Source: Amphiscolops sp. MND2022
Taxonomy: Eukaryota
DNA length: 64,000 bases
Assembly (NCBI GenBank): GCA_964187785.1
Contig: OZ076409.1
Coordinates: 49,726,001-49,790,000 of the forward strand
Direction of reading: 5' to 3'
Part shown: one piece after another, positions 1 to 64,000 of the stretch
How the letters are laid out: each line of letters begins with the position of its first letter
How positions within the stretch are numbered: the stretch's first letter is position 1
Translations under genes and position numbers: made by a program
Notes under the pieces: generated by a model
Seen by the model: only the letters and a program-made list of their open reading frames with translations
What the model was told of the DNA's origin: nothing
Database searches by the model: none

Positions 1-244
1 TTTGGTTCATGTGTTTAATAGCTTTGGCCTGAGCAAAACTGCTCGGAACGTATTTGTTTTGAAAAACGGTAAGCGCTCCAAAATATTACTTGTAATCTGG
101 GTCATATCGAAATTCCAACAAGATCATCATAAGAAAAATCACCTGAGGGATTTACTTAGAGAAGTTTCAAGTAGCAATGACAGGTTTAATAACAAATAAT
201 TCGTTTCGAGTTCTGTATAAAACAACATCCTTGTCTGTTTCCAG

Positions 245-513
245 GCTACTCTATCCCCAAATGCAAGACTGTGGAGGAGTACAGGAACCTTATCGAGGGT
301 ATGCCTAACGTGGACTCGCCTCAGGTGTTCGGTCTGCACTCTAACGCGGACATCACCTACCAGACGAACACGGCCACCATGTGTCTGGAGACCATCCTCA
401 ACATCCAGCCCAAGGAGTCCGGAGGCGGCGGAGGAGAGTCACGTGAACAAGTCGTGTACCGACAAGCACAGGAGTTCTTGGATAAACTTCCCCCTGACTA
501 TGTACCCCACGAG
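245..513 (+). CDS. Axonemal dynein heavy chain (DNAH5/DNAH8-like), internal exon; gene begins upstream of the window
   Basis: ttccag|G acceptor and GAG|gtaagt donor. Translates (G)YSIPKCKTVEEYRNLIEGMPNVDSPQVFGLHSNADITYQ...PKESGGGGGESRE, a typical dynein HC C-terminal region. Confidence 0.95.
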
Positions 514-1487
514 GTAAGTTACATTTGATGGTGTAACTTCTTGGTGCAATACTGATAAACAACAAGTTGACAGAAAAAGTTGGTAGATATAGTTCTCGGT
601 GATTTTTTTCTGAATTTTTTCAGAAAGGAAATGGGGGCATTTTCATTTACCTCGCATCCAACTTTTCTGTCAAATTGTTGAACTTGAATTGAATAAATTG
701 TTCAAAACAATTGATGGTTCATTTGTTGTTTTAAATTGCGCAACACTTTCATGACCTTATATGCACTCAAATTTGCACCCAATTTTTGCAAAAATTCCTC
801 ATAGTTTGTTTCCTCTGAAAGCAGCAACAATGCTTGTATATGTCTTCCCTAGTTAAAAAATGCAATCTTAGCCAGGATTTTACAACAAGGATTTGTTCCG
901 TTCGAAAATTGGGTGTATTCATAGCTCGGATAGCCGCTTGTAACAATTTTTGTATTTGGGGTCAATGCGGTGTTTTGTTAGTTGCATACTTATTGCACAA
1001 TTCCGTTGCACAATTGGTTTCATAACTTTCAGCTCGTTCCAAAATCGGGTTCTGTGAGTAACAATCCCGCTTCATAAATACACACAACTGAAATGGCATC
1101 GGCGGAAAACATTATTCGACCAGTCCAGAAGAAATCAGCTATATGAGGTGACTTTTTCTGCCAAAACTGTGAGAGGTTCATTAATGGAATTAAACATAGC
1201 AGTGTTTACAAATAACAAAAAATATGTTTTTCCTGAAAACGCCGATGCCATTCGTCATTTTTATTTCACGATTATTTCATTTTCTCTTCATTTGTTCCCT
1301 AGACGGCCCCCAATATTTTTTAAAAATGAAACAAGTATTTGACTGTTATTTCCGTTTCATTAATTAATTCATTTGGTCCAGTTCAAATTTTTGGTTGCTT
1401 TATTAGATAAATATTATCATTTTTCAGTTTTGGCTTTTTGGCATTCAATCGACCTTGATCTAAAGTTCAATTAATCATTTTCTCCAG

Positions 1488-1700
1488 GTGCGTGACCGAC
1501 TGAAGAAAATGGGAAGCTTACAGCCTCTGAACATTTTCCTGAAGCAGGAAATAGACAGAATGCAGAAAGTGATCAAAACAGTGAGAACAACTTGTAAAGA
1601 CCTGAAACTGGCCATTGATGGTACAATCATTATGAACGACAATCTAAGAGATGCCCTGGATGAATTGTACGACGCAAGAGTGCCCAACTTCTGGAAAAAG
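1488..1700 (+). CDS. Dynein heavy chain exon (ends at a GC donor)
   Basis: ctccag|GTG acceptor. VRDRLKKMG...[14 protein letters not shown]...[11 protein letters not shown]...FWKK. The phase-0 join to the next exon requires AAG|gcaaga. Confidence 0.93.
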
Positions 1701-1970
1701 GCAAGAATATTGAATACCTCATTCAAATTGAAATTAAGGTTGTTTAAGTCCAAAATTCATTCGTTTCAATGAACGAGTCTTGAAAAGCACATGCACAAAA
1801 ATTCCCATCCAAACTTACAAGATTCAATCTAATAAAATGCATTATAATTACTATAGTAATAAATTTTGTAACTGTAAATGACCCTGTTAATTTTACAGTG
1901 CTATGCTATTACAACTTTTGATCTTATTTCTTATTTGAACTTGCTTCTCATTTCCCTTCTGTTGGGTTAG

Positions 1971-2099
1971 ATTTCGTGGGGCAGTGCGACCATTGGGTTC
2001 TGGTTCTCTGAGCTGCTGGACAGGAACACGCAGTTTTCCACATGGTGTTTTGGAGGTAGACCCAACTGCTTCTGGCTCACTGGATTCTTCAATCCACAG
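1971..2099 (+). CDS. Dynein heavy chain exon (not in ORF track)
   Basis: ttag|ATT acceptor and CAG|gttcaa donor. [43 protein letters not shown]. Confidence 0.95.
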
Positions 2100-2526
2100 G
2101 TTCAAAACCTTCTAACTCTGTAAAAGATAATCAAACTAATAAACATTTGCCTCACATAGAATGATTTTATTAAGGAATGTCAAAGACTGGAGCAGCTGGT
2201 TGAAAAGGATTGATTTTCAAACATTATCTTGTGCGAGTTTTAGACCATACGGTGAAAACGCGTTTGGGAAGCAAACTAAATGCGGAGTATTTGTAAACAC
2301 TGTTAAATATTGAGTGAAATTATCTCTCTTTCTCTCTCTCTCAACGGATCAGTTTAATCTAGAAGAAAAAGGATAACAAAAAACAAGCAACTGAAGTTCA
2401 TCCGTCAAATTTAATTTTTCCCTAACTCTCGGAGTATCATACATGGTGGCAATGTTTTAGCTATGTTCACCTTCCACGGTCCTCACTTATCTGAAATTTT
2501 TTTCAATTGTTCGATTTTACCAATAG

Positions 2527-2801
2527 GGCTTCTTGACGGCAATGAGACAAGAGATTACTCGTGCTCACAAAGGATGGGCGCTTGACTCAGTCGTACTCTA
2601 CAATGACATGACCAAGATGATGCGAGAAGACGTCACCAGTGGACCCAGCGAGGGAGTTTACATCTACGGGCTGTACCTGGACGGGGCCGGTTGGGATAGA
2701 AGGAACATGAAACTGATTGAGGCATCGCCCAAAGTGCTCTACTGTCCTCTACCTGTGGCTCACCTGTACGCCATCAACACCACGGCCGCTAAGGATAACA
2801 G
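2527..2801 (+). CDS. Dynein heavy chain exon
   Basis: aatag|GGC acceptor and AG|gtaaac donor. [20 protein letters not shown]...[16 protein letters not shown]. Confidence 0.95.
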
Positions 2802-5306
2802 GTAAACCTTTCACTTGAAATAATCAAGTTTTTCACCGTGAATTCATTTGTTTCTCGTTGAAAATAAGCAAGTCAGATTTTTAGGACATCAAACACAGTT
2901 TAAGTGATTAACCAATAACGATGCTATTTAACCAACATCGACGTTTTCAAAGGAATCATTAAAATCCTGTGGATCGACTATTATTAGACGTGATATGTAT
3001 TGTAACGCATCGCATAAATTTTTAAGCAATCCCAAAATAAGTTGATCATAAATTGAACAAATTTTGACGCCTTTAGTAGGTTGTTAGTAGGAATCCATAA
3101 CTGACCGAACAAGAAATTGGTATTATAAATGTAATAAACACCGACAAATTTGAAATATTCAGTTTTTTGTTCGTGCTTCAAAGATTTTCATCATATTCGG
3201 TAAATGTTAAAACTTTAACTTACTTAATTTTTCTTTTGATTTTTAGCCAATCTGCGCGGGAAAGAGATTGCCGCGAAGAACAAAATTACGTGTTACATTT
3301 TTGTATTGTCAATTGATGATCAATCAGTAACCTATAAATCAATCAATCAAATAGTTAAACGAGCATATCAATCATTCGAAACTTTGGAGATACTTTGCAA
3401 ATTATTTTTTGACCTTTAATTTGAATATCACGCCATTAAGAAACAATACCTGTATTCATACTTGAATTCGCCAAGGAAATGGATGTCATTTTCTGCCTCA
3501 AAAACAACTGCCGTCTTCTAGTTTCGAACCTGTGATTTGCGATTTTCCCGAGCACTCACACGTTTTTCACTCAGTGTTACATATTACCTCCGTGACCTTG
3601 AATTGTCAGCCACACATCATTGTCACATTTTCCCAATTGTTCACACCTTCCCTTCTCCATTGTGTCATTGTTCAAGCCAATTACTTTTCAAGGCGAAAAG
3701 TAGACGTTGATAACTTGAAGTGAAAAACTTCGAAAAGCACCGAAATTTTAAAAATTGATTCCACGAATAGCGATAATGAGTTGATGAATAGTTAATTTTC
3801 CAACAGTTTTTTCCACTTTTTCGTATCTCTAACCCAATTTCTAAATGGACGTTATTCGAAAACTATAGTGCTGAAATCGGAAAAATGATTCTAATCTTTT
3901 TTAAAGTGAAGTAACCTCAGTTTTGAACTAGCTAACCTTGTATTTTGTTTCCCTGAGTCATCGAAAAAGCATGCGCAATGTCAGTAGAAAAGTTCAATAA
4001 AGGTGTGTTACTAATCTTGTGGATTTTTTCAAAAAAATTGCTTGGCGAATACGTCTTTTTTTGATATGTAAGCAAGATGTCTTGCCAATCTTGATGGATC
4101 TCTTCTAATAGAAACTACAGAAATGTTTTATATGCTGCATGGATGCATGCAGGATTTTTCCAATGAAACATAAACAAGTCAAGGACCGTGCACAGGGCTT
4201 TAACCCTAAAATGACGAGGAAATTTCCGGATTAATGCAAAAATCTGGTGCTTAAACTTTAAACCGCAATATCTCCTAAACTATTCAAGTCCGACAAACAA
4301 TTCATAGCGCGTTCGAAAGAAGACAATCATGGCTTTCAATTTGATTTCTGAACTGCTGGGCTGGGGGACCCATGCGCCCAAAGTTTTTTGCGCGTAGTCT
4401 TCCGCTGGCGTGCAGCTTGGCAGCACAGGCTCCGGACTTTGCGCCAAAACTTTGCACGCCTCGTGTTTCTGACTGCATTTCAGCATGCTTCAAAAACATG
4501 CTAGGGCCACTTTGACCCAATCTTGATACCAGTGGGATAAAGTTGCCATAAACGAAAACTGAAAGAAAGCGGAAAATCTGTGCTGATTTTTTTTTTGATT
4601 TTTGGTTTCTGTTTTCTTGATTTTAGAAACAATATGTCAATATTCCGTGAAACGGCATGCAATGCTATGAAAAATCGTCTAAATAATAAAAGCAAAAAGT
4701 CGAAAAGCAAAAACAAATAAGCAACGTTGAGCTTTGTGACCTTGAGCACAGCTTCAAGCCGATCATTTTTTAACCACTTGACTGCAAATATGGTATAAAT
4801 ACTTGCTATGGAGATTATAACGGTGACAAGTTAAGAAAGCAGAACTGCTCATTCGGCGTCCACCCCGTTAACTTGGGGAAACAAACACTTCTTTTTCTTC
4901 CTTGGAAAAAATTATTTTCTATCCTTTTTCCCTCTAAAAGTACCAGAAATGCGTTGGATCTCACTGCTTTCAACCTTGACTATTTGCAAAAAAAAATCTC
5001 ATGAACAAAGTGGAAAATCTTCAGAAAATAAATAAAGTTCATAATCAATCAATCAACCAACCAACCAAGACTCCCCATTTTCGAAAAACTTCAAAAAGAT
5101 TCACAAGATTAGCAAGACACCTTTTTTCAAGTAGAACCCCATATGAAACAGCTGATTATAGCTCATTAAAACGAGTGAATGTTATTAGATCCCTGCAATG
5201 ATTTTCATATAGATATCACTATGTGTATGCTTTTCCAAATTCGATCCTTCGTTTTTCTTTTGTGACTTTAATTCCAGCCTTCAATTTCATGTGATTGTTG
5301 TTTCAG

Positions 5307-5442
5307 GCTTTACGCTTGTCCAGTGTACAAGAAACCAAACCGAACCGACTTGAACTTCATCTTCCAGCTGAATTTGAGAACCCAGCAGAGTCCAGATCAC
5401 TGGATCTTGAGAGGAGTTGCACTTCTCTGCGACATCAAATAA
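5307..5442 (+). CDS. Dynein heavy chain terminal coding exon
   Basis: tttcag|G acceptor. (R)[44 protein letters not shown], matching the DNAH5/8-type C-terminus as recalled. Confidence 0.95.
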
Positions 5443-6075
5443 ACAACAAAAAACTACATTAAAAAACAAAAAAATCGTAAAAAACAATGTTTTAGAACAC
5501 CAGAATCAAGCGATGAAGCATAAATTCAAAAACAACACCTCAATCTAGATGTACAAATTGATCGTTTCATTATTGCAACTGAGTTACCAAGGGTAGCCGT
5601 GAGTGACTTTAGCCGCTCGATGAAATAACCGAATGGTAATATAGAAGAATTTGCGTGCATTGACTTTCGTTTACACTGGTCGGTTGCAAAGTTACATAAT
5701 AGTTTCATCATTTAAAGATCACAGTCGACAAATCACAATTGAGAATTCAGTTCGCTTCTGCTGTAATTTGTTTCTGCATTATTATCGAGCGACTATAATA
5801 CTCCCTATCACCTCACCAAGAGAGATGATTTCATTTTTGTTTGCACAACTTCATCACAAATCGCGACTCCATCAAAATAGATCTTCAATTGAATTGTTGT
5901 GCATATTGTGAAAATGTATTCTGAAAGTGAAAAGGTTCTTGATGGTCGGACATTATTATATCTATGAATTAAACAGATAGCTGAAATGATCAAACATTGA
6001 AAATTGGGATTTCACAGTTGCTATTTCGAAAATTTCATTAATTTCAAGTCAAAGAACTTTTTCGATCTCAATCTA

Positions 6076-6292
6076 GGATCTTTTCTGTTAATTCCCACCC
6101 CCACCCCCCACCAATTTAATCCCCCCCAGTTAATCGGTCAAGTGAAATTATCACTGAATTAATAGTAACAACCAAACAAATTGCAGTATTTCATAACTCT
6201 AACTGCAACTGAAACTCATCGCTGATAGTGGTGGGGAATTAAAATTTATGCGCTTACTGTGGGGGGGGGGGGGGAATTAACAGAAAAGATCC
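6076..6292. mobile_element. MITE with GG...CC termini and 8-bp TSD (Merlin/hAT-type geometry)
   Basis: TIR GGATCTTTTCTGTTAATTCCC / GGGAATTAACAGAAAAGATCC. TCAATCTA is duplicated at 6068-6075 and 6293-6300. Confidence 0.85.
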
Positions 6293-6485
6293 TCAATCTA
6301 TATACCATTATCATAAATACATTGTAAATACATGTAGATTGAATTGAATATTTGCAAGCATAGATGTTCTTAATTTTACATCTAATGAAATGTCGCTCGG
6401 TCGTCAAGTCAGCAGTAAAGCCAGAGGTCGTTTTTAGTCGGCGCTTTTCATAAAAAACGCAGCCCGGGTTGACTCTCCGTGGATA

Positions 6486-7388
6486 CCCTAGTTCAAAAAA
6501 ATGCTTATCTTGCAAGATTATTGCAAGATCTCTTTAAAGAAAATGCATTTTTCTTGAAGAAATCTTGCAAGAATCTTGCAAGATAAACATTTTTTCAATG
6601 ATAATCTTGCAAGATATACATTTTCTCAAAGAATCTTGATAGAATTGAATTTTCAAATCAAAAGTAATCATGGAATTAAAGGATCCGATTTATGAAGACA
6701 CTCTCCACGATAGATACAGCCAGAGTCTCACTTCTTAAATTGTGAAGGACCCAAAAATGCAAACTCTAGAAAAAATAAAACTCTAGAAGTGTGATTTTAG
6801 TAATGCGCTCTAAAAGCCTAATTTTTGCAATAAAAAACCGACATTTGAAACTCAGTTTTGATGTAGTACATTGGAAAACAAATGACCCTCTATCATGTAC
6901 ACGATGAAGACTTCGAAATTAGACCGAACGAACCTAAATTGATGAAAGGCGTATATTTTTTGGAAAAAACCGCAAAAACAAGAGAAAAATAAACTTTTTT
7001 CGCCAATTGGTGAAGCTGTTGACTACGTTATCATAACTCATTTGTTGTCTTGCAAGATTTGCATTGTCTTGCAAGATTCTTGCAAGACTGGCATCGACTC
7101 GCAAGAAGCTTGCAAGAATACCATGTTTTGTGAATGATGACAAGCAAAAATGATGAAATTCAAAATGGCCGCGCCCAAACTTCGAGTTTTTCAAATTTAG
7201 ATTTTTTAAAAAAAAATCTTGCAAAAAATGTTTTTCTTTCAAGAATCTTGTAAGATATCTTGTAAGATTTGTATACAACTGAAAAATCTTGCAAGATTTG
7301 AATTTAGGTCCACAATCTTGCAAGATAGCCATCAAATGCAACATATTGGCAAGAATCTTTAAAGATTTGCATTTAACTTCATCCAGGG
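6486..7388. mobile_element. MITE with CTTGCAAG-rich subterminal arms, TA-flanked
   Basis: ta|CCCT...AGGG|ta with imperfect TIR. Dense palindromic CTTGCAAG motifs at 6500-6640 and 7040-7370. Confidence 0.6.
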
Positions 7389-8389
7389 TATCTCAGTAAG
7401 ATCTTGGCAAATCTGATTGGAAGTCAACAAAAATAAAACATCTATGCAGATCTTTATTGTTATACATGACAATTTTCTGTTACCAAGGTATAAAATTTGA
7501 TTGAAGAGTCCTTATGCTGTTTATTTAGGGAGTCACTGAATAAATTGCTCAATCAATTGGAAAATCATCGCCAACAACGGCGTCGGAAAAGCCTCGTGCT
7601 GAATCATTATCGTGGCAATGACCGCAGTTACCAGCAGCAATAGCTCTGCTGCAACAAGCTCAAAGAACGATGGAGAGGAGATAAGAACTTACAAAAAATT
7701 CCGGGTTTCTAAATGTTACCTGTGTAACTTTCCGATAGTGGCTCTGGACGTTTGAGAGCATTTTTCTCCGTCTCTGGAAGTGACAGGAGTGATAAGTTAC
7801 AAGTTTTCAAAAGCCCTTGAACTGAGCTTGCATTTGATACATTCGCATTTCTCAGTCTTAAACAGGTGAGCAGTTATTAGGATTCTCGTCAGAACTTCGG
7901 AAGCCAGAATACGTAATGGTAATTTTTCGCACATTTTTGCATGCAAATTTGTTTCAGCAGATTGCAGCATTTTGATTATGAACACGAGTAGAAATAGTCG
8001 TTGTTGGGTGAAATAAGCCTTTATATTTGGTCTCGGCTGCTTGCGCCGAAGGTATAGAAGGTATAGTGTTTTTTACAACTTAGAAGTTTGTCCATCGTTA
8101 CAAGATACGATCTTGGAATAATAAATCATCTTAGTGAGATCTTAAGAATCTTGCCATGGGTTCCATCGTCGCCAATACGTAGTAAGAATTTGGTAAGATC
8201 CTGCCAAGACAGCCATGATGCTAGTAAGAGGATTAACCCGGGAGAGATAGCACTGGCCTTTTTTAAGACAAACGAAGTGACAGGTTTTATAATCATTGTA
8301 AGCTGTAATGTATACCGAACACAACGTTCCTTGGAGAATTTTCAAAGCTGTAAAAATTGCAAAGGAATCCCAATTGACAATAACACAAC

Positions 8390-8590
8390 CCATACCGATT
8401 TAACGCAAACTGGATATAACGAATTTCGGATATAACGTTTTTTGGAGAATTTTTCAATGTTACAAAAGGCCCTCCCTGTGGAATTTTTGGCGCAAACCCG
8501 ATTTAACGCAAGCCCGAATTAACGCAAACCGGATTCAACGCAAACCGGATATAACGAATTCCGGATAATAAGTATATCTGATATAGCGTT
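8390..8590. repeat. Short tandem motif cluster (TAACGCAAAC / GGATATAACG), probable MITE arm
   Basis: Multiple copies of taacgcaaac and ggatataacgaat. Confidence 0.5.
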
Positions 8591-8992
8591 TTCTTGTTTT
8601 TAATACCAGCATTTTTTCGGACCTATGTGACTTTTTTCTAATTTGTTTTTATTGAAGCCCCCCTTCAAGTTTTACAAGAAACCAAAAATTTTGCGAGCAA
8701 AGAGGACTCCTTAGGGTTTTCGACACTTTGCGACATACCGAAGACATTTTTTGGAAAAAATATGTTTTTTTTTCTCAATTTTTCGTTTCTTGATGTTTTC
8801 CTGTACAAGATGTTTTTTGCTGTTTCCAGTTGGGAACAGCAGTTGTCGAGCCATTTACAGGTCCCTTTTGGTATTTTTTGGCACTGCTTTAATACGATCG
8901 AAGCAAGATCGATCATGGAACTAACACAAACATTTTTACTACAGATTTGTACCACGGAAATTCATATTTTAAAGATGCCTCGTACAGTGATA

Positions 8993-9192
8993 NNNNNNNN
9001 NNNNNNNNNNNNNNNNNNNNNNNNNNNNNNNNNNNNNNNNNNNNNNNNNNNNNNNNNNNNNNNNNNNNNNNNNNNNNNNNNNNNNNNNNNNNNNNNNNNN
9101 NNNNNNNNNNNNNNNNNNNNNNNNNNNNNNNNNNNNNNNNNNNNNNNNNNNNNNNNNNNNNNNNNNNNNNNNNNNNNNNNNNNNNNNNNNNN
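8993..9192. other. Assembly gap (200 N)
   Basis: Run of N. Confidence 1.
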
Positions 9193-9342
9193 TGGAAAAC
9201 TCAGACTATAGCACTGGCTTTTCTTTTTTTAAGACCAACGACGTGACAGATTTTATAAGCTTTATAATCTGTTGCTTCCACTGACTGCCACACTAAGCTT
9301 GTAACTTCTACTGCCACTTGGCATAGATGTTAATCACGATTT

Positions 9343-9600
9343 TTGAGGTCTGCGAAGCAGGAGGACGTGGGTTCGAGTCTCTCTACCTGGTTAGAAGAAG
9401 GAACGTGGACTTCTTCAGACAATTACTCGTACATGAGACCAATCCGGGCGAGCAACCATGTGGAATCGTGGCATGCTCATGTCAACAAGCAAGCCGCTCG
9501 TGGAAACGTAAAGTTTTACTTGGTATTAGGTTTTGCGAAAGACGAGGCAACTTGAGGCAAGTTGAGATAACATGTCATATATTAACAACAAGTGAAATCA
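9343..9600 (+). pseudogene. MULE (Mutator-like) transposase C-terminal remnant
   Basis: IRASNHVESWHAHVNK...NVKFYLVL resembles the MULE RTNNxxEGWH motif. Confidence 0.6.
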
Positions 9601-10699
9601 AGAAATGGAAATTTACGTTAACATTACGGGTCCCAAGCTTCATGGAGCACTTTCCGTGAAAATCAGTTTTGACTTGGTTCGTGTTTGACTCGATTTATGT
9701 TTTGACTTGACATGAGTTTTGGACATTCATTAGGTACTGCTTCATTGAATAGGTCTTATTCCATTCAATAGGTCTTATTCCATTCCGGTGATTTTTGAGC
9801 TGATATCGAGCGTTTGTGAGAATCCATGATTGAGTCAGAAAATTTTTAACACAATCGTGAGATTCAAACTTGTGACCCAAACTGGTTTGACCAAATCGTG
9901 CCCTCCTTCACACAAATTATGCGGGACTAAAAGTAAAACAAAGGCACGGCTGCATGTCTCGCCTGGCTTCGACCAGAAACCTTCAATGGAGTGCAAAAAG
10001 TGCTGCTATGTGTGTATATTCTAATGGCCCAAAACAATTCCATCTTACCTTGTCTCAGAGCAGGGAAGATCCATGAAAAAACAAAGAACAAATGCATGAA
10101 AAAAATTCAAGACTTTCTGGCAGACAGACGCAAGCGCATTGTTTTTGAAGGAGTTTTTGTTGGTGAAAGAACTAGTCTACAATCTTCCCGTACTTTCTGA
10201 GGGATTTTAGTTTATTGTATCTGTTCTCAGTTCAGAGAAAGATGAGCTACAAATTGGAATATTTCCAGACATTTTTTCTTCCGTTTTTTGCTCAAAAAAA
10301 GGAGAATGAAAAAAGGAAACAAGTTTTATCGTCTGTTTTGAGGTGAAAGGTAGTCTACTGTACACTCGTTCAATGGTGTGCAGATTCAGAAATTTTTTAT
10401 GCCAAAAAATCCAGAATGAAAAAGTTCTATGACGTCGAATTTAGGCTAAAATGTAGCCAACGAAACCTTCGTACAATTAACGGAATTATGTAGTTGTATA
10501 TTCTGTGCATTATGCAAAATAGAAGATCAAACAAAAGAAACACTCAAAAGTCGACTTATTTCAGGTCTTCGCAAAAAACCATGAAGTTCAACTTTTAGTC
10601 GGAGCTTCACGAAGTGAAACGCGACTCTACTAGGGACTCTTTTTTCAATCCACACGACCAGAACAGTTCTACAAAAGTTTATGTTGTCAAAATGAACCA

Positions 10700-13300
10700 T
10701 TTGGCGTAGGAAACTGAAGTATAAAGGTTGTTCATTGTTTCCAGCGGAACACATAATACCGGGAGGGACCAAAGCCCCCCCGTTTCAGTTTTTGCGGCCT
10801 TGTGAGATTTTTTTCGATTGTTTTTCTCGAAAGGGCGGTTTGTGGAGTGTAACAGGCACTGAACAGCCGACCACATAATTCGTTTTGGCCATTGCCCTTA
10901 GGATAGCAGGGCGTAGATTTGGAGGGTGCCACTCCATTTTGGCGGCAGAAATTTTGGAATTCCGATGACACGAACTTTGTGCCCCGGTCGGAGTAAATGA
11001 ACCTAGAGTTTCCGAAGATGGAGAAACAAAAAGTGTCGAATAACATTTGATGACGTCACTAGACGTGATGTTTTGGAGAGGGAAAGCGACCGGAAACTCA
11101 CTAAACTCATCCAGCACTGTAAGAAGGCATTGGTTTTTGCTTCGAGTCATTGGGTCCAAATCTGAAAGAGAGGGCCTCTTGGTCGGTGCGAACGTAACCA
11201 GTGATGAACCAAAAATGTCTGAGAAACGGCGGAAGCCTTCCAAGATAGCCATAGCTTCCCGTTCAACAACACAGTGCGTCTTTTCGCTTGGTTTCAAATT
11301 TCTCCAGAAAAACCAAAAGATTTGTCGCCCTAACTGAGTGTCGCTCCGATACTGGTTTCGAGCGTGTCAGTTTGGAGAACGAGGGGCTCGTTTCCCCGGG
11401 GTAGTCAGAGTACGTCAGAGGCAATTTCCTTCTAGGGAGTTGCGATAGCTGTTCGAAAAGCTTGATTGAGCAGAAAAACCAGTTGTGCCTGCGCTGCGAG
11501 CAGAGGAGCAACTTTATTTGAGTAGTCTGCAACCCGAATTGCGTTGTACGCAAAAATCCCAAGCAGGAGTTTCAACTGGGACGAGTTGTCAGGTATAAGG
11601 AAAATTTTCAGAGTCTTGATTTAGCTCAGATCGGTGCCGAGCATTGGCTCTGTTTTATAGCCAAAAACGCATTTAGCTTTGTGCAGCGGCAGACCCTAAA
11701 TCGCGGCCTCTTTTAGGAAGTTCCTCGATTTTTTATGGTGTTCCTCCTGGGATCTGCCTCCGATGAGAGCGCGCGAAGGCTGTCATTGTTCGTTGAATGC
11801 TGCTACAGACTTTGTGACCCCAAAAGGAAGTATTCTGAACTCAAATTTCGAACTTTACTTCGAACACGGTGAATGGCATGTCCTTGCGATGGAGTGGGAT
11901 TTGATGATACGCAGACTTCATATCGATTTCCGAAATAAAATCAGTGTTCTCAGCTCCTTGATCAAGCAGGTCTCGCATAATTGGGAAGGGGAAGGCATCC
12001 TTGGACGTATAACGATTAAATGTCTGCGAAAAGTAAATCACCATCCGTCACTTGGGACCGTCCCTAACGAGAAAAACTTGAGCCCGCCGGGGATACGCGG
12101 AAACTTGATTTATGCCCTCGTTGAGCATGCAGGTAACCTCGGACTCCATGAAAGCGACGTCTTGCGATTTTTTAGCGAGCGGTTTTGCACTATGAACTGA
12201 ACCAGAGAGTATGGTCGGAGGGGCAATTCGCCTTGAGCCCGGCAAATATAACAGTCTCTGCTCGATCACCGCGTAACTCCAATCTGACTGTGTGATGTTG
12301 ACGGAGAACGTCAAACCCGAGAAGAACATCCGCAACGAGGTGTTTTGCGACGGTGAAGGCATCTTGGTAGGTCTTTAGGTTTACCTCAATTTTCGCTTGA
12401 GCAAAACCTGACTTAACCAGGGGGTAGCCATTTGCCAAGGCAGTCACCTTGCGTTTCGCGCGGACTTTCAGACAATTAATGGCAGCTGTTGAGCCGGTCA
12501 TTAAAGAGTCCCTTGACCCGGTAACAATTATTGCTCGAAATTCCTCATTCTTTACGGCAAATTTGAGGCTGACATTTAGATTGGCAGGTGGCAGGACAGT
12601 ACTACACAAAACAGCGGAAGTCTTGAGTTCATCAGATGACCATTGCCCAGGGTCAGGCTCAAAAGCACTTGTGACAAGTGTCCTTTTTGGCTGAGCACTT
12701 TTGAGCCTGGGTGCTGTTCTAGAGCAGGGTGCCGCCGCCGAGTTGTCTGGGAGAACGGCTTGGCCGCAGCTACAATTGAAGATTCTGCGATCCGAAAAGA
12801 TTTCGAAACGTCAGAGGATAGTTCGATAGCACATGCAAGCGACATGCAGCTGTCGATGTCGGCCTTGGAGACTTCCAGCCCAATAGTCTTGCCCGAATGT
12901 CCTCAGATCTGAGCCTCGATATCAAAACGTTTCGTACTAGATAGCCTTTATGTACTTGGACGGTCAAATGGGTGCATTCGCAGTCTTCAACAATCCTTCT
13001 TTTGACTGGCACAGAGCATTTGATGACGGGCAAAAGTCCTATTGTGGGCTTCACAAACTGCCTGTCCAGCGTTAGCAGAGCGTCTGCAAACGTTGCAGAA
13101 CTTTCAAGGAAAATGAAATAGTCTGAGTTTACAAGTGTACGGACAAAAATAAATTGTCCGGTCTTTCGGTTGTGCGATTGATACGTAAACCGTTCTCGAA
13201 GTCTTTTTTCACAACTTGCGTTTCTCAAGAGGAGGATTGGATGGCAAGTCGGATGACTTGAACTTCATGAGACACAGAAGAAGAAATACAGCGGATAGAC
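10700..13300 (-). mobile_element. Decayed Ty3/Gypsy internal region (gag-PR-RT-RH-IN), internally deleted
   Basis: Protease-like AIIVTGS; RT DAFPFP...EIDMKSAYHQIPL; RH VVEREAMAI; IN LTVLDEFS and YSDRGTKFVS...PKGNGQNE. Many frameshifts. Confidence 0.85.
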
Positions 13301-13666
13301 AAGTGCTACGAGGAACTTAGGGAAGAGAGAATTCGCTTACATGAAAACAGCCTAGCGCAGGCAGCTGCAATAGTCCCGACGGCTTTCGTGTTATCGGAGA
13401 TGACCTGGTTTGTCAATCTGTGGGCAGAAGGTTTTCCGAAGCACTCGATTCTTCATCAAGATGGAGTGAATTCCACTGATGATTCTTGACTTTTGGTGAA
13501 ATTCGTCTCCGGTAGTGTGCTTTTTGACGCTGTAGATGCTTAGCGATATGCCTCTGAAATACCAGCGATGTTTGTTGCGTTCTGGGAGTCGATTTAATGC
13601 CTTTATATACCAGTCAGTAATGTTAACTACTTAAACATTACATTGACAAATAAAGTTAATCCATTG

Positions 13667-14351
13667 TGTAACGGCCGCTCAAATCTTACAGCGGAATTGA
13701 TAATTCTGCCGGTCCCGGATCCTTTCCGCTTCTTCCGCCAAAAGCAGCAACAAACTTTCAAAAGGACTGTATTTCTTCAATGAGTTCTCAGCTGCTAGCG
13801 ATTTCGTGTTTCTCAACTTCAGACTCTTTGGGCTGAGCAATAATTCAATTCCAATTCTCTTGTGACTGGAAATCCGCCTCGCCTCTTCGTCCTCAACAAA
13901 GTATTTCCACCAAAGCCTCCAAAGAGGGTTGTCGTTTCACGTCCATAGCTCTTACGATGAGCTTTTGATCTCGCTACTACGATGAGCGATTATAGTATGC
14001 TTTCCTAGATCTTAGACCTACTACGCCTAATAATGCTATTTCAAGAGAACTTTTCTGATTGATTAGGACTCCTAAAACAGCTGATCGTTTTTTTTCGATC
14101 GTTGAGCAGTGCAATGCTACCCTCCCAGTAACAACTTGTTTAAACCGGAACCGGGTAGCTACTCAACAGCTGTCAGAGACATTTAGGTTTCAAGAATATT
14201 TATATTAGCGTTCTGATTATGTTATCAAAATCGGTCAACAACAGCACGGGTTAGTAAAATAAGCTTTTGAGCTTCGAGTGACTTGGTAAGTTTTGGAACT
14301 CAAGATTTCAACTAGCTAAATGTTGAAATTTTTGATTCTCTGGTGCCAACA
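13667..14351 (-). repeat. BEL/Pao 3' LTR
   Basis: Plus strand TGTAACGGCCG...GGTGCCAACA. Preceded on the minus strand by the purine-rich AGAGAGAAAACAGGG tract. Confidence 0.9.
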
Positions 14352-17300
14352 TCGCCGGCCCTGTTTTCTCTCTGAAAACAATCGCCGAAAAGAGGCGCCA
14401 GCCTCACAGCAGGTCGAACGAATATCCCATTTGAAGTCTGGATCATTGCCGATCGCAGCACTCCATCACTACCGGGAAAGAAACCCACCAAAACTCTAGC
14501 CATTTGATTTTTGTACCGCTTGACTGACTCATCGATGACCCACACCATATCACCAATGTTGAGGGCTCGCCCATCATCATTTTTCCCCCATTTCGGTCGC
14601 ACGTTCCATTTCGGCAGATAATCGCGATTCCGTCTTTTCCATATCATTTCATGATAGGCTTGAGACACTCTCTAGAGCTTTCGACAGTTCACATATCTTG
14701 ATGCATCCGGAAAAAGTGGCTCACAAAATGGTCTGCCCAGTGGAAAATGGTTAGGCGTTAATGCCTCCAGATCTTCTGGATCATCACTGACAAGCGTCAA
14801 AGGTCTTGAATTTAGCGTCTGTTCAACCAGACACATCTATGTGGTGAGTACTGGTAGAGTCAAAGGTCGGCTTCCCAAGATAGCAATCATAGACTTTTTG
14901 CAACTTAAATACCACTTGTCGCTCCCATATACCACCGAAATGTGGCGCTGCAGGGGGAATGAATTACCAGAAAACGCGTTGCTTTTCAAGAATTTAGTAA
15001 TTAGCATCCTGATTCCATTCGCTGAAGGATTCTTTGAACTCCCGTAGGCAAGTCCGCCATGTGAGGTTGAAATGGTTGTAAAGCAGTTCTCCGACATTGT
15101 ACACAGCTGTACTAGATACGTCTCAAAGCGTTTCTGAGTCCAGTAGTCCAGTTTTGTTGTTGGAGTATGTTTCTGACATGGTATGTTCCTTCATGGTGAT
15201 TGTCCATTTGAACTTGTCTCAAGAGAAGAATAACTGCAGGGTGTTTAGCTGAAAGAAGAATTGGGTGCTTCGTCTCATCAAGACGCTTTGACTTATTCAG
15301 CCGTCCTGTAAGTCCTATGATGCCCTGCTTGTCCAGAAAAGGACCAAATTTAGCCACGTCATTCTTGGCGGCGTTTTCACTAGGTTTGATGAGCTTCTCA
15401 TACAGCTCAGGATAGCTCTCCCTCTGTGAGAGTTGCAAGATCGTCAGTTCTGCTGAATTCAGCCCATCAGCCATCAAGGGTCCTCTCTGTTTTGTTTTGA
15501 TTCTTCGACGGTAGACAAGCATATTGAGTAATCGTTTGAATTGACTGAACCTAGTCCAATCAAGAATACCCTCCCTGGAGGCTATAGTCCATGCTTGATC
15601 GTCCTCGTTTTCGACTAACTGCTGGAGTTTTGCAGGAGGTCAGGTCCCGTGAGAAGCATATCGTTCAGAGATGTTCCTCGAAATATCGCTGCAGCATTGC
15701 GAACCCTTCGGACATTCTCTGGTTTGTGAGGGTTTATCACTGGATGGTGAGGCAGATACGCTGAGTCTCCTCCTTCGTTTTCCTATGTTCTTCTTCATCT
15801 AGTTTCTTGACATAGTCATTCTCCAGGTCTACTTGAATAGTCTCTTGATATCTAGCTTTTAATGGAAGATCCTTCTCAAAACGTCTTTCCAATGAGCAAA
15901 ACTGTGAACGGGCTGAGTAGTATTTGTTTTCGGTTTTCGGGTTGTCGTCTGCCCACGGTAGGCCGACTTCATATCTACCATCGACCAACTTAGTTGTTTG
16001 TTCCAACTGCGCAAGAGCTCTTTTGTCTTCATTTGACTGTCCGCTGACATTCACTTTCGTCGCGTTTGATTCCATACTGAACCATGATTTCAGCTGTGCG
16101 CTCAGTTCACCATCTTCTGATGCAAGATGACTTGTAGCTGATGCAAGATTTGCCACTTCATGTTTCGGAAGCGGGCCACTGAGCGTCCATCCCAGTTTAT
16201 ATCTGAACGCCGTTTATATATCATTTTTGTGTCCCTTCTTGTATTCCATTGGACAGAGCAAATGGTAGTTATCTTGCCCAAGAACCACCTTGATTTTGCT
16301 CAAATCGAAAACTGCATTTGGTAGCACCTCTAGATGTTTGTATTTCTGTTTGATAGATTGATAATTGTAAGACTTGTTGCCCAGAAACATGCTTGGATGC
16401 ATATGGAACAAAACAGTTTCTCGAGCTGTAGGTGTTGTGATTTCCAATTTCACTTTCTCGCTTTGCATTTGTTTCGTGCAATTGATTCCTGAAATGTTGA
16501 AAGTCAAGCCAGTACCTTGTGCTTGAAGTTCTTGCTTCAGTGTTGCATCCACGAAGGATAGCGTAGAACCCGTGTCACAAATAGCCAGAGTGTCACACGA
16601 TTTGTTTCCATGTGACAATCTCAAAGCCACAATCTGCAGACTACCACTGCATGAGTTCGCGAGAGCTACCGGATTCGGTTGCACGCCTCTCGCCCCTCTC
16701 GATTCCGTTTCGGTTTTTCTTCACTGTGCAACAGGCGATTGTTGTGTTTACCGCACTTATTCTTGCCACACACTTTCGCATTGTCCAATTCGATGATCGA
16801 TACTGAGACAAGAAAAGCACAAGTTGTATTTCTTCACCGTTTCGTATCGTTCAGCCAGTTTCATATTTTTGTAAGATTCACATTGCCACAACTTGTGGTC
16901 CCCATCTTGCAATGGACACGAGGGTTTGCCTTTGGTGGAGGAGTTCGACGTAGCAGCAACGCTGGTTGTCTTCGGTTTGTCTCTTTTTGTTCGTTTTGTC
17001 TTGTCACTTGCATTTCCAAATTGTAAGCGGATGTTATCTTTTACACTGTTGAGCAATGTTTTTCAACCAGGCACTGAACACCCTCATGCTCTTGTATATT
17101 GGATCAAATCGTTGCAGGCACTTGTTTTCAGTTCGATTGGTAGTTTCCACACTGCACTGTTAAGCACTGACTCCGAAGCAATGTCACTTTCATATCCATA
17201 CTGAGTCAGGACATTCACACATCCAGAAATCACTTGTGAATACTTTAGGATGCCCACTGCAACGTGAGGTTTGATGAATCCGCAGGAATGTATCCTTTTC

Positions 17301-19200
17301 ATTTGAGCATTGACAACAAGTTCTGGTCGACCAAAATCTTGCTCAAGTGTTTGTCAAGCCACTTCATACATGCCACCAAAGTAACCCATGCCGTCTATTG
17401 ATGATTTCGCACTTCCCATGACAAGAGTTTTCAAGTAGTTCATCTTGACACTCTCCGGTACTCCAGCTTGAACGACAGTTGCTAGAAACTGTCCCGATCA
17501 CTCAGGCCATTCGATAGGATCGCTAGAGAACTTGTCCAGAACCAGTTTAGGTAGTTTCTTTGGTGAAGTGACTGCCGGAAGAGTTCTGAGTGATGTCGTT
17601 GTTAACGGTTGATGGCGTTGCAATTGTTTTGGCGAGATGTTGCTCGCAGCGGGCGTCGGGATTGTCTGCGGTACAAACACCTTCTCGGGGTTGAAATTAA
17701 TTGTTTTCTTTTTGGTGTCTGTTTGTTGTGCGGGCAACGATGGCTCTTTGCTAGCATACTGTTGGTCATCGTTGAAGTATTGTGATGTGCCATTATCTTG
17801 GCTTTTCAGATATAGGTTCGGTCTTCTTTCGTCGTCGTTCGAGTAATTGAAAATGCTCCTCGACGACTCTAACCAATCTTTTGTAATCGCAGCATTTTCA
17901 GTCTCGGAATGATTCATACTGCAAATGCTAGATCTCGATGAAGCTCGTTCCAATTTTTCCAGCTTCTCCATTTTCAGATGATGCTGTTTCTTGCGGATCA
18001 TCACTTCCAATTCTAGTGCCTTCTTTGCGATTGCCCATTCCATCTCTCGCTCTTTCTGTTCCAGTTCCATTTCCAGCTCGCGTCGCTTCCGTTTCAGCTC
18101 TATCTCCTGCTGCTTCTTTTGATCTCGGCTTCCCTTTGTTCTTCGAAGATTTGTGCTACAAGTTCCGCACGTCTCCGAGACGATCGAGACGAAGGTATTG
18201 AACCCAATAGCTTTCTAGCGCTGCCCATGATATCCTCTGGCTCTTCTGCGACCTTGAATTCCTTTTGGGGGGTTTCAACGCTGACTTCAGCTGATCCTAC
18301 ATTAGGAATGGTATCCTCTGCAGGAGGGTCCGCTGCTAGAACTCCTCTAATGGTTCCAGCACTTTCTTTCCCGGCAACGGGCTCATTGTCTTCATTTTCA
18401 TAGTCTGGCAGTATCATTGTTGTCTCCACATTTTCGACGCGTTCTTCACCTTTCCTCGATGCCGCCGCTAAGTGATCTTCTAAATTTTGATGAACCAATT
18501 GATTCTGTTCATCTCTGGCGTTTTGCTGATAGAATTTGTTCAAGTAGCTCAGCCAGCCAAATAGATTTTTCTCCTGCGCACGCTCATCAGGTTCCTCATT
18601 TTGAAAAGTGAGCAAAAGCGGTATGATGAGTCATCGCTTTTGTTATTGAAGCATTCTGTGTTCCTCTAGTGTGTGAGTAAGTCGTTGAAGGAGTTGCCGT
18701 ATCTTTAACACTCTGTCCCTTTGTCCGATCAAAGCGTTATCTCTCGTTTGAACTCCGCTTGTGATTGAGGGATGCTTCGCTGTTTGTCTTCCAACTTCCC
18801 AAATTCCACACTAGATACTTTCGTTATGAGGAGCTCTGATTTCTGGACAATCCATTTGAAGGCAGAGTTGTTTGTTGTCCATAGCTCCACTGCTTTGTCC
18901 AATCCATAGAGAATTCGTTTTTGGTGAGCTAAAAGCTCTTTCTGTGCCTTTGTTTTGATCATGAACGTGATCAATGTTATCAAGTCCATGAACTTCTGCT
19001 TTTCAGAAGAGAATTCACTGTAAAATTTCCCCAAGACGACAAGCTTGGTATTTGGAGTCCAGGCAGTTTTCTTGCTGAATTGATCTGTTGAGACAATCTC
19101 CCTTTAGGTTTTGAAGCTTTTATCTAAAGCCTCAACGTCAGGTTTCCACTCGGCAAGATCACATGACTGCTTCATCTTATTCTACCTTTTGTCGTCTTTG
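14312..19200 (-). pseudogene. BEL/Pao gag-pol, frameshifted, most of RT/RH deleted
   Basis: KLPKLVLDKFSSDPIEWPE (BEL gag); Cys-His knuckles CPLQDGDHKLWQC and CFSCLSIDHRIGQC; protease AICDTGS; GRYEVGLPW; KHPILL...HHEG integrase N-terminus; C-terminal LPKWNVRPKW...FPGSDGVLRS. Confidence 0.9.
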
Positions 19201-19288
19201 AACCGTGTTATATCGAGCTCCGGTATCACCTTCGAAGCAATCTCCTTTCTCGTGGTTCTCTCAATCCAATTTTTCCGAATCAAATACG

Positions 19289-19305
19289 TCCGGATCGGCG
19301 GACCA
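19289..19305 (-). promoter_or_regulatory. Primer-binding site of the BEL element (tRNA-Tyr-like)
   Basis: Minus strand TGGTCCGCCGATCCGGA lies 2 nt after the LTR end. The tRNA identity is from recall. Confidence 0.75.
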
Positions 19306-19307
19306 AA

Positions 19308-19796
19308 TGTAACGGCCGCTCAAATCTTACAGCGGAACTGAGCTGTCTGCCGGTCCCTGATCCTTGACGCTTCTTCGACCAAAAGCAGGAACAAACTTTC
19401 AAAAGTACTGTATTTCTTCAATGAGTTCTCAGCTGCTAGCAACTTTGTGTTTCTCAACTTCAGACTCATTGGGCAGAACATTACTTCAAGTCCAACACCA
19501 TTGTGACTGGAAATCCGCCTCGCCTCCTCGTTGTCCGGAGGTTGAACTTCCAAACACTGCAACTGACCGTCCTCAACAAAGTGTTTCCACCAAAGCCTCC
19601 AAAGAGGGTTGTCGTTTCACGTCCATAGCTCTTACGATGAGCTTTTGATCTCGCAACTACGATGAGCGATTATAGAACGCTTTCCTAGGTCTTAGACCTA
19701 CTACGCCTAATAATGCTGTTTCAAGAGAACTTTTCTGATTGATTAGGACTCCTAAAACAGCTGATCGTTTTTTTTTCGATCGTTGAGCAGTGCAAT
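19308..19796 (-). repeat. BEL/Pao 5' LTR, first piece
   Basis: Matches 13667-14115. Confidence 0.9.
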
Positions 19797-21102
19797 TATA
19801 TTTGTGGAACAACAACCTTTCACAAAAAATTTACCAGATATTACAAGGTGTTGAATTATTTGACATATAAGACCGCTTAGTACGCATTTTGGCAAAATGA
19901 ATAAATAATACGCGGCTACTATGAGGCATTAACGCATACTGACTTAAGTATTTGAATTGAATTGCTGTACTAAGTTTGCAGCATGTTGCAGGATAATTTC
20001 GTCTTTCCAATACTTTAATCATGACATTTGAGAGTATGATTCATCATAACAATCTGGTCACACGTGCAGTAATGTGTTAGAGTTAGTACTTGCACTACAT
20101 ATGAGTCATACTACATACTGTCATGAGTTTCTCATCAACGTTGAACAAGATCGGTGCAGTTAGTGTAGTAACCAATCAGAACGCAGGAAAATATTCGTCA
20201 TGCAGGAATCTATTTATAGAAGTGCTGTAACTTACAAACCTGTTTTTATACAAAATTGGGTACTATTTTTAGTGATTACATAATCATGATGTAACCATGA
20301 CTTTCCAAAAATTGGTCGTCATGCTGCTAAATTTAGCCCTAATCAAAAAGGAGAGAAAAAACCCAAAAATATTCAATCAACAAAAAGCCTTCACACCAAT
20401 CAGACCTTTTTTCACCCTCTCAACCTTAGTTTTTAACTTTGATAACATAATATTATGTACATTTTCCTCAACTTTGTTTCAACTCCGTTTTACTTTGCTC
20501 ATCAATCTAATTGAAATTCTTCTATCCAAAACAGCAATTTAACCTGACTAGAATGGGTAACAGAAAGAAATAGAAGATCTAGACGAGGACAGTCATCTTC
20601 ACTCGAGAGAGAATTGAACACATCCGAAATAGAAACGTCACAAGGTAATGAAACTGTTATCGAAACTTTAAGTAACTTTGGAATAGTTAGTTTGGTTAAG
20701 AACGGTTGATTGCGGAACACAGAGTGAAAATGAAATGCAAATCTGGACCTAATAAATATCTGATAAAACGAATAAGGAAGTAACAAACTTAAGAAAGGAA
20801 ATGGATGAGAAATTGGAATGAGTGTTGAAAGAGATAAAAAATAGCAGAAGAACACAATCCGTGCCTAGCAGGCGATATCAAGAGCAAAACACCCTTAAAG
20901 CGGGAACTTCAAAATACATAGATAACGAAGACTGTGAAGACAACACATCTGAACCAGAAAATCAGGAATGTGAAATACAGGATAATCCTTTCAGGCTATC
21001 TAATATGAATGAACTCAGAACACCAATACAGCCTTTAAACATCCAAAGTATGAATCTAAATGACTCTGTGGTCATAAATGAAGACAGGAGAGGATTATCA
21101 CA
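19797..21102 (+). repeat. Gypsy 5' LTR, 5'-truncated; includes the start of gag
   Basis: Homology with the right copy stops at GAGGATTATCACA, which is followed by the PBS-like (A/T)GGTGACAGGAG. Confidence 0.7.
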
Positions 21103-22198
21103 AGGTGACAGGAGCTATCAAACCACTTCATCGTCAAAGCTCACAAAATACAACAACAACACACAATGAACATCTGATTGCTGAACCACTTAATATTCAG
21201 CAAGACCCCGTTAATCAAATAGCAATGGTTTTTGAGAAACTAGCAAGCCGCAACACACAACGATCTCTTTTTCACCCGAAATGTACACTCACAATTAATG
21301 GTAAATTAGAAAAGATTGTGAAATTTGATTATTTTGAAGATCTTTTCCACACAACACTCAGAATGCAACCTGCATTAACTGAGGAAATGGAAATAACTAA
21401 TTTTCACGCACACTTGCTTGGATTAGCTTCAAAAACACTCAAAAACATCCAACGAACACCACCAACTACGCTTGAAGACATACTGGTAGTGTTCTGTAGA
21501 AAATAAGTCTAGACCGAATCTAGTGCGTCCGCAAAGCATAGATTTCATCGCTTGGTTTTAGACCCGTAACGCTAGAAACTACCGGATTTCCTAGAGGAAC
21601 TACAAGAAAGCGCCGAAAAAGCCTTTGGTGACATTGCATCACAAATGTTAGAAAATCTAATAAATGCAAAAATGCCACCACACTTGAAACGTTCTATTAA
21701 TCAAGCTAACCTTGAGAATGGAACGTACGAGCAAATAGTCCGACACCTCGAACGTGAGATGGACTTGAATCAGAAGACACTGGCGTTAAAACGCAAGTGA
21801 CAGGAATAAACAAACAGTCAGAAGACAGAACAACATGGCAGAAACCTGCAACAACAAAAAAGAAGCAACAAACATCAAAAACAGTGCCCAACAATACATT
21901 GCAAGACGACCAATGTTTTTATTGCAAAAACACGGGGCACAAGGCAGCAGACTGCGCAAAACTAGCAAAACGTCGTAAGCTGGAAGAAGATCCTGATGCC
22001 ATGCGATGTACGCATTGCAACGCACCAGGACATGAGGAACCAACATGCTACTTCGGAGCAAATATGGAAAATCGCCCCCGAATTGGACTCTAACTGAAGC
22101 ACAAAAAAAAACTCATTGAAAATTACAAACATTCCAACAAACTTATTAACCCGAAAGCACCCCGAAAACAACCTTCGTCATCGAAGGATTTAAACTAA
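20552..22198 (+). pseudogene. Gypsy gag (disrupted) with two CCHC knuckles
   Basis: CFYCKNTGHKAADC and CTHCNAPGHEEPTC. Ends GAT TTA AAC TAA. Confidence 0.85.
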
Positions 22199-25100
22199 TA
22201 AAACCACACCCCACAAAACCAGAGGAGAAAAATGACTGGCAGCATCCAACTCCACACACAGTAAAAACAAATACTTTCACACAACACACTGACTCTCAGA
22301 CTCAAGAAACCTAACAAAATGAATCAAAGGACGATTTGTATGAAATATACAGAGACGCGCCTGACAGATACATAACCACAAATCTTTGAACCACAATTTT
22401 GAACCTCTCCAAACACAAGACCCATCTGAAATACCAACCGAACCTGCATCAAAAATTACCCCTCATAGATGATGAAATTCAAAATCATCTTACAATTATT
22501 AGAGAAACAGATATATCAATGCATCTTCTATCAACCAACCTGACACTAAAAAGCAAACGCCATATGTATTTTTTTTCCAATGGGTTTTGAAAAGCTTACA
22601 CTTGACGGTCTAATCGATACTGGAGCTCTCACGAGCGCAATATCGGAACAAGATCTAAATAAAATGAAACTCCTTGCACCAGAAGCAATAACAGACACAA
22701 GTCCCGCACCAATTTTCCAAATATTGGAAGCAAACGGACAATTGGAAACACCAATCGGAACAATCTGCCTAACATTTGAAAAGGCAGATTTTATGTTCAA
22801 AGAAAATTTCATCGTTATGAAAGTTTTACCCAATCCTCTAATTGGACTTTGCTTCTTTAAAAAGATCATTGCCATTTTCGACATTCGACAAGGAGTATTA
22901 CCTTTTCCGCATTTATCAATGCAACTGAAACCAGAACACAATCTTCCAACACGACAATCAACACCACTACTTGCAGAAGCAATATACACACTATAACCGG
23001 GTGAAACGATGCTTATTCCAAGCAGAATGCCGCACTTAATTGATCATGATGCAACAGGCATAGCAACGCCATCTACGAATCTTGAGGATCATGACACACT
23101 TTTTCTTGTCTCTTCCTTCTGCACAGTCAACAATAACGCAGTAGGATACCAGATGTGTAATTTCTCAGAACTACCCTATACAATAACAACCGACACACAT
23201 CTAGCCGACTTTCGAGTTTTAACCCCACAACAGTTAAAATACATCAAGCCAATTAACCCTTCAACACTAACATTCATCATGCACCAACAAACTGAAGTTA
23301 CGGATGTATCCCTAAACGAACTTCTGAAGGCAAACAACAAAGAAGATAAAACAGAACAAGACTGGTTTCCAACACCGGAACAACCTGGAAACTCCGCAAC
23401 ATACACACCCATTCAAAAACGAATGTTTGATGAAATAGTGGAATTCCAATCACTCCAAAAACTTAACCCACATGACGACGAACAATCACGCAAATATTCC
23501 TCGACAATATTGCTTGGAATGACACAACACTCACACTGTTTGAACGACAAAAAGTGGAAGAACTGCTGGTTGAATTTCATGATATTTTCGCCTGACACAG
23601 GTTTGACATTGGAACAATTAGAGAATTCAAAGTCAAACTCACACCAAACGATGACCAACCAGCAAAGAGCCAAAGCCTCCCAACACCCATCAACCTAAAA
23701 TATGACATCACGGTAGAACTTGCCTTACTTCACAAGTATGGTATAATAACAACTCTACCTTTCTCTAAATATGCAAGTCCCATTTTTGCGCAACGAAAAT
23801 CTAATGGTAGACTACGACTCTTAGTCGACTTGCGGAAAATAAATAATCTCATTTCCGAAGACTACGTAAACAACAACCACCCAGTCAGTACACTTTCCGA
23901 CTCAGCCCAACATATGGCAGGAAAGAAATTATTCTGTAAACTTGACTGTTCACAAGCGTCTCACTGCTGTCGGATGGCAGATTACCAAACAATCCAAATG
24001 TTGGCCTTTAACTTTGCTAGCCGAACCTTTGTGTACCGGCGATCAGCACAAGGCCTTAGTCGATCCCTATCAGCATTCTCCAGTTTCATACAAGAATACT
24101 TAGACACCCTCATCAAAGCAGACCAGTTCGCCCAAAACGTCGATGACATCGGAATTGCAGCAAGCACAGTGACACAGTTGTGTATAAATATCCGAGCAGT
24201 CTTCGAATGTATACGCAACGCAGGTCTGAAACTGTCAATGTCAAAATGTCATTTTGGAGTAAAACAAGTCGACTTTCTAGGAAGAACCATCACACCTGAA
24301 GGTGTCTCCCCCCAAGTAGACAAAGTCAAAGGTTTCTCAGCGAAACTTACCTTCCCCAAATCCAAAAAAGGCCTTCAATGCTATATTGGTTTTCTGAACT
24401 ATTACAGAAATTATATACCACGCCTTTCGGAACGACTCACCCCGTTCTTCAAATTACTGAAGGAAACGAACAAACTCTACATTTCTACTGAACTCACAAG
24501 CAATTTTGAACAGTTGAACAACCTCCTCCAATCGTGCCAAATGGCACTCAAACAACCACTCAAAGACAAACAACTAATCGTCATGTCAGATGCAATTTTC
24601 ACAGCTGCAGGATGTGCGATTATAATTGAAGATGATCCTCAACAAAAACTACAATCAAAGCGCAAAACATATGCCCCAAAAGCTTTTGGCTCAAAAACAT
24701 TCAACCCAACCCAATTGAAAATTTCAATATATGCGAAAGAATTTTTAGCAATTTTCTTCGCATTCTCAAAACTTTGACACTTAATATGGGGAAGTACCTT
24801 TCCCGTAATTGTTTTTACTGACAACCGAGCAGTCACGAGACTTTTTCAAACAAAAATCCATTCCCCCAGCACTATGGAATGCATCCGACTACGTCTTGCA
24901 GTATAATTTCGTCATAGCACATGTAGCAGGAGGGATGAACACGGCTGCAGACTTCTTGTCGCGAACGGAAATCAACCCGACAGAAAAACTGGAAATGAAT
25001 TTACGCAACGATATACAAACAAAAGCTATCGAGGTCAATATCCAATCCTCTGGCATAGCCGAGGGAGAACAGATTTACCTTTCACCCAGACAATGAAATT

Positions 25101-26900
25101 GATGAGAAAACACTTTGGGAACAAAAAGACAATATTAGAAATCAAGCACAAACAGAAACACAGCGAACCGGAAAACGAAATAACCGAATTACAAAATTTT
25201 CATAAACCAATTGCCGGAACAATAGATTATCGGGAAGGACACTTTCGAGACAACGCAAAAATCCGATCCGAACAAAATATTGACCCAGTCCTTCGTAATC
25301 TCAGAGCAAAAATAGAAGGTGAGCCTTTCGATGAGTCAGCGTTCACACAATACAATCGCTACTAACATTACCTACAAAACATACCCCGCATCGAGATCCG
25401 CCAAGACATTCTTGCACGAAAATACTACAATGATATTGGACAAATCTCGCACTACCAAATACTCTTACCAAAACAGCTTCTTGAAGAGTTCCTACAGGCA
25501 TCGCATGGACACAATGCAAATCACCCAGGAATAACAAAAATGATACAAGAAGCGGGACAGAAACACTAATACCCATGCTTAGCAAAGCACATCAACAATT
25601 GGTTACAAAATTGCCAAATGTGCATTCAAAACAAAAGAATCAATATTGATTTACTGGGAACAGAATTTCCTAATTGCCCAGAAGATGTACATTAAATGGA
25701 CATCTTACCTAGTCTCCTATCAAGTGGAGGTTTTGATAACATTATAAAAGCAATTGATGTCTTCTCAAAATATTTATTTGCTTACCCAACAAACTGAATC
25801 ACAGCGCCTACAGTCGCAAGAGCCAGTATGGACATTTTGTGCAAACACATATATTTACCAACGTTCATAATAACTGACATGGGCACTCAATTCAACTCAC
25901 AAATCACTCCAGAAGTAGCAGCAGTGCTTGGAATTGAACTAAAACATGCTTCGACAAAACATGCACAAACAATCGTTATGCTAGAACGCACTCATGCTAC
26001 AGTAAAAACACATTTGAAAGCAGCTACAGGTGAATTTCGCAATATTTGGCATAAATTCCTACCACACTGGCTGTCTTAAACCACAGCACAACGTATCATG
26101 CCAGCTTAGGATGTGAACCCAACCGTGTTTTCCACGGCAGGATACCACCACCAGCAAACCAAAAAGAATACCATGCAGTCATATTTAAAGTATAAAGCAT
26201 ACAATGACCGCAAGGCAAAAGCAGCACCACTTACTACAACAGACTATTGCTACACACTGAACCCGAAGGCAGACACACAAGCAACAAAAATTCCGTTCCG
26301 AGAATTCCGTTGGATAGGTCCCTACGAAGTCGAAAAAGTCCTACCTAACAATAACTACATTGTACGAAGTCTGAGGACAAACAAAACACAACTGTTACAC
26401 CGAATGCGTTTCAGAAAATTTAGACCAAGTGCACCATTTGCAGATAATTTTGTCAGAGAAACAGATTGGCAAAAAGATGACAACATAATGGTAACACACG
26501 ATTATCTGTATGCCCACATATGGGATACAAAATTTTGGTACATATCCATTTGATACAGAACTCTCAGATAACGAACAAGATGACACACAAGAATATGTAC
26601 CGATAAACCAACCACCTCCCTCGAAATTTCAAAAAACAGTGGGGGAGCCCCGGTAGAACAAACTACCGTTCCTAATGAAGAAACGCCAACAGAGAATGCA
26701 GAAAATGAAATTGATGCAATTGATAATCAACAAGACATACAACCTAACCCTACTATTGATGCAGAAAAATCCTCCGGAAATACAGATGAAAACCAAGAAA
26801 ATGATGAAGTTCAAAAAAAACTAACCACAAATACACGTGGTGAAAAATACAAATTACGACCTAACTCAATTCGTAACTTTTCAGACTCATATAGATACTG
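22190..26900 (+). pseudogene. Gypsy pol (PR, RT, RNase H, integrase), disrupted
   Basis: LIDTGA; ASPIF...LVDLRKIN, KLDCSQA, NVDDI; VMSDA, YAKEFLAI; HPG...CQMC, ITDMG, LERTH; WIGPY. Confidence 0.93.
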
Positions 26901-27054
26901 AAAACAAAAGCATAACTGAAACTCAACTCGCTGCTTCCTAATGCGCCCCATGAAAACAAATAAAAACAACAAAATCTATGAGGCAAAAACAGAAATTGCC
27001 TGAAGAAAATATACAAATTTTCAGTATAGTTTAATAAAAACGACAAAGAATAAA

Positions 27055-30000
27055 CTAATTATCTTTAGGGAGCGATTTCACAGGGCTAATGTTCTTCTCC
27101 TTTTTCATATGTGATCCAACAGAATCAGCACAACTTGCAATTGGTAACGGGATGTCAATCAACTTCCGAACAACAGGACTGGGCGCAGTTGTAAGGGTAA
27201 ATTTCTCTGGAATGCGAATTGTAGTTGTCCCTGCAGCACTCGAACTTCGGCTAGAACTAGGGGCATTTTTATCCTCGAGGACTAGCCACAATCCATCCCC
27301 AACAGGAGCATTCTTCTCATAAAACCCATCCAGAGGTTTCTTTTCACCAATTCGGTGAAAATGTGTCGATGACAGCAAATGCCACACCAAAAATTTTCGT
27401 TTATGAAATAGTCCAGAACCCTGATTAACCAACTCGTAAGCCCGAGGTAGTGCAATTGAAGAGAGAAATAAGCTTTCGACCTTTTGAATGGAAGAGATAC
27501 TGCACTGCAAACTCCGAACACAAGAGGAAAACTCTTGCATATCTGATTTTAACCCAAGAAAAGTGACGATAAATGAGGGAGAAGGACTACAAGGGATTCG
27601 TAGAGTCTCGCAGCAGACCTTGAGAAGTCGAAATAATTCAAGGCGTCTCTGGAGTTCATAGTGACATGAAATAGAACTAACCCATTCAGTAGCTACAGCT
27701 ACCTTTTCAGCTCTGAGTTTAACAATAAGAGAACAATACTCATTCACAATCAAAGGCTTGGCATGGAAAAAAAACCATTTCTGTTGAACTAAATAACTGG
27801 TAAGGAGGTGAATAGAATCAGTATAATGTGCCTCGCTACCCCTCTCAATACGGCCTGATCAAAACACGATAATCCTCGTGCAAACGTGGATGGAGCTAAG
27901 TTACTCGAGAGAAGTTTGCCGAAAAGTCGGTAAAAGGCAACTGCCTGGGAAACAAAACGTCGTGGAGTAGAGATCTTGCTCCGAGTAATGAGATCGGAGA
28001 AATCCGGGTCGTGTAGGAATTCATCCACGGTTTGGTAAGGCAGTGTCTCATCGTCAAGATCCAAGTGGAGATACTTGTCCCAATCAGAAATATCGCCCGA
28101 GGAGGCAGGTAAAATCGCGAGTAACTGAGTATAGATAAAGACACAGAACTGGTTGAAGAGACGAAAGCCCCATGCTACTGTAGTATGAACTTCTCGGATC
28201 GTGGAATTGTCTGAAACAAGAAGAGGATAATGAGGAAAGAACACAAACGATACCATCAGGAAAACAAAACAAGATGCTAACACTGGCTCAGAACATTTCG
28301 AGTTATGAAGAGTCGCGCTACAAAGACCCGGTCTTTGATCAAAATGTCATCCATCCCAACTGGCTGAAAAAGAAAACAAAAATTCAAAACCAGAACATAC
28401 AAGGAAATACGAGTTGAGGAAAACCAAGACCTTGCAATAACATTGGTGCGATAGAACACAAATCGAGAATATCTGAGTACTTATAAATAGATGAAATGAT
28501 GAAAACAAGAAACCGAGAAGAATACGAACATCTTGCATGTGGGATCGGTAGGCGGGGATCCGTTGGCTGTTCTTCAAATGTAAGACGACTTTATCCCAAT
28601 TGCTGATTAAGTGATCAAGAAGTTCAACAGCTTGAAGAAGATCATAGTCAAAGTTCGTGATGAGCTAAAACAACACAACCATTGACAAACCACGAACATC
28701 TCTCACAAAAGGTCGAGCTAACACGTGTCTGAAAACGACGTAACAAACATTTTAGCAAATGATTTTTGCACGTGTACTCACCAACAAAACGTGATACTAC
28801 TCCATTATGATTCACTCGATGACTTGATATGTTACATAACAATGAGTCAGAACCTATCTTGAAGAGGAAGGATGAACTGAAGAAGTCATTTATGCCGCAT
28901 TAGGCTGAGATTTTTCTGCAGTATATTGTACACTTTAACTTTAATGCAAAAACAAAAAAAGAAGATTACAACAGAGGAATCCGTAAAAACAAAAAAAATA
29001 AAGAAAAATGATCCCAAACAAAACATGAAGACCCAAACAGAAGATTCGATCCATGATACTACAGTCTAGAAAATTTCAAAAACCTGAACCCAAAATGAAC
29101 TTGAAAAACAATGTGACAATGAAATGCAAAGGAAAATCTGAACTATTACCTTCTGGAACTCTGGTAGAGCAGACAGCCAAATACTCCCTCAAGCTGACCT
29201 CAGTCGCATAAGCAGGAAATCTAACACACTACGAAAGTCAAAGCGATCGAGAACTTGCACGGACGGGATGAAGAGAATTCGTTCCAAATCTTCGGGGTCA
29301 AATTTTGGCGTCAAACAATTCTTTTTGCGATGTCGTGAAGCACGCGAAATAGTCCAGGCAAAGTGTTGCGTAAACCCACTCAAAAATAATAAGTGAACAT
29401 CATTGTTGATCAAGGAGAAACATGTGCGTCAACAGAGCGTGGAACAAAGTAGGGTTGAATACCATGAAGATACGTTGCAAAGGAGATAGAAAAGGAAAAG
29501 GTGTAACTTACGAAAGCTCGAAAAGATCGCCAATCATGCTGAGCAATCGGTTCGATAGTCTTAGTCTCTCTCACGAGGTCGTCCCACAGGGCGATTATTG
29601 TGTCGAGGTGCCCGCCGTGAGCCAATCCAAAACTTAGTAGATTCATCTGTGAGAGAATCTCTTTGTCAGGCACGTCTGTCGGGGTTCTGTCCGTTGAATC
29701 GAGTTGTCCAACACAAAGATAAGAGTCCCCTATTTTAGGAGCGACGGGTATTCCTTTCTGGTCCGCTCCTTGGCATATTTCAGTGCCATTCCAGTGATCT
29801 CATCACAATTTTTGTCATAAAGGGGAAGCCCTGGGGTTTCCATCCGGATGCGGTGCTCCTTAACAATGTGCGCGTCTGTCCTATAATGATGCAGAATCTC
29901 GATGGGGCCCTTTGTCATTAGTGAAAGTTCCACTAAACAGACTCGGCAACGGTATTTGTATGGGTATCTGGCAGCGTCGGCGAGTGCAGTGACGAAAAAC

Positions 30001-33000
30001 TTTAAGATGGGATACTTGTGGTACATCCACCCTGCTAAGACGTAACGTGGCTTTGCTCGTTTTCGTGGTTGGAATTCTTTGTCCCCTTTTAGTTGCCGTT
30101 TGATGGGTTTTTCTCGTGATAACGGCACGTCATCTCCTGAAGAAAGATCAGAATCTGAATTAGTATCAGTAACAGACTCACTGGGTTGAAAATCAGCCTG
30201 ATCATCAGCAGTCGACTGATTGGGAGATGGTGTTTCGATAGTAGTACGTTCAGTTGATTTTGGACTAGGCGTCATTTGGACTTAAGAGCTAATCAGAGGG
30301 GAGTGAAATGGCTTCCGTTCGACCTTCTCTGTAGCTTCCTCCACTGCCTCTGATAGTCAAGATCCAAGTGGAGATACTTGTCCCAATCAGAAATATCGCC
30401 CGAGGAGGCAGGTAAAATCGCGAGTAACTGAGTATAGATAAAGACACAGAACTGGTTGAAGAGACGAAAGCCCCATGCTACAGTAGTATGAACTTCTCGG
30501 ATCGTGGAATTGTCTGAAACAAGAAGAGGATAATGAGGAAAGAACACAAACGATACCATCAGGAAAACAAAACAAGATGCTAACACTGGCTCAGAACATT
30601 TCGAGTTATGAAGAGTCGCGCTACAAAGACCCGGTCTTTGATCAAAATGTCATCCATCCCAACTGGCTGAAAAAGAAAACAAAAATTCAAAACCAGAACA
30701 TACAAGGAAATACGAGTTGAGGAAAACCAAGACCTTGCAATAACATTGGTGCGATAGAACACAAATCGAGAATATCTGAGTACTTATAAATAGATGAAAT
30801 GATGAAAACAAGAAACCGAGAAGAATACGAACATCTTGCATGTGGGATCGGTAGGCGGGGATCCGTTGGCTGTTCTTCAAATGTAAGACGACTTTATCCC
30901 AATTGCTGATTAAGTGATCAAGAAGTTCAACAGCTTGAAGAAGATCATAGTCAAAGTTCGTGATGAGCTAAAACAACACAACCATTGACAAACCACGAAC
31001 ATCTCTCACAAAAAGTCGAGCTAACACGTGTCTGAAAACGACGTAACAAACATTTTAGCAAATGATTTTTGCACGTGTACTCACCAACAAAACGTGATAC
31101 TACTCCATTATGATTCACTCGATGACTTGATATGTTACATAACAATGAGTCAGAACCTATCTTGAAGAGGAAGGATGAACTGAAGAAGTCATTTATGCCG
31201 CATTAGGCTGAGATTTTTCTGCAGTATATTGTACACTTTAACTTTAATGCAAAAACAAAAAAAGAAGATTACAACAGAGGAATCCGTAAAAACGAAAAAA
31301 TAAAGAAAAATGATCCCAAACAAAACATGAAGAACCAAACAGAAGATTCGATCCATGATACTACAGTCTAGAAAATTTCAAAAACCTGAACCCAAAATGA
31401 ACTTGAAAAACAATGTGACAATGAAATGCAAAGGAAAATCTGAACTATTACCTTCTGGAACTCTGGTAGAGCAGACAGCCAAATACTCCCTCAAGCGGAC
31501 CTCAGTCGCATAAGCAGGAAATCTAACACACTACGAAAGTCAAAGCGATCGAGAACTTGCACGGACGGGATGAAGAGAATTCGTTCCAAATCTTCGGGGT
31601 CAAATTTTGGCGTCAAACAATTCTTTTTGCGATGTCGTGAAGCACGCGAAATAGTCCAGGCAAAGTGTTGCGTAAACCCACTCAAAAATAATAAGTGAAC
31701 ATCATTGTTGATCAAGGAGAAACATGTGCGTCAACAGAGCGTGGAACAAAGTAGGGTTGAATACCATGAAGATACGTTGCAAAGGAGATAGAAAAGGAAA
31801 AGGTGTAACTTACGAAAGCTCGAAAAGATCGCCAATCATGCTGAGCAATCGGTTCGATAGTCTTAGTCTCTCTCACGAGGTCGTCCCACAGGGCGATTAT
31901 TGTGTCGAGGTGCCCGCCGTGAGCCAATCCAAAACTTAGTAGATTCATCTGTGAGAGAATCTCTTTGTCAGGCACGTCTGCCGGGGTTCTGTCCGTTGAA
32001 TCGAGTTGTCCAACACGAAGATAAGAGTCCCCTAACTTAGGAGCGACGGGTATTCCTTTCTGGTCCGCTCCTTGGCATATTTCAGTGCCATTCCAGTGAT
32101 CTCATCACAATTTTTGTCATAAAGGGGAAGCCCTGGGGTTTCCATCCGGATGCGGTGCTCCTTAACAATGTGCGCGTCTGTCCTATAATGATGCAGAATC
32201 TCGATGGGGCCCTTTGTCATTAGTGAAAGTTCCACTAAACAGACTCGGCAACGGTATTTGTATGGGTATCTGGCAGCGTCGGCGAGTGCAGTGACGAAAA
32301 ACTTTAAGATGGGATACTTGTGGTACATCCACCCTGCTAAGACGTAACGTGGCTTTGCTCGTTTTCGTGGTTGGAATTCTTTGTCCCCTTTTAGTTGCCG
32401 TTTGATGGGTTTTTCTCGTGATAACGGCACGTCATCTCCTGAAGAAAGATCAGAATCTGAATTAGTATCAGTAACAGACTCACTGGGTTGAAAATCAGCC
32501 TGATCATCAGCAGTCGACTGATTGGGAGATGGTGTTTCGATAGTAGTACGTTCAGTTGATTTTGGACTAGGCGTCATTTGGACTTAAGAGCTAATCAGAG
32601 GGGAGTGAAATGGCTTCCGTTCGACCTTCTCTGTAGCTTCCTCCACTGCCTCTGATAGAAGTTTTTCTAACCTTGTTTCCCGTGTAATTCCTGAGTCAAT
32701 GTTCGCGGTATCAGGGCTAGCAGTGGTAGGCGAAACCGCCTTGTCTCCAGCTTCCTGTGACGAACTTCCGTCCTTCTTCGGGGTGAGCTTATGGATGAAC
32801 TGTGTGAACGGGAATCCCAATACTCCAGAACTTTGTGATTTAGTAACTGTCCGGGAGGAAATTTTCTCAACCTTATCAGGGACATTTTTTTTACCGAGAG
32901 AGACTTAGAAGTACCAGGAAGAACACCTTCGATCGGGCTGTTCACAGCAGGGGTTACGGCAGTTGGAGGCGTTATAACCTTCTTTGCTTCGGCAGTAGGG

Positions 33001-33548
33001 TTAGTGGTTCCGCCGGGAAGATCTGTCGTTTCCACTAATTGGTTGAAATCGTCGTCGAGGAGAACTTGTGGGGTGAATTCGGCTGGCAGTTTATTCTCAT
33101 CAAGAGAAAATCTTGGGTTGTAACCACACTCCAATAACGTTCTTTGAATCCGTTTGGTCTTCTTAGGGATGGATAAATTTGGGACAACGCTCTGTTGGTT
33201 TGCTGGAGTAGAATCTGAAACAAAATTTGGAATCTGTGCGGAAGAAAGCAAACAGGAATTTGATGTTTCCGATTAAAATTTGGAAACAGGAAGTTGACAA
33301 ATCAGAAGATAGTCGATTAATATGTGAGTCTGGCCAACTTACATTGAAATTCGATACGTCTCAGAAAAACAAAATACCGCCTGGCAATGCCAGAGAAACC
33401 ATTCAAACTCAAGCCTACCACAATCTCGGAGTGAAGTTTCATGTTGGAGGCCCATGGAAGCTGATCGCAGTTTCATCGATGTAGTCCGTGGACGGCTTGC
33501 CGACGAAGACCGCTTAGAGCGGGAAGAAACAGGACTGGCTTTTACCAT
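27055..33548 (-). pseudogene. Antisense, spliced accessory gene in the Gypsy element; BED-like zinc finger, possibly hAT-transposase-derived
   Basis: Chain of minus-strand ORFs from MVKASPVSS. Zinc finger CRVC-x15-HYRTDAH. Minus-strand GT-AG introns at 29149-28916 and 28781-28729. C-terminal FVSQAVAFY...RGLSCFD. Confidence 0.6.
28053..32657. repeat. Tandem duplication, ~2303-bp unit x2
   Basis: 28053-30355 ~ 30356-32657, with about nine differences seen by eye. Confidence 0.97.
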
Positions 33549-34689
33549 CCCAGGGGAAAAATAAAAACAGACTGAAGTAATTGGGATTCGACAAAACGAA
33601 AAGAATTGTAGAAACTAGTGATCGATATAACCTAATGCTAGATTTAAAAATAATCGAGAAAACAAAACTGTTTCTATAGGCGAAATTAGAAACACAAGAC
33701 AGTACGAAATGGTGCAGCAATTTAGAGTGCAGGGAGGACGAAACGGAATTGACTTCGAACTTTGTACCAAACAGTGATGCGGCGTGGCTTCCGACTGACA
33801 AATTCAGAGCATGACAAATTAACATATTTGCGCAAATACTGTGCGCTGATTGGATGAGCTTATTACGGACCAATCAGATCTGCCAGAGATATTGGTGTCC
33901 TAAACAGCATAGCTGAAACGATTTACGCATACATGATGCTCCGCCCCTTAGTGGCAGTTCATTGCCACGTGCGGAAACAGACAGTATTATACAGTATAAT
34001 ACCAACTTAGTGACCTAAAATAAATCAAAACCATATGACTACATTTTTCATTCTCATTGATAACTAATCATCACGCATCAAACATATGACAGATTTGTGC
34101 TGAAATAGGTATCATGAAGCAGTATGTACATGATTTAGGAAAATGAATTAAATTAATTTCGAAATTTGTCGTGTGTTTTAATTGTGAGTCATGTAATTTG
34201 TTTTTATTTTATACCTTTACTGATGATGTTATTTAGAATGCATGCATTGTTCCCCATATAAGGAAACGAAAAACCACAAAAATAATTTAAATGCATTATA
34301 GAATTTGTTGTTCAAATTCCCATTCAAAAAATTGTTTACAATTAATTTTCATCGTTGAAACCCTGTGAAGTGTAGAGACCGAAGAGATTATCACCATAAA
34401 TGAAAATCATGAGGTGAACAGTATCTTGTTATGGAACTATTTAAAAGAAGAAGTAAGAATATAACCCTACGCCTTCTATGGAATTGCCGGGAAAGTCATA
34501 AACTAGAAGAGGGATGGCATCAAGAATTGTTTACAACACCCTTAAAACCCAGGAAAAAACTCATCAACTGAAAAGAAGTGAGAACTTTTTATTCTGCGAA
34601 TTTTCACAAAACAAATCAGTTGCTAATTTGAAACTCAAATTGACAAAAAATATCCCAAAAACTCTCACCTCTTCTCAATTTACGAAGAC

Positions 34690-35778
34690 ATGCGATCTGT
34701 TTCTACAAACTCTCCCGGATTGATAAATATTTCGAGCTACTCTGGGGAGGAGTTTCTGACTGAACAACCTAACTCAGAACCCATAGACCTGAGTTTCAGA
34801 ATCGGGGGACCACTTAATGATCCGATGACCGCATTCGTAAATGGAGATGCTGCAAGATTGTTCGCCGTAAGCGAACCTGAATCGAGACAAGATTCTGTGA
34901 TTGATATCACAGGTACTGATATCGAAAAAGAAATGCTGAGCATGATCTCAGAGGATACTGAATTGCCTAACACTTCACCGATTTCATTCTTCGAATCGAG
35001 CGGGAGCAATAGTGAGGAATTGCTGTTAAATGCCAACTTCGCAAATGTCCCTAGAAACAACCATGATAGACCTGTGTTGGCTGTTCCGCCTGTAAGAGCC
35101 GAAAGATCGGCAAGACAAATACCTATACGGTCTGATACTGACGGCAATATCCCTTCAGCTGTCGTCCAAGGAAATGGGCCGATCAGACTCATACCTATTA
35201 CGCCCGTGGTTATTTCACATGAGATTCCCCAACCAAACTAAACTCGCCCATATAACGAGGGGGGAATTCTGCAAACACCTATGTACAATGTACCGGCTAC
35301 TCAATTCCAGTTATCAAATTTAGCTCCTCAAAACATCATGCAACTCCCATATAACCCGAATACAGAGATACTGCAATCAGATGGGCCTGTTAATGTTGCA
35401 TATTATTACAACGCCAATAGTCAGTTCTACCTGGATTCCCAAGGCACTCATAGCAACATGGAGTTGACTGATGTGGGTTCTGCCCAAGGAGACAATGCTC
35501 CACGACAGCAGAGAAGCCCCTTACGAAGGCAACTCAACCCTCCTGTTATGCGTCATGTTCAGGGGAATTGTCACTGGTGTGGCAGAACTTACGACGAAGT
35601 TGCCCTTGATGCTCTGGCGGCCTACGAAGCTGCGACTGAATACCCAGGCGAGACAGTGAGAGGTAGAAACACCAGGTCGCGGGCCTACCTAGATGGGTTT
35701 GAGGCAGCACTCATTTGCTTCAAGAATGCTGGCCTGTCGCAGCCTAGAGCTTGCGTTGGATCCGCGGTGCAGCATTGA
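34690..35778 (+). pseudogene. LTR-borne ORF of unknown function (copy 1), one in-frame stop
   Basis: ORFs 34690-35241 and 35281-35778 share a frame. Low-complexity N-terminus and a CHWC motif near the C-terminus. Confidence 0.6.
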
Positions 35779-37864
35779 GGCAAATGACTCACCCATCCGC
35801 AGTGAATAGAGAGAAAACTCATCGCTTCATGAAACTTATTTTGTATGGATTTATACATAATTTCAGATTATCAGCTATGCCTGAATTTGTTTGCTACTGT
35901 TGCTAGTTCATTTTTGTGAAACAACAATCATTCATAAATAATGTACCAGATATTACAAGGTGTTAAAGTATTTGACATATAACACCGCTTAGTACGCATT
36001 TTGGCAAAATGAATAAATTATACGTGGCTTCTATGAGGCAATAACGCATTCTGACTAAAGTGTTTGAATTGAACTGCTGTACTAAGTTGGCAGCATATTG
36101 CAGTATAATTTCGTATTTCCAATACTTTAATCATGACATTTGAGAGTATGATTCATCACAACAATCTGGTCACACGGGCAGTAATGTGTTAGAGTTAATA
36201 CTTGCAATACATATGAGTCATACTACATACTGTCATTATCATGATTTTCTCATTAACGTTGAACAAGATGGGTGCTGTTAGTGTAGTAACCAATCAGAAC
36301 GCAGGAAAATTTTCGTCATGCAGGAATCTACTTATCGAAGTGAGGTAACTTACAAACCTATTTTTATACCAAATTGGGTACTATTTTTAGTGATTATATA
36401 ATCATGATTTAACCATGATTTTCCAAAAATTGGTCGTAACGCTGCTAAATTTAGCCCAAATCAAAAAGGAGTGAAAAACCCAAAAATATTCAATTAACAA
36501 AAAGCCTTCATACCGATCAGGCCTTTCTTTTCACCCTTTCAACTTTGGTTTGCTGGAGTAGAATCTGAAACAAAATTTGGAATCTGTGCGGAAGAAAGCA
36601 AACAGGAATTTGATGTTTCCGATTAAAATTTGGAAACAGGAAGTTGACAAATCAGAAGATAGTCGATTAATATGTGAGTCTGGCCAACTTACATTGAAAT
36701 TCGATACGTCTCAGAAAAACAAAATACCGCCTGGCAATGCCAGAGAAACCATTCAAACTCAAGCCTACCACAATCTCGGAGTGAAGTTTCATGTTGGAGG
36801 CCCATGGAAGCTGATCGCAGTTTCATCGATGTAGTCCGTGGACGGCTTGCCGACGAAGACCGCTTAGAGCGGGAAGAAACAGGACTGGCTTTTACCATCC
36901 CAGGGGAAAAATAAAAACAGACTGAAGTAATTGGGATTCGACAAAACGAAAAGAATTGTAGAAACTAGTGATCGATATAACCTAATGCTAGATTTAAAAA
37001 TAATCGAGAAAACAAAACTGTTTCTATAGGCGAAATTAGAAACACAAGACAGTACGAAATGGTGCAGCAATTTAGAGTGCAGGGAGGACGAAACGGAATT
37101 GACTTCGAACTTTGTACCAAACAGTGATGCGGCGTGGCTTCCGACTGACAAATTCAGAGCATGACAAATTAACATATTTGCGCAAATACTGTGCGCTGAT
37201 TGGATGAGCTTATTACGGACCAATCAGATCTGCCAGAGATATTGGTGTCCTAAACAGCATAGCTGAAACGATTTACGCATACATGATGCTCCGCCCCTTA
37301 GTGGCAGTTCATTGCCACGTGCGGAAACAGACAGTATTATACAGTATAATACCAACTTAGTGACCTAAAATAAATCAAAACCATATGACTACATTTTTCA
37401 TTCTCATTGATAACTAATCATCACGCATCAAACATATGACAGATTTGTGCTGAAATAGGTATCATGAAGCAGTATGTACATGATTTAGGAAAATGAATTA
37501 AATTAATTTCGAAATTTGTCGTGTGTTTTAATTGTGAGTCATGTAATTTGTTTTTATTTTATACCTTTACTGATGATGTTATTTAGAATGCATGCATTGT
37601 TCCCCATATAAGGAAACGAAAAACCACAAAAATAATTTAAATGCATTATAGAATTTGTTGTTCAAATTCCCATTCAAAAAATTGTTTACAATTAATTTTC
37701 ATCGTTGAAACCCTGTGAAGTGTAGAGACCGAAGAGATTATCACCATAAATGAAAATCATGAGGTGAACAGTATCTTGTTATGGAACTATTTAAAAGAAG
37801 AAGTAAGAATATAACCCTACGCCTTCTATGGAATTGCCGGGAAAGTCATAAACTAGAAGAGGGA

Positions 37865-40566
37865 TGGCATCAAGAATTGTTTACAACACCCTTAAAACCC
37901 AGGAAAAAACTCATCAACTGAAAAGAAGTGAGAACTTTTTATTCTGCGAATTTTCACAAAACGAATCAGTTGCTAATTTGAAACTCAAATTGACAAAAAA
38001 TATCCCAAAAACTCTCACCTCTTCTCAATTTACGAAGACATGCGATCTGTTTCTACAAACTCTCCCGGATTGATAAATATTTCGAGCTACTCTGGGGAGG
38101 AGTTTCTGACTGAACAACCTAACTCAGAACCCATAGACCTGAGTTTCAGAATCGGGGGACCACTTAATGATCCGATGACCGCATTCGTAAATGGAGATGC
38201 TGCAAGATTGTTCGCCGTAAGCGAACCTGAATCGAGACAAGATTCTGTGATTGATATCACAGGTACTGATATCGAAAAAGAAATGCTGAGCATGATCTCA
38301 GAGGATACTGAATTGCCTAACACTTCACCGATTTCATTCTTCGAATCGAGCGGGAGCAATAGTGAGGAATTGCTGTTAAATGCCAACTTCGCAAATGTCC
38401 CTAGAAACAACCATGATAGACCTGTGTTGGCTGTTCCGCCTGTAAGAGCCGAAAGATCGGCAAGACAAATACCTATACGGTCTGATACTGACGGCAATAT
38501 CCCTTCAGCTGTCGTCCAAGGAAATGGGCCGATCAGACTCATACCTATTACGCCCGTGGTTATTTCACATGAGATTCCCCAACCAAACTAAACTCGCCCA
38601 TATAACGAGGGGGGAATTCTGCAAACACCTATGTACAATGTACCGGCTACTCAATTCCAGTTATCACATTTAGCTCCTCAAAACATCATGCAACTCCCAT
38701 ATAACCCGAATACAGAGATACTGCAATCAGATGGGCCTGTTAATGTTGCATATTATTACAACGCCAATAGTCAGTTCTACCTGGATTCCCAAGGCACTCA
38801 TAGCAACATGGAGTTGACTGATGTGGGTTCTGCCCAAGGAGACAATGCTCCACGACAGCAGAGAAGCCCCTTACGAAGGCAACTCAACCCTCCTGTTATG
38901 CGTCATGTTCAGGGGAATTGTCACTGGTGTGGCAGAACTTACGACGAAGTTGCCCTTGATGCTCTGGCGGCCTACGAAGCTGCGACTGAATACCCAGGCG
39001 AGACAGTGAGAGGTAGAAACACCAGGTCGCGGGCCTACCTAGATGGGTTTGAGGCAGCACTCATTTGCTTCAAGAATGCTGGCCTGTCGCAGCCTAGAGC
39101 TTGCGTTGGATCCGCGGTGCAGCATTGAGGCAAATGACTCACCCATCCGCAGTGAATAGAGAGAAAACTCGTCGCTTCATGAAACTTATTTTGTATGGAT
39201 TTATACATAATTTCAGATTATCAGCTATGCCTGAATTTGTTTGCTACTGTTGCTAGTTCATTTTTGTGAAACAACAATCATTCATAAATAATGTACCAGA
39301 TATTACAAGGTGTTAAAGTATTTGACATATAACACCGCTTAGTACGCATTTTGGCAAAATGAATAAATTATACGTGGCTTCTATGAGGCAATAACGCATT
39401 CTGACTAAAGTGTTTGAATTGAACTGCTGTACTAAGTTGGCAGCATATTGCAGTATAATTTCGTATTTCCAATACTTTAATCATGACATTTGAGAGTATG
39501 ATTCATCACAACAATCTGGTCACACGGGCAGTAATGTGTTAGAGTTAATACTTGCAATACATATGAGTCATACTACATACTGTCATTATCATGATTTTCT
39601 CATTAACGTTGAACAAGATGGGTGCTGTTAGTGTAGTAACCAATCAGAACGCAGGAAAATTTTCGTCATGCAGGAATCTACTTATCGAAGTGAGGTAACT
39701 TACAAACCTATTTTTATACCAAATTGGGTACTATTTTTAGTGATTATATAATCATGATTTAACCATGATTTTCCAAAAATTGGTCGTAACGCTGCTAAAT
39801 TTAGCCCAAATCAAAAAGGAGTGAAAAACCCAAAAATATTCAATTAACAAAAAGCCTTCATACCGATCAGGCCTTTCTTTTCACCCTTTCAACTTTTGTT
39901 TTTAGCTTTGAAAACATAACAATATGTACAATTTTCTCAACTTTGTTTCAACTCCGTTTTACTTTGCTCATCAATCTAATTGAAGTTCTTCTATCCAAAA
40001 CAGCAATTTAACCTGACTAGAATGGGTAACAAAAAGAAATAGAAGATCTAGAAAAGGACAGTCACCCTCACTTGAGAGAGAATTGAACACTTTCAAAATA
40101 GAAACATCACAAGGTAATGAAACTGTTATCGAAACTTTAGGGAACTTTGGAAATGTTAGTTCGGTTAGGAACGATGAAGCAGTTTTAGATTGCGGAACAC
40201 AGAGTGAAAATGAAATGCAATTCTGGACCCAAAATTTATCTGATAAGACGAATAAGGAAGTAACAATCTTAAGAAAGGAAATGGATGAGAAACTGGAGAC
40301 AGTGTTGTTGAAAGAGATAAAAATAGCAGAAGAACACAATCCGTGCCAAGCTGGCGATATCAAGAGCAAAACACCCTTAAAGCGGGAACTTCAAAACACA
40401 TAGATAACGAAGACGGTGAAGAAAACCCATCTGAACCAGAAAATCAGGAATGTGAAATACAGGATAATCTTTTCAGGCCATACAAAAAGAACGAACTCAG
40501 AACACCAATGAATGAATCTAAATGACTCTGTGGTCCTAAATGAAGACCGTACATGAGAGGATGATC
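37865..40566 (+). repeat. Gypsy 3' LTR (~2.7 kb, 5' boundary inferred)
   Basis: Purine tract AGAAGAGGGA (37855-37864) followed by TG. The 3' end coincides with the end of homology to the left LTR. Confidence 0.55.
38040..39128 (+). pseudogene. LTR-borne ORF (copy 2)
   Basis: Near-identical to 34690-35778, with the same stop. Confidence 0.6.
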
Positions 40567-40569
40567 TTA

Positions 40570-40985
40570 ACGTCTATAGCTCTTACGATGAGCTTTTGAA
40601 CTCGCTACTACGACGAGCGTTAGTAGAACGCTTTCCTAGATCTTAGACCTACTACGCCTAATAATGCTATGTCAAGAGAACCTTTGTGATTGATTAGGAC
40701 TCCTAAAACAGCTGATCGTTTATTTTTTCGATTGTTGAGCAGTGCAATGCTACGCTCCCAGAAACAACTTGTCTAAACCGGAACCGGGGTAGCTACTCAA
40801 CAGTTTTCAAAGACATTTAGGTATCAAGAATAATTATATTAGCGTTCTGAATATGATATCAAAATCGGTCAACAACAGCACGGGTTAGTAAAATACGTTC
40901 TTGAGCTTCGAGTGATTTGGTAAGTTTTGGAACTCAAGATTTCAACTAGCTAAAAATTTAAGTTTCTGAATCTCTAGCACCAACA
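40570..40985 (-). repeat. BEL/Pao 5' LTR, distal piece
   Basis: Matches 13939-14351. Ends CCAACA followed by TSD CATTG. Confidence 0.88.
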
Positions 40986-41022
40986 CATTGGTAATGCTAG
41001 TTGAAAGCCTTTGTCTTCTTAA

Positions 41023-41520
41023 GGGAACAAGACGTTTCGGGAAACATGGCAACGGACCTTCTGGCGACAACTCTATCCCCGAAACGTTCTCTAAAAAGCA
41101 AAAAACAAAGATACCTCTTCAAAGAAACCTTTACTACCTTAAAACTTGCCTGGGAAATGCCCCCATTTCCTCTTGTGTCCCGCAGCCCCTTGGGCCGCTT
41201 ATGTTCCCGCCTTGCTGAGCGATTTTGAACAGGAGCAAAGAGCTAGCGGGAACAGAAATCACGGAATAATCGTAGTGAGGACTGGTCTTTGCGACTGTGA
41301 GGGCGAGCGTGCATATTATGTGGGGGAAAGTATTGGAAATATTTTGATCGCTTTTAGACGTAATTCCTCTTTTCAGACATTACTACTTAAGCGTTATTCA
41401 TGCTCCCCGTATTCCGAAGGTTTTAAGCTTTCAGAGAACGGTTCGGTGGCAAAGACGTCTGTGCGACAGTGTTGTTGCGGAAACATCCGCTGCCATATTT
41501 TCGGCCATACGTCCAGCATC
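41023..41520. mobile_element. Degenerate MITE of the GGGAACAAGACGTTTCGG family containing the shared hairpin core
   Basis: Same left terminus as 62951. Core repeat at ~41157-41320. Confidence 0.6.
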
Positions 41521-42249
41521 TCTTCTCTGGCACAAGCTGAGCGTTTCCTCAATGCTGTCAAGATTGTTAGCAAACTTCATATTCTGTTGCACTGAGGAAG
41601 TTGTTACCCACCCTACTTGCCTAACTGCTTCCAGAAAAAGACTAATTGAATTCATCGATTTTGTACCTCCAATCTTGTCAAACGACAAAACCCGAACTGG
41701 AGCCTATTTAGGGGAAAACAATGTCAATGTTAGACATTAAATTGAATTTTGGATCGTTTTAGATATAAGATGGACCATCTTCAACATAGTTCTAAAAATA
41801 TAGCATCATTTAACGGAAGGCAAAAGAACAAAAAATGAAAGCAAACTAAGGAAGAACGTAAGAACGAATTTAAGAGACGATAGAGATAACAACCAGAGCT
41901 ACGACAAACTAACATCCCCTCAGCTGAAGACGGCCGCTGATGAATGGTGGCTGCACTGACGCGAGCCACGTCCTGTACTTGAGCATCTCTGCTGTCCCTT
42001 TCTGGAAAACGAAGCCAGGTGTTCCTTCTGACCACAGTTCTTCAGAAAACCTATTTATCCTCGGAATTTTTTCCAGCAAGCAATATAATCTAATTCCGGA
42101 AAACATATACAACGGCCTTTCAAAAACGTTGTTTTCTGCCCATATGCATTGAGGGAGGAAATCATAATCGGTATAGCGTTTTTCTACAAATTCTGCCAAA
42201 TCTCCAGCATCTCCATTCACTTCCTTTCGATGTGGCACGGCTTCAGAGA

Positions 42250-44339
42250 TTACTTATTGTAGCACTTCGAAGTTCTTCTCGAAGGTTGCTGTTAAATGAG
42301 CAACTGTTTTTTTGTTGGTGACATGATTATCGATTTTATTTAAACATCTGCGATTGGTAATGAGTACTCACACTTTTTGAAACTGAATGGATGTTATCAA
42401 TGTATTGAAGAGCCTACGCGTGTTACACCTACCTCAGAGTCACTTCTTGATCACATAGTTAAGAATGATATCTAAAATATCTAAACGACCTAGAGTTTGG
42501 GGTCATCAAAACCAATATAATAGATCGTTATGTAACTTATGTCCGATTGGATGCAACGAAATCTCTTTCCATTCGTTTTCAATAAACCCGGGCACCAATG
42601 TCATTTCTTCGAAACGGGTATCATGAAAAGAAAACTTGAATTACCCAAGGCATTGTCTTTAATTTTCAAACTTAGATCAGGACCTCGATAGGTTAACTGA
42701 AAGTCCGGGTGATGCACTCACAACAACCGTCAACGTTTTCACTCTCAAAGAAAAAACAAAGCTCGCAAAAACAAAAAAAAGCCTAGTTTGACAAAGATTA
42801 AAAGCAAAGCCTAATCCGACAAAATTTCGCCTTTAACAGATACAAGCGATATTGTACTCCGTCTAACAAACCTAAAAGTACGAAAATGAGAGATCGCGTC
42901 TCAGAACTCCTGCGGTCGAAGAAACGAGAAAACTTTGATGATAACTTTCCGGATTCTTGATTTTGCCAAAACGCTTTTTCAATGAATTGAATCGACTAAC
43001 GGATAGACAGAAGAAGAACGGTAACTTCATAGCCGCGGACAATGAAACAAAATTAAACAGAGATGATTTTGCCGTATGAAACTTGTTCACTGAGAGGTTC
43101 GTTTCGATCAGCAAAACTTTAGCTTCCATTCTCACTCTTCCATTCACTACTGAAGAATCAGCTAATAATGAGAAGTCTCGCTTTTTCTATCCTAGTGCTT
43201 CCCTGGAAATCTCCAAAAGATCACGCATTTTTAAGAACCATAAAGCGGCCGCATTAGAAGGATTAACTGCTGAAACTTTAAAGCGAGTCTTGGTGTGATT
43301 TGTGATAGACTGACCTACCTTGTCAGTGAGTCATTACAAAGTGGTGCTTTCTCAAGGATTTTGAAAGCTGGGAAAGTGGTTCCATTCTTTAAATCTGGGA
43401 AAAGGGCAATTGTGAGAATGATAGACCCCTATCATTTCATCGGTTCTGAGCAAAGTCCTCGAGCGGGTAAATTTTCGATTTCATTCAAGTAAACAATCTT
43501 TTCTATTGTCCTCAATTCGGATTCAGATCAAAATTGAGTATTTGCGTGCTCTCAGGGACATAACGGAACTGATGCGGAATAGTACCCATCTTGGTGTGTC
43601 CTGTGTGCTATTAAATGAAAGAGAAGAATTTGATACAATAAATCATGAAATCGTATTGATCAAATTGGAGAGCTATGGTGGGAGAGGTATTTGTTTAGAA
43701 CGGTTCAGGTCGCATCTCAATAATCGTACCCAAAGCGTTGCGATTATTTATCAGTGTCCAAATACCCTAGTTGTTGAGTGTGGTGTACCACATGAATCGA
43801 TTCTATGAACGTTGTTTTTTAATTTTCGCCAGTGATTTCCCCAGCTCTTGTGACGATATTGTAGCATTCTTAAACGTAGATAATAATGACTGTGTGTATA
43901 ATCAACCGAAAAATGTTATGTCGACACTTCAATATAAAATTGAGCATATATTGTCGTTTTCGGAAAAAAATATATTGAGCCTTCACATTAGAAAGATTGA
44001 GCTTGTGCACTTCTTGAGCTGCCGGGATGAAAGTGTGAAAATGGCTTTTACTACCTTATCTCCAACCAAACATGTGAAACTCTGGGTGTTCACATTGATG
44101 AAAAAATGACCATCCAAGCCCATGTTCAATGTTTACTTGGTAAAATGGCTAAACATGTACCAGTGGTAATGCGGTTGAGACGTTTTTGTACAAGTTCAAT
44201 AGTGGCCAGATTTTATAACTTTTACATGAAGCCTTTCATCCAATACGATCTTTCAGTATACGGTTGCACCAGGAAAAGTATATTGATGGACATACTTCTG
44301 CCGAAAAAGACTGCTGCATTTTTGAGCTTCGGGCATTAA
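42250..44339 (+). mobile_element. Decayed CR1/L2-type LINE ORF2 (endonuclease end plus RT)
   Basis: EPTRVTPTSESLLDHI; GKVVPFFKSG; FDTINHEIVLIKLESYGGRG; CGVPHESIL; FYMKPFIQY...VYG. Confidence 0.85.
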
Positions 44340-44647
44340 GTTCGATTTACTAAGTTCGAATTTGTACTAGTGCAATAAGTTCGAATGGAAGAGTTTCGAG
44401 ACACCAAGTTCGAAATTTCATTTCGGGTATATCCGGTGTGCATACACCGGGTATGCCCCACATTTCAGTTTTTAGGTTCTTTTAGATCCTAGGCGGTGGA
44501 GCTCTCAGTTTCTCGTGTGAATGATGTCCAGTTTACACCGGATATGCCCGATACGAAAATTCGAACTTGATGTCTCGAAACTATTCCATTCGAACTTATT
44601 GCACTAGTTCAAATTCGAACTTAGTAATCGAACTTATTGCCCGAAGC
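44326..44647. mobile_element. Foldback MITE with AAGTTCGA-rich long TIRs
   Basis: GCTTCGGGCAtTAAGTTCGAT...ATCGAACTTATTGCCCGAAGC, with ~100-bp inverted arms. Confidence 0.8.
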
Positions 44648-46427
44648 CAACTGGACATCCTTCACACAAGAACCTGAGAGCCCACCGGCTATGATCTAAA
44701 GGAATCTAAAAACTGAAATGTGGGGCATATCCCATTACAGTGCCAAAAGTGGGTTAACACACTTTTGTGCTATTAAGTCACCGAAATCCACTGACATACT
44801 TTTAAACATGTATTTCACTGATTTTCATTGGATTCCGCTGTTGCCTGTTTTGGATTCCACTACCATATCTAGCTAATGTACAAAAATGTGTGCACCGAAA
44901 TCCACTGCTTTTCACTGCCAACTGATTGAACCAATCGCGTCAGCTTATTTCAACTTTCAGCGAAATTCGCTGAAACTTGCAGTGGATTCCACTCCAGCTT
45001 ACAGTGGATTCCACTTTTCAACTTGTGGAATTGACTGCAAAATGAGTGGAATTGACTGTAAGCCAAAGTTGAATTCACTGTAAGCTGAAGTGGAATCCAC
45101 TGCAAGTTTCAGCGAAAGGAGAGATCAATGAAACCTTAATAATAAAATCTTTCTAATAATCTTCTTTCATTTTTTCATGCTGAAACAAACCTTTTGGCCC
45201 TTTAGTTTTGCCCCCCACACCTGTTTTAACAATTGATAATTTATTGAAAACAATTTATTTATTATAAACAATTGATATTTATTATTATTAATTTATTATT
45301 ATTTTATTATGCAGGAACGGCGAAAAAATTTCGACTCAGCGAAATGTTCGATAAAACGAAAACATGCTAATATGACCTTTACTGTCGGGGATTTTTATTC
45401 GTTTACCCGAAATTTTGATTTCGATATTTAGCCAATGTTCGATTATCGGAATCCTACTGTAAACAACATCTTGAAAAGTGTAGGGAAAAGGAAAAAGTTC
45501 CAGACTTTTTATTTTTGTTTGTTTCAGGTCAAATTCATACAAATTCTGTGAAGCAATCGGCGAATGGTGGGAACTTCAAAATCACTCTTTATGGTTGCAA
45601 TGTTTACAACTTCAATGGTTACAACTCACACCTGATGCGTTCCTCTCTTCTCTATTATTATAAAGTTCTCTCCTTATTACAAAAGTTTTGTTAAAAGTTT
45701 TGTTTACGTCTTTCTTTTTGTCATGATAATATGTAGTTTCTTCAATTGAAAAAATTTTCTTACCATTTTTTGCCAAGTACTTGTAGTGCTTGAACTGTGT
45801 TCACGGTCAACTCACGGTCGAATAACAACAGAATCAGTTGCTGGCAAATCCTCTATACAATGTCAACCGACTCACGGTTGATAAACAACTCACGGTGGAG
45901 AACAAAAAAAATCAGTGAAAAATTAGTGAAAAATACGGTTGTAGGCCCCAGGATAGAAAAAAAGGACTCCGTAAAAATAATGATATTTTATGGACGTAAA
46001 GCAATTTTCCCTAATACTTCACAAAAATATGTGTTCCCTAACTTTAAATTACATGACTACTGGAAATGCTAGTAAACTTTCGCCAAGAAAAATCCTTCCA
46101 CATGATTTTTTGGGAACAATCACACCTTATTTTATCACCTACTAGTGAGCGCACGTATGACCTTGTAGTTTTAGTTCAACGCGTGCAATCAAATAGTTTC
46201 AAACAGGTGTTGAAGTATTATTTAAACAGCGTGCTGTAATACTGTGAGAAAAATGTTGCAAGATTAAATTTATTTGAAGTTGAGGCTAAAATTGAGGCGC
46301 AGAAGACGCAAAAGGAGGGAAACTGAAACGCAAAGAATATGATTCTGATAGTTTTTCGGCTTCATCATTATCGACGATTTGATACACCATTGACACGCTC
46401 AATTTCCAAAAGCTCATTGACACGCCA

Positions 46428-49400
46428 TTGACACACTCATTGTCTAAAAGTTCAGAAATGTCAGAATTCGAAAAGTTCAATATATCACTCGATGATGGGA
46501 AAGAATTCATAGATTCCAAAATACTAGACTTTATATCAGGAAACACGTTACAAAATCGTGGACGGAAACTCACTTCAATTGTTGCTGAAATGGTCGTAGG
46601 GACCACTCTGAAGACAGACGATCCTATTCGAAAATTACCAATTAAAGGACAGCCCCAGGGATCTGTTTTTGTTGCGTCGAAAATAATGAAACTTTTAATG
46701 CGGGGCTATAAAGACTTACCTAGGAACGAGAAGAGAAGAAAATTCGTTGCAAAATATTTCAACACCAGTTTTTTTCCCGATGTCGGTACTTTTACAAATG
46801 ATAAAATTTTTTCTCAACATGAGATGGTTGAAGAAACACCCCTTGAAGTAACATTCCAAGAAGAGAGAGTGCTACAAAAGACACCAAAAATTAATAATTC
46901 ACAAGACCAGCAACGATCAGATATGAATATTACGCAATTACAACCCAAAAGGTGGCACAGAACTAATAAGAAAACTTTTTGGACCAAAGTCCTGAATTTT
47001 GCTAGAATGCATGGTATACCTATTCACGGATTAGCCACAATTCTCAAAGAACAGCATCAGAAACGTAGCATATGGCGAAAAAGAAGCGCAAGCGGTAATC
47101 ACATTCGAGACTTGTTCACGGGTCTTTTGGAGGACAGAGGCTCCTCCGAATGCTCCAGGTACGAACTTTAAATCAAAATGAAAACTGGCAACATGGAAGA
47201 TATCCTCAATGCAATTCGACAAAGGCTAGTTTCTGTTGGTTTAGGTGCTGTCAGCCTAGTACCGTCAATTCGTCACATGAAAAGAGCTACTAGCCTCATA
47301 ATGAAATTGTTTGTTACAATTTGCGAGCCTCAGCGAACCTATTCTGGATTTCGAGTCAGTTTACTGAAAGCAGTGACGTTTGCGTCATTAGTTTTACTGC
47401 AAAAAACCAATCTTGAAGGCCTTAAAATTGATATTTGGGGTGACGGTTGCGAAATAGGGGGGATTGAGGTAACGCGTCTAGCATTCAGAATTTTGAACAC
47501 CACAGTTAGCAGTCAATCAACGAAAGCTGTCTTCTGTTTTGCATCATATCGTGGCAAAGATGGCCGATATGCAATGGAACAAAACTTTGGCCCGTCTATC
47601 TTGGGTAAGCAAGAATCTGGATGGCTATACCGCCAGACAAAAGAACTACAAGCCTTGGGCGTTGAAATTACATACAGTGGTCACAGCCCGTTCTTGACGC
47701 GTTTGGTCCTTGGAATTTCAACTGAACGTTCAAGTTCTCATCCGTCACAACTTCCGATATATGTATGCGATGAAAATTTCCTGCCCACCCGCTGCTCAGA
47801 TGTTGATGGAAGACGAACATCTTTGAAGATCCCATTCAGACAACATGTTCCTAGAGAAGTATTAGCAAGTATAATCGATGTCAGAACAATCTGCCCAGAC
47901 GCTACACACATGATAACGCGTTGCACTGAGAATGATATTAGAAGAGTGGCTCAGAAGGTAATTAGCGACAAACATCCCTGGGAAGTTTTGAGCATACAGC
48001 GCTTTGAGAAAAATTTGACCAGCCGAGAAGCTAAAAGACCGTCTTTTCAGTTCAATATCACCCACAAGAACGTAGGTAAAACCCCAGGAACAGTAGGACC
48101 ACTGTCATTAGCAGGGTCGAATGCGCTTACAGTTATAGCTGAAACAGAAGAACTTAGAAGAGCTCAATTTGGGACAATCACGAACCTTTATGACGGAGTT
48201 TGGACGACCGAGTTACTACTTGGAAGTGAGGATGGATACAACTTGGGGGCTGCAAAAGTACTTAAGTCTTTACATCCACATTTATTTGACAAACGGGACC
48301 CCATAAATCCAAGAAACGAAGAAAGATATATATCAATTTATGACGCTTGTGAGCTTCTACGACAAAGTTCAAACCAGTGTGCTATTCTGTTGAGAACTCA
48401 GGGAACATTTGATGTCGACACTTGCAAACGATGGGCCGAAACAAACTTTCAAATCAATTTGCTCCTCTTCGGGCGAAAGGGGCTGTCACCATACAAGCTG
48501 TCACCAAACGATGGGCTGAAACAAACTTTCAAATCAATTTGCTCCTCTTCGGGCGAAAGGGGCTGTCACCATACAAGCTCAAGCTTCCATTGATAACCAA
48601 ACTAGTGGAGAGCGGACACATCGAGAAGCCATGGAATCACCTCTGCGAAGGCTTGGAAAAATCGAACCACAATGCGAAAAGAAATTTTCAATCCCGAACC
48701 ATGAGAGGCGGTGGCTCCATTTACCATCAAGATCCATTATTTCTGGATACTGCATTTTCGTTTTGCCGGTTCCTGGATATTTCTTCAACAAGTTCCGAAA
48801 AGAAAATATCCAATGTCATTGAACATGTAATAAAAACACTCAGGACTGAAGCGACTTTAGAGGCTGCCAAAACTTATCTAGACATTTGTAGAACTCCCTT
48901 GGCGCTACCCCGCCTTGCCGTTGGCGAAAAGAGAGAATTTTGCGACTTTCTAGGAGGATTGAGATTTACAATTGTAAGTAGGTTCAAGCGTGGGCTCACA
49001 CAGGATTTCCTCAAAGATAGAATTTCCGAAATGGGAGGTGTCGTTTATGAGAAAGAAAACGCGGAGAACATAATGAAATCCCATTCAAATATCTTGGATT
49101 TTTACGTTATTGTCAAAGACGAAGAGGACCTAATAAACGCGACCGGCGATAAACATCAATTGGAAGCCATGAGAAGAAAACTGAAGCTCCATAGACATTG
49201 TACCGCAAGCGAGTTGTCAACAGACGCCGGAAGCAGAGAAGATGAAAAGTGTTCAACAAAAAAGAAGTTGTCTCCTGCAGCTTTGGCCTGCAAAAGATTT
49301 GCGTCGGGGGGTTTCATGTTCATCACTGTTGAATACGTACTCGAAATGATGAAAAGTAACGTCATTCTGGACCATGAAAATTATATTATAAGGCCTGGAC

Positions 49401-49549
49401 TCTTGATCAACCCGATGAAAATTAATGACATGCGACGACTCTTGATGGATCAAATAGATGATAACAAATCAATAGCGAATACGTCAGCCATTGTGGCCTT
49501 GAAAAGATACCGAAACAACCTAGTGAAACAACAAAACTCCAGCAGATGA
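46428..49549 (+). pseudogene. DDE transposase (CMC/Transib/RAG1-like fold) with C-terminal BRCT-like domain; disrupted
   Basis: IWGDG...FRIL...SQS...YRGKD; SG(H)SPFL; PDATHMITR; SPY...EGLEKSNH...TMRGGG; LGGLRFTI...LKDRISEMGG...ITVEYV. In-frame stop at 47169 and an 80-bp insertion frameshift at ~48500. Confidence 0.75.
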
Positions 49550-49710
49550 TCAACTTTTACTCTGATTTCTGCAAATGCTTGTTACAATAAATGATTTCGA
49601 AGACATATGTTTTAATCTTTGCTTGTGGTACTAATTTAGCTTTTGAACATTTTTTTCTCGGAAACTTAGACAAGAAATTTTAAACATTTCAAAAGGGGTA
49701 CATTTTAACG

Positions 49711-50465
49711 AATTCAAAAGGGGTACATTCAGTAAAGCATTAGTTCTAAATAGACTTTATTGCAGTGGATTCCACTATTCTGGAAAGTGTTCTTAATCCT
49801 GCGAAAAGCGAAATGCGGAATTGACTAACATATACCATTACATTGACAGTGAATTCCACAAACAAATGCTTAAACATTTGCAAACCAATTCAAAAGGAGT
49901 ACATTCAGTAAAACATTAGTTCTAAATAGACACAAATTTATATTGCAGTGGATTCCACTATTCTGGAAAGTATTCTTAATCCTGCGAAAAGCGAAATGCG
50001 GAATTGACTAACATATACCAATACCTTGACAGTGAATTCCACAAACAAATGCTTAAACATTTGCAAACCAATTCAAAAGGAGTACATTCAGTAAAACATT
50101 AGTTCTAAATAGACACAAATTTATATTGCAGTGGATTCCACTATTCTGGAAAGTATTCTTAATCCTGCGAAAAGCGAAATGCGGAATTGACTAACATATA
50201 CCAATACCTTGACAGTGAATTCCACAAACAAATGCTTAAACATTTGCAAACCAATTCAAAAGGAGTACATTCAGTGAATTATTAGTTCTAAATAGACTCA
50301 AGTTTCTATTGCAGTGGATTCCACTATTCTGGAAAGTCTTCTTCATCCTGCGAAAAGCGACATGCGGAATTGACTAACATATACCAATACATTGACAGTG
50401 GATTCCACAAACAAATGCTTAAACATTTGCAAACTAGTTCAAAAGGGGTACATTCAGTGAATTAG
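49711..50465 (+). repeat. 183-bp tandem array (~4 units)
   Basis: GCGAAAAGCG recurs at 49801, 49984, 50167 and 50350. Confidence 0.95.
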
Positions 50466-51369
50466 TAGTATATCCAGCAAAAAAAATCAAATCAGGCTAT
50501 ATTAAATAAAATTGACAATTAACTCCCTCATAGTCGTGACGAAAGAAATCTTGAACAAAGTTAATGATCAAAATCAACATACCGTATATTCCGGCAAAGA
50601 AGCCCCCTCCCCCTTTTTTTGAGTTTTTGGTGGTCAAAAGTTTGGGGAGGGGCTTATACGATGAACATAAAACGAAGACCGTTTTTTTCGGAATCAAAAA
50701 TTTGGCATGATTTTAGAGGATGTTGCAGTTGACTTCTTTTTGAGGAAGTTTCTGAGCCCGAAGAAAGGACAGATGATGACTCCACTTTTAGTCCGTGAGA
50801 ATTGAAAATTGATTTTATACCAAGAAAGTTCATTCAATTGACACTTATTGAACTTTTATTTTCTTTTATTTTTCTAAAGTGCATTTCCAAAAATTTTGGT
50901 AGGTTAAAACTTGAGTCATTTTGTATTCTAGAAGGAGTTTGCTCTCTTTCCATTTTTCATTTCGCTTCAATATTTTGTTTACCATTCATTTGTTCAACAC
51001 TATTCGTTCACTCAGCACAATTGGAATGAATCTGACGAAAGTGTCAATTAAGTAAACTTGTGTGCAAATGTAGTGGTATAAAACAAAACTGTTACATAAG
51101 TTTACGGAACCGAGAATGCTAATTCGATTTTGATTGGCTGCCGAAGTGGATATAGGAAATGTTCTTCTAGTTCAGGAAATTGATTCTTTGCCGTTCGACC
51201 TTTCAATTCAACAGCTTGCTAGTTTTGTTTAATTCAAGATACATTCTTTAAGATTTCTCTTACCTTTGTCTAATTCTAGATTCCCTAAACTTTGCCTGCT
51301 TCCTCATTCCACAATGGTTAGTTTCTTTCTTAAGAATGTTTTACATCTACAATTTGGGATACGAAGTAA

Positions 51370-51830
51370 AAATTTCAGTTTCAGTTGGAAAAAACTGAGT
51401 ATCCACTGTGAGTATAAAAAAACTGTTTTTATACACACCGCTTTGGTTTTGGTACTTACCGTGAGTAAGTTATTGTACTCGTTTTTGGTATCCACCGTGA
51501 GTAAAGTATTATCCTGCATTTGTATAAAAATTTTTTGTATCCACCATGAGAAGTGGAAAATCTTTAGTTAGAAAAAAAATTGTACACACTGTCAGCAAAA
51601 ATGTTAGTTTCAGTTGGAAAAATTCGAGTATCCACCGTGAGTAAAAATAATTCAGTTTTAAGAAACACCGCTTTGGTTTTGGTACTTACCGTGAGTAAAT
51701 TATTGTACTCGTTTTTGGTACACACGGTGAGTAAAGTATTGTCCTGCATTTGTATAGAAATTTTTTGTATCCGTGAGTAGTGGAAAAATCTGAGTTAGAA
51801 AAAAAATTGTACACACTGTCAGCAAAACTG
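51370..51830. repeat. ~230-bp tandem repeat x2 built of ACCGTGAGTA motifs
   Basis: TCAGTTGGAAAAA at 51381/51610 and ACACCGCTTTGG at 51435/51665. Confidence 0.85.
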
Positions 51831-51979
51831 CTCTTGAATTTTCATACGAAATTTTTGGTTTCTCCCGAGTAGTAAAAACAAATCTGAGTTTGAACTGCCA
51901 TCCTTTGAACAGGCCTGAGTGAAAGACTGTTCACAATTTGCAGAGAAATCTGGAAGTAAAATATTGTTATCGAATTCGT

Positions 51980-52230
51980 GGGTCTTTTCTGCTACAACCC
52001 CTCCCTCCCAGCAAGTTTACTCCCATCGCACTCAATTCACTAAGAAGTGAATCAATATAAAGTCAATCTTATACAACAATTCTTGTCCTAATTTTTGAAA
52101 TGATGATAGGTGTTCATCATTAAGAAGTGAATCATTAAATAGTGAGTCAAATACCTCGATTCTTATCCTGACAAAAAAATATTGGGGATAATTTTTAAAG
52201 AATAGAGTGGGGGAATAACAGAAAAGACCC
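51980..52230. mobile_element. MITE, same family as 6076-6292
   Basis: GGGTCTTTTCTG...CAGAAAAGACCC. Flanks GAATTCGT/GAATTCGA (7/8 TSD). Confidence 0.75.
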
Positions 52231-52494
52231 GAATTCGATCTCTATCTCGTTTTAGGGGAAAGCAATCCAATACCCATGTCAAAGACTAATTCTTTTTGAT
52301 ACTCAACTGTTGTCAGATGAAATCAGAAAGCAATGATACGATATGAAGAAAAGATTAAAAGTTGTTGTTAACATAGACAATCAAAAAAAATTTCGCGATA
52401 GCAAGATCAAAGTTTTTACATATTATTTGAAAAATTAGGTATACTCAGTTTTTCTGAGATAACATAGGCTGTAAAAAGTCGACTGTAAAAAGCC

Positions 52495-52565
52495 GACACG
52501 ATAGAGATTCGAACCCACGATCTTTGGCTTCATAGTCTAGTTGCTTACCACTCGGCCATAGCGCG
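52495..52565 (-). ncRNA. tRNA-like Pol III sequence (pseudogene or SINE head)
   Basis: A box TGGCCGAGTGG and B box GGTTCGAATC. Acceptor and anticodon stems pair poorly. Confidence 0.55.
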
Positions 52566-52828
52566 TTGTTATTTGTTTGTTTTTATTTAACCATATTGTT
52601 AAACAACCGAGATACTTATCTCCATTTTAAAATGATGGCGTTCTAAATTCATTTGTGGTTTGGCATGTTCTGTTTTTTTTTGCTTGTTCGTTTCCTCTTT
52701 TTTCTGATTGGGAAAACAGGTCTTTATTTGAAATGGCAGGTTGTAATATCTTTTAGCGGTTTGAAATTTTGGCGTTTACATGCGAGACGCTTCGAGGATA
52801 AACTATAATGTTGTTTTTGTTTCTACAG

Positions 52829-55341
52829 ACTGAATACAGCTGCCCCAACTGTTCGTACAAGTCGAACCGCCGCACGATTTTTGAGAGGCACCAAAAAACC
52901 TGCGGTACAAAGCAGCCGCAAAACAAAGCCTGTCCCCGTTGCAAGAGGGTTTTCGCCACCCTTGTAACGTTCAAGCGGCACATCGAGAAACCGAGGTACT
53001 GCACGACAGACATACCCCAAAATGAAAGAAAGTACAGTAAGTAGATCAACTATGTCAACGATTTGCGGCTCTTTTCGTTCCCCCCACCACATTTTTCATG
53101 AAAAAATAGTGAAAAACTTATATCACAAAGACGTGAATACAAACCAGAAAGCCTCAAATTTATATTTATTCTTAGTGTGACAGTTTAGGATTTAGATACA
53201 AATAAATACGAACATAATACTAACATAATACGAACATAAGTATAGTCTGCAAGTTTTATATATTCGTCTGCTTTCGTAAAGTACCTAGAGGACATGCCGC
53301 TATCAGAGGAGCCGTGGAACTGCTGCAGGTGGGAAAATCAGCAAGAAGACGAAAACGGCATGGTCCTGAAAGCACTCTCTCGTGGCCAGCCGATATTGTG
53401 GAAGAACGGGGCTACGAACTCGCGAGGTTTGAAGCTCCCAGTTTTGCCCGCTGAGGACTTCGTCCACCAAGTGGAGTTCTTGCTGCAGCACTTGGCCAAT
53501 CCTGCAGCGAAGCTTGCTGCAAAGTCATCACGGCTACCACAAGACCAACAGGTGAACATATCCCGCCATTCTTTGTTTTTTTTTTCGATTTTCACAAACT
53601 TCATTCAAGTATAGCGTTTTACCATTAGTGATAAAATTTATTGTATACGTTGAATCAAAACATATTGAGATTTAGTATCCACTAAGTCATCGTTGGCAGT
53701 GGATTTCACTGTAAGTTATCTAAACATTGGTAAAGTAATTTCAAAGGAGTATGCTTGAAATATATTTTTTTGAATTTTAGGTCAGGTCTTTAACAATGAG
53801 AGAGTACCTGGACGAGCAGCGAGCGGGGCCCTCAGCAGCACCCACGGGAACATTTCCTGTCAATGTCAATGACATTGCACTCGAACGGAATGTAAGTTTT
53901 TTTATCATATCTTGGAAGGTCTCATATTGGAAAAAATTGCTCTTTGAATTTGGTGTCTTTACAGTGCCAAAAGTCAGTGAAATACATGATGCACACTTCT
54001 ATTGTTCAAATTTTTAGCAACTAAATGGATGTTAAAATTGGCGACCACTGTAAGGAGTCTTTGTTCTGAAACCGTTTGCTGAGGTCTTGTCGTTTTGGTT
54101 TAGTTTTTCCAAGTACCGGATTTCGTCAGACACTGTGCGGCCGATCATCTGGCAGATGAGTGTGTGGATGCAGCAGGGCACTTCACCGAGGCTACATCCA
54201 ATTATTTGCTGGTCTCAAACGACCAGTGTCTCACGCCGTGGCATGTCGACTTCTCCAGCACGACTGCCTTTTATACTGTCGCCCGAGGACAGAAGATCTT
54301 CAGGCTGGTGGAGCCGACAAGCTCAAATTTGCAGCTCTTTGAGGAGTGGAGCAATATCCCCACAAAAAGGTAAATGTACTCAGATCATGTACTGAAAACA
54401 TACTCATCTCAAAATCATCATTTTGCGAAGAGCACTTTATCAATCATGCACATGATTCAAAATCATTGAACCAGTTGTTTCGTTTAAATGTATACTAATT
54501 TGTTTTTATTTAGACCAACTTCATTCGGGAACCTGAAGGCCCTGACAGGTTGGGTCCACAAACTTGTGGTGGAAGCAGGCGACATCCTCGTTTTGCCTGC
54601 ACGCTGGCCACAAATAGTGGCAACAAAGGGAGACGCCATTGCTTTTGCCTCCAACTTCCTCGCTGTCACACATTTCCCTCTGATTGTGGACAGTCACCTC
54701 AACGCCAGTCAGCAGGAAATAGACGACGAAGAGGTTTTTCCCGGAGTTGTTCGTGTCTATGCTGTGCTACAGTTTAAAACACGACAACTCCAGCGAAAAC
54801 TCAATTCCCTGAGAGGATCATGGAGCCCCCTCTTCTCCAGCCCACAACTGACTCTTCTGAAAGAGCAGATCAGCAGTGAGCTCGACGCCATCAAAATGGT
54901 AATCAATGTTTGTTAATTATGAATGGTAACTGATAATGTAGAAAATGTTGATAATGGAGAGAAGAACTAATCTGTTTCACGGACTGGGTTGTGAACTACG
55001 GATTTTAATGGTTCTCGTTTCGAACTGCCTAACAATTTAAACTTTTTTTCAAATGTAATTGTAATTTTGACACATTTCTCATTGAATTCGCTCTATTCAT
55101 CATTGTCAATGGCTTTTGTTACCAGGTGTATCCAGCTTTCAATTTGAATCAACTGGGATTGAGGGGTCCGGAGAAGCCCTATTGCGACCCAAAAGGGCCA
55201 GTGTACGCCTTCACAGGGACTGTGAAGGAAGTCCGAATTGGGCCTACACACCAGGCCGAAATCCCCGAAATGTCACAGAAGGGAAGGAAACGTGACCGCA
55301 GCATCCTTCAAAAGGAGGAGGACGTCTTCGATATAGGTTAG
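52829..55341 (+). CDS. Spliced C2H2 zinc finger + JmjC (KDM2/KDM7-like) + ELM2-like protein, ~480 aa; first exon not located
   Basis: Exons 52829-53036, 53289-53551, 53781-53891, 54104-54369, 54514-54898 and 55126-55341 join through GT-AG introns into 1449 nt with no internal stop. CPNC..H..C and CPRC..H; TPWHVDFSST...GQKIF; GDILVLPARW...SNFL; VRIGPTHQAEIPE. AATAAA at 55616. Confidence 0.85.
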
Positions 55342-55709
55342 AAGCAGCAATTGTTGATGTCATAATTTTCGAAATCTTGATGTTAAACCTTACATAGATA
55401 TTTGACCACTAGTCTATCGGAAAACCTTGAAATTGTATCTGTTGAAAAAAAATCACAAACCCCATCGTTAAGATCTGTTTAGACACCCTGCCGCCTCTCA
55501 TTGCAAGCTGCGACACTTTCAAAGAGTTTTTGAGCAAGAAAATTGCTCTCTACAGCCTGGACTTTGCAACAAGCCTACATTGCAAAAGACGCCTCGAGAA
55601 AAATTCACTATGGTGAATAAAGAAGCTGCCTGGTGCAAATTTTTATAGTTTATTGTTTTTTTATTAAATTTTTTAGTTTAGAATTGAACAGAATTTAGTT
55701 TAGAATTTA

Positions 55710-56160
55710 CTCCTTTATATTGGTTTGCAAATGTTCGAGCATTTGTTTGTAGAACTCACTATTAATGTATTGAAATACGTCTGTCGATTCCGCATACCGC
55801 TTTTCGCAGGATGAAGAATACTTACCAGAATAGTGGAATCCACTGCAATAGAAATTTGAGTCTATTTAGAACTAATATATCACTGATTATACCCCTTTTG
55901 AATTGGTTTGCGAATGTTCAAGCATTTGTTTGTGGAATCCACTGTCAATGTCTTGGTATATGTTAGTCAATTCCGCATATCGCTTTTCGCAGGATGAAGA
56001 ATACTTTCCAGAATAGTGGAATCCACTGCAATATTATTTTGTGTCTATTTAGAACTAATGCTTTACTGAATGTACCCCTTTTGTATTGGTTTGCAAATGT
56101 TTAGGCATTTGTTTGTGGAATCCACTGTCAATGTATTGGTATACGTTAGTCAAATCCACT
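55710..56160 (-). repeat. Inverted copy of the 183-bp array (~2.5 units)
   Basis: TTTTCGCAGGATGAAG at 55801 and 55984 is the reverse complement of the 49.7-50.5 kb unit. Confidence 0.93.
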
Positions 56161-56527
56161 TACTAGTTCTGGCTAGATGCATTTAGGTTTAGTAGAACGT
56201 TTGTACCAAAAATCTGAATGTGCAAAAACCAAAGTAACAAAGCATTATTACGTATCGGGAACAGTTCTGAATAATAATTTGTAATTATCTACTGGGGAGA
56301 ATTTTTCAAGAAAGTAGTCGCAAGTGAAAAAAGTTTTTTGACATCATTTATTGTAACAAGGACAATATAACTGAAACAATCGATTAAGAAAAAGAATTTT
56401 ATCAGTGCAATACCAACAAAAATACCATTGAATTTATTTAGGGTAACAAAACAGACGCTTTTTGAAGATGTATTTGCACATTTACTCACGGTGGATATCA
56501 AAATTGCTACCCGTATTGGGCAACAAA

Positions 56528-57792
56528 TTATTCAATGTGCGCATGTTGAATGTTTTGCCTGAAGCTTTTCGATGGACTCCATTTTTTGTAGTGGCCTTCA
56601 GTTGTAGTTATGTGGCACCTGAGTGAGAACATCATAAAGTTGCGATGTTCCGTGAATTTCAAAGTCTTGATCAATGTTGCAGGCTCATCTTCAAGCGTAT
56701 CTGGAATGATGCCCCAGTTCTGGCCCAATATAAAATCTAAGCTGTTGTAGCTTCCCAAGTTTCCCGTTTCAACTTCTATTGAAAATTTCTCATGTTCTCT
56801 GCTTGACTCCGACTTGAACCCACAGACACGTTTTGTCAGCTCTGTTGCAGGTATCATGTTTGTCACAGTTGATGACTTCTTGAACGACAAACCAACACAT
56901 CTCTTAATTGCAGAAAAGACTGCAAACGTTCTATCAACATCATTATCAGGGTGAAAAAATTGATTTCCACGTTTTTTAAATAGTCCGAGATCTTTAACGA
57001 ACAATTGTTTACTGGCATCCTAAGTTCGCAGTCTTCGTCGTCCATGTATACCATTATTGCAAATGGTTTCAACTTCTGTGCACTGTAGTACAAATCCTCC
57101 ACTTTGAATTCCATTCCAGACAAAGTAATAATGGATCCTCTTTGACTAATTCCATTGACACATGGTACATAGCTTAATTTGACATCAACATCGGTTTGCG
57201 GTATCAATGCTGAAAAGTCTATTTCTGGTATTTGTGTTTTAGGTCTTTTCTGTTTTGGTTCTTCCCGATGTTCCTGCCTCGTCTCTTCAGCTTCCTCGTC
57301 GTCTTATGCTTTCTCATCGTGAACATGGATATCTTCCACTGAGTTCTTCAAATAGCAATAGGGGATAAATCTAAACAATTTGTCAATCTCCACGACACGC
57401 TCATGGGTAAATGGGTCATTCGTCGAAATAGTTCCCGTTTTGATTTTTCCATGGGAATCAATGAAACAATGCCCCACACACTCACAATCGGGTAGCCAGA
57501 ATGTCACAGGCTCGTTTTTTTGCAGTCGGTTTGGGGTATACGACAGGGGTTTAGAACGCTTTTATGACATGACTGGTTCCGAATGTTGTGCTTTTCTAAT
57601 GTTCCACCTGTTTGGGTCAGGACGCAATTCTAGGGGAATTTCAATTTTCTGCAGACGATTGTTCCAGTCGATCCATTGGATTTTCAGAGACCAATCACTT
57701 ATGAACGCTATTATCTTCGCAGACTCCCAAATATAGGTTTCAGGGTCGAGGATTTGGACAATTTCATTTAATTTAAAAGTTTGCAGAAGCAT
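56528..57792 (-). pseudogene. ~420-aa cargo gene with N-terminal Tudor/chromo-barrel-like domain; two stops and one frameshift
   Basis: ORFs 57562-57819, 57304-57507 and 56863-57207 share a frame, then shift to 56528-57004. FKLNEIVQILD...WESAKI...LKIQWIDWN. Confidence 0.55.
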
Positions 57793-58279
57793 TGTAGTGG
57801 AGATTAAAGTTGACTTCAACAGAAAGAAATACTTGAGCTTACTCTGAGCATAAACTGTTCAAATTTGTGTAAAGTGATTACCAGGTGTCAACACATAAAC
57901 TGCGCGAAAAAGAGGCTAATTTTACGGTGATGATCCTAAAAGAAGGTGTCATTCCATTTTGAGCGCTCAATAAAAGAAATTATTACTAGCAATTAGTTTT
58001 TAAACTCATCTCGTGAGTGTTAATATAATTGAATAGGCATTTGAGTCCCGAAAGGACTCAACCACCGTAATAAACCTGATAACACTTACTGGTTGAAATT
58101 ATTAATTTAGTCACTGTGAAGTGCAAGGGTGAAATCGAGTCTCTGCTAATTACGAAAACGACGCTTTATCGAAAAAAATTAATTACAAAATTGTCATTTC
58201 TTTTTACATCATAATTTTGATTCATTCAGCGAAATCCACTGTCAGGATTTGTTCTCCTAGTTTCATAAATACTTCAAAC

Positions 58280-60196
58280 ATGCCTGACAAAATTTCAAAT
58301 CTAGAATCGACACGCTTGTGTCCATCCCAGACTTCTACACCTGTGCAACAGTCACATCGACGATCTACCGACTGGAATGTGCCGCCAGATTTCCTCAGTA
58401 ATGCATCCATGTTTTGTCCGCCATCTTATTCGCCAATTCCATCGGCCCCCGAGGAGGGTTTCTTCAGTGCAACTAGAATGATGAACTCTGATGGGATCGA
58501 GCACTTGATTGAACATACGCCCCCAGAAGCTCTAGAACATTTACTGCAGAATGCTCACAATCTGACTCAAACTCCTTTGCCGCCTGAGAACCCACTACAA
58601 CAGGACCGCCCGTCACAGAATTCACTGCCTCACCAGAACTTGCCACCCCAGAGCAATGTGCCCGGGACCAATGTGCCACCCCAGCTCAATGAGCCACCCG
58701 GGAAGCGTCCATTTGACTCCCAGTGCAGTGAGGATAATTTAAGTAACAGCCAATCCAAATGTGCGAAAGTTACTGACTTTGACAACAACATGTACGAAAG
58801 AACGTTGGCTAAACACGTGCAGGCATCGAAAGAAAATGTGGGACTAGTACAAAAAGGTAAGTTGGAACTCTTTCGATGCATAATTACAACCCTGTTCATG
58901 TATGCGGTACCACCTATGCTTGAAAGTTCCATCCGGAATGTCCCGGTACACTCAGTTGTGCAAATCGTGATGGATCACGAAGAAGATTCACTGAGCGACG
59001 CCTTCAATCTCTGTGTGGAACACACAATTGGATCATCGGAACGAACAATTCACAAAGTCTCCGGAAGTCTTGTGGAAGCATTGAAAGTATATTTTACACA
59101 AATTCGGCCATTTTTTTACCAATCACACCAAGTTAGCCATTGTTCGATACGAAAAGGCCGACCAACGTCCAATTAATACAGAGTTATTCTTTGTGAATTC
59201 AATTGGTAAAACAGACTTCCGCGTTAAATCTGTTGTAGATCTTTTCATTTCAAGCAAAAAAGCAGAAACAAAAGATCAATATACATTGAAAGGTAAAGTC
59301 GCGGAACTGATGCCCCTTTCCAATGACCCATGTTTAAAATCACCAAGCTGAAACATGCAGTGAATTTGGTTTTTTCGAATGTTGAAGGTTTCGACAAAGA
59401 CGATGTGAGAAACGCTGTTCGCGCCCGCCAAGACCAGCAAAGGTACACTCGCCAGTCAGCCAGGGGCTTGCTATACTTTGAACACGTTTCTGGAAAAGTT
59501 GCTATTAACTGTCTTGAGTAAAGAGTGGCGGCATTTTTTCAGCGACAAAAGTGGACTTCGCTGGAGAATAAGAACCAGGACGTGAAAAAAGTGACAGCAC
59601 AGTTATTGGTTCTCTCTAACAACCAGTCAATTAGAAAATCTTCGCAGGTACCTGAGAGCAGTGGAATTCGGTATGCTGGACTTGCTCATAATTTGCCATA
59701 TGAAGAACAAATTTTGTTGTCGCAACGATGTGAGACGCAGCTGTGGCCTGGAATCTGTTTAGCCAAAATGTCACAATTTGGGAGATATGTGATTGCCACA
59801 CAGAAATTTTCAAAGGACGACATTTTGATGGATTACCATGGCGAGGTGTATTTGAACATGTCATTGAGCCAAGTCCTCGAGAAAGAAGGTGTGGAGCAAG
59901 AGTTCGTTCTGGAGGTTAAAAGTGGCGCCTCTAGAAGAATCATTGATGCCTCCAAAGAGATTTGCCCCCTTCACCCAAATATTCGCTGCCCTGGACGTCT
60001 TGCCAACCACTCGCAGTTGAAATCAAACGGCGCCAACATGAAGCCCACAGTGATCGAATTGTTTCAAAATGGTAAAAAGATTGTAGTGTTCCGAGCTACA
60101 CGTGATATTCTACTATTTGAGCAGCTCCGTTTTGATTACAATGACCCCATTGCCAATCAACTTTTCCAGGAAGATTCTCAACCTATGTTTGACTGA
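58280..60196 (+). pseudogene. Cargo gene: Pro/Gln-rich N-terminus, possible degenerate tyrosine-recombinase fold, C-terminal PR-Set7/SETD8-like SET domain
   Basis: SET motifs GRYVIAT..F...D....YHGE, IIDAS, GRLANHS and ATRDI..FEQLRFDY. ORFs 59330-59521 and 59525-60196 are in one frame, split by TAA. A probable intron lies at ~59132-59238. Confidence 0.75.
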
Positions 60197-60937
60197 TGGA
60201 ATCGTCAGAAAACTCCGTTTACAAAACACTTTTCTTTGTTGTGTATTCAATTTTTCACTACTTTCGTTTTAATTTCACTTGTATGTAAACACTGATTGCT
60301 ACAAGTACATTTGTTTGTTTTTCGTAATATCGAAACAAAACACCGTGAATTACATTTTCCCTTGCAACGTCTTCTTCACTCGAATTTAGATTTCCATTCA
60401 TCATTCGGCTTGTAATTCAATTTGAAATTTTGGTATCCGCCTTGAGGTATTTGAAAAATGGAAACTAGTTGTACCTAAAATACACTAAAATACACAAAAG
60501 AGCTGTGTGTGAAATTTGATGTAGAATTGATAAGGTCTCCGTTGCAGTCAGCAGTATGCTTGAAGTGAGTTTTCCGGAACCAAATTTTGGTATCCACCAT
60601 GAGGTAAATGAAAAATGAAAGCTAGTTATACCTAAAGATATGTGTGTATAACTAGGTAACTAGCAGGAACTGTGTGTGAAATTTTGATGCCCACTATGAT
60701 TCAATCAAAGTATGAAAAAATAACAGTCAAACTAAAGCGGTAAAACGGTGCTTGATTGCGGTAAAAACTCACTGGGAATGATTTGTCAAATGAAGAAATT
60801 CTGAGTCCTTCTTTTCGTGACACTTGCTGATTCTGAAAAAGTTTCTCATTTTCAAAACTGAACTCGTGAAGGAAGGGCACTGAAGTACATGAACTCCACT
60901 TTTTTTCGATGGTTGATAGTTTTTGTGAGTTGGTATT

Positions 60938-61030
60938 GAAATAATTCAGCGAAATAATTAGGTGAAATAATTAGGTGAAATAATTCAGTGAAATAATTCA
61001 GTGAAATAATTCAGTGAAATAATTCAGTGA
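60938..61030. repeat. 13-bp minisatellite (GAAATAATTCAGT) x7 in the right subterminal region
   Basis: Directly visible. Confidence 0.95.
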
Positions 61031-61790
61031 ATTCCACTAAACGCTGCAGTGGAAATAATTAGGTGAAATAATTCAGTGAATTCCACTAAAACACTGCAGT
61101 GGAGTCCACTGCAGCTGATAGTGGATTCCACTGCGGCTATCGGTGGAGTACATTGCGGCCATCGGTGGAGTCCACTGCAGCGTTCAGTGGAATCCATGGC
61201 AGTGTTTTGTGGGATCCACTGCAAGATCCGAATGTTTGAGGTATTTGATAGTGGAATCCAATGCTTTGCAGCGAAATTCGCTGCAGAAAAATCGCCAAAA
61301 GAGTGGAATCGACTGCAACCTAATAGCATTTGTTAGTGGATTACGCTGCACGCTTTCCAAAACTGCCGTCCAGCGAAATCCACTGCAAATATTCAAAATA
61401 CCCACTTTTGGCACTGTAATGCCGGTGTATGCACGGTCGCCTCACCATCGCAAAGACCAGCTCCTACTACGATCGAATCAATTTGTTTTCAAAAACAATG
61501 TTTTTGGCCCTCGGCTTTTCCCCCATTTCCGATGGATCCACGCCACCCCTTGGAGCCGCTTATGTTCACAGTTTGCTAAGCGAGGTCGAATGGGAGCAAA
61601 GACCTAGCGGGAACGGAGATCGCGAAGCGATCTTAGTGGGAGCTGGTCTGTAACGGTGAGGGCGAGCGTGGATACACCGGGAGTGTACGCCTTTGATATA
61701 ATTGCTTGGGTCTAATGGAATTAGATCTAACTGTTAGGTCTAACTTTCAGATCTAGTTTTATCTAAAATACTTAGGTCTAACCCTTTTAT

Positions 61791-62345
61791 GGTAAATGGT
61801 CACTTGGCTTAATGCCATTTGGCTTAAAGTCATTTGGCTTAATACAATTGGTCACTTGGCTTATTTTTTTGAGCTAAGTGTCTCGGGTATTGGTCACTTG
61901 GCTTAAAGTCATTTGACTTAAAACCACTTAGTTGAAAACATGTGGCAGATTTTGTCGAATTTATCTTTATAACGTAGTCAGCGTATTATCATAACATGTC
62001 ATATCAAGTACCATTCGGATATGTCCCCATTTCCTCTAGTGCCCTGCGGACACCTTGGGGCCGCTTATATTCCCATCTTGCTAAGCGAGATCGAACAGGG
62101 GCAAAGACCTAGCAGGAACGAAGATCGCGAAGCGATCATAGTGGAAGCTGGTCTTTGCGACGGTGAGGGCGAGCGTGCATACACCGCATATGCCCCACAT
62201 TATGATATTTCCGGGAGTTGACATATTTATTCCTTGAGTTGGAATGGAGTTGGCTTATTTGTGGTCACTTGGCTTAAAATTTTTAATCCAAATGACTCGA
62301 CAAAAAAATTAGGCCAAATGGTAATAAACCAAGTGACTGGTAACC
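61791..62345. mobile_element. MITE with GGTCACTTGGCTTA-rich arms and the shared hairpin core
   Basis: GGTAA...TAACC termini. Flanks CCTTTTAT/CCCTTTAT. Core at 62021-62200. Confidence 0.65.
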
Positions 62346-62950
62346 CCCTTTATGATCTCATATGTGTTCTGAACGCGAAAATATAATGTGGGGCATTTGC
62401 GATGTATGCAGGCTCGCCCTCACCGTTCCCGCTAGGTCTTTGCTCCTGTTCGACCTCGCTTAGCAAGATGGGAATATAAGCGGTCCCAAGGGGCCGCGGG
62501 GCACTAGAGGAAATGGGGACATATCCGAGGCACGTTTTATACTTTATATCACTTTTTAGTTTTAGATCCCAATTGACTTATATTTTTTCTCAAATTAGAT
62601 CAAATTAGAAGAGATTTTTAGACCTGATTAGTCAGACCAATTTATTTAGACCTCAGTTTTGCCCCCTCTCTTAGATCTATTTCTTTAGACCTGATTCCAC
62701 GTAGCCGACACTCCGTATATGGGTGGCTGTAAATAGGTCGAATTTTTCTGGTCGAAATGACAGAGGTCGAACCTTTCGATCGAATTGCAGGGATCGAAAG
62801 GAATGCGGTCGAATTTTATCGTAATTGTTGTACGGCTCGGTCGCTTCGCTCCCTTCGCCAAGTAGCAAAATTGAGGCATGGCCTTATGGCACGTCGCTCC
62901 GCTTCGCTTCGCTCCTGCATTTAGCGCACTAAGAGTATGTGAACATAGCT

Positions 62951-63490
62951 GGGAACAAGACGTTTCGGCAACAAGATGGCGGAAGACGTTTCGGCAACAA
63001 AATGTTGCCGAAACGTCTTTCACCTGCTGTGAAGACGTTTCGGCACCAAAGACGTTTCGGCAACAAGAAGAATAATCTGTAGTTTTCTTTAGTATGAAAC
63101 GTGCCCCATATATGTCCCCATTTCCTCTAGTGCCCCGCGGCCCCTTGGGGCCGCTTATATTCCCATCTTGCTAAGCGAGGTCGAACAGGAGCAAAGACCT
63201 AGCGGAAACGGAGATCGCGAAGCGATCGTAGTGGGAGCTGGTCTTTGCGACGGTGAGGGCGAGCGTGCATACACCGAATATGCCCCCACATTAGAAGGGG
63301 AAAGTACTGAAAATTTTGCGAGACATTCACGAAAAGTGAAAATTTATTCTTAAGAAGTAAAAAAAAGTCACAAAATGTTGCCGAAACGTCTTTCACCTGC
63401 TGTGAAGACGTTTCGGCACCAAAGACGTTTCGGCAACAAAAAGTTGCCGAAACGTCTTCCGCCATCTTGTTGCCGAAACGTCCGGAACCC
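62951..63490. mobile_element. MITE with GACGTTTCGGCAAC arms, 8-bp TSD and the shared hairpin core
   Basis: GGG...CCC termini. ACATAGCT is duplicated at 62943-62950 and 63491-63498. Core at 63112-63292. Confidence 0.88.
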
Positions 63491-63607
63491 ACATAGCTGA
63501 CTACGTTATTGCACATGACGAAGTCAATGTGCATTGCAGTCCAGCTAAGTAAGTTTTTTTCCACTATAGTCAACTTCATAATGAGCGCCTTTTAGATAGA
63601 CGCCAAA

Positions 63608-63678
63608 ACCCCGGAGAGATTCGAACCTGCAGCCTCCCGATTGCACGGCATAAGTGTTGACCACTGTGCCATAGGGAC
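63608..63678 (-). ncRNA. tRNA-like Pol III sequence (pseudogene or SINE head)
   Basis: A box TGGCACAGTGG and B box GGTTCGAATC. Cloverleaf is imperfect. Confidence 0.5.
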
Positions 63679-64000
63679 GTTATTGAACAAAGTTGAACTG
63701 TTGAATATATACGCATGCGATTAAAATAATATTTATACGCATATTAAAATAATCGATGTCTTCGTCATGTGTTGCGAAGCACCGCTTCGCCTCTGTGTCG
63801 TAATTTTGAATGCTCGAATGTGATTGACCGAAATCAATTCATTCCATTACGTCATACCATGCTAGTTAAATTAATACGTGTTCGACGAATTGAACAGTCC
63901 CCCTCATCCACCCTCCTTCGTTTCAAATGTTCGGCGGACATGTACTTTCCGGCCCTACCCAACACCAAAGTTTCTGACTTAAGCAGTGACAAAGGTCCAC

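Follow-up and report, generated by a model that had tools for sequence, protein, structure and literature searches.

Several groups of fungal DNA transposons (KDZ, Plavaka, hAT7, PHISTA and others) carry a TET/JBP dioxygenase. As the part of that report drawn on here describes them, they resemble the element presented below in having an eraser of a silencing mark beside the transposase and a cargo that is retained across related families, while their dioxygenase demethylates DNA (PMC12730594). In Arabidopsis, VANDAL transposons encode VANC anti-silencing proteins (Hosaka et al. 2017, PMC5735166), element-encoded factors proposed to act against the silencing of their own family, as we propose below for the present element. 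In the portion of that source used here, VANC belongs to a plant Mutator-type element, where its action is on DNA methylation, and is not a SET/JmjC-class enzyme; homology is unexpected. SETMAR/Metnase ties a SET domain to a DNA transposase, but it is a primate host gene fusion with a mariner transposase and, in the part of the source consulted, not a mobile SET-carrying element (PMC2847698). The element described here differs from the fungal ones in carrying putative histone-type demethylase and methyltransferase genes and a barrel-protein gene, and in residing in an animal genome. A literature search found no description of an animal element with such a gene combination.

The window, a stretch of 64,000 nucleotides, contains a single element of 16,689 bp at positions 44733-61421, as read from the window sequence (Table 1). 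Its termini read 5'-CA...TG-3', with CATTAC as the outermost bases. Searching the genome with the 200-bp ends gave at least 267 candidates for the left end and at least 304 for the right, and because the 40 of 40 scored matches in both searches are 98-100% identical, the terminal inverted repeats (TIRs) are not chance pairings. As full-length copies we took, among the matches listed, left and right ends that share a contig and a strand and are separated by 15.2-17.4 kb; all eight such pairs were retrieved, making nine copies with that of the window. The 2-bp flanks are identical at both ends in all nine (CC, CA, AT, AA, AC, AA, TT, AC, CG), which bears out an earlier note that had read the interval as one transposon bounded by perfectly matching 22-bp TIRs and by a CC target-site duplication (TSD). 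TIR position 7 is T in seven of the nine, and short internally deleted derivatives (590-1474 bp) have matching 2-bp flanks in four of five cases. The four coding regions lie where that note had placed them (ORFs, Pfam matches), and the check it had proposed shows the cargo genes co-occurring in all eight other TIR-bounded copies, with differing TSDs and in the same linear order as in the window copy. In the latter, the transposase, JmjC and SET genes and the barrel-protein gene P2 are all broken. The interval is a defunct member of a family of cut-and-paste DNA transposons, 15-17 kb long, which is present in many copies and was recently active.

Table 1. Features of the element (window positions; TIR, terminal inverted repeat; TSD, target-site duplication)
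Feature	Position	Strand	Basis
Left TSD, CC	44731-44732		Read directly; matching flanks in 9/9 full-length copies
Left 22-bp TIR, CATTACAGTGCCAAAAGTGGGT	44733-44754	+	Inverted-repeat search, 100% complementary to 61400-61421
Left subterminal cluster of near-palindromic 14-mer AGTGGAATCCACTG, including 22-bp repeats	44826-45116		Motif and repeat searches
Transposase gene, three ORFs here (262, 473, 378 aa)	46383-49549	+	ORF list, copy comparison, predicted fold
80-bp tandem duplication, frameshifts transposase	48425-48579	+	Tandem-repeat search: 1.9 copies, 98% matches
A-run between DDE core and BRCT-like part	48792-48811	+	Copy comparison
Internal tandem array of 4.1 units of 183 bp	49707-50458	+	Tandem-repeat search
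JmjC gene, exon-bearing ORF, two C2H2 zinc fingers	52802-53044	+	zf-C2H2 E 9.5e-6; copy G E 9.5e-9
JmjC gene, second exon-bearing ORF, truncated here	53246-53614	+	Copy comparison
JmjC gene, small exon-bearing ORF, putative exon limits	53781-54017	+	Copy comparison
JmjC gene, exon with HVD metal-binding motif	54104-54373	+	KDM2A/PHF8 matches; Cupin_8
JmjC gene, exon with second metal-binding His	54488-54916	+	Copy comparison and C. elegans KDM7 homolog
JmjC gene, last recognised exon-bearing ORF, marginal ELM2-like N-terminal motif	55033-55341	+	Profile search
Second 183-bp array, in opposite orientation to the first	55719-56157	-	Inverted-repeat search: 444 nt, 90% complementary
P2 gene, beta-barrel protein of ~450 aa	56528-57858	-	ORF list, copy comparison, fold analysis
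Single-exon SET gene (SET domain ~59780-60142)	58133-60196	+	Pfam and PDB matches
Right subterminal repeats with the 14-mer (units of 13, 22 and 49 bp)	60937-61385		Motif and repeat searches
Right 22-bp TIR	61400-61421	-	Inverted-repeat search and direct reading
Right TSD, CC	61422-61423		Read directly; comparison of copies

The transposase reading frame of the window copy is interrupted by an in-frame stop at 47169-47171 and by the 80-bp duplication, which is exclusive to this copy (the others align twice across it), while the length of the A-run, which differs among copies (A7 to A10), fixes the frame. None of the 66 scored candidates has an intact transposase ORF of full length for family 1, the longest having 886 aa; related families 2b and 3 hold intact ORFs of 1037 and 1175 aa. 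The DDE core motifs DIWGDG, TYSGDSPF and CEGLEKSNH are conserved in the alignment and are followed by a BRCT-like C-terminal region, a weak signal below the Pfam cut-off in the family-1 protein that rises above it in one relative (P0135, E 1.2e-7) and is weaker in six others. A Pfam search returned no family for the transposase, neither the plant CACTA transposase family nor a RAG1 domain. Foldseek matches of the predicted model are all RAG1, Transib or BbRAGL to rank 47, and VIA-align placed HzTransib first (Z 12.7, 357 aligned), then 30 RAG1/RAGL and three further Transib entries (Z 8.9-11.2), with the P element (Z 7.0) and Hermes (Z 4.5-4.8) next; the model, of low confidence (mean pLDDT 57), is matched over residues 261-774. 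Protein language-model neighbours also include RAG1_RNase_H clusters.

Since the predicted DDE fold is nearest Transib/RAG1, we assign the element to the CACTA/EnSpm-Mirage-Chapaev-Transib (CMCT) group and not to CACTA in the strict sense. As described in the parts of the literature used here, members of the group have 5'-CA...TG-3' termini, TSDs of 2-5 bp, a range that includes the 2 bp seen here, a DDE transposase that is RAG1-like in structure-based comparison, large size and accessory genes, and CACTA elements share with ours short subterminal repeats. The element departs from CACTA in its CATTAC ends and a TSD of 2 bp instead of 3, so that "CACTA-like", the label first given to it, holds only in the broad CMCT sense. 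It departs from the group as a whole in matching no Pfam transposase family, in the BRCT-like region and in its cysteine/histidine pattern: the literal motifs C(2)C and H(3-4)H are absent from the transposase alignment, in which a conserved C-x4-H-x4-C and an H-x-C-E cluster are found instead. The top structural matches (Transib/RAG1 entries 6pqn, 6xnx, 4wwx and 6b40; Z 12.7 and 9-11) share only 8-14% sequence identity with the element, and Transib and RAG have a TSD of 5 bp. By TSD length alone it is nearest Mirage, whose TSD is 2 bp.

The JmjC exons match KDM2A (E 4.7e-11) and PHF8 (E 3.3e-10 to 5.5e-12), and the HxD motif, Y, K and second H all align to known enzymes, which supports a KDM2/KDM7/PHF8-like domain as first proposed. 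The second metal-binding His lies in an exon that matches the C. elegans KDM7 homolog at E 1.6e-4, pairing LPARWPHIVAT with IPAGWIHAVLT; it is Q in the window copy and H in copies G and D. About 204 bp present in seven of the eight other copies are missing at 53262/53266, a deletion that removes a third C2H2 finger still found in copy G, and the two-finger ORF is kept in family 2 at 30% identity. The gene for this protein, which combines a JmjC domain with three C2H2 fingers, is a conserved accessory gene of the lineage. The ELM2 domain also suggested for it exceeds its cut-off only marginally (23 bits versus 21.7) and spans 23 of the 53 positions in the profile; no counterpart was found in family 2.

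The SET gene, broken by six in-frame stops in the window, matches Pfam SET at 59522-60196 (E 7e-8; 32.8 bits versus a cut-off of 22.4). Its best PDB match is KMT5A (E 1.6e-5, NHS and FDY aligned), which supports the proposed PR-Set7-like assignment, closest to KMT5A/SETD8. At 25-45% similarity to known enzymes, both SET and JmjC are too distant for substrate specificities to be read from them. The intact 680-aa ORF is present in three of the nine copies (C, D and G) and in at least five loci genome-wide. P2, transcribed divergently from SET in all families, lies at most 6 kb away for 45 of 50 SET loci; it is split into four ORFs in the window and intact in copy G (449 aa) and at many loci (449-450 aa). 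The Tudor/chromo-barrel-like reader first read into P2 is a tentative reading of a small SH3-like barrel, the predicted fold's matches having Z of at most 7.9, within the background range of the tool.

The near-palindromic 14-mer occurs 45 times in the window versus 0.38 expected, always within the subterminal regions and the two 183-bp arrays, each unit of the first array carrying it. The arrays flank the JmjC gene on both sides. The family-1 14-mer was not found in family 2, whose subterminal repeats differ. VANDAL elements likewise have tandem-repeat target motifs that differ between related elements, as far as the source used here describes them (PMC5735166). That all relatives carry their own methyltransferase-like and demethylase-like genes suggests, from their sequences, that the element alters the chromatin around it. 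Accounting for the observations as a whole, we hypothesize that the element's enzymes act on its own chromatin via motif recognition, an explanation to which we give an even chance. The element would encode a DNA-binding module, for which the N-terminus of the transposase, the barrel protein and the JmjC protein with its C2H2 fingers are candidates; this module would recognise the family-specific motif in the subterminal regions and internal arrays and recruit the demethylase and methyltransferase. Repressive lysine methylation would then be removed and another mark set, and the element would stay transcribed, with its ends accessible to the transposase.

Furthermore, we found three families (36-61% protein identity), each with a transposase, a JmjC gene with C2H2 fingers, SET and a ~450-aa barrel protein, in an order that varies among them. 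The family 2 element (17,811 bp, TSD CG) has the full set of four genes, 23-44% identical to those of family 1, with which it shares the outer 12 TIR bases; the copy fetched has a stop within the SET domain. In family 3, P2, SET and transposase lie in one stretch, with the JmjC exon 15-18 kb from the transposase at 17 of 22 loci (hand count from tables). Transposase identity is 61% between families 2 and 3, 44% between 1 and 2 and 39% between 1 and 3; the corresponding values are 57, 35 and 36% for SET, and JmjC exon 4 has 65% (2 versus 3) and 42% (1 versus 2). Judged by these identities, cargo divergence tracks transposase divergence. The same gene set in two further families rules out single-copy host genes.

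Since the four genes are kept in three families at such distances and in shuffled order, selection has preserved them as components of the transposon. The alternative of host fragments captured by chance (Pack-type) and functionless, a concern of the earlier note, would fit the broken cargo genes of the window copy and some of the ratios obtained from the proposed dN/dS check: across the nine family-1 copies, pN/pS is 0.47 for SET, 0.67 for the transposase, 0.81 for P2 and 0.33-1.08 for the JmjC exons. Values mildly below 1 are expected if most differences post-date insertion, and alone are no proof of selection. Passive capture is nevertheless contradicted by the cross-family conservation of long, rearranged, co-diverging ORFs, since the identities exclude recent recombinants sharing a cargo block; with catalytic motifs kept and many ORFs intact, we regard it as highly improbable.

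Other roles for a selected cargo can be considered. The SET8-like, PHF8/KDM7-like and barrel proteins and the BRCT-like tail might act on chromatin near excision double-strand breaks, possibly through the H4K20 methylation state, and would steer repair or replication timing, restoring the donor copy and raising copy number. H4K20me1 is deposited by KMT5A and erased by PHF8, and it is relevant to the binding of 53BP1 and ORC1; the nearest relatives of both enzymes, the BRCT domain of P0135 and barrel matches that include the BAH domain of ORC1 and the H4K20me3-bound BAH1 domain of DNMT1 would all agree with such a role. However, those barrel matches are within background, the family-1 BRCT is below the cut-off and the motif arrays around the JmjC gene are left unexplained, making this rather unlikely. 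It is also unlikely, a little more so, that the accessory proteins read or write marks to steer integration to permissive or harmless regions. By analogy, the RAG2 PHD finger, which reads H3K4me3, guides RAG1, and chromoviruses have chromodomains; the RAG1/Transib-like predicted fold and a barrel type common to histone readers would suit this role, but two enzymes would be unnecessary for it and the TSDs and insertion sites of the full-length copies show no obvious preference. Doubtful, too, is a role in which SET and JmjC target not chromatin but the transposase, further proteins of the element or proteins of the host, and regulate transposase activity through methylation and demethylation or hydroxylation. 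Domain assignments by themselves leave the substrate unfixed, KMT5A has non-histone substrates as well, and certain JmjC proteins act as hydroxylases; against this, the nearest solved relatives are all histone-lysine enzymes, and the C2H2 fingers fused to JmjC suggest DNA-bound substrates.

The left terminal inverted repeat (TIR) of the element, CATTACAGTGCCAAAAGTGGGT at 44733-44754, is the exact reverse complement of 61400-61421, and CC is found on both flanks, in agreement with the perfect 22-bp TIR and CC target site duplication (TSD) proposed in an earlier note on this DNA. Searching the 1.07-Gb eukaryotic assembly containing the window, we found 267 first-look candidates genome-wide for the first 200 bp of the element and 304 for the last 200 bp, with an identity of 98-100% in 40 of 40 scored matches for the left-end and right-end searches alike. 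Among the listed ends, eight left/right pairs share a contig and strand at a spacing of 15.2-17.4 kb, and all eight were retrieved as full-length copies (copies A-H, which together with the window copy form family 1); one further pair is 46 kb apart. All nine full-length copies have identical 2-bp flanks that vary by copy (CC, CA, AT, AA, AC, AA, TT, AC and CG), as expected of independent TIR-bounded copies in the earlier note. Short internally deleted derivatives of 590-1474 bp are also present in the retrieved end loci (n=5), with matching 2-bp flanks in four of the five. We consider the TIR and the 2-bp TSD to be real because the flanks match in both sets. The element termini are CATTAC[A/T]GTG in 9/9 copies, and each of the other eight copies aligns colinearly to the full length of the window copy at ~94-97% identity, cargo region included, so that the cargo genes do co-occur inside TIRs elsewhere in the genome.

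Some family-1 copies or ends are clustered, from a few kb to 150 kb apart (C9:45419987-45423637, C7:7453917-7469951 and C10:35386254-35538522), which suggests local hopping or nested insertions. On its left side, the window copy is adjoined by nested inverted repeats (44347-44732) with a MITE-like look. The right arm terminates exactly at the insertion site and the CC duplication therefore lies inside that arm.

Although the window copy itself is dead, the family is not. All four genes of the window copy, namely the transposase (Tpase), the C2H2-finger JmjC gene, the SET gene and the minus-strand gene P2, which encodes a beta-barrel protein of ~450 aa, carry lesions (Table). We found an intact single-exon 680-aa SET ORF in copies C, D and G and at five or more genomic loci among 65 candidates scored, and an intact 449-aa P2 ORF in copy G and at several other loci. 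For the transposase, a 778-780-aa ORF is present in copies A and F, while in copies D and H the frame continues into the C-terminal part; no family-1 open frame exceeds 886 aa among the 66 candidate loci scored. In the transposase, an A-run at 48792-48811 of the window sits exactly where the DDE core joins the BRCT-like C-terminal part. The length of this run, A7 to A10 among family-1 copies, determines the reading frame: A9 keeps it (copies D, H and the window), whereas A8 or A10 shifts it (copies A, B, F and G). This A-run could be a homopolymer hot spot of mutation or assembly error, or a slippage site giving two protein forms.

Table. Features of the window copy and of the related families (coordinates without a prefix are window positions)
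Feature	Location	Detail
Inverted-repeat arms left of element	44347-44439 with 44535-44627	
Inverted-repeat arms left of element	44449-44499 with 44682-44732	
Transposase lesion, window copy	47169-47171	in-frame stop
Transposase lesion, window copy	48425-48579	frame-shifting 80-bp tandem duplication
183-bp tandem array	49707-50458	contains the 14-mer
JmjC lesion, window copy	53262/53266	~204 bp absent relative to 7/8 other copies; one zinc finger lost
JmjC lesion, window copy		Q in place of second metal-binding histidine
Inverted 183-bp array	55719-56157	contains the 14-mer
P2 lesion, window copy		minus-strand gene broken into four ORFs
SET lesion, window copy		six stops on in-frame reading
Family 2 element	C12:28162013-28179822	17,811 bp
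Family 3 example locus	C13:32867875-32885800	sequence read 32874900-32883700; ~20 similar loci
Gene order, family 1		Tpase(+) JmjC(+) P2(-) SET(+)
Gene order, family 2		JmjC(+) Tpase(-) P2(-) SET(+)
Gene order, family 3		JmjC(+) P2(-) SET(+) Tpase(+)
Transposase identity between families		2 v 3 61%; 1 v 2 44%; 1 v 3 39%
SET identity between families		2 v 3 57%; 1 v 2 35%; 1 v 3 36%
JmjC exon 4 identity between families		2 v 3 65%; 1 v 2 42%

Next, we examined the affiliation of the transposase. The transposase query (P0003) matched no Pfam family at E 0.1 or better, and Pfam searches returned only BRCT-type and chance-level matches for 15 aligned relatives, and only BRCT-type matches plus one at chance level for 21 further relatives. 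Against solved structures, the single protein found no match by sequence and a profile found one chance-level match (E 0.004). Homologues number 26 in a word-indexed search, and a profile search of 1.84 billion proteins recovered 505 representatives with E no higher than 0.001. The AlphaFold model built from the 15-sequence alignment is of modest confidence (mean pLDDT 57) and contains a DDE-type strand-strand-strand-helix-strand core. With this model, the first 47 ranks in Foldseek all went to RAG1, Transib or amphioxus RAG-like structures (E 3e-6 to 3e-3), and Hermes came after them. VIA-align of the same model (mean pLDDT 57) placed HzTransib at Z 12.7 (357 residues aligned, rmsd 6.3) and 33 further RAG1, RAG-like and Transib entries at Z 8.9-11.2, the next folds being the P element (7.0), ISCth4 (5.7) and Hermes (4.5-4.8). 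Furthermore, the language-model neighbours of the transposase include RAG1_RNase_H clusters. The motifs DIWGDG, TYSGDSPF, CPDATHMxTRC and HxCEGLEKSNH are conserved in the alignment, and we take them to hold the two aspartates and the glutamate, together with a Cys/His cluster. A BRCT domain follows the core, with a significant match in one relative (E 1.2e-7) and weak matches in six others and in the window ORF.

The available text of Kojima 2025 (PMC12730594) groups EnSpm/CACTA, Mirage, Chapaev, Transib and others as CMCT, defined by CA...TG termini, TSDs of 2-5 bp, Cys/His motifs and HHpred similarity to RAG1. The element has 5'-CA...TG-3' termini and a TSD within 2-5 bp, and its transposase resembles RAG1/Transib in Foldseek and VIA-align, as judged on a predicted model of mean pLDDT 57. 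Its conserved CPDATHMxTRC and HxCEGLEKSNH may correspond to the CMCT Cys/His motifs, with spacings that differ from the literal ones. Taken together, the element fits the CMCT group. The description "CACTA-like" in the earlier note thus holds in this broader sense, and also for the multiple short subterminal repeats (14-mer clusters at both ends and 22-bp tandem repeats), but it does not hold in the strict sense. The ends are CATTAC rather than 5'-CACTA in 9/9 copies, and the TSD is 2 bp instead of 3 bp in 9/9 full-length copies, 4/5 short derivatives and the family-2 copy; because of these ends and this TSD we rejected strict CACTA. The plant TnpD family of CACTA elements is named Transposase_21 in Pfam, and no TnpD-type match was found in P0003 or in the 15 aligned and 21 further relatives. 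Transib elements have a 5-bp TSD, and we rejected Transib because the TSD here is 2 bp and no RAG1 Pfam domain was found at E 0.1 or better. ISL2EU/Harbinger, the alternative with a 2-bp TSD, was rejected on the lack of a DDE_Tnp_4-type Pfam match and on the RAG1-like predicted fold. A 2-bp TSD is the hallmark of Mirage, and the element resembles Mirage in TSD length in full-length copies, short derivatives and family 2.

Two of the three accessory genes resemble histone-lysine enzymes. The SET domain scores 32.8 bits in an intact copy and 33.3 bits in the window ORF against a Pfam gathering cut-off of 22.4, and the nearest solved sequences are the SET protein 4ldg (E 8e-8) and KMT5A/SETD8 (E 1.6e-5), with the catalytic NHS and FDY motifs aligned to those of SETD8 (GRLANHS/GRLINHS and EQLRFDY/EELLFDY). 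The PR-Set7-like assignment made from the sequence is therefore borne out. The JmjC gene consists of several exons and was analysed exon by exon; in intact copies, two of its exon ORFs carry three C2H2 fingers. The exon with the HVD motif matches KDM2A (E 4.7e-11) and PHF8 (E 3.3e-10) in family 1, its family-2 counterpart matches PHF8 at E 5.5e-12, and the exon that follows it aligns LPARWPHIVAT to IPAGWIHAVLT of a C. elegans KDM7 homolog (E 1.6e-4). For the metal triad HxD...H, HVD of family 1 and HRD of family 2 align to the HxD of KDM2A/PHF8, and the second metal-binding histidine is present in copies G and D but is Q in the window copy. The Pfam JmjC scores per exon are 15 and 19.9 bits against a cut-off of 24, the domain being divided among exons. 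These matches and aligned residues support the KDM2/KDM7-like identity proposed earlier. The ELM2 match (23.0 and 23.2 bits against 21.7) is marginal and covers only profile positions 1-23 of 53, and no ELM2 counterpart was found in family 2.

P2 is less readily assigned. It has 10 homologues, and we found no PDB sequence match by profile search, no usable Atlas match and only a chance-level Pfam match. The P2 model is poor overall (pLDDT 50) with one confident small barrel at residues 224-295, and the N-terminal barrel of the earlier note falls below pLDDT 50. Fold matches of the 224-295 barrel are the EBS BAH domain (Z 7.9), Rsc2 BAH (7.2), PWWP2B (6.7) and Tudor (6.3), which are in the background range of the tool, and KOW and other SH3-like barrels match it likewise. 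TnpA of CACTA elements has a DNA-binding role, and on the modelled fold P2 may equally be a histone reader or a TnpA-like DNA-binding protein.

We then asked whether the accessory genes belong to the element or are passengers. A P2 locus lies within 6 kb of 45 of the 50 family-1 SET loci. The P2 search also returned many intact 434-450-aa ORFs at ~41% identity, one site of which is an element of a second family (family 2) that has almost no DNA similarity to family 1. Family 2 has outer TIR bases in common with family 1 (CATTACAGTGCA...), a CG duplication, at least 17 other copies at 97-99% identity and exactly the same right end for ten other copies. All four proteins are present in it, with identities to family 1 of 44% for the transposase, 40% for P2, 41% over the domain for SET and 23-42% for the JmjC exons. 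A sub-branch, family 2b, has intact 1037-aa transposase ORFs. A third family (family 3) has intact 1175-aa transposase ORFs with the SET gene between P2 and the transposase, and 17 of its 22 transposase loci have a JmjC exon 15-18 kb away (a hand count from coordinates only). The divergent P2/SET pair is constant in families 1, 2 and 3 and the gene order otherwise varies (Table). Divergence is parallel across genes, with families 2 and 3 mutually closer than either is to family 1. Such co-divergence together with a rearranged order means that the families share the four genes by descent from one ancestral element, with selection retaining the set.

Two simpler explanations were weighed against these data. 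Single-copy host genes were rejected, since there are 50 or more SET loci, with P2 next to 45 of these, and since the gene set recurs across families. Passive capture of the Pack type, which the earlier note would have read from a dN/dS of ~1, was rejected because the same four genes are conserved in three families at 36-61% identity. Among the nine family-1 copies, the transposase has a pN/pS of 0.67, against 0.47 for SET, 0.81 for P2 and 0.33-1.08 for the JmjC exons, and by these values the cargo looks no less constrained than the transposase. Within-family pN/pS is a weak test of selection because most differences probably arose after insertion, and selection was judged by cross-family conservation instead.

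The left part of family 2 holds a palindrome whose centre lies near C12:28165042 and whose arms measure ~300 bp, and the family-3 SET gene has an apparent intron. Genome-wide, numerous other JmjC-exon families are 68-71% identical to family 2, and dozens of the 1378 candidates hold an intact exon ORF of 132-137 aa, a sign that such elements have radiated extensively in the genome.

With up to 2 mismatches allowed and both strands counted, a near-palindromic 14-mer, AGTGGAATCCACTG, matches the window 45 times where 0.38 matches would be expected. Nearly all of them fall in four places, namely the left and right subterminal regions and two 183-bp arrays that bracket the JmjC gene. No copy of the 14-mer was found in family 2, whose subterminal repeats differ, while the outermost TIR bases are the same. 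Because the motif differs between families and the outer bases agree, this pattern suggests family-specific recognition by an element protein, combined with a shared cleavage site. The available text on Arabidopsis VANDAL elements describes the targets of VANC as tandem repeats that differ between related elements (PMC5735166), and the 14-mer arrays vary likewise.

Collectively, the data show a transposon lineage that is mobile, spans several families and combines a Transib/RAG1-like transposase with three conserved accessory genes. Two of these genes have intact catalytic motifs of histone-lysine enzymes. Our preferred reading is anti-silencing: the accessory proteins would be recruited to the element's own motif arrays and would change lysine methylation there, which would keep the element expressed and accessible. 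Including its structural claims, we give this reading roughly an even chance. Alternatively, the genes may form a repair or replication module centred on H4K20 methylation and the BRCT tail of the transposase; the accessory proteins may direct integration targeting; or the enzymes may act on non-histone substrates. A more far-reaching version joins anti-silencing with repair. It would describe a radiation of RAG1/Transib-like transposons that encode proteins to write, erase and probably read one histone-lysine methylation state, along with a BRCT-tailed transposase. These transposons would switch chromatin at their own motif arrays and break sites and so control both the escape from silencing and the repair of excision breaks. 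H4K20 is the candidate mark because the enzymes are SET8-like and PHF8-like. We regard this version as unlikely; if true, the lineage would give animal transposons their first example of a self-encoded histone-modification system, naturally parallel to the partnership of RAG1 with its chromatin reader RAG2.

Transposons are usually regarded as targets of chromatin silencing, and the known exceptions that counter it are fungal and plant elements. Searches of open-access text turned up no animal DNA transposon described as carrying SET and JmjC genes, and we class the element as a CMCT-group transposon whose conserved set of chromatin-enzyme genes had not been described before. The nearest parallels in the published text available are the fungal TET/JBP-carrying transposons, with a DNA demethylase as cargo (PMC12730594), and the plant VANC, a non-enzymatic anti-silencer (PMC5735166). 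Unlike the fungal transposons, the present lineage carries genes resembling a histone methyltransferase and a zinc-finger histone demethylase, plus a gene for a barrel protein. An abundant young lineage has kept both histone-enzyme-like genes and the barrel protein through long divergence, with a transposase predicted to be structurally near RAG1. If the proteins act on the element's own chromatin, the lineage would offer a directly testable case of histone-level transposon counter-defence, a source of compact, sequence-targeted chromatin enzymes and a new comparison point for how RAG1-type transposases gained chromatin-reading partners.

The neighbourhood of the element is rich in repeats. 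At window positions 20001-32000, AT skew stays strongly positive (+0.19 to +0.25) for ~12 kb while GC skew is negative, and this stretch overlaps a reverse-transcriptase region. Retrotransposon remnants are found at 12190-12810, with an aspartyl-protease-like ORF (E 3.4e-4), and at 23596-24777, with reverse transcriptase and RNase H (E 1.8e-15).

Follow-up and report, generated by a model that had tools for sequence, protein, structure and literature searches.

The window analysed, a stretch of 64,000 nucleotides of contig OZ076409.1 from Amphiscolops sp. MND2022, contains a whole DNA transposon of 16.7 kb at positions 44733-61421, a span given by the alignment of sister copies and flanked by a 2-bp target duplication (CC/CC). 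The element starts with a 22-bp left terminal inverted repeat that begins CATTAC (44733-44754, plus strand) and ends with the right terminal inverted repeat (61400-61421, minus strand). Further inwards lie left subterminal repeats with a GTGGA(A/T)TCCAC-type motif (44783-45104), a 183-bp tandem array containing the family motif (49707-50480), a second 183-bp tandem array which is about 90% complementary to the first and inverted relative to it (55714-56179), and, in the right subterminal region, repeats of 13 bp and 22 bp which carry the family motif (60924-61386). The element carries genes for a transposase, a zinc finger-JmjC protein, a protein with SH3-like barrels and a SET protein, and the JmjC gene is bracketed by the two inverted arrays.

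When the organism's own genome (1.07 Gb) was searched, with the best 40 of 1250 candidates scored, sister matches showed 84-97% identity and 38 sister copies were retrieved. Copies of the window family were dispersed over 13 chromosome-size contigs. A 2-bp target duplication was observed in 26 of the 27 sisters in which both ends are present, of which three stem from one duplicated insertion, and the 22-bp terminal repeat had 274 exact matches genome-wide versus 0 for the control, some of them in short derivatives. Since terminal inverted repeats, target duplication and dispersed copies are all present, the element is a cut-and-paste DDE transposon. Non-autonomous short derivatives with the same 22-bp ends were seen at G000:C1:5002016-5002245 and C1:12576915-12577368. 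Copies L027, L037 and L039 (G000:C10 35.38-35.54 Mb) have common flanks and are one insertion that was duplicated; all three lack the transposase start, and in L027 the JmjC, SET and barrel genes are undamaged. The window copy is inserted into a small family of palindromic repeats, of which several copies lie in the neighbourhood (44347-44732 and 61422-63290). Elsewhere in the window, two tandem duplications at 27055-33272 and 33514-39128, with units of about 2.3 kb and 3.35 kb, contain identical open frames without a Pfam match, positions 193-1772 hold exons that presumably resemble dynein heavy chain, and 10732-26901 hold what we take to be decayed LTR-retrotransposon-like frames.

The transposase gene (46458-49549, plus strand) codes for a DDE enzyme with a C-terminal BRCT domain and is disabled in the window copy by a stop at 47169-47171 and an 80-bp duplication at 48425-48579. 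Its catalytic triad, which we assign through motif likeness to RAG1, is conserved in alignment A1 (D362 in 22/23, D442 in 33/34 and E734 in 33/33). The fold was modelled on the intact relative L117 (pLDDT 75), which shares 44% identity with the window family. Foldseek matched this model to RAG1 (E 7e-7) and Transib (E 2e-5), VIA gave a Z of 15.9 to the RAG1/Transib fold with an rmsd of 4.4 over 417 aligned residues, and the C-terminal BRCT fold was found with a Z of 11.5. Searches with the transposase sequence gave no Pfam match and only unnamed homologs, the PDB sequence search with a piece of the window transposase gave nothing useful, Atlas returned no usable match, and no relatives were found in the metagenome and viral contigs searched. 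An A-run before the BRCT part (48797-48806) differs in length from copy to copy; its most frequent length is out of frame and that of the window in frame. Slippage, sequencing error or a programmed frameshift may account for this variation.

The CMCT clade, in the portion of its description available to us, consists of EnSpm/CACTA, Mirage, Chapaev, Transib, Plavaka, ESTA as well as Lanisha, with PlavakaB having CATCA ends and 2-3 bp duplications (PMC12730594). The present elements resemble this clade, as portrayed there, in their 5'-CA..TG-3' termini, a duplication whose 2 bp fall within the 2-5 bp of the clade, RAG1/Transib-like fold and subterminal repeats, and one family of the present clade appears to end in CACTA. 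They differ from it in the C-terminal BRCT domain, the CATTAC ends, the set of four genes and two zinc motifs: C(2)C and H(3-4)H in the stretch from the second D to the E were not seen in residues 440-520 and 690-745, and the alignment blocks show single invariant histidines, H515 and H731. The element is thus considered to work like a CMCT transposon, but it is not assigned to any of the named CMCT superfamilies.

A sequence-only reading had described the JmjC gene as an intact spliced gene inside an otherwise decayed transposon. The six exons on which it was based (52829-53036, 53289-53551, 53781-53891, 54104-54369, 54514-54898 and 55126-55341) do rejoin, with AG/GT borders, into 1449 nt or 483 codons with one terminal stop, and stops, frameshifts and the transposase duplication have indeed disabled the transposase, SET and barrel genes in this copy. 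Comparison with the sister copies, however, does not bear out that the JmjC gene is intact. In an exon model based on conservation among copies and not on RNA, the plus-strand gene consists of a first found exon with two C2H2-type fingers (52829-53036), a remnant of exon 2 that has lost about 200 bp with the acceptor and third finger at its 5' side (53273-53551), exon 3, where the JmjC region begins (53781-53891), exon 4 with the HxD motif at 54242-54250, the Lys at 54293 and a private Trp→Arg change at 54302 (54104-54369), exon 5 with the third iron ligand at 54611-54613 (54514-54898), exon 6 with the N-terminal half of an ELM2 match and a GT donor at its end (55126-55336), and a probable exon 7 with the true stop (55483-55616). 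The latter is 82% conserved in the older copy L135, and its variants common to several copies are 5 silent and 3 changing. With exon 7, the family gene has 585 codons counted from the first found exon.

No sister match in the own-genome search spans positions 53273-53277, where the sisters have about 200 extra bases comprising the intron end, the true exon-2 acceptor and the third C2H2 finger. The window copy thus lacks 164 nt of a 443-nt exon 2, and this gap is private to it in the alignment of the window with 37 of the 38 sisters (L091 is without the region). The acceptor used in the 483-codon join is a cryptic exonic AG, and 5 of the 23 AGs within 53060-53400 yield an open join. The apparent stop at 55339-55341 overlaps a GT donor present in 37/38 copies and followed by AG in 38/38, and two sisters have GTAAG at this position, hence no stop, so that it is probably a splice donor. 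At the third iron ligand, 35/38 aligned copies have His, the window and one other copy have Gln, and one has a deletion; owing to this His→Gln change the full catalytic residue set is not present in the window copy, while across the family the residues are kept at D 33/38, K 37/38 and distal H 35/38. Relative to the column majority, the window copy shows 14 amino acid-changing and 7 silent codons; the former include Trp→Arg and Gly→Trp, both in the JmjC core. Donor and ATG scans and comparison with the older copies L107 and L135 gave no convincing start exon; since older copies, whose upstream DNA differs, retain the acceptor at 52829, the start exon should lie farther upstream. A tRNA-like stretch on the minus strand (52506-52575), upstream of the first found exon, was noticed by eye and not called by ARAGORN. 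The flagged locus is an ordinary decayed copy.

To compare decay across the cargo, two duplicate copies were dropped, damage was defined as a stop, frameshift or splice defect, and the transposase was tallied in two parts because of its slippery A-run. Undamaged JmjC genes (4/36) were no commoner than undamaged SET (5/34), barrel (4/34) or transposase core (5/32) genes. Neither does the openness of the frame exceed chance, as 8 of 36 JmjC copies are without stops or frameshifts and the Poisson P0 is 0.21. Rare variants gave an omega of 1.03-1.22 across all genes (JmjC 1.13). In contrast, variants present in at least 3 copies gave an omega of 0.28 for JmjC (Fisher p 1e-9), 0.37 for SET (p 0.001), 0.43 for the transposase core (p 3e-4) and 0.49 for the barrel gene (p 0.11), and between families the JmjC HxD segment showed a pN of 0.05-0.11 versus a pS of 0.79-0.92, with silent sites saturated, in 4/4 distant pairs (16/21 rows). 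These results indicate that copies decayed neutrally once inserted and that purifying selection acted in the course of the family's history; neutral rare variants, depleted shared changes and low pN between families together are the mark of a gene that served the moving element and not a fixed locus. At CpG sites of the element C→T changes were not in excess (0.0127 versus 0.0109), so DNA-methylation silencing has left no trace.

The proposal that an intact, domesticated gene has survived in a decayed transposon is therefore very improbable and already largely refuted. It could draw on the open 483-codon join, on the fact that the window deletion and the His→Gln change are known from the assembly sequence alone, and on the lower number of JmjC frameshifts per 100 substitutions compared with the other genes (4.6 versus 8.1, p 0.003; stops, p 0.10). 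This lower rate, however, accompanies exons of 52% GC and leaves out 15 splice-site hits, the acceptor, third finger and iron ligand are gone, changing codons outnumber silent ones in the window copy, rare variants and the undamaged share behave as in the other genes, and the copy is one of dozens of dispersed insertions instead of a single fixed locus. The suggestion of selection thus holds for the transposing lineage, and fails for special retention or domestication of the window copy.

Regarding the encoded protein, the window exons gave Pfam matches to C2H2 (27 bits), weakly to JmjC/Cupin_8 and partially to ELM2, the latter over positions 1-23 of 53 with 23 bits at a cut-off of 21.7. ELM2 was also detected by Pfam in the families L097 and L113 (28.2 and 18.9 bits) and by eye in L103, with matches covering only 22-27 of the 53 positions, within 1-27, whereas inspection by eye revealed none in L099, L117 and L120. 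SANT had no match in the exons scanned, which did not include exon 7, and PHD, CXXC and F-box were absent from scans of the exons downstream of the start exon. Hence, of the ZnF-JmjC-ELM2 architecture proposed at first, the C2H2 fingers and a weak JmjC domain were recovered and ELM2 only in part. That this architecture is unlike KDM2/KDM7 was borne out, since C2H2 or ELM2 occurred in 0 of the 41 database relatives, out of 150 listed, that were scanned with Pfam, all of PHD/JmjC/JHD types. The likeness to KDM2/KDM7 (Jhd1, PHF8), the best PDB and database relatives, lies in the JmjC core: HxD, Lys and distal His were kept in 12/12 JmjC representatives, and the family form shows the full Fe/2-oxoglutarate residue set. 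The HxD exon was nearest to the solved chains of PHF8, KDM2A and KDM7A (E 3e-10 to 1e-8), with 43.5 bits for PHF8 versus 40.8 for KDM2A, and exon 5 gave no homologs among longer proteins at E<=0.001, which is weak evidence.

A JHD-family search found one host KDM2/7 gene, to which the element JmjC core is only about 35% identical. In a midpoint-rooted tree of 104 columns, with 7 rows without the motif pattern and L166 left out, the host gene and 31 canonical rows formed a branch (96/96) that excluded the 11 element rows, and the element proteins sat on a long separate branch, grouping with three unnamed database proteins at 92/92. With the host gene among canonical enzymes and the element proteins apart, capture looks old and single, as far as midpoint rooting allows. 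A divergent, element-like JmjC core was also noticed in the ENA/Logan/JGI proteins P0035, P0039, P0041, P0050, P0051, P0053, P0066, P0071, P0102, P0139 and P0161, which may mark related elements in other organisms.

The barrel gene (56482-57792, minus strand; 437 aa in the family) and the SET gene (58280-60196, plus strand; 639 aa in the family, with a C-terminal SET domain) are disabled in the window copy by 3 frameshifts and 2 stops and by 2 frameshifts and 1 stop, respectively. Among named solved chains, the SET domain is nearest to SETD8/KMT5A, which accounts for 14 of 15 PDB rows; this is a weak match (E 1e-4), and another SET protein occupies the top row. The barrel gene had been called Tudor-like. 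Its low-confidence model (pLDDT 62) gives SH3-like barrels that are tied among BAH (Z 8.9), PWWP (7.7), KOW (7.4) and Tudor (7.2), so that Tudor is one of several readings; the best Foldseek rows were Spt5 (E 4e-3) and the SETDB1 Tudor (E 3e-2), with the 53BP1 Tudor among the weak rows. For the barrel protein, searching PDB by sequence yielded no useful match, and Atlas leads remained below 0.8. Just beyond the end of the L113 element, a SET frame unlike that of the kit was observed at L114:5013-5861, which may belong to another mobile element.

The four genes recur in families of this genome with transposases 25-48% identical to that of the window. All four were found in 6 of 11 sampled families (window, L180, L181, L172, L162 and L166), transposase, SET and JmjC in 3/11 (L097, L099 and L113; 20 kb examined each), and SET and JmjC in 1/11 (L103), while the L174 element had no JmjC within 40 kb. 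A four-gene kit is thus present in several families. A JmjC match lay within 21 kb of 93 of the 106 transposase matches outside the window family, the chance expectation being about 0.6% each. First-look candidates numbered 1131 and 1395 for the JmjC exon (two queries, the best 150 of each scored) and 979 for the transposase, totals which do not equal copy numbers. In young families, 17/17 copies compared were 99.7-100% identical (L097/L109, 99.98%). Transposase and JmjC distances were correlated (rho 0.75, p 0.015, n=7 families). Gene order and strand differ in every family, and we infer that recombination between inverted arrays caused this shuffling.

The repeats are specific to families: each element has its own dispersed 10-mer, common only to related families, and the window motif has 40 matches inside the element versus 2 in the other 47 kb. 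Of 10 elements scanned, 8 have C2H2-type fingers, and the pattern detected none in the other 2. In the young family L162, a tandem array of acidic repeats resembling exons was noticed upstream of the JmjC gene (11394-14278), without a finger by pattern. We consider it slightly favoured (probability about 0.55) that the locus is a damaged copy of a cargo gene of the clade whose working form likely binds the repeats of its element and clears histone methyl marks that cause silencing; judged from sequence features, the earlier idea of an element-targeted chromatin modifier is plausible. The JmjC gene would be spliced and expressed, its zinc fingers would bind the family repeats of its own element, and the JmjC domain would remove a repressive mark from histones, for instance H3K9me1/2, H3K27me2 or H4K20me1, as PHF8 does. 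Removal of silencing marks would make the transposase gene readable, and the SET and barrel proteins would act with JmjC as writer and reader. In the consulted extracts of the respective papers, PHF8 erases H3K9me1/2, H4K20me1 and H3K27me2 (PMC10349869), and the targets of VANC proteins are tandem repeats differing from one related element to another (PMC5735166).

Several points count against such anti-silencing, namely the L174 element without JmjC, the 2/10 elements without a finger, the lack of a CpG C→T excess and a similarity among fingers that is inseparable from that among transposases. In CACTA elements repeats serve as transposase sites, and by analogy the family repeats may be such sites here. 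Since PHF8 and KDM2A score almost alike, the substrate may instead be H3K36, and its demethylation would repress; likewise, ELM2 domains usually recruit deacetylases, which points to repression. A self-limiting repressor, whose fingers bind the element, whose ELM2 brings a deacetylase and whose KDM2-like H3K36 demethylation keeps transposition tolerable to the host, would agree with the closeness of the KDM2A score and with the ELM2 matches in the window family and two others. We regard it as unlikely, given that these matches cover about half of the domain and that no similar motif was noticed by eye in L099, L117 and L120, and that several families are very young and numerous. It is rather unlikely that the kit steers repair at excision and insertion sites via H4K20 methylation, choosing between end joining and copy-restoring homologous repair by means of a writer like SETD8, an eraser like PHF8, a reader of Tudor type and the BRCT domain on the transposase. 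SETD8, H4K20me2-53BP1 and H4K20me0-BRCA1/BARD1 do govern pathway choice according to the accessible part of one paper (PMC8897848), and the SETD8/KMT5A rows, the BRCT fold and the weak 53BP1 Tudor row are in line with it; but the SET match is weak with another SET protein on top, the barrels tie among four folds, a writer and an eraser of one mark would oppose each other, and break repair needs no sequence-specific fingers. The modest identity to the host KDM2/7 core and the long separate branch would also suit a JmjC that hydroxylates or demethylates a non-histone target, for instance its own transposase, or that serves the host otherwise, a role made quite improbable by its fusion to zinc fingers and its travelling with SET and chromatin-reader-like genes.

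Transposon-borne chromatin enzymes for DNA marks (TET/JBP, VANC) and SET genes are already known. The fungal TET/JBP transposons, PlavakaB among them, are likewise DNA transposons with a 2-oxoglutarate dioxygenase proposed to erase silencing; in the sections available, theirs acts on DNA and moves between superfamilies (PMC12730594), whereas the present enzyme is of the JmjC histone type, has zinc fingers and tracks its transposase. SET genes inside DNA transposons are described for Phytophthora HarbingerS, MuDR and proto-Helentron, which, in the parts of these sources at hand, belong to other superfamilies and have no JmjC partner, and the Helentron SET is Clr4-like instead of nearest to SETD8 (PMC12730594, PMC4067079). 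The Arabidopsis VANDAL VANC factors resemble the present system in being element-encoded, with family-specific tandem repeats that differ between relatives; in the excerpt consulted, they act on DNA methylation in MuDR-type elements, and targeting is shown there and inferred here (PMC5735166). The available passages of PMC12730594 and PMC4067079 contain none on JmjC or histone demethylases, and our literature search, which did not extend to Repbase Reports and most subscription journals, found no JmjC-carrying transposon. Apparently new, as no paper was found, are JmjC as a conserved transposon gene and a writer-reader-eraser set kept across a clade.

More tentatively, and possible rather than probable as a whole, the elements could form an undescribed RAG1/Transib-related lineage with a complete, self-addressed chromatin kit (an eraser of histone marks guided by zinc fingers, a writer like SETD8, a reader with barrels and a transposase with BRCT), with cassettes reshuffled between inverted arrays, fingers and target repeats co-evolving within each family, and hundreds of extra histone demethylase genes in a single genome. 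If the anti-silencing mechanism holds, it would show how elements defeat histone-based silencing and provide natural pairs of fingers and repeats that can be compared family against family. It also cautions that JmjC and SET loci which do not belong to the host number in the hundreds in such genomes.
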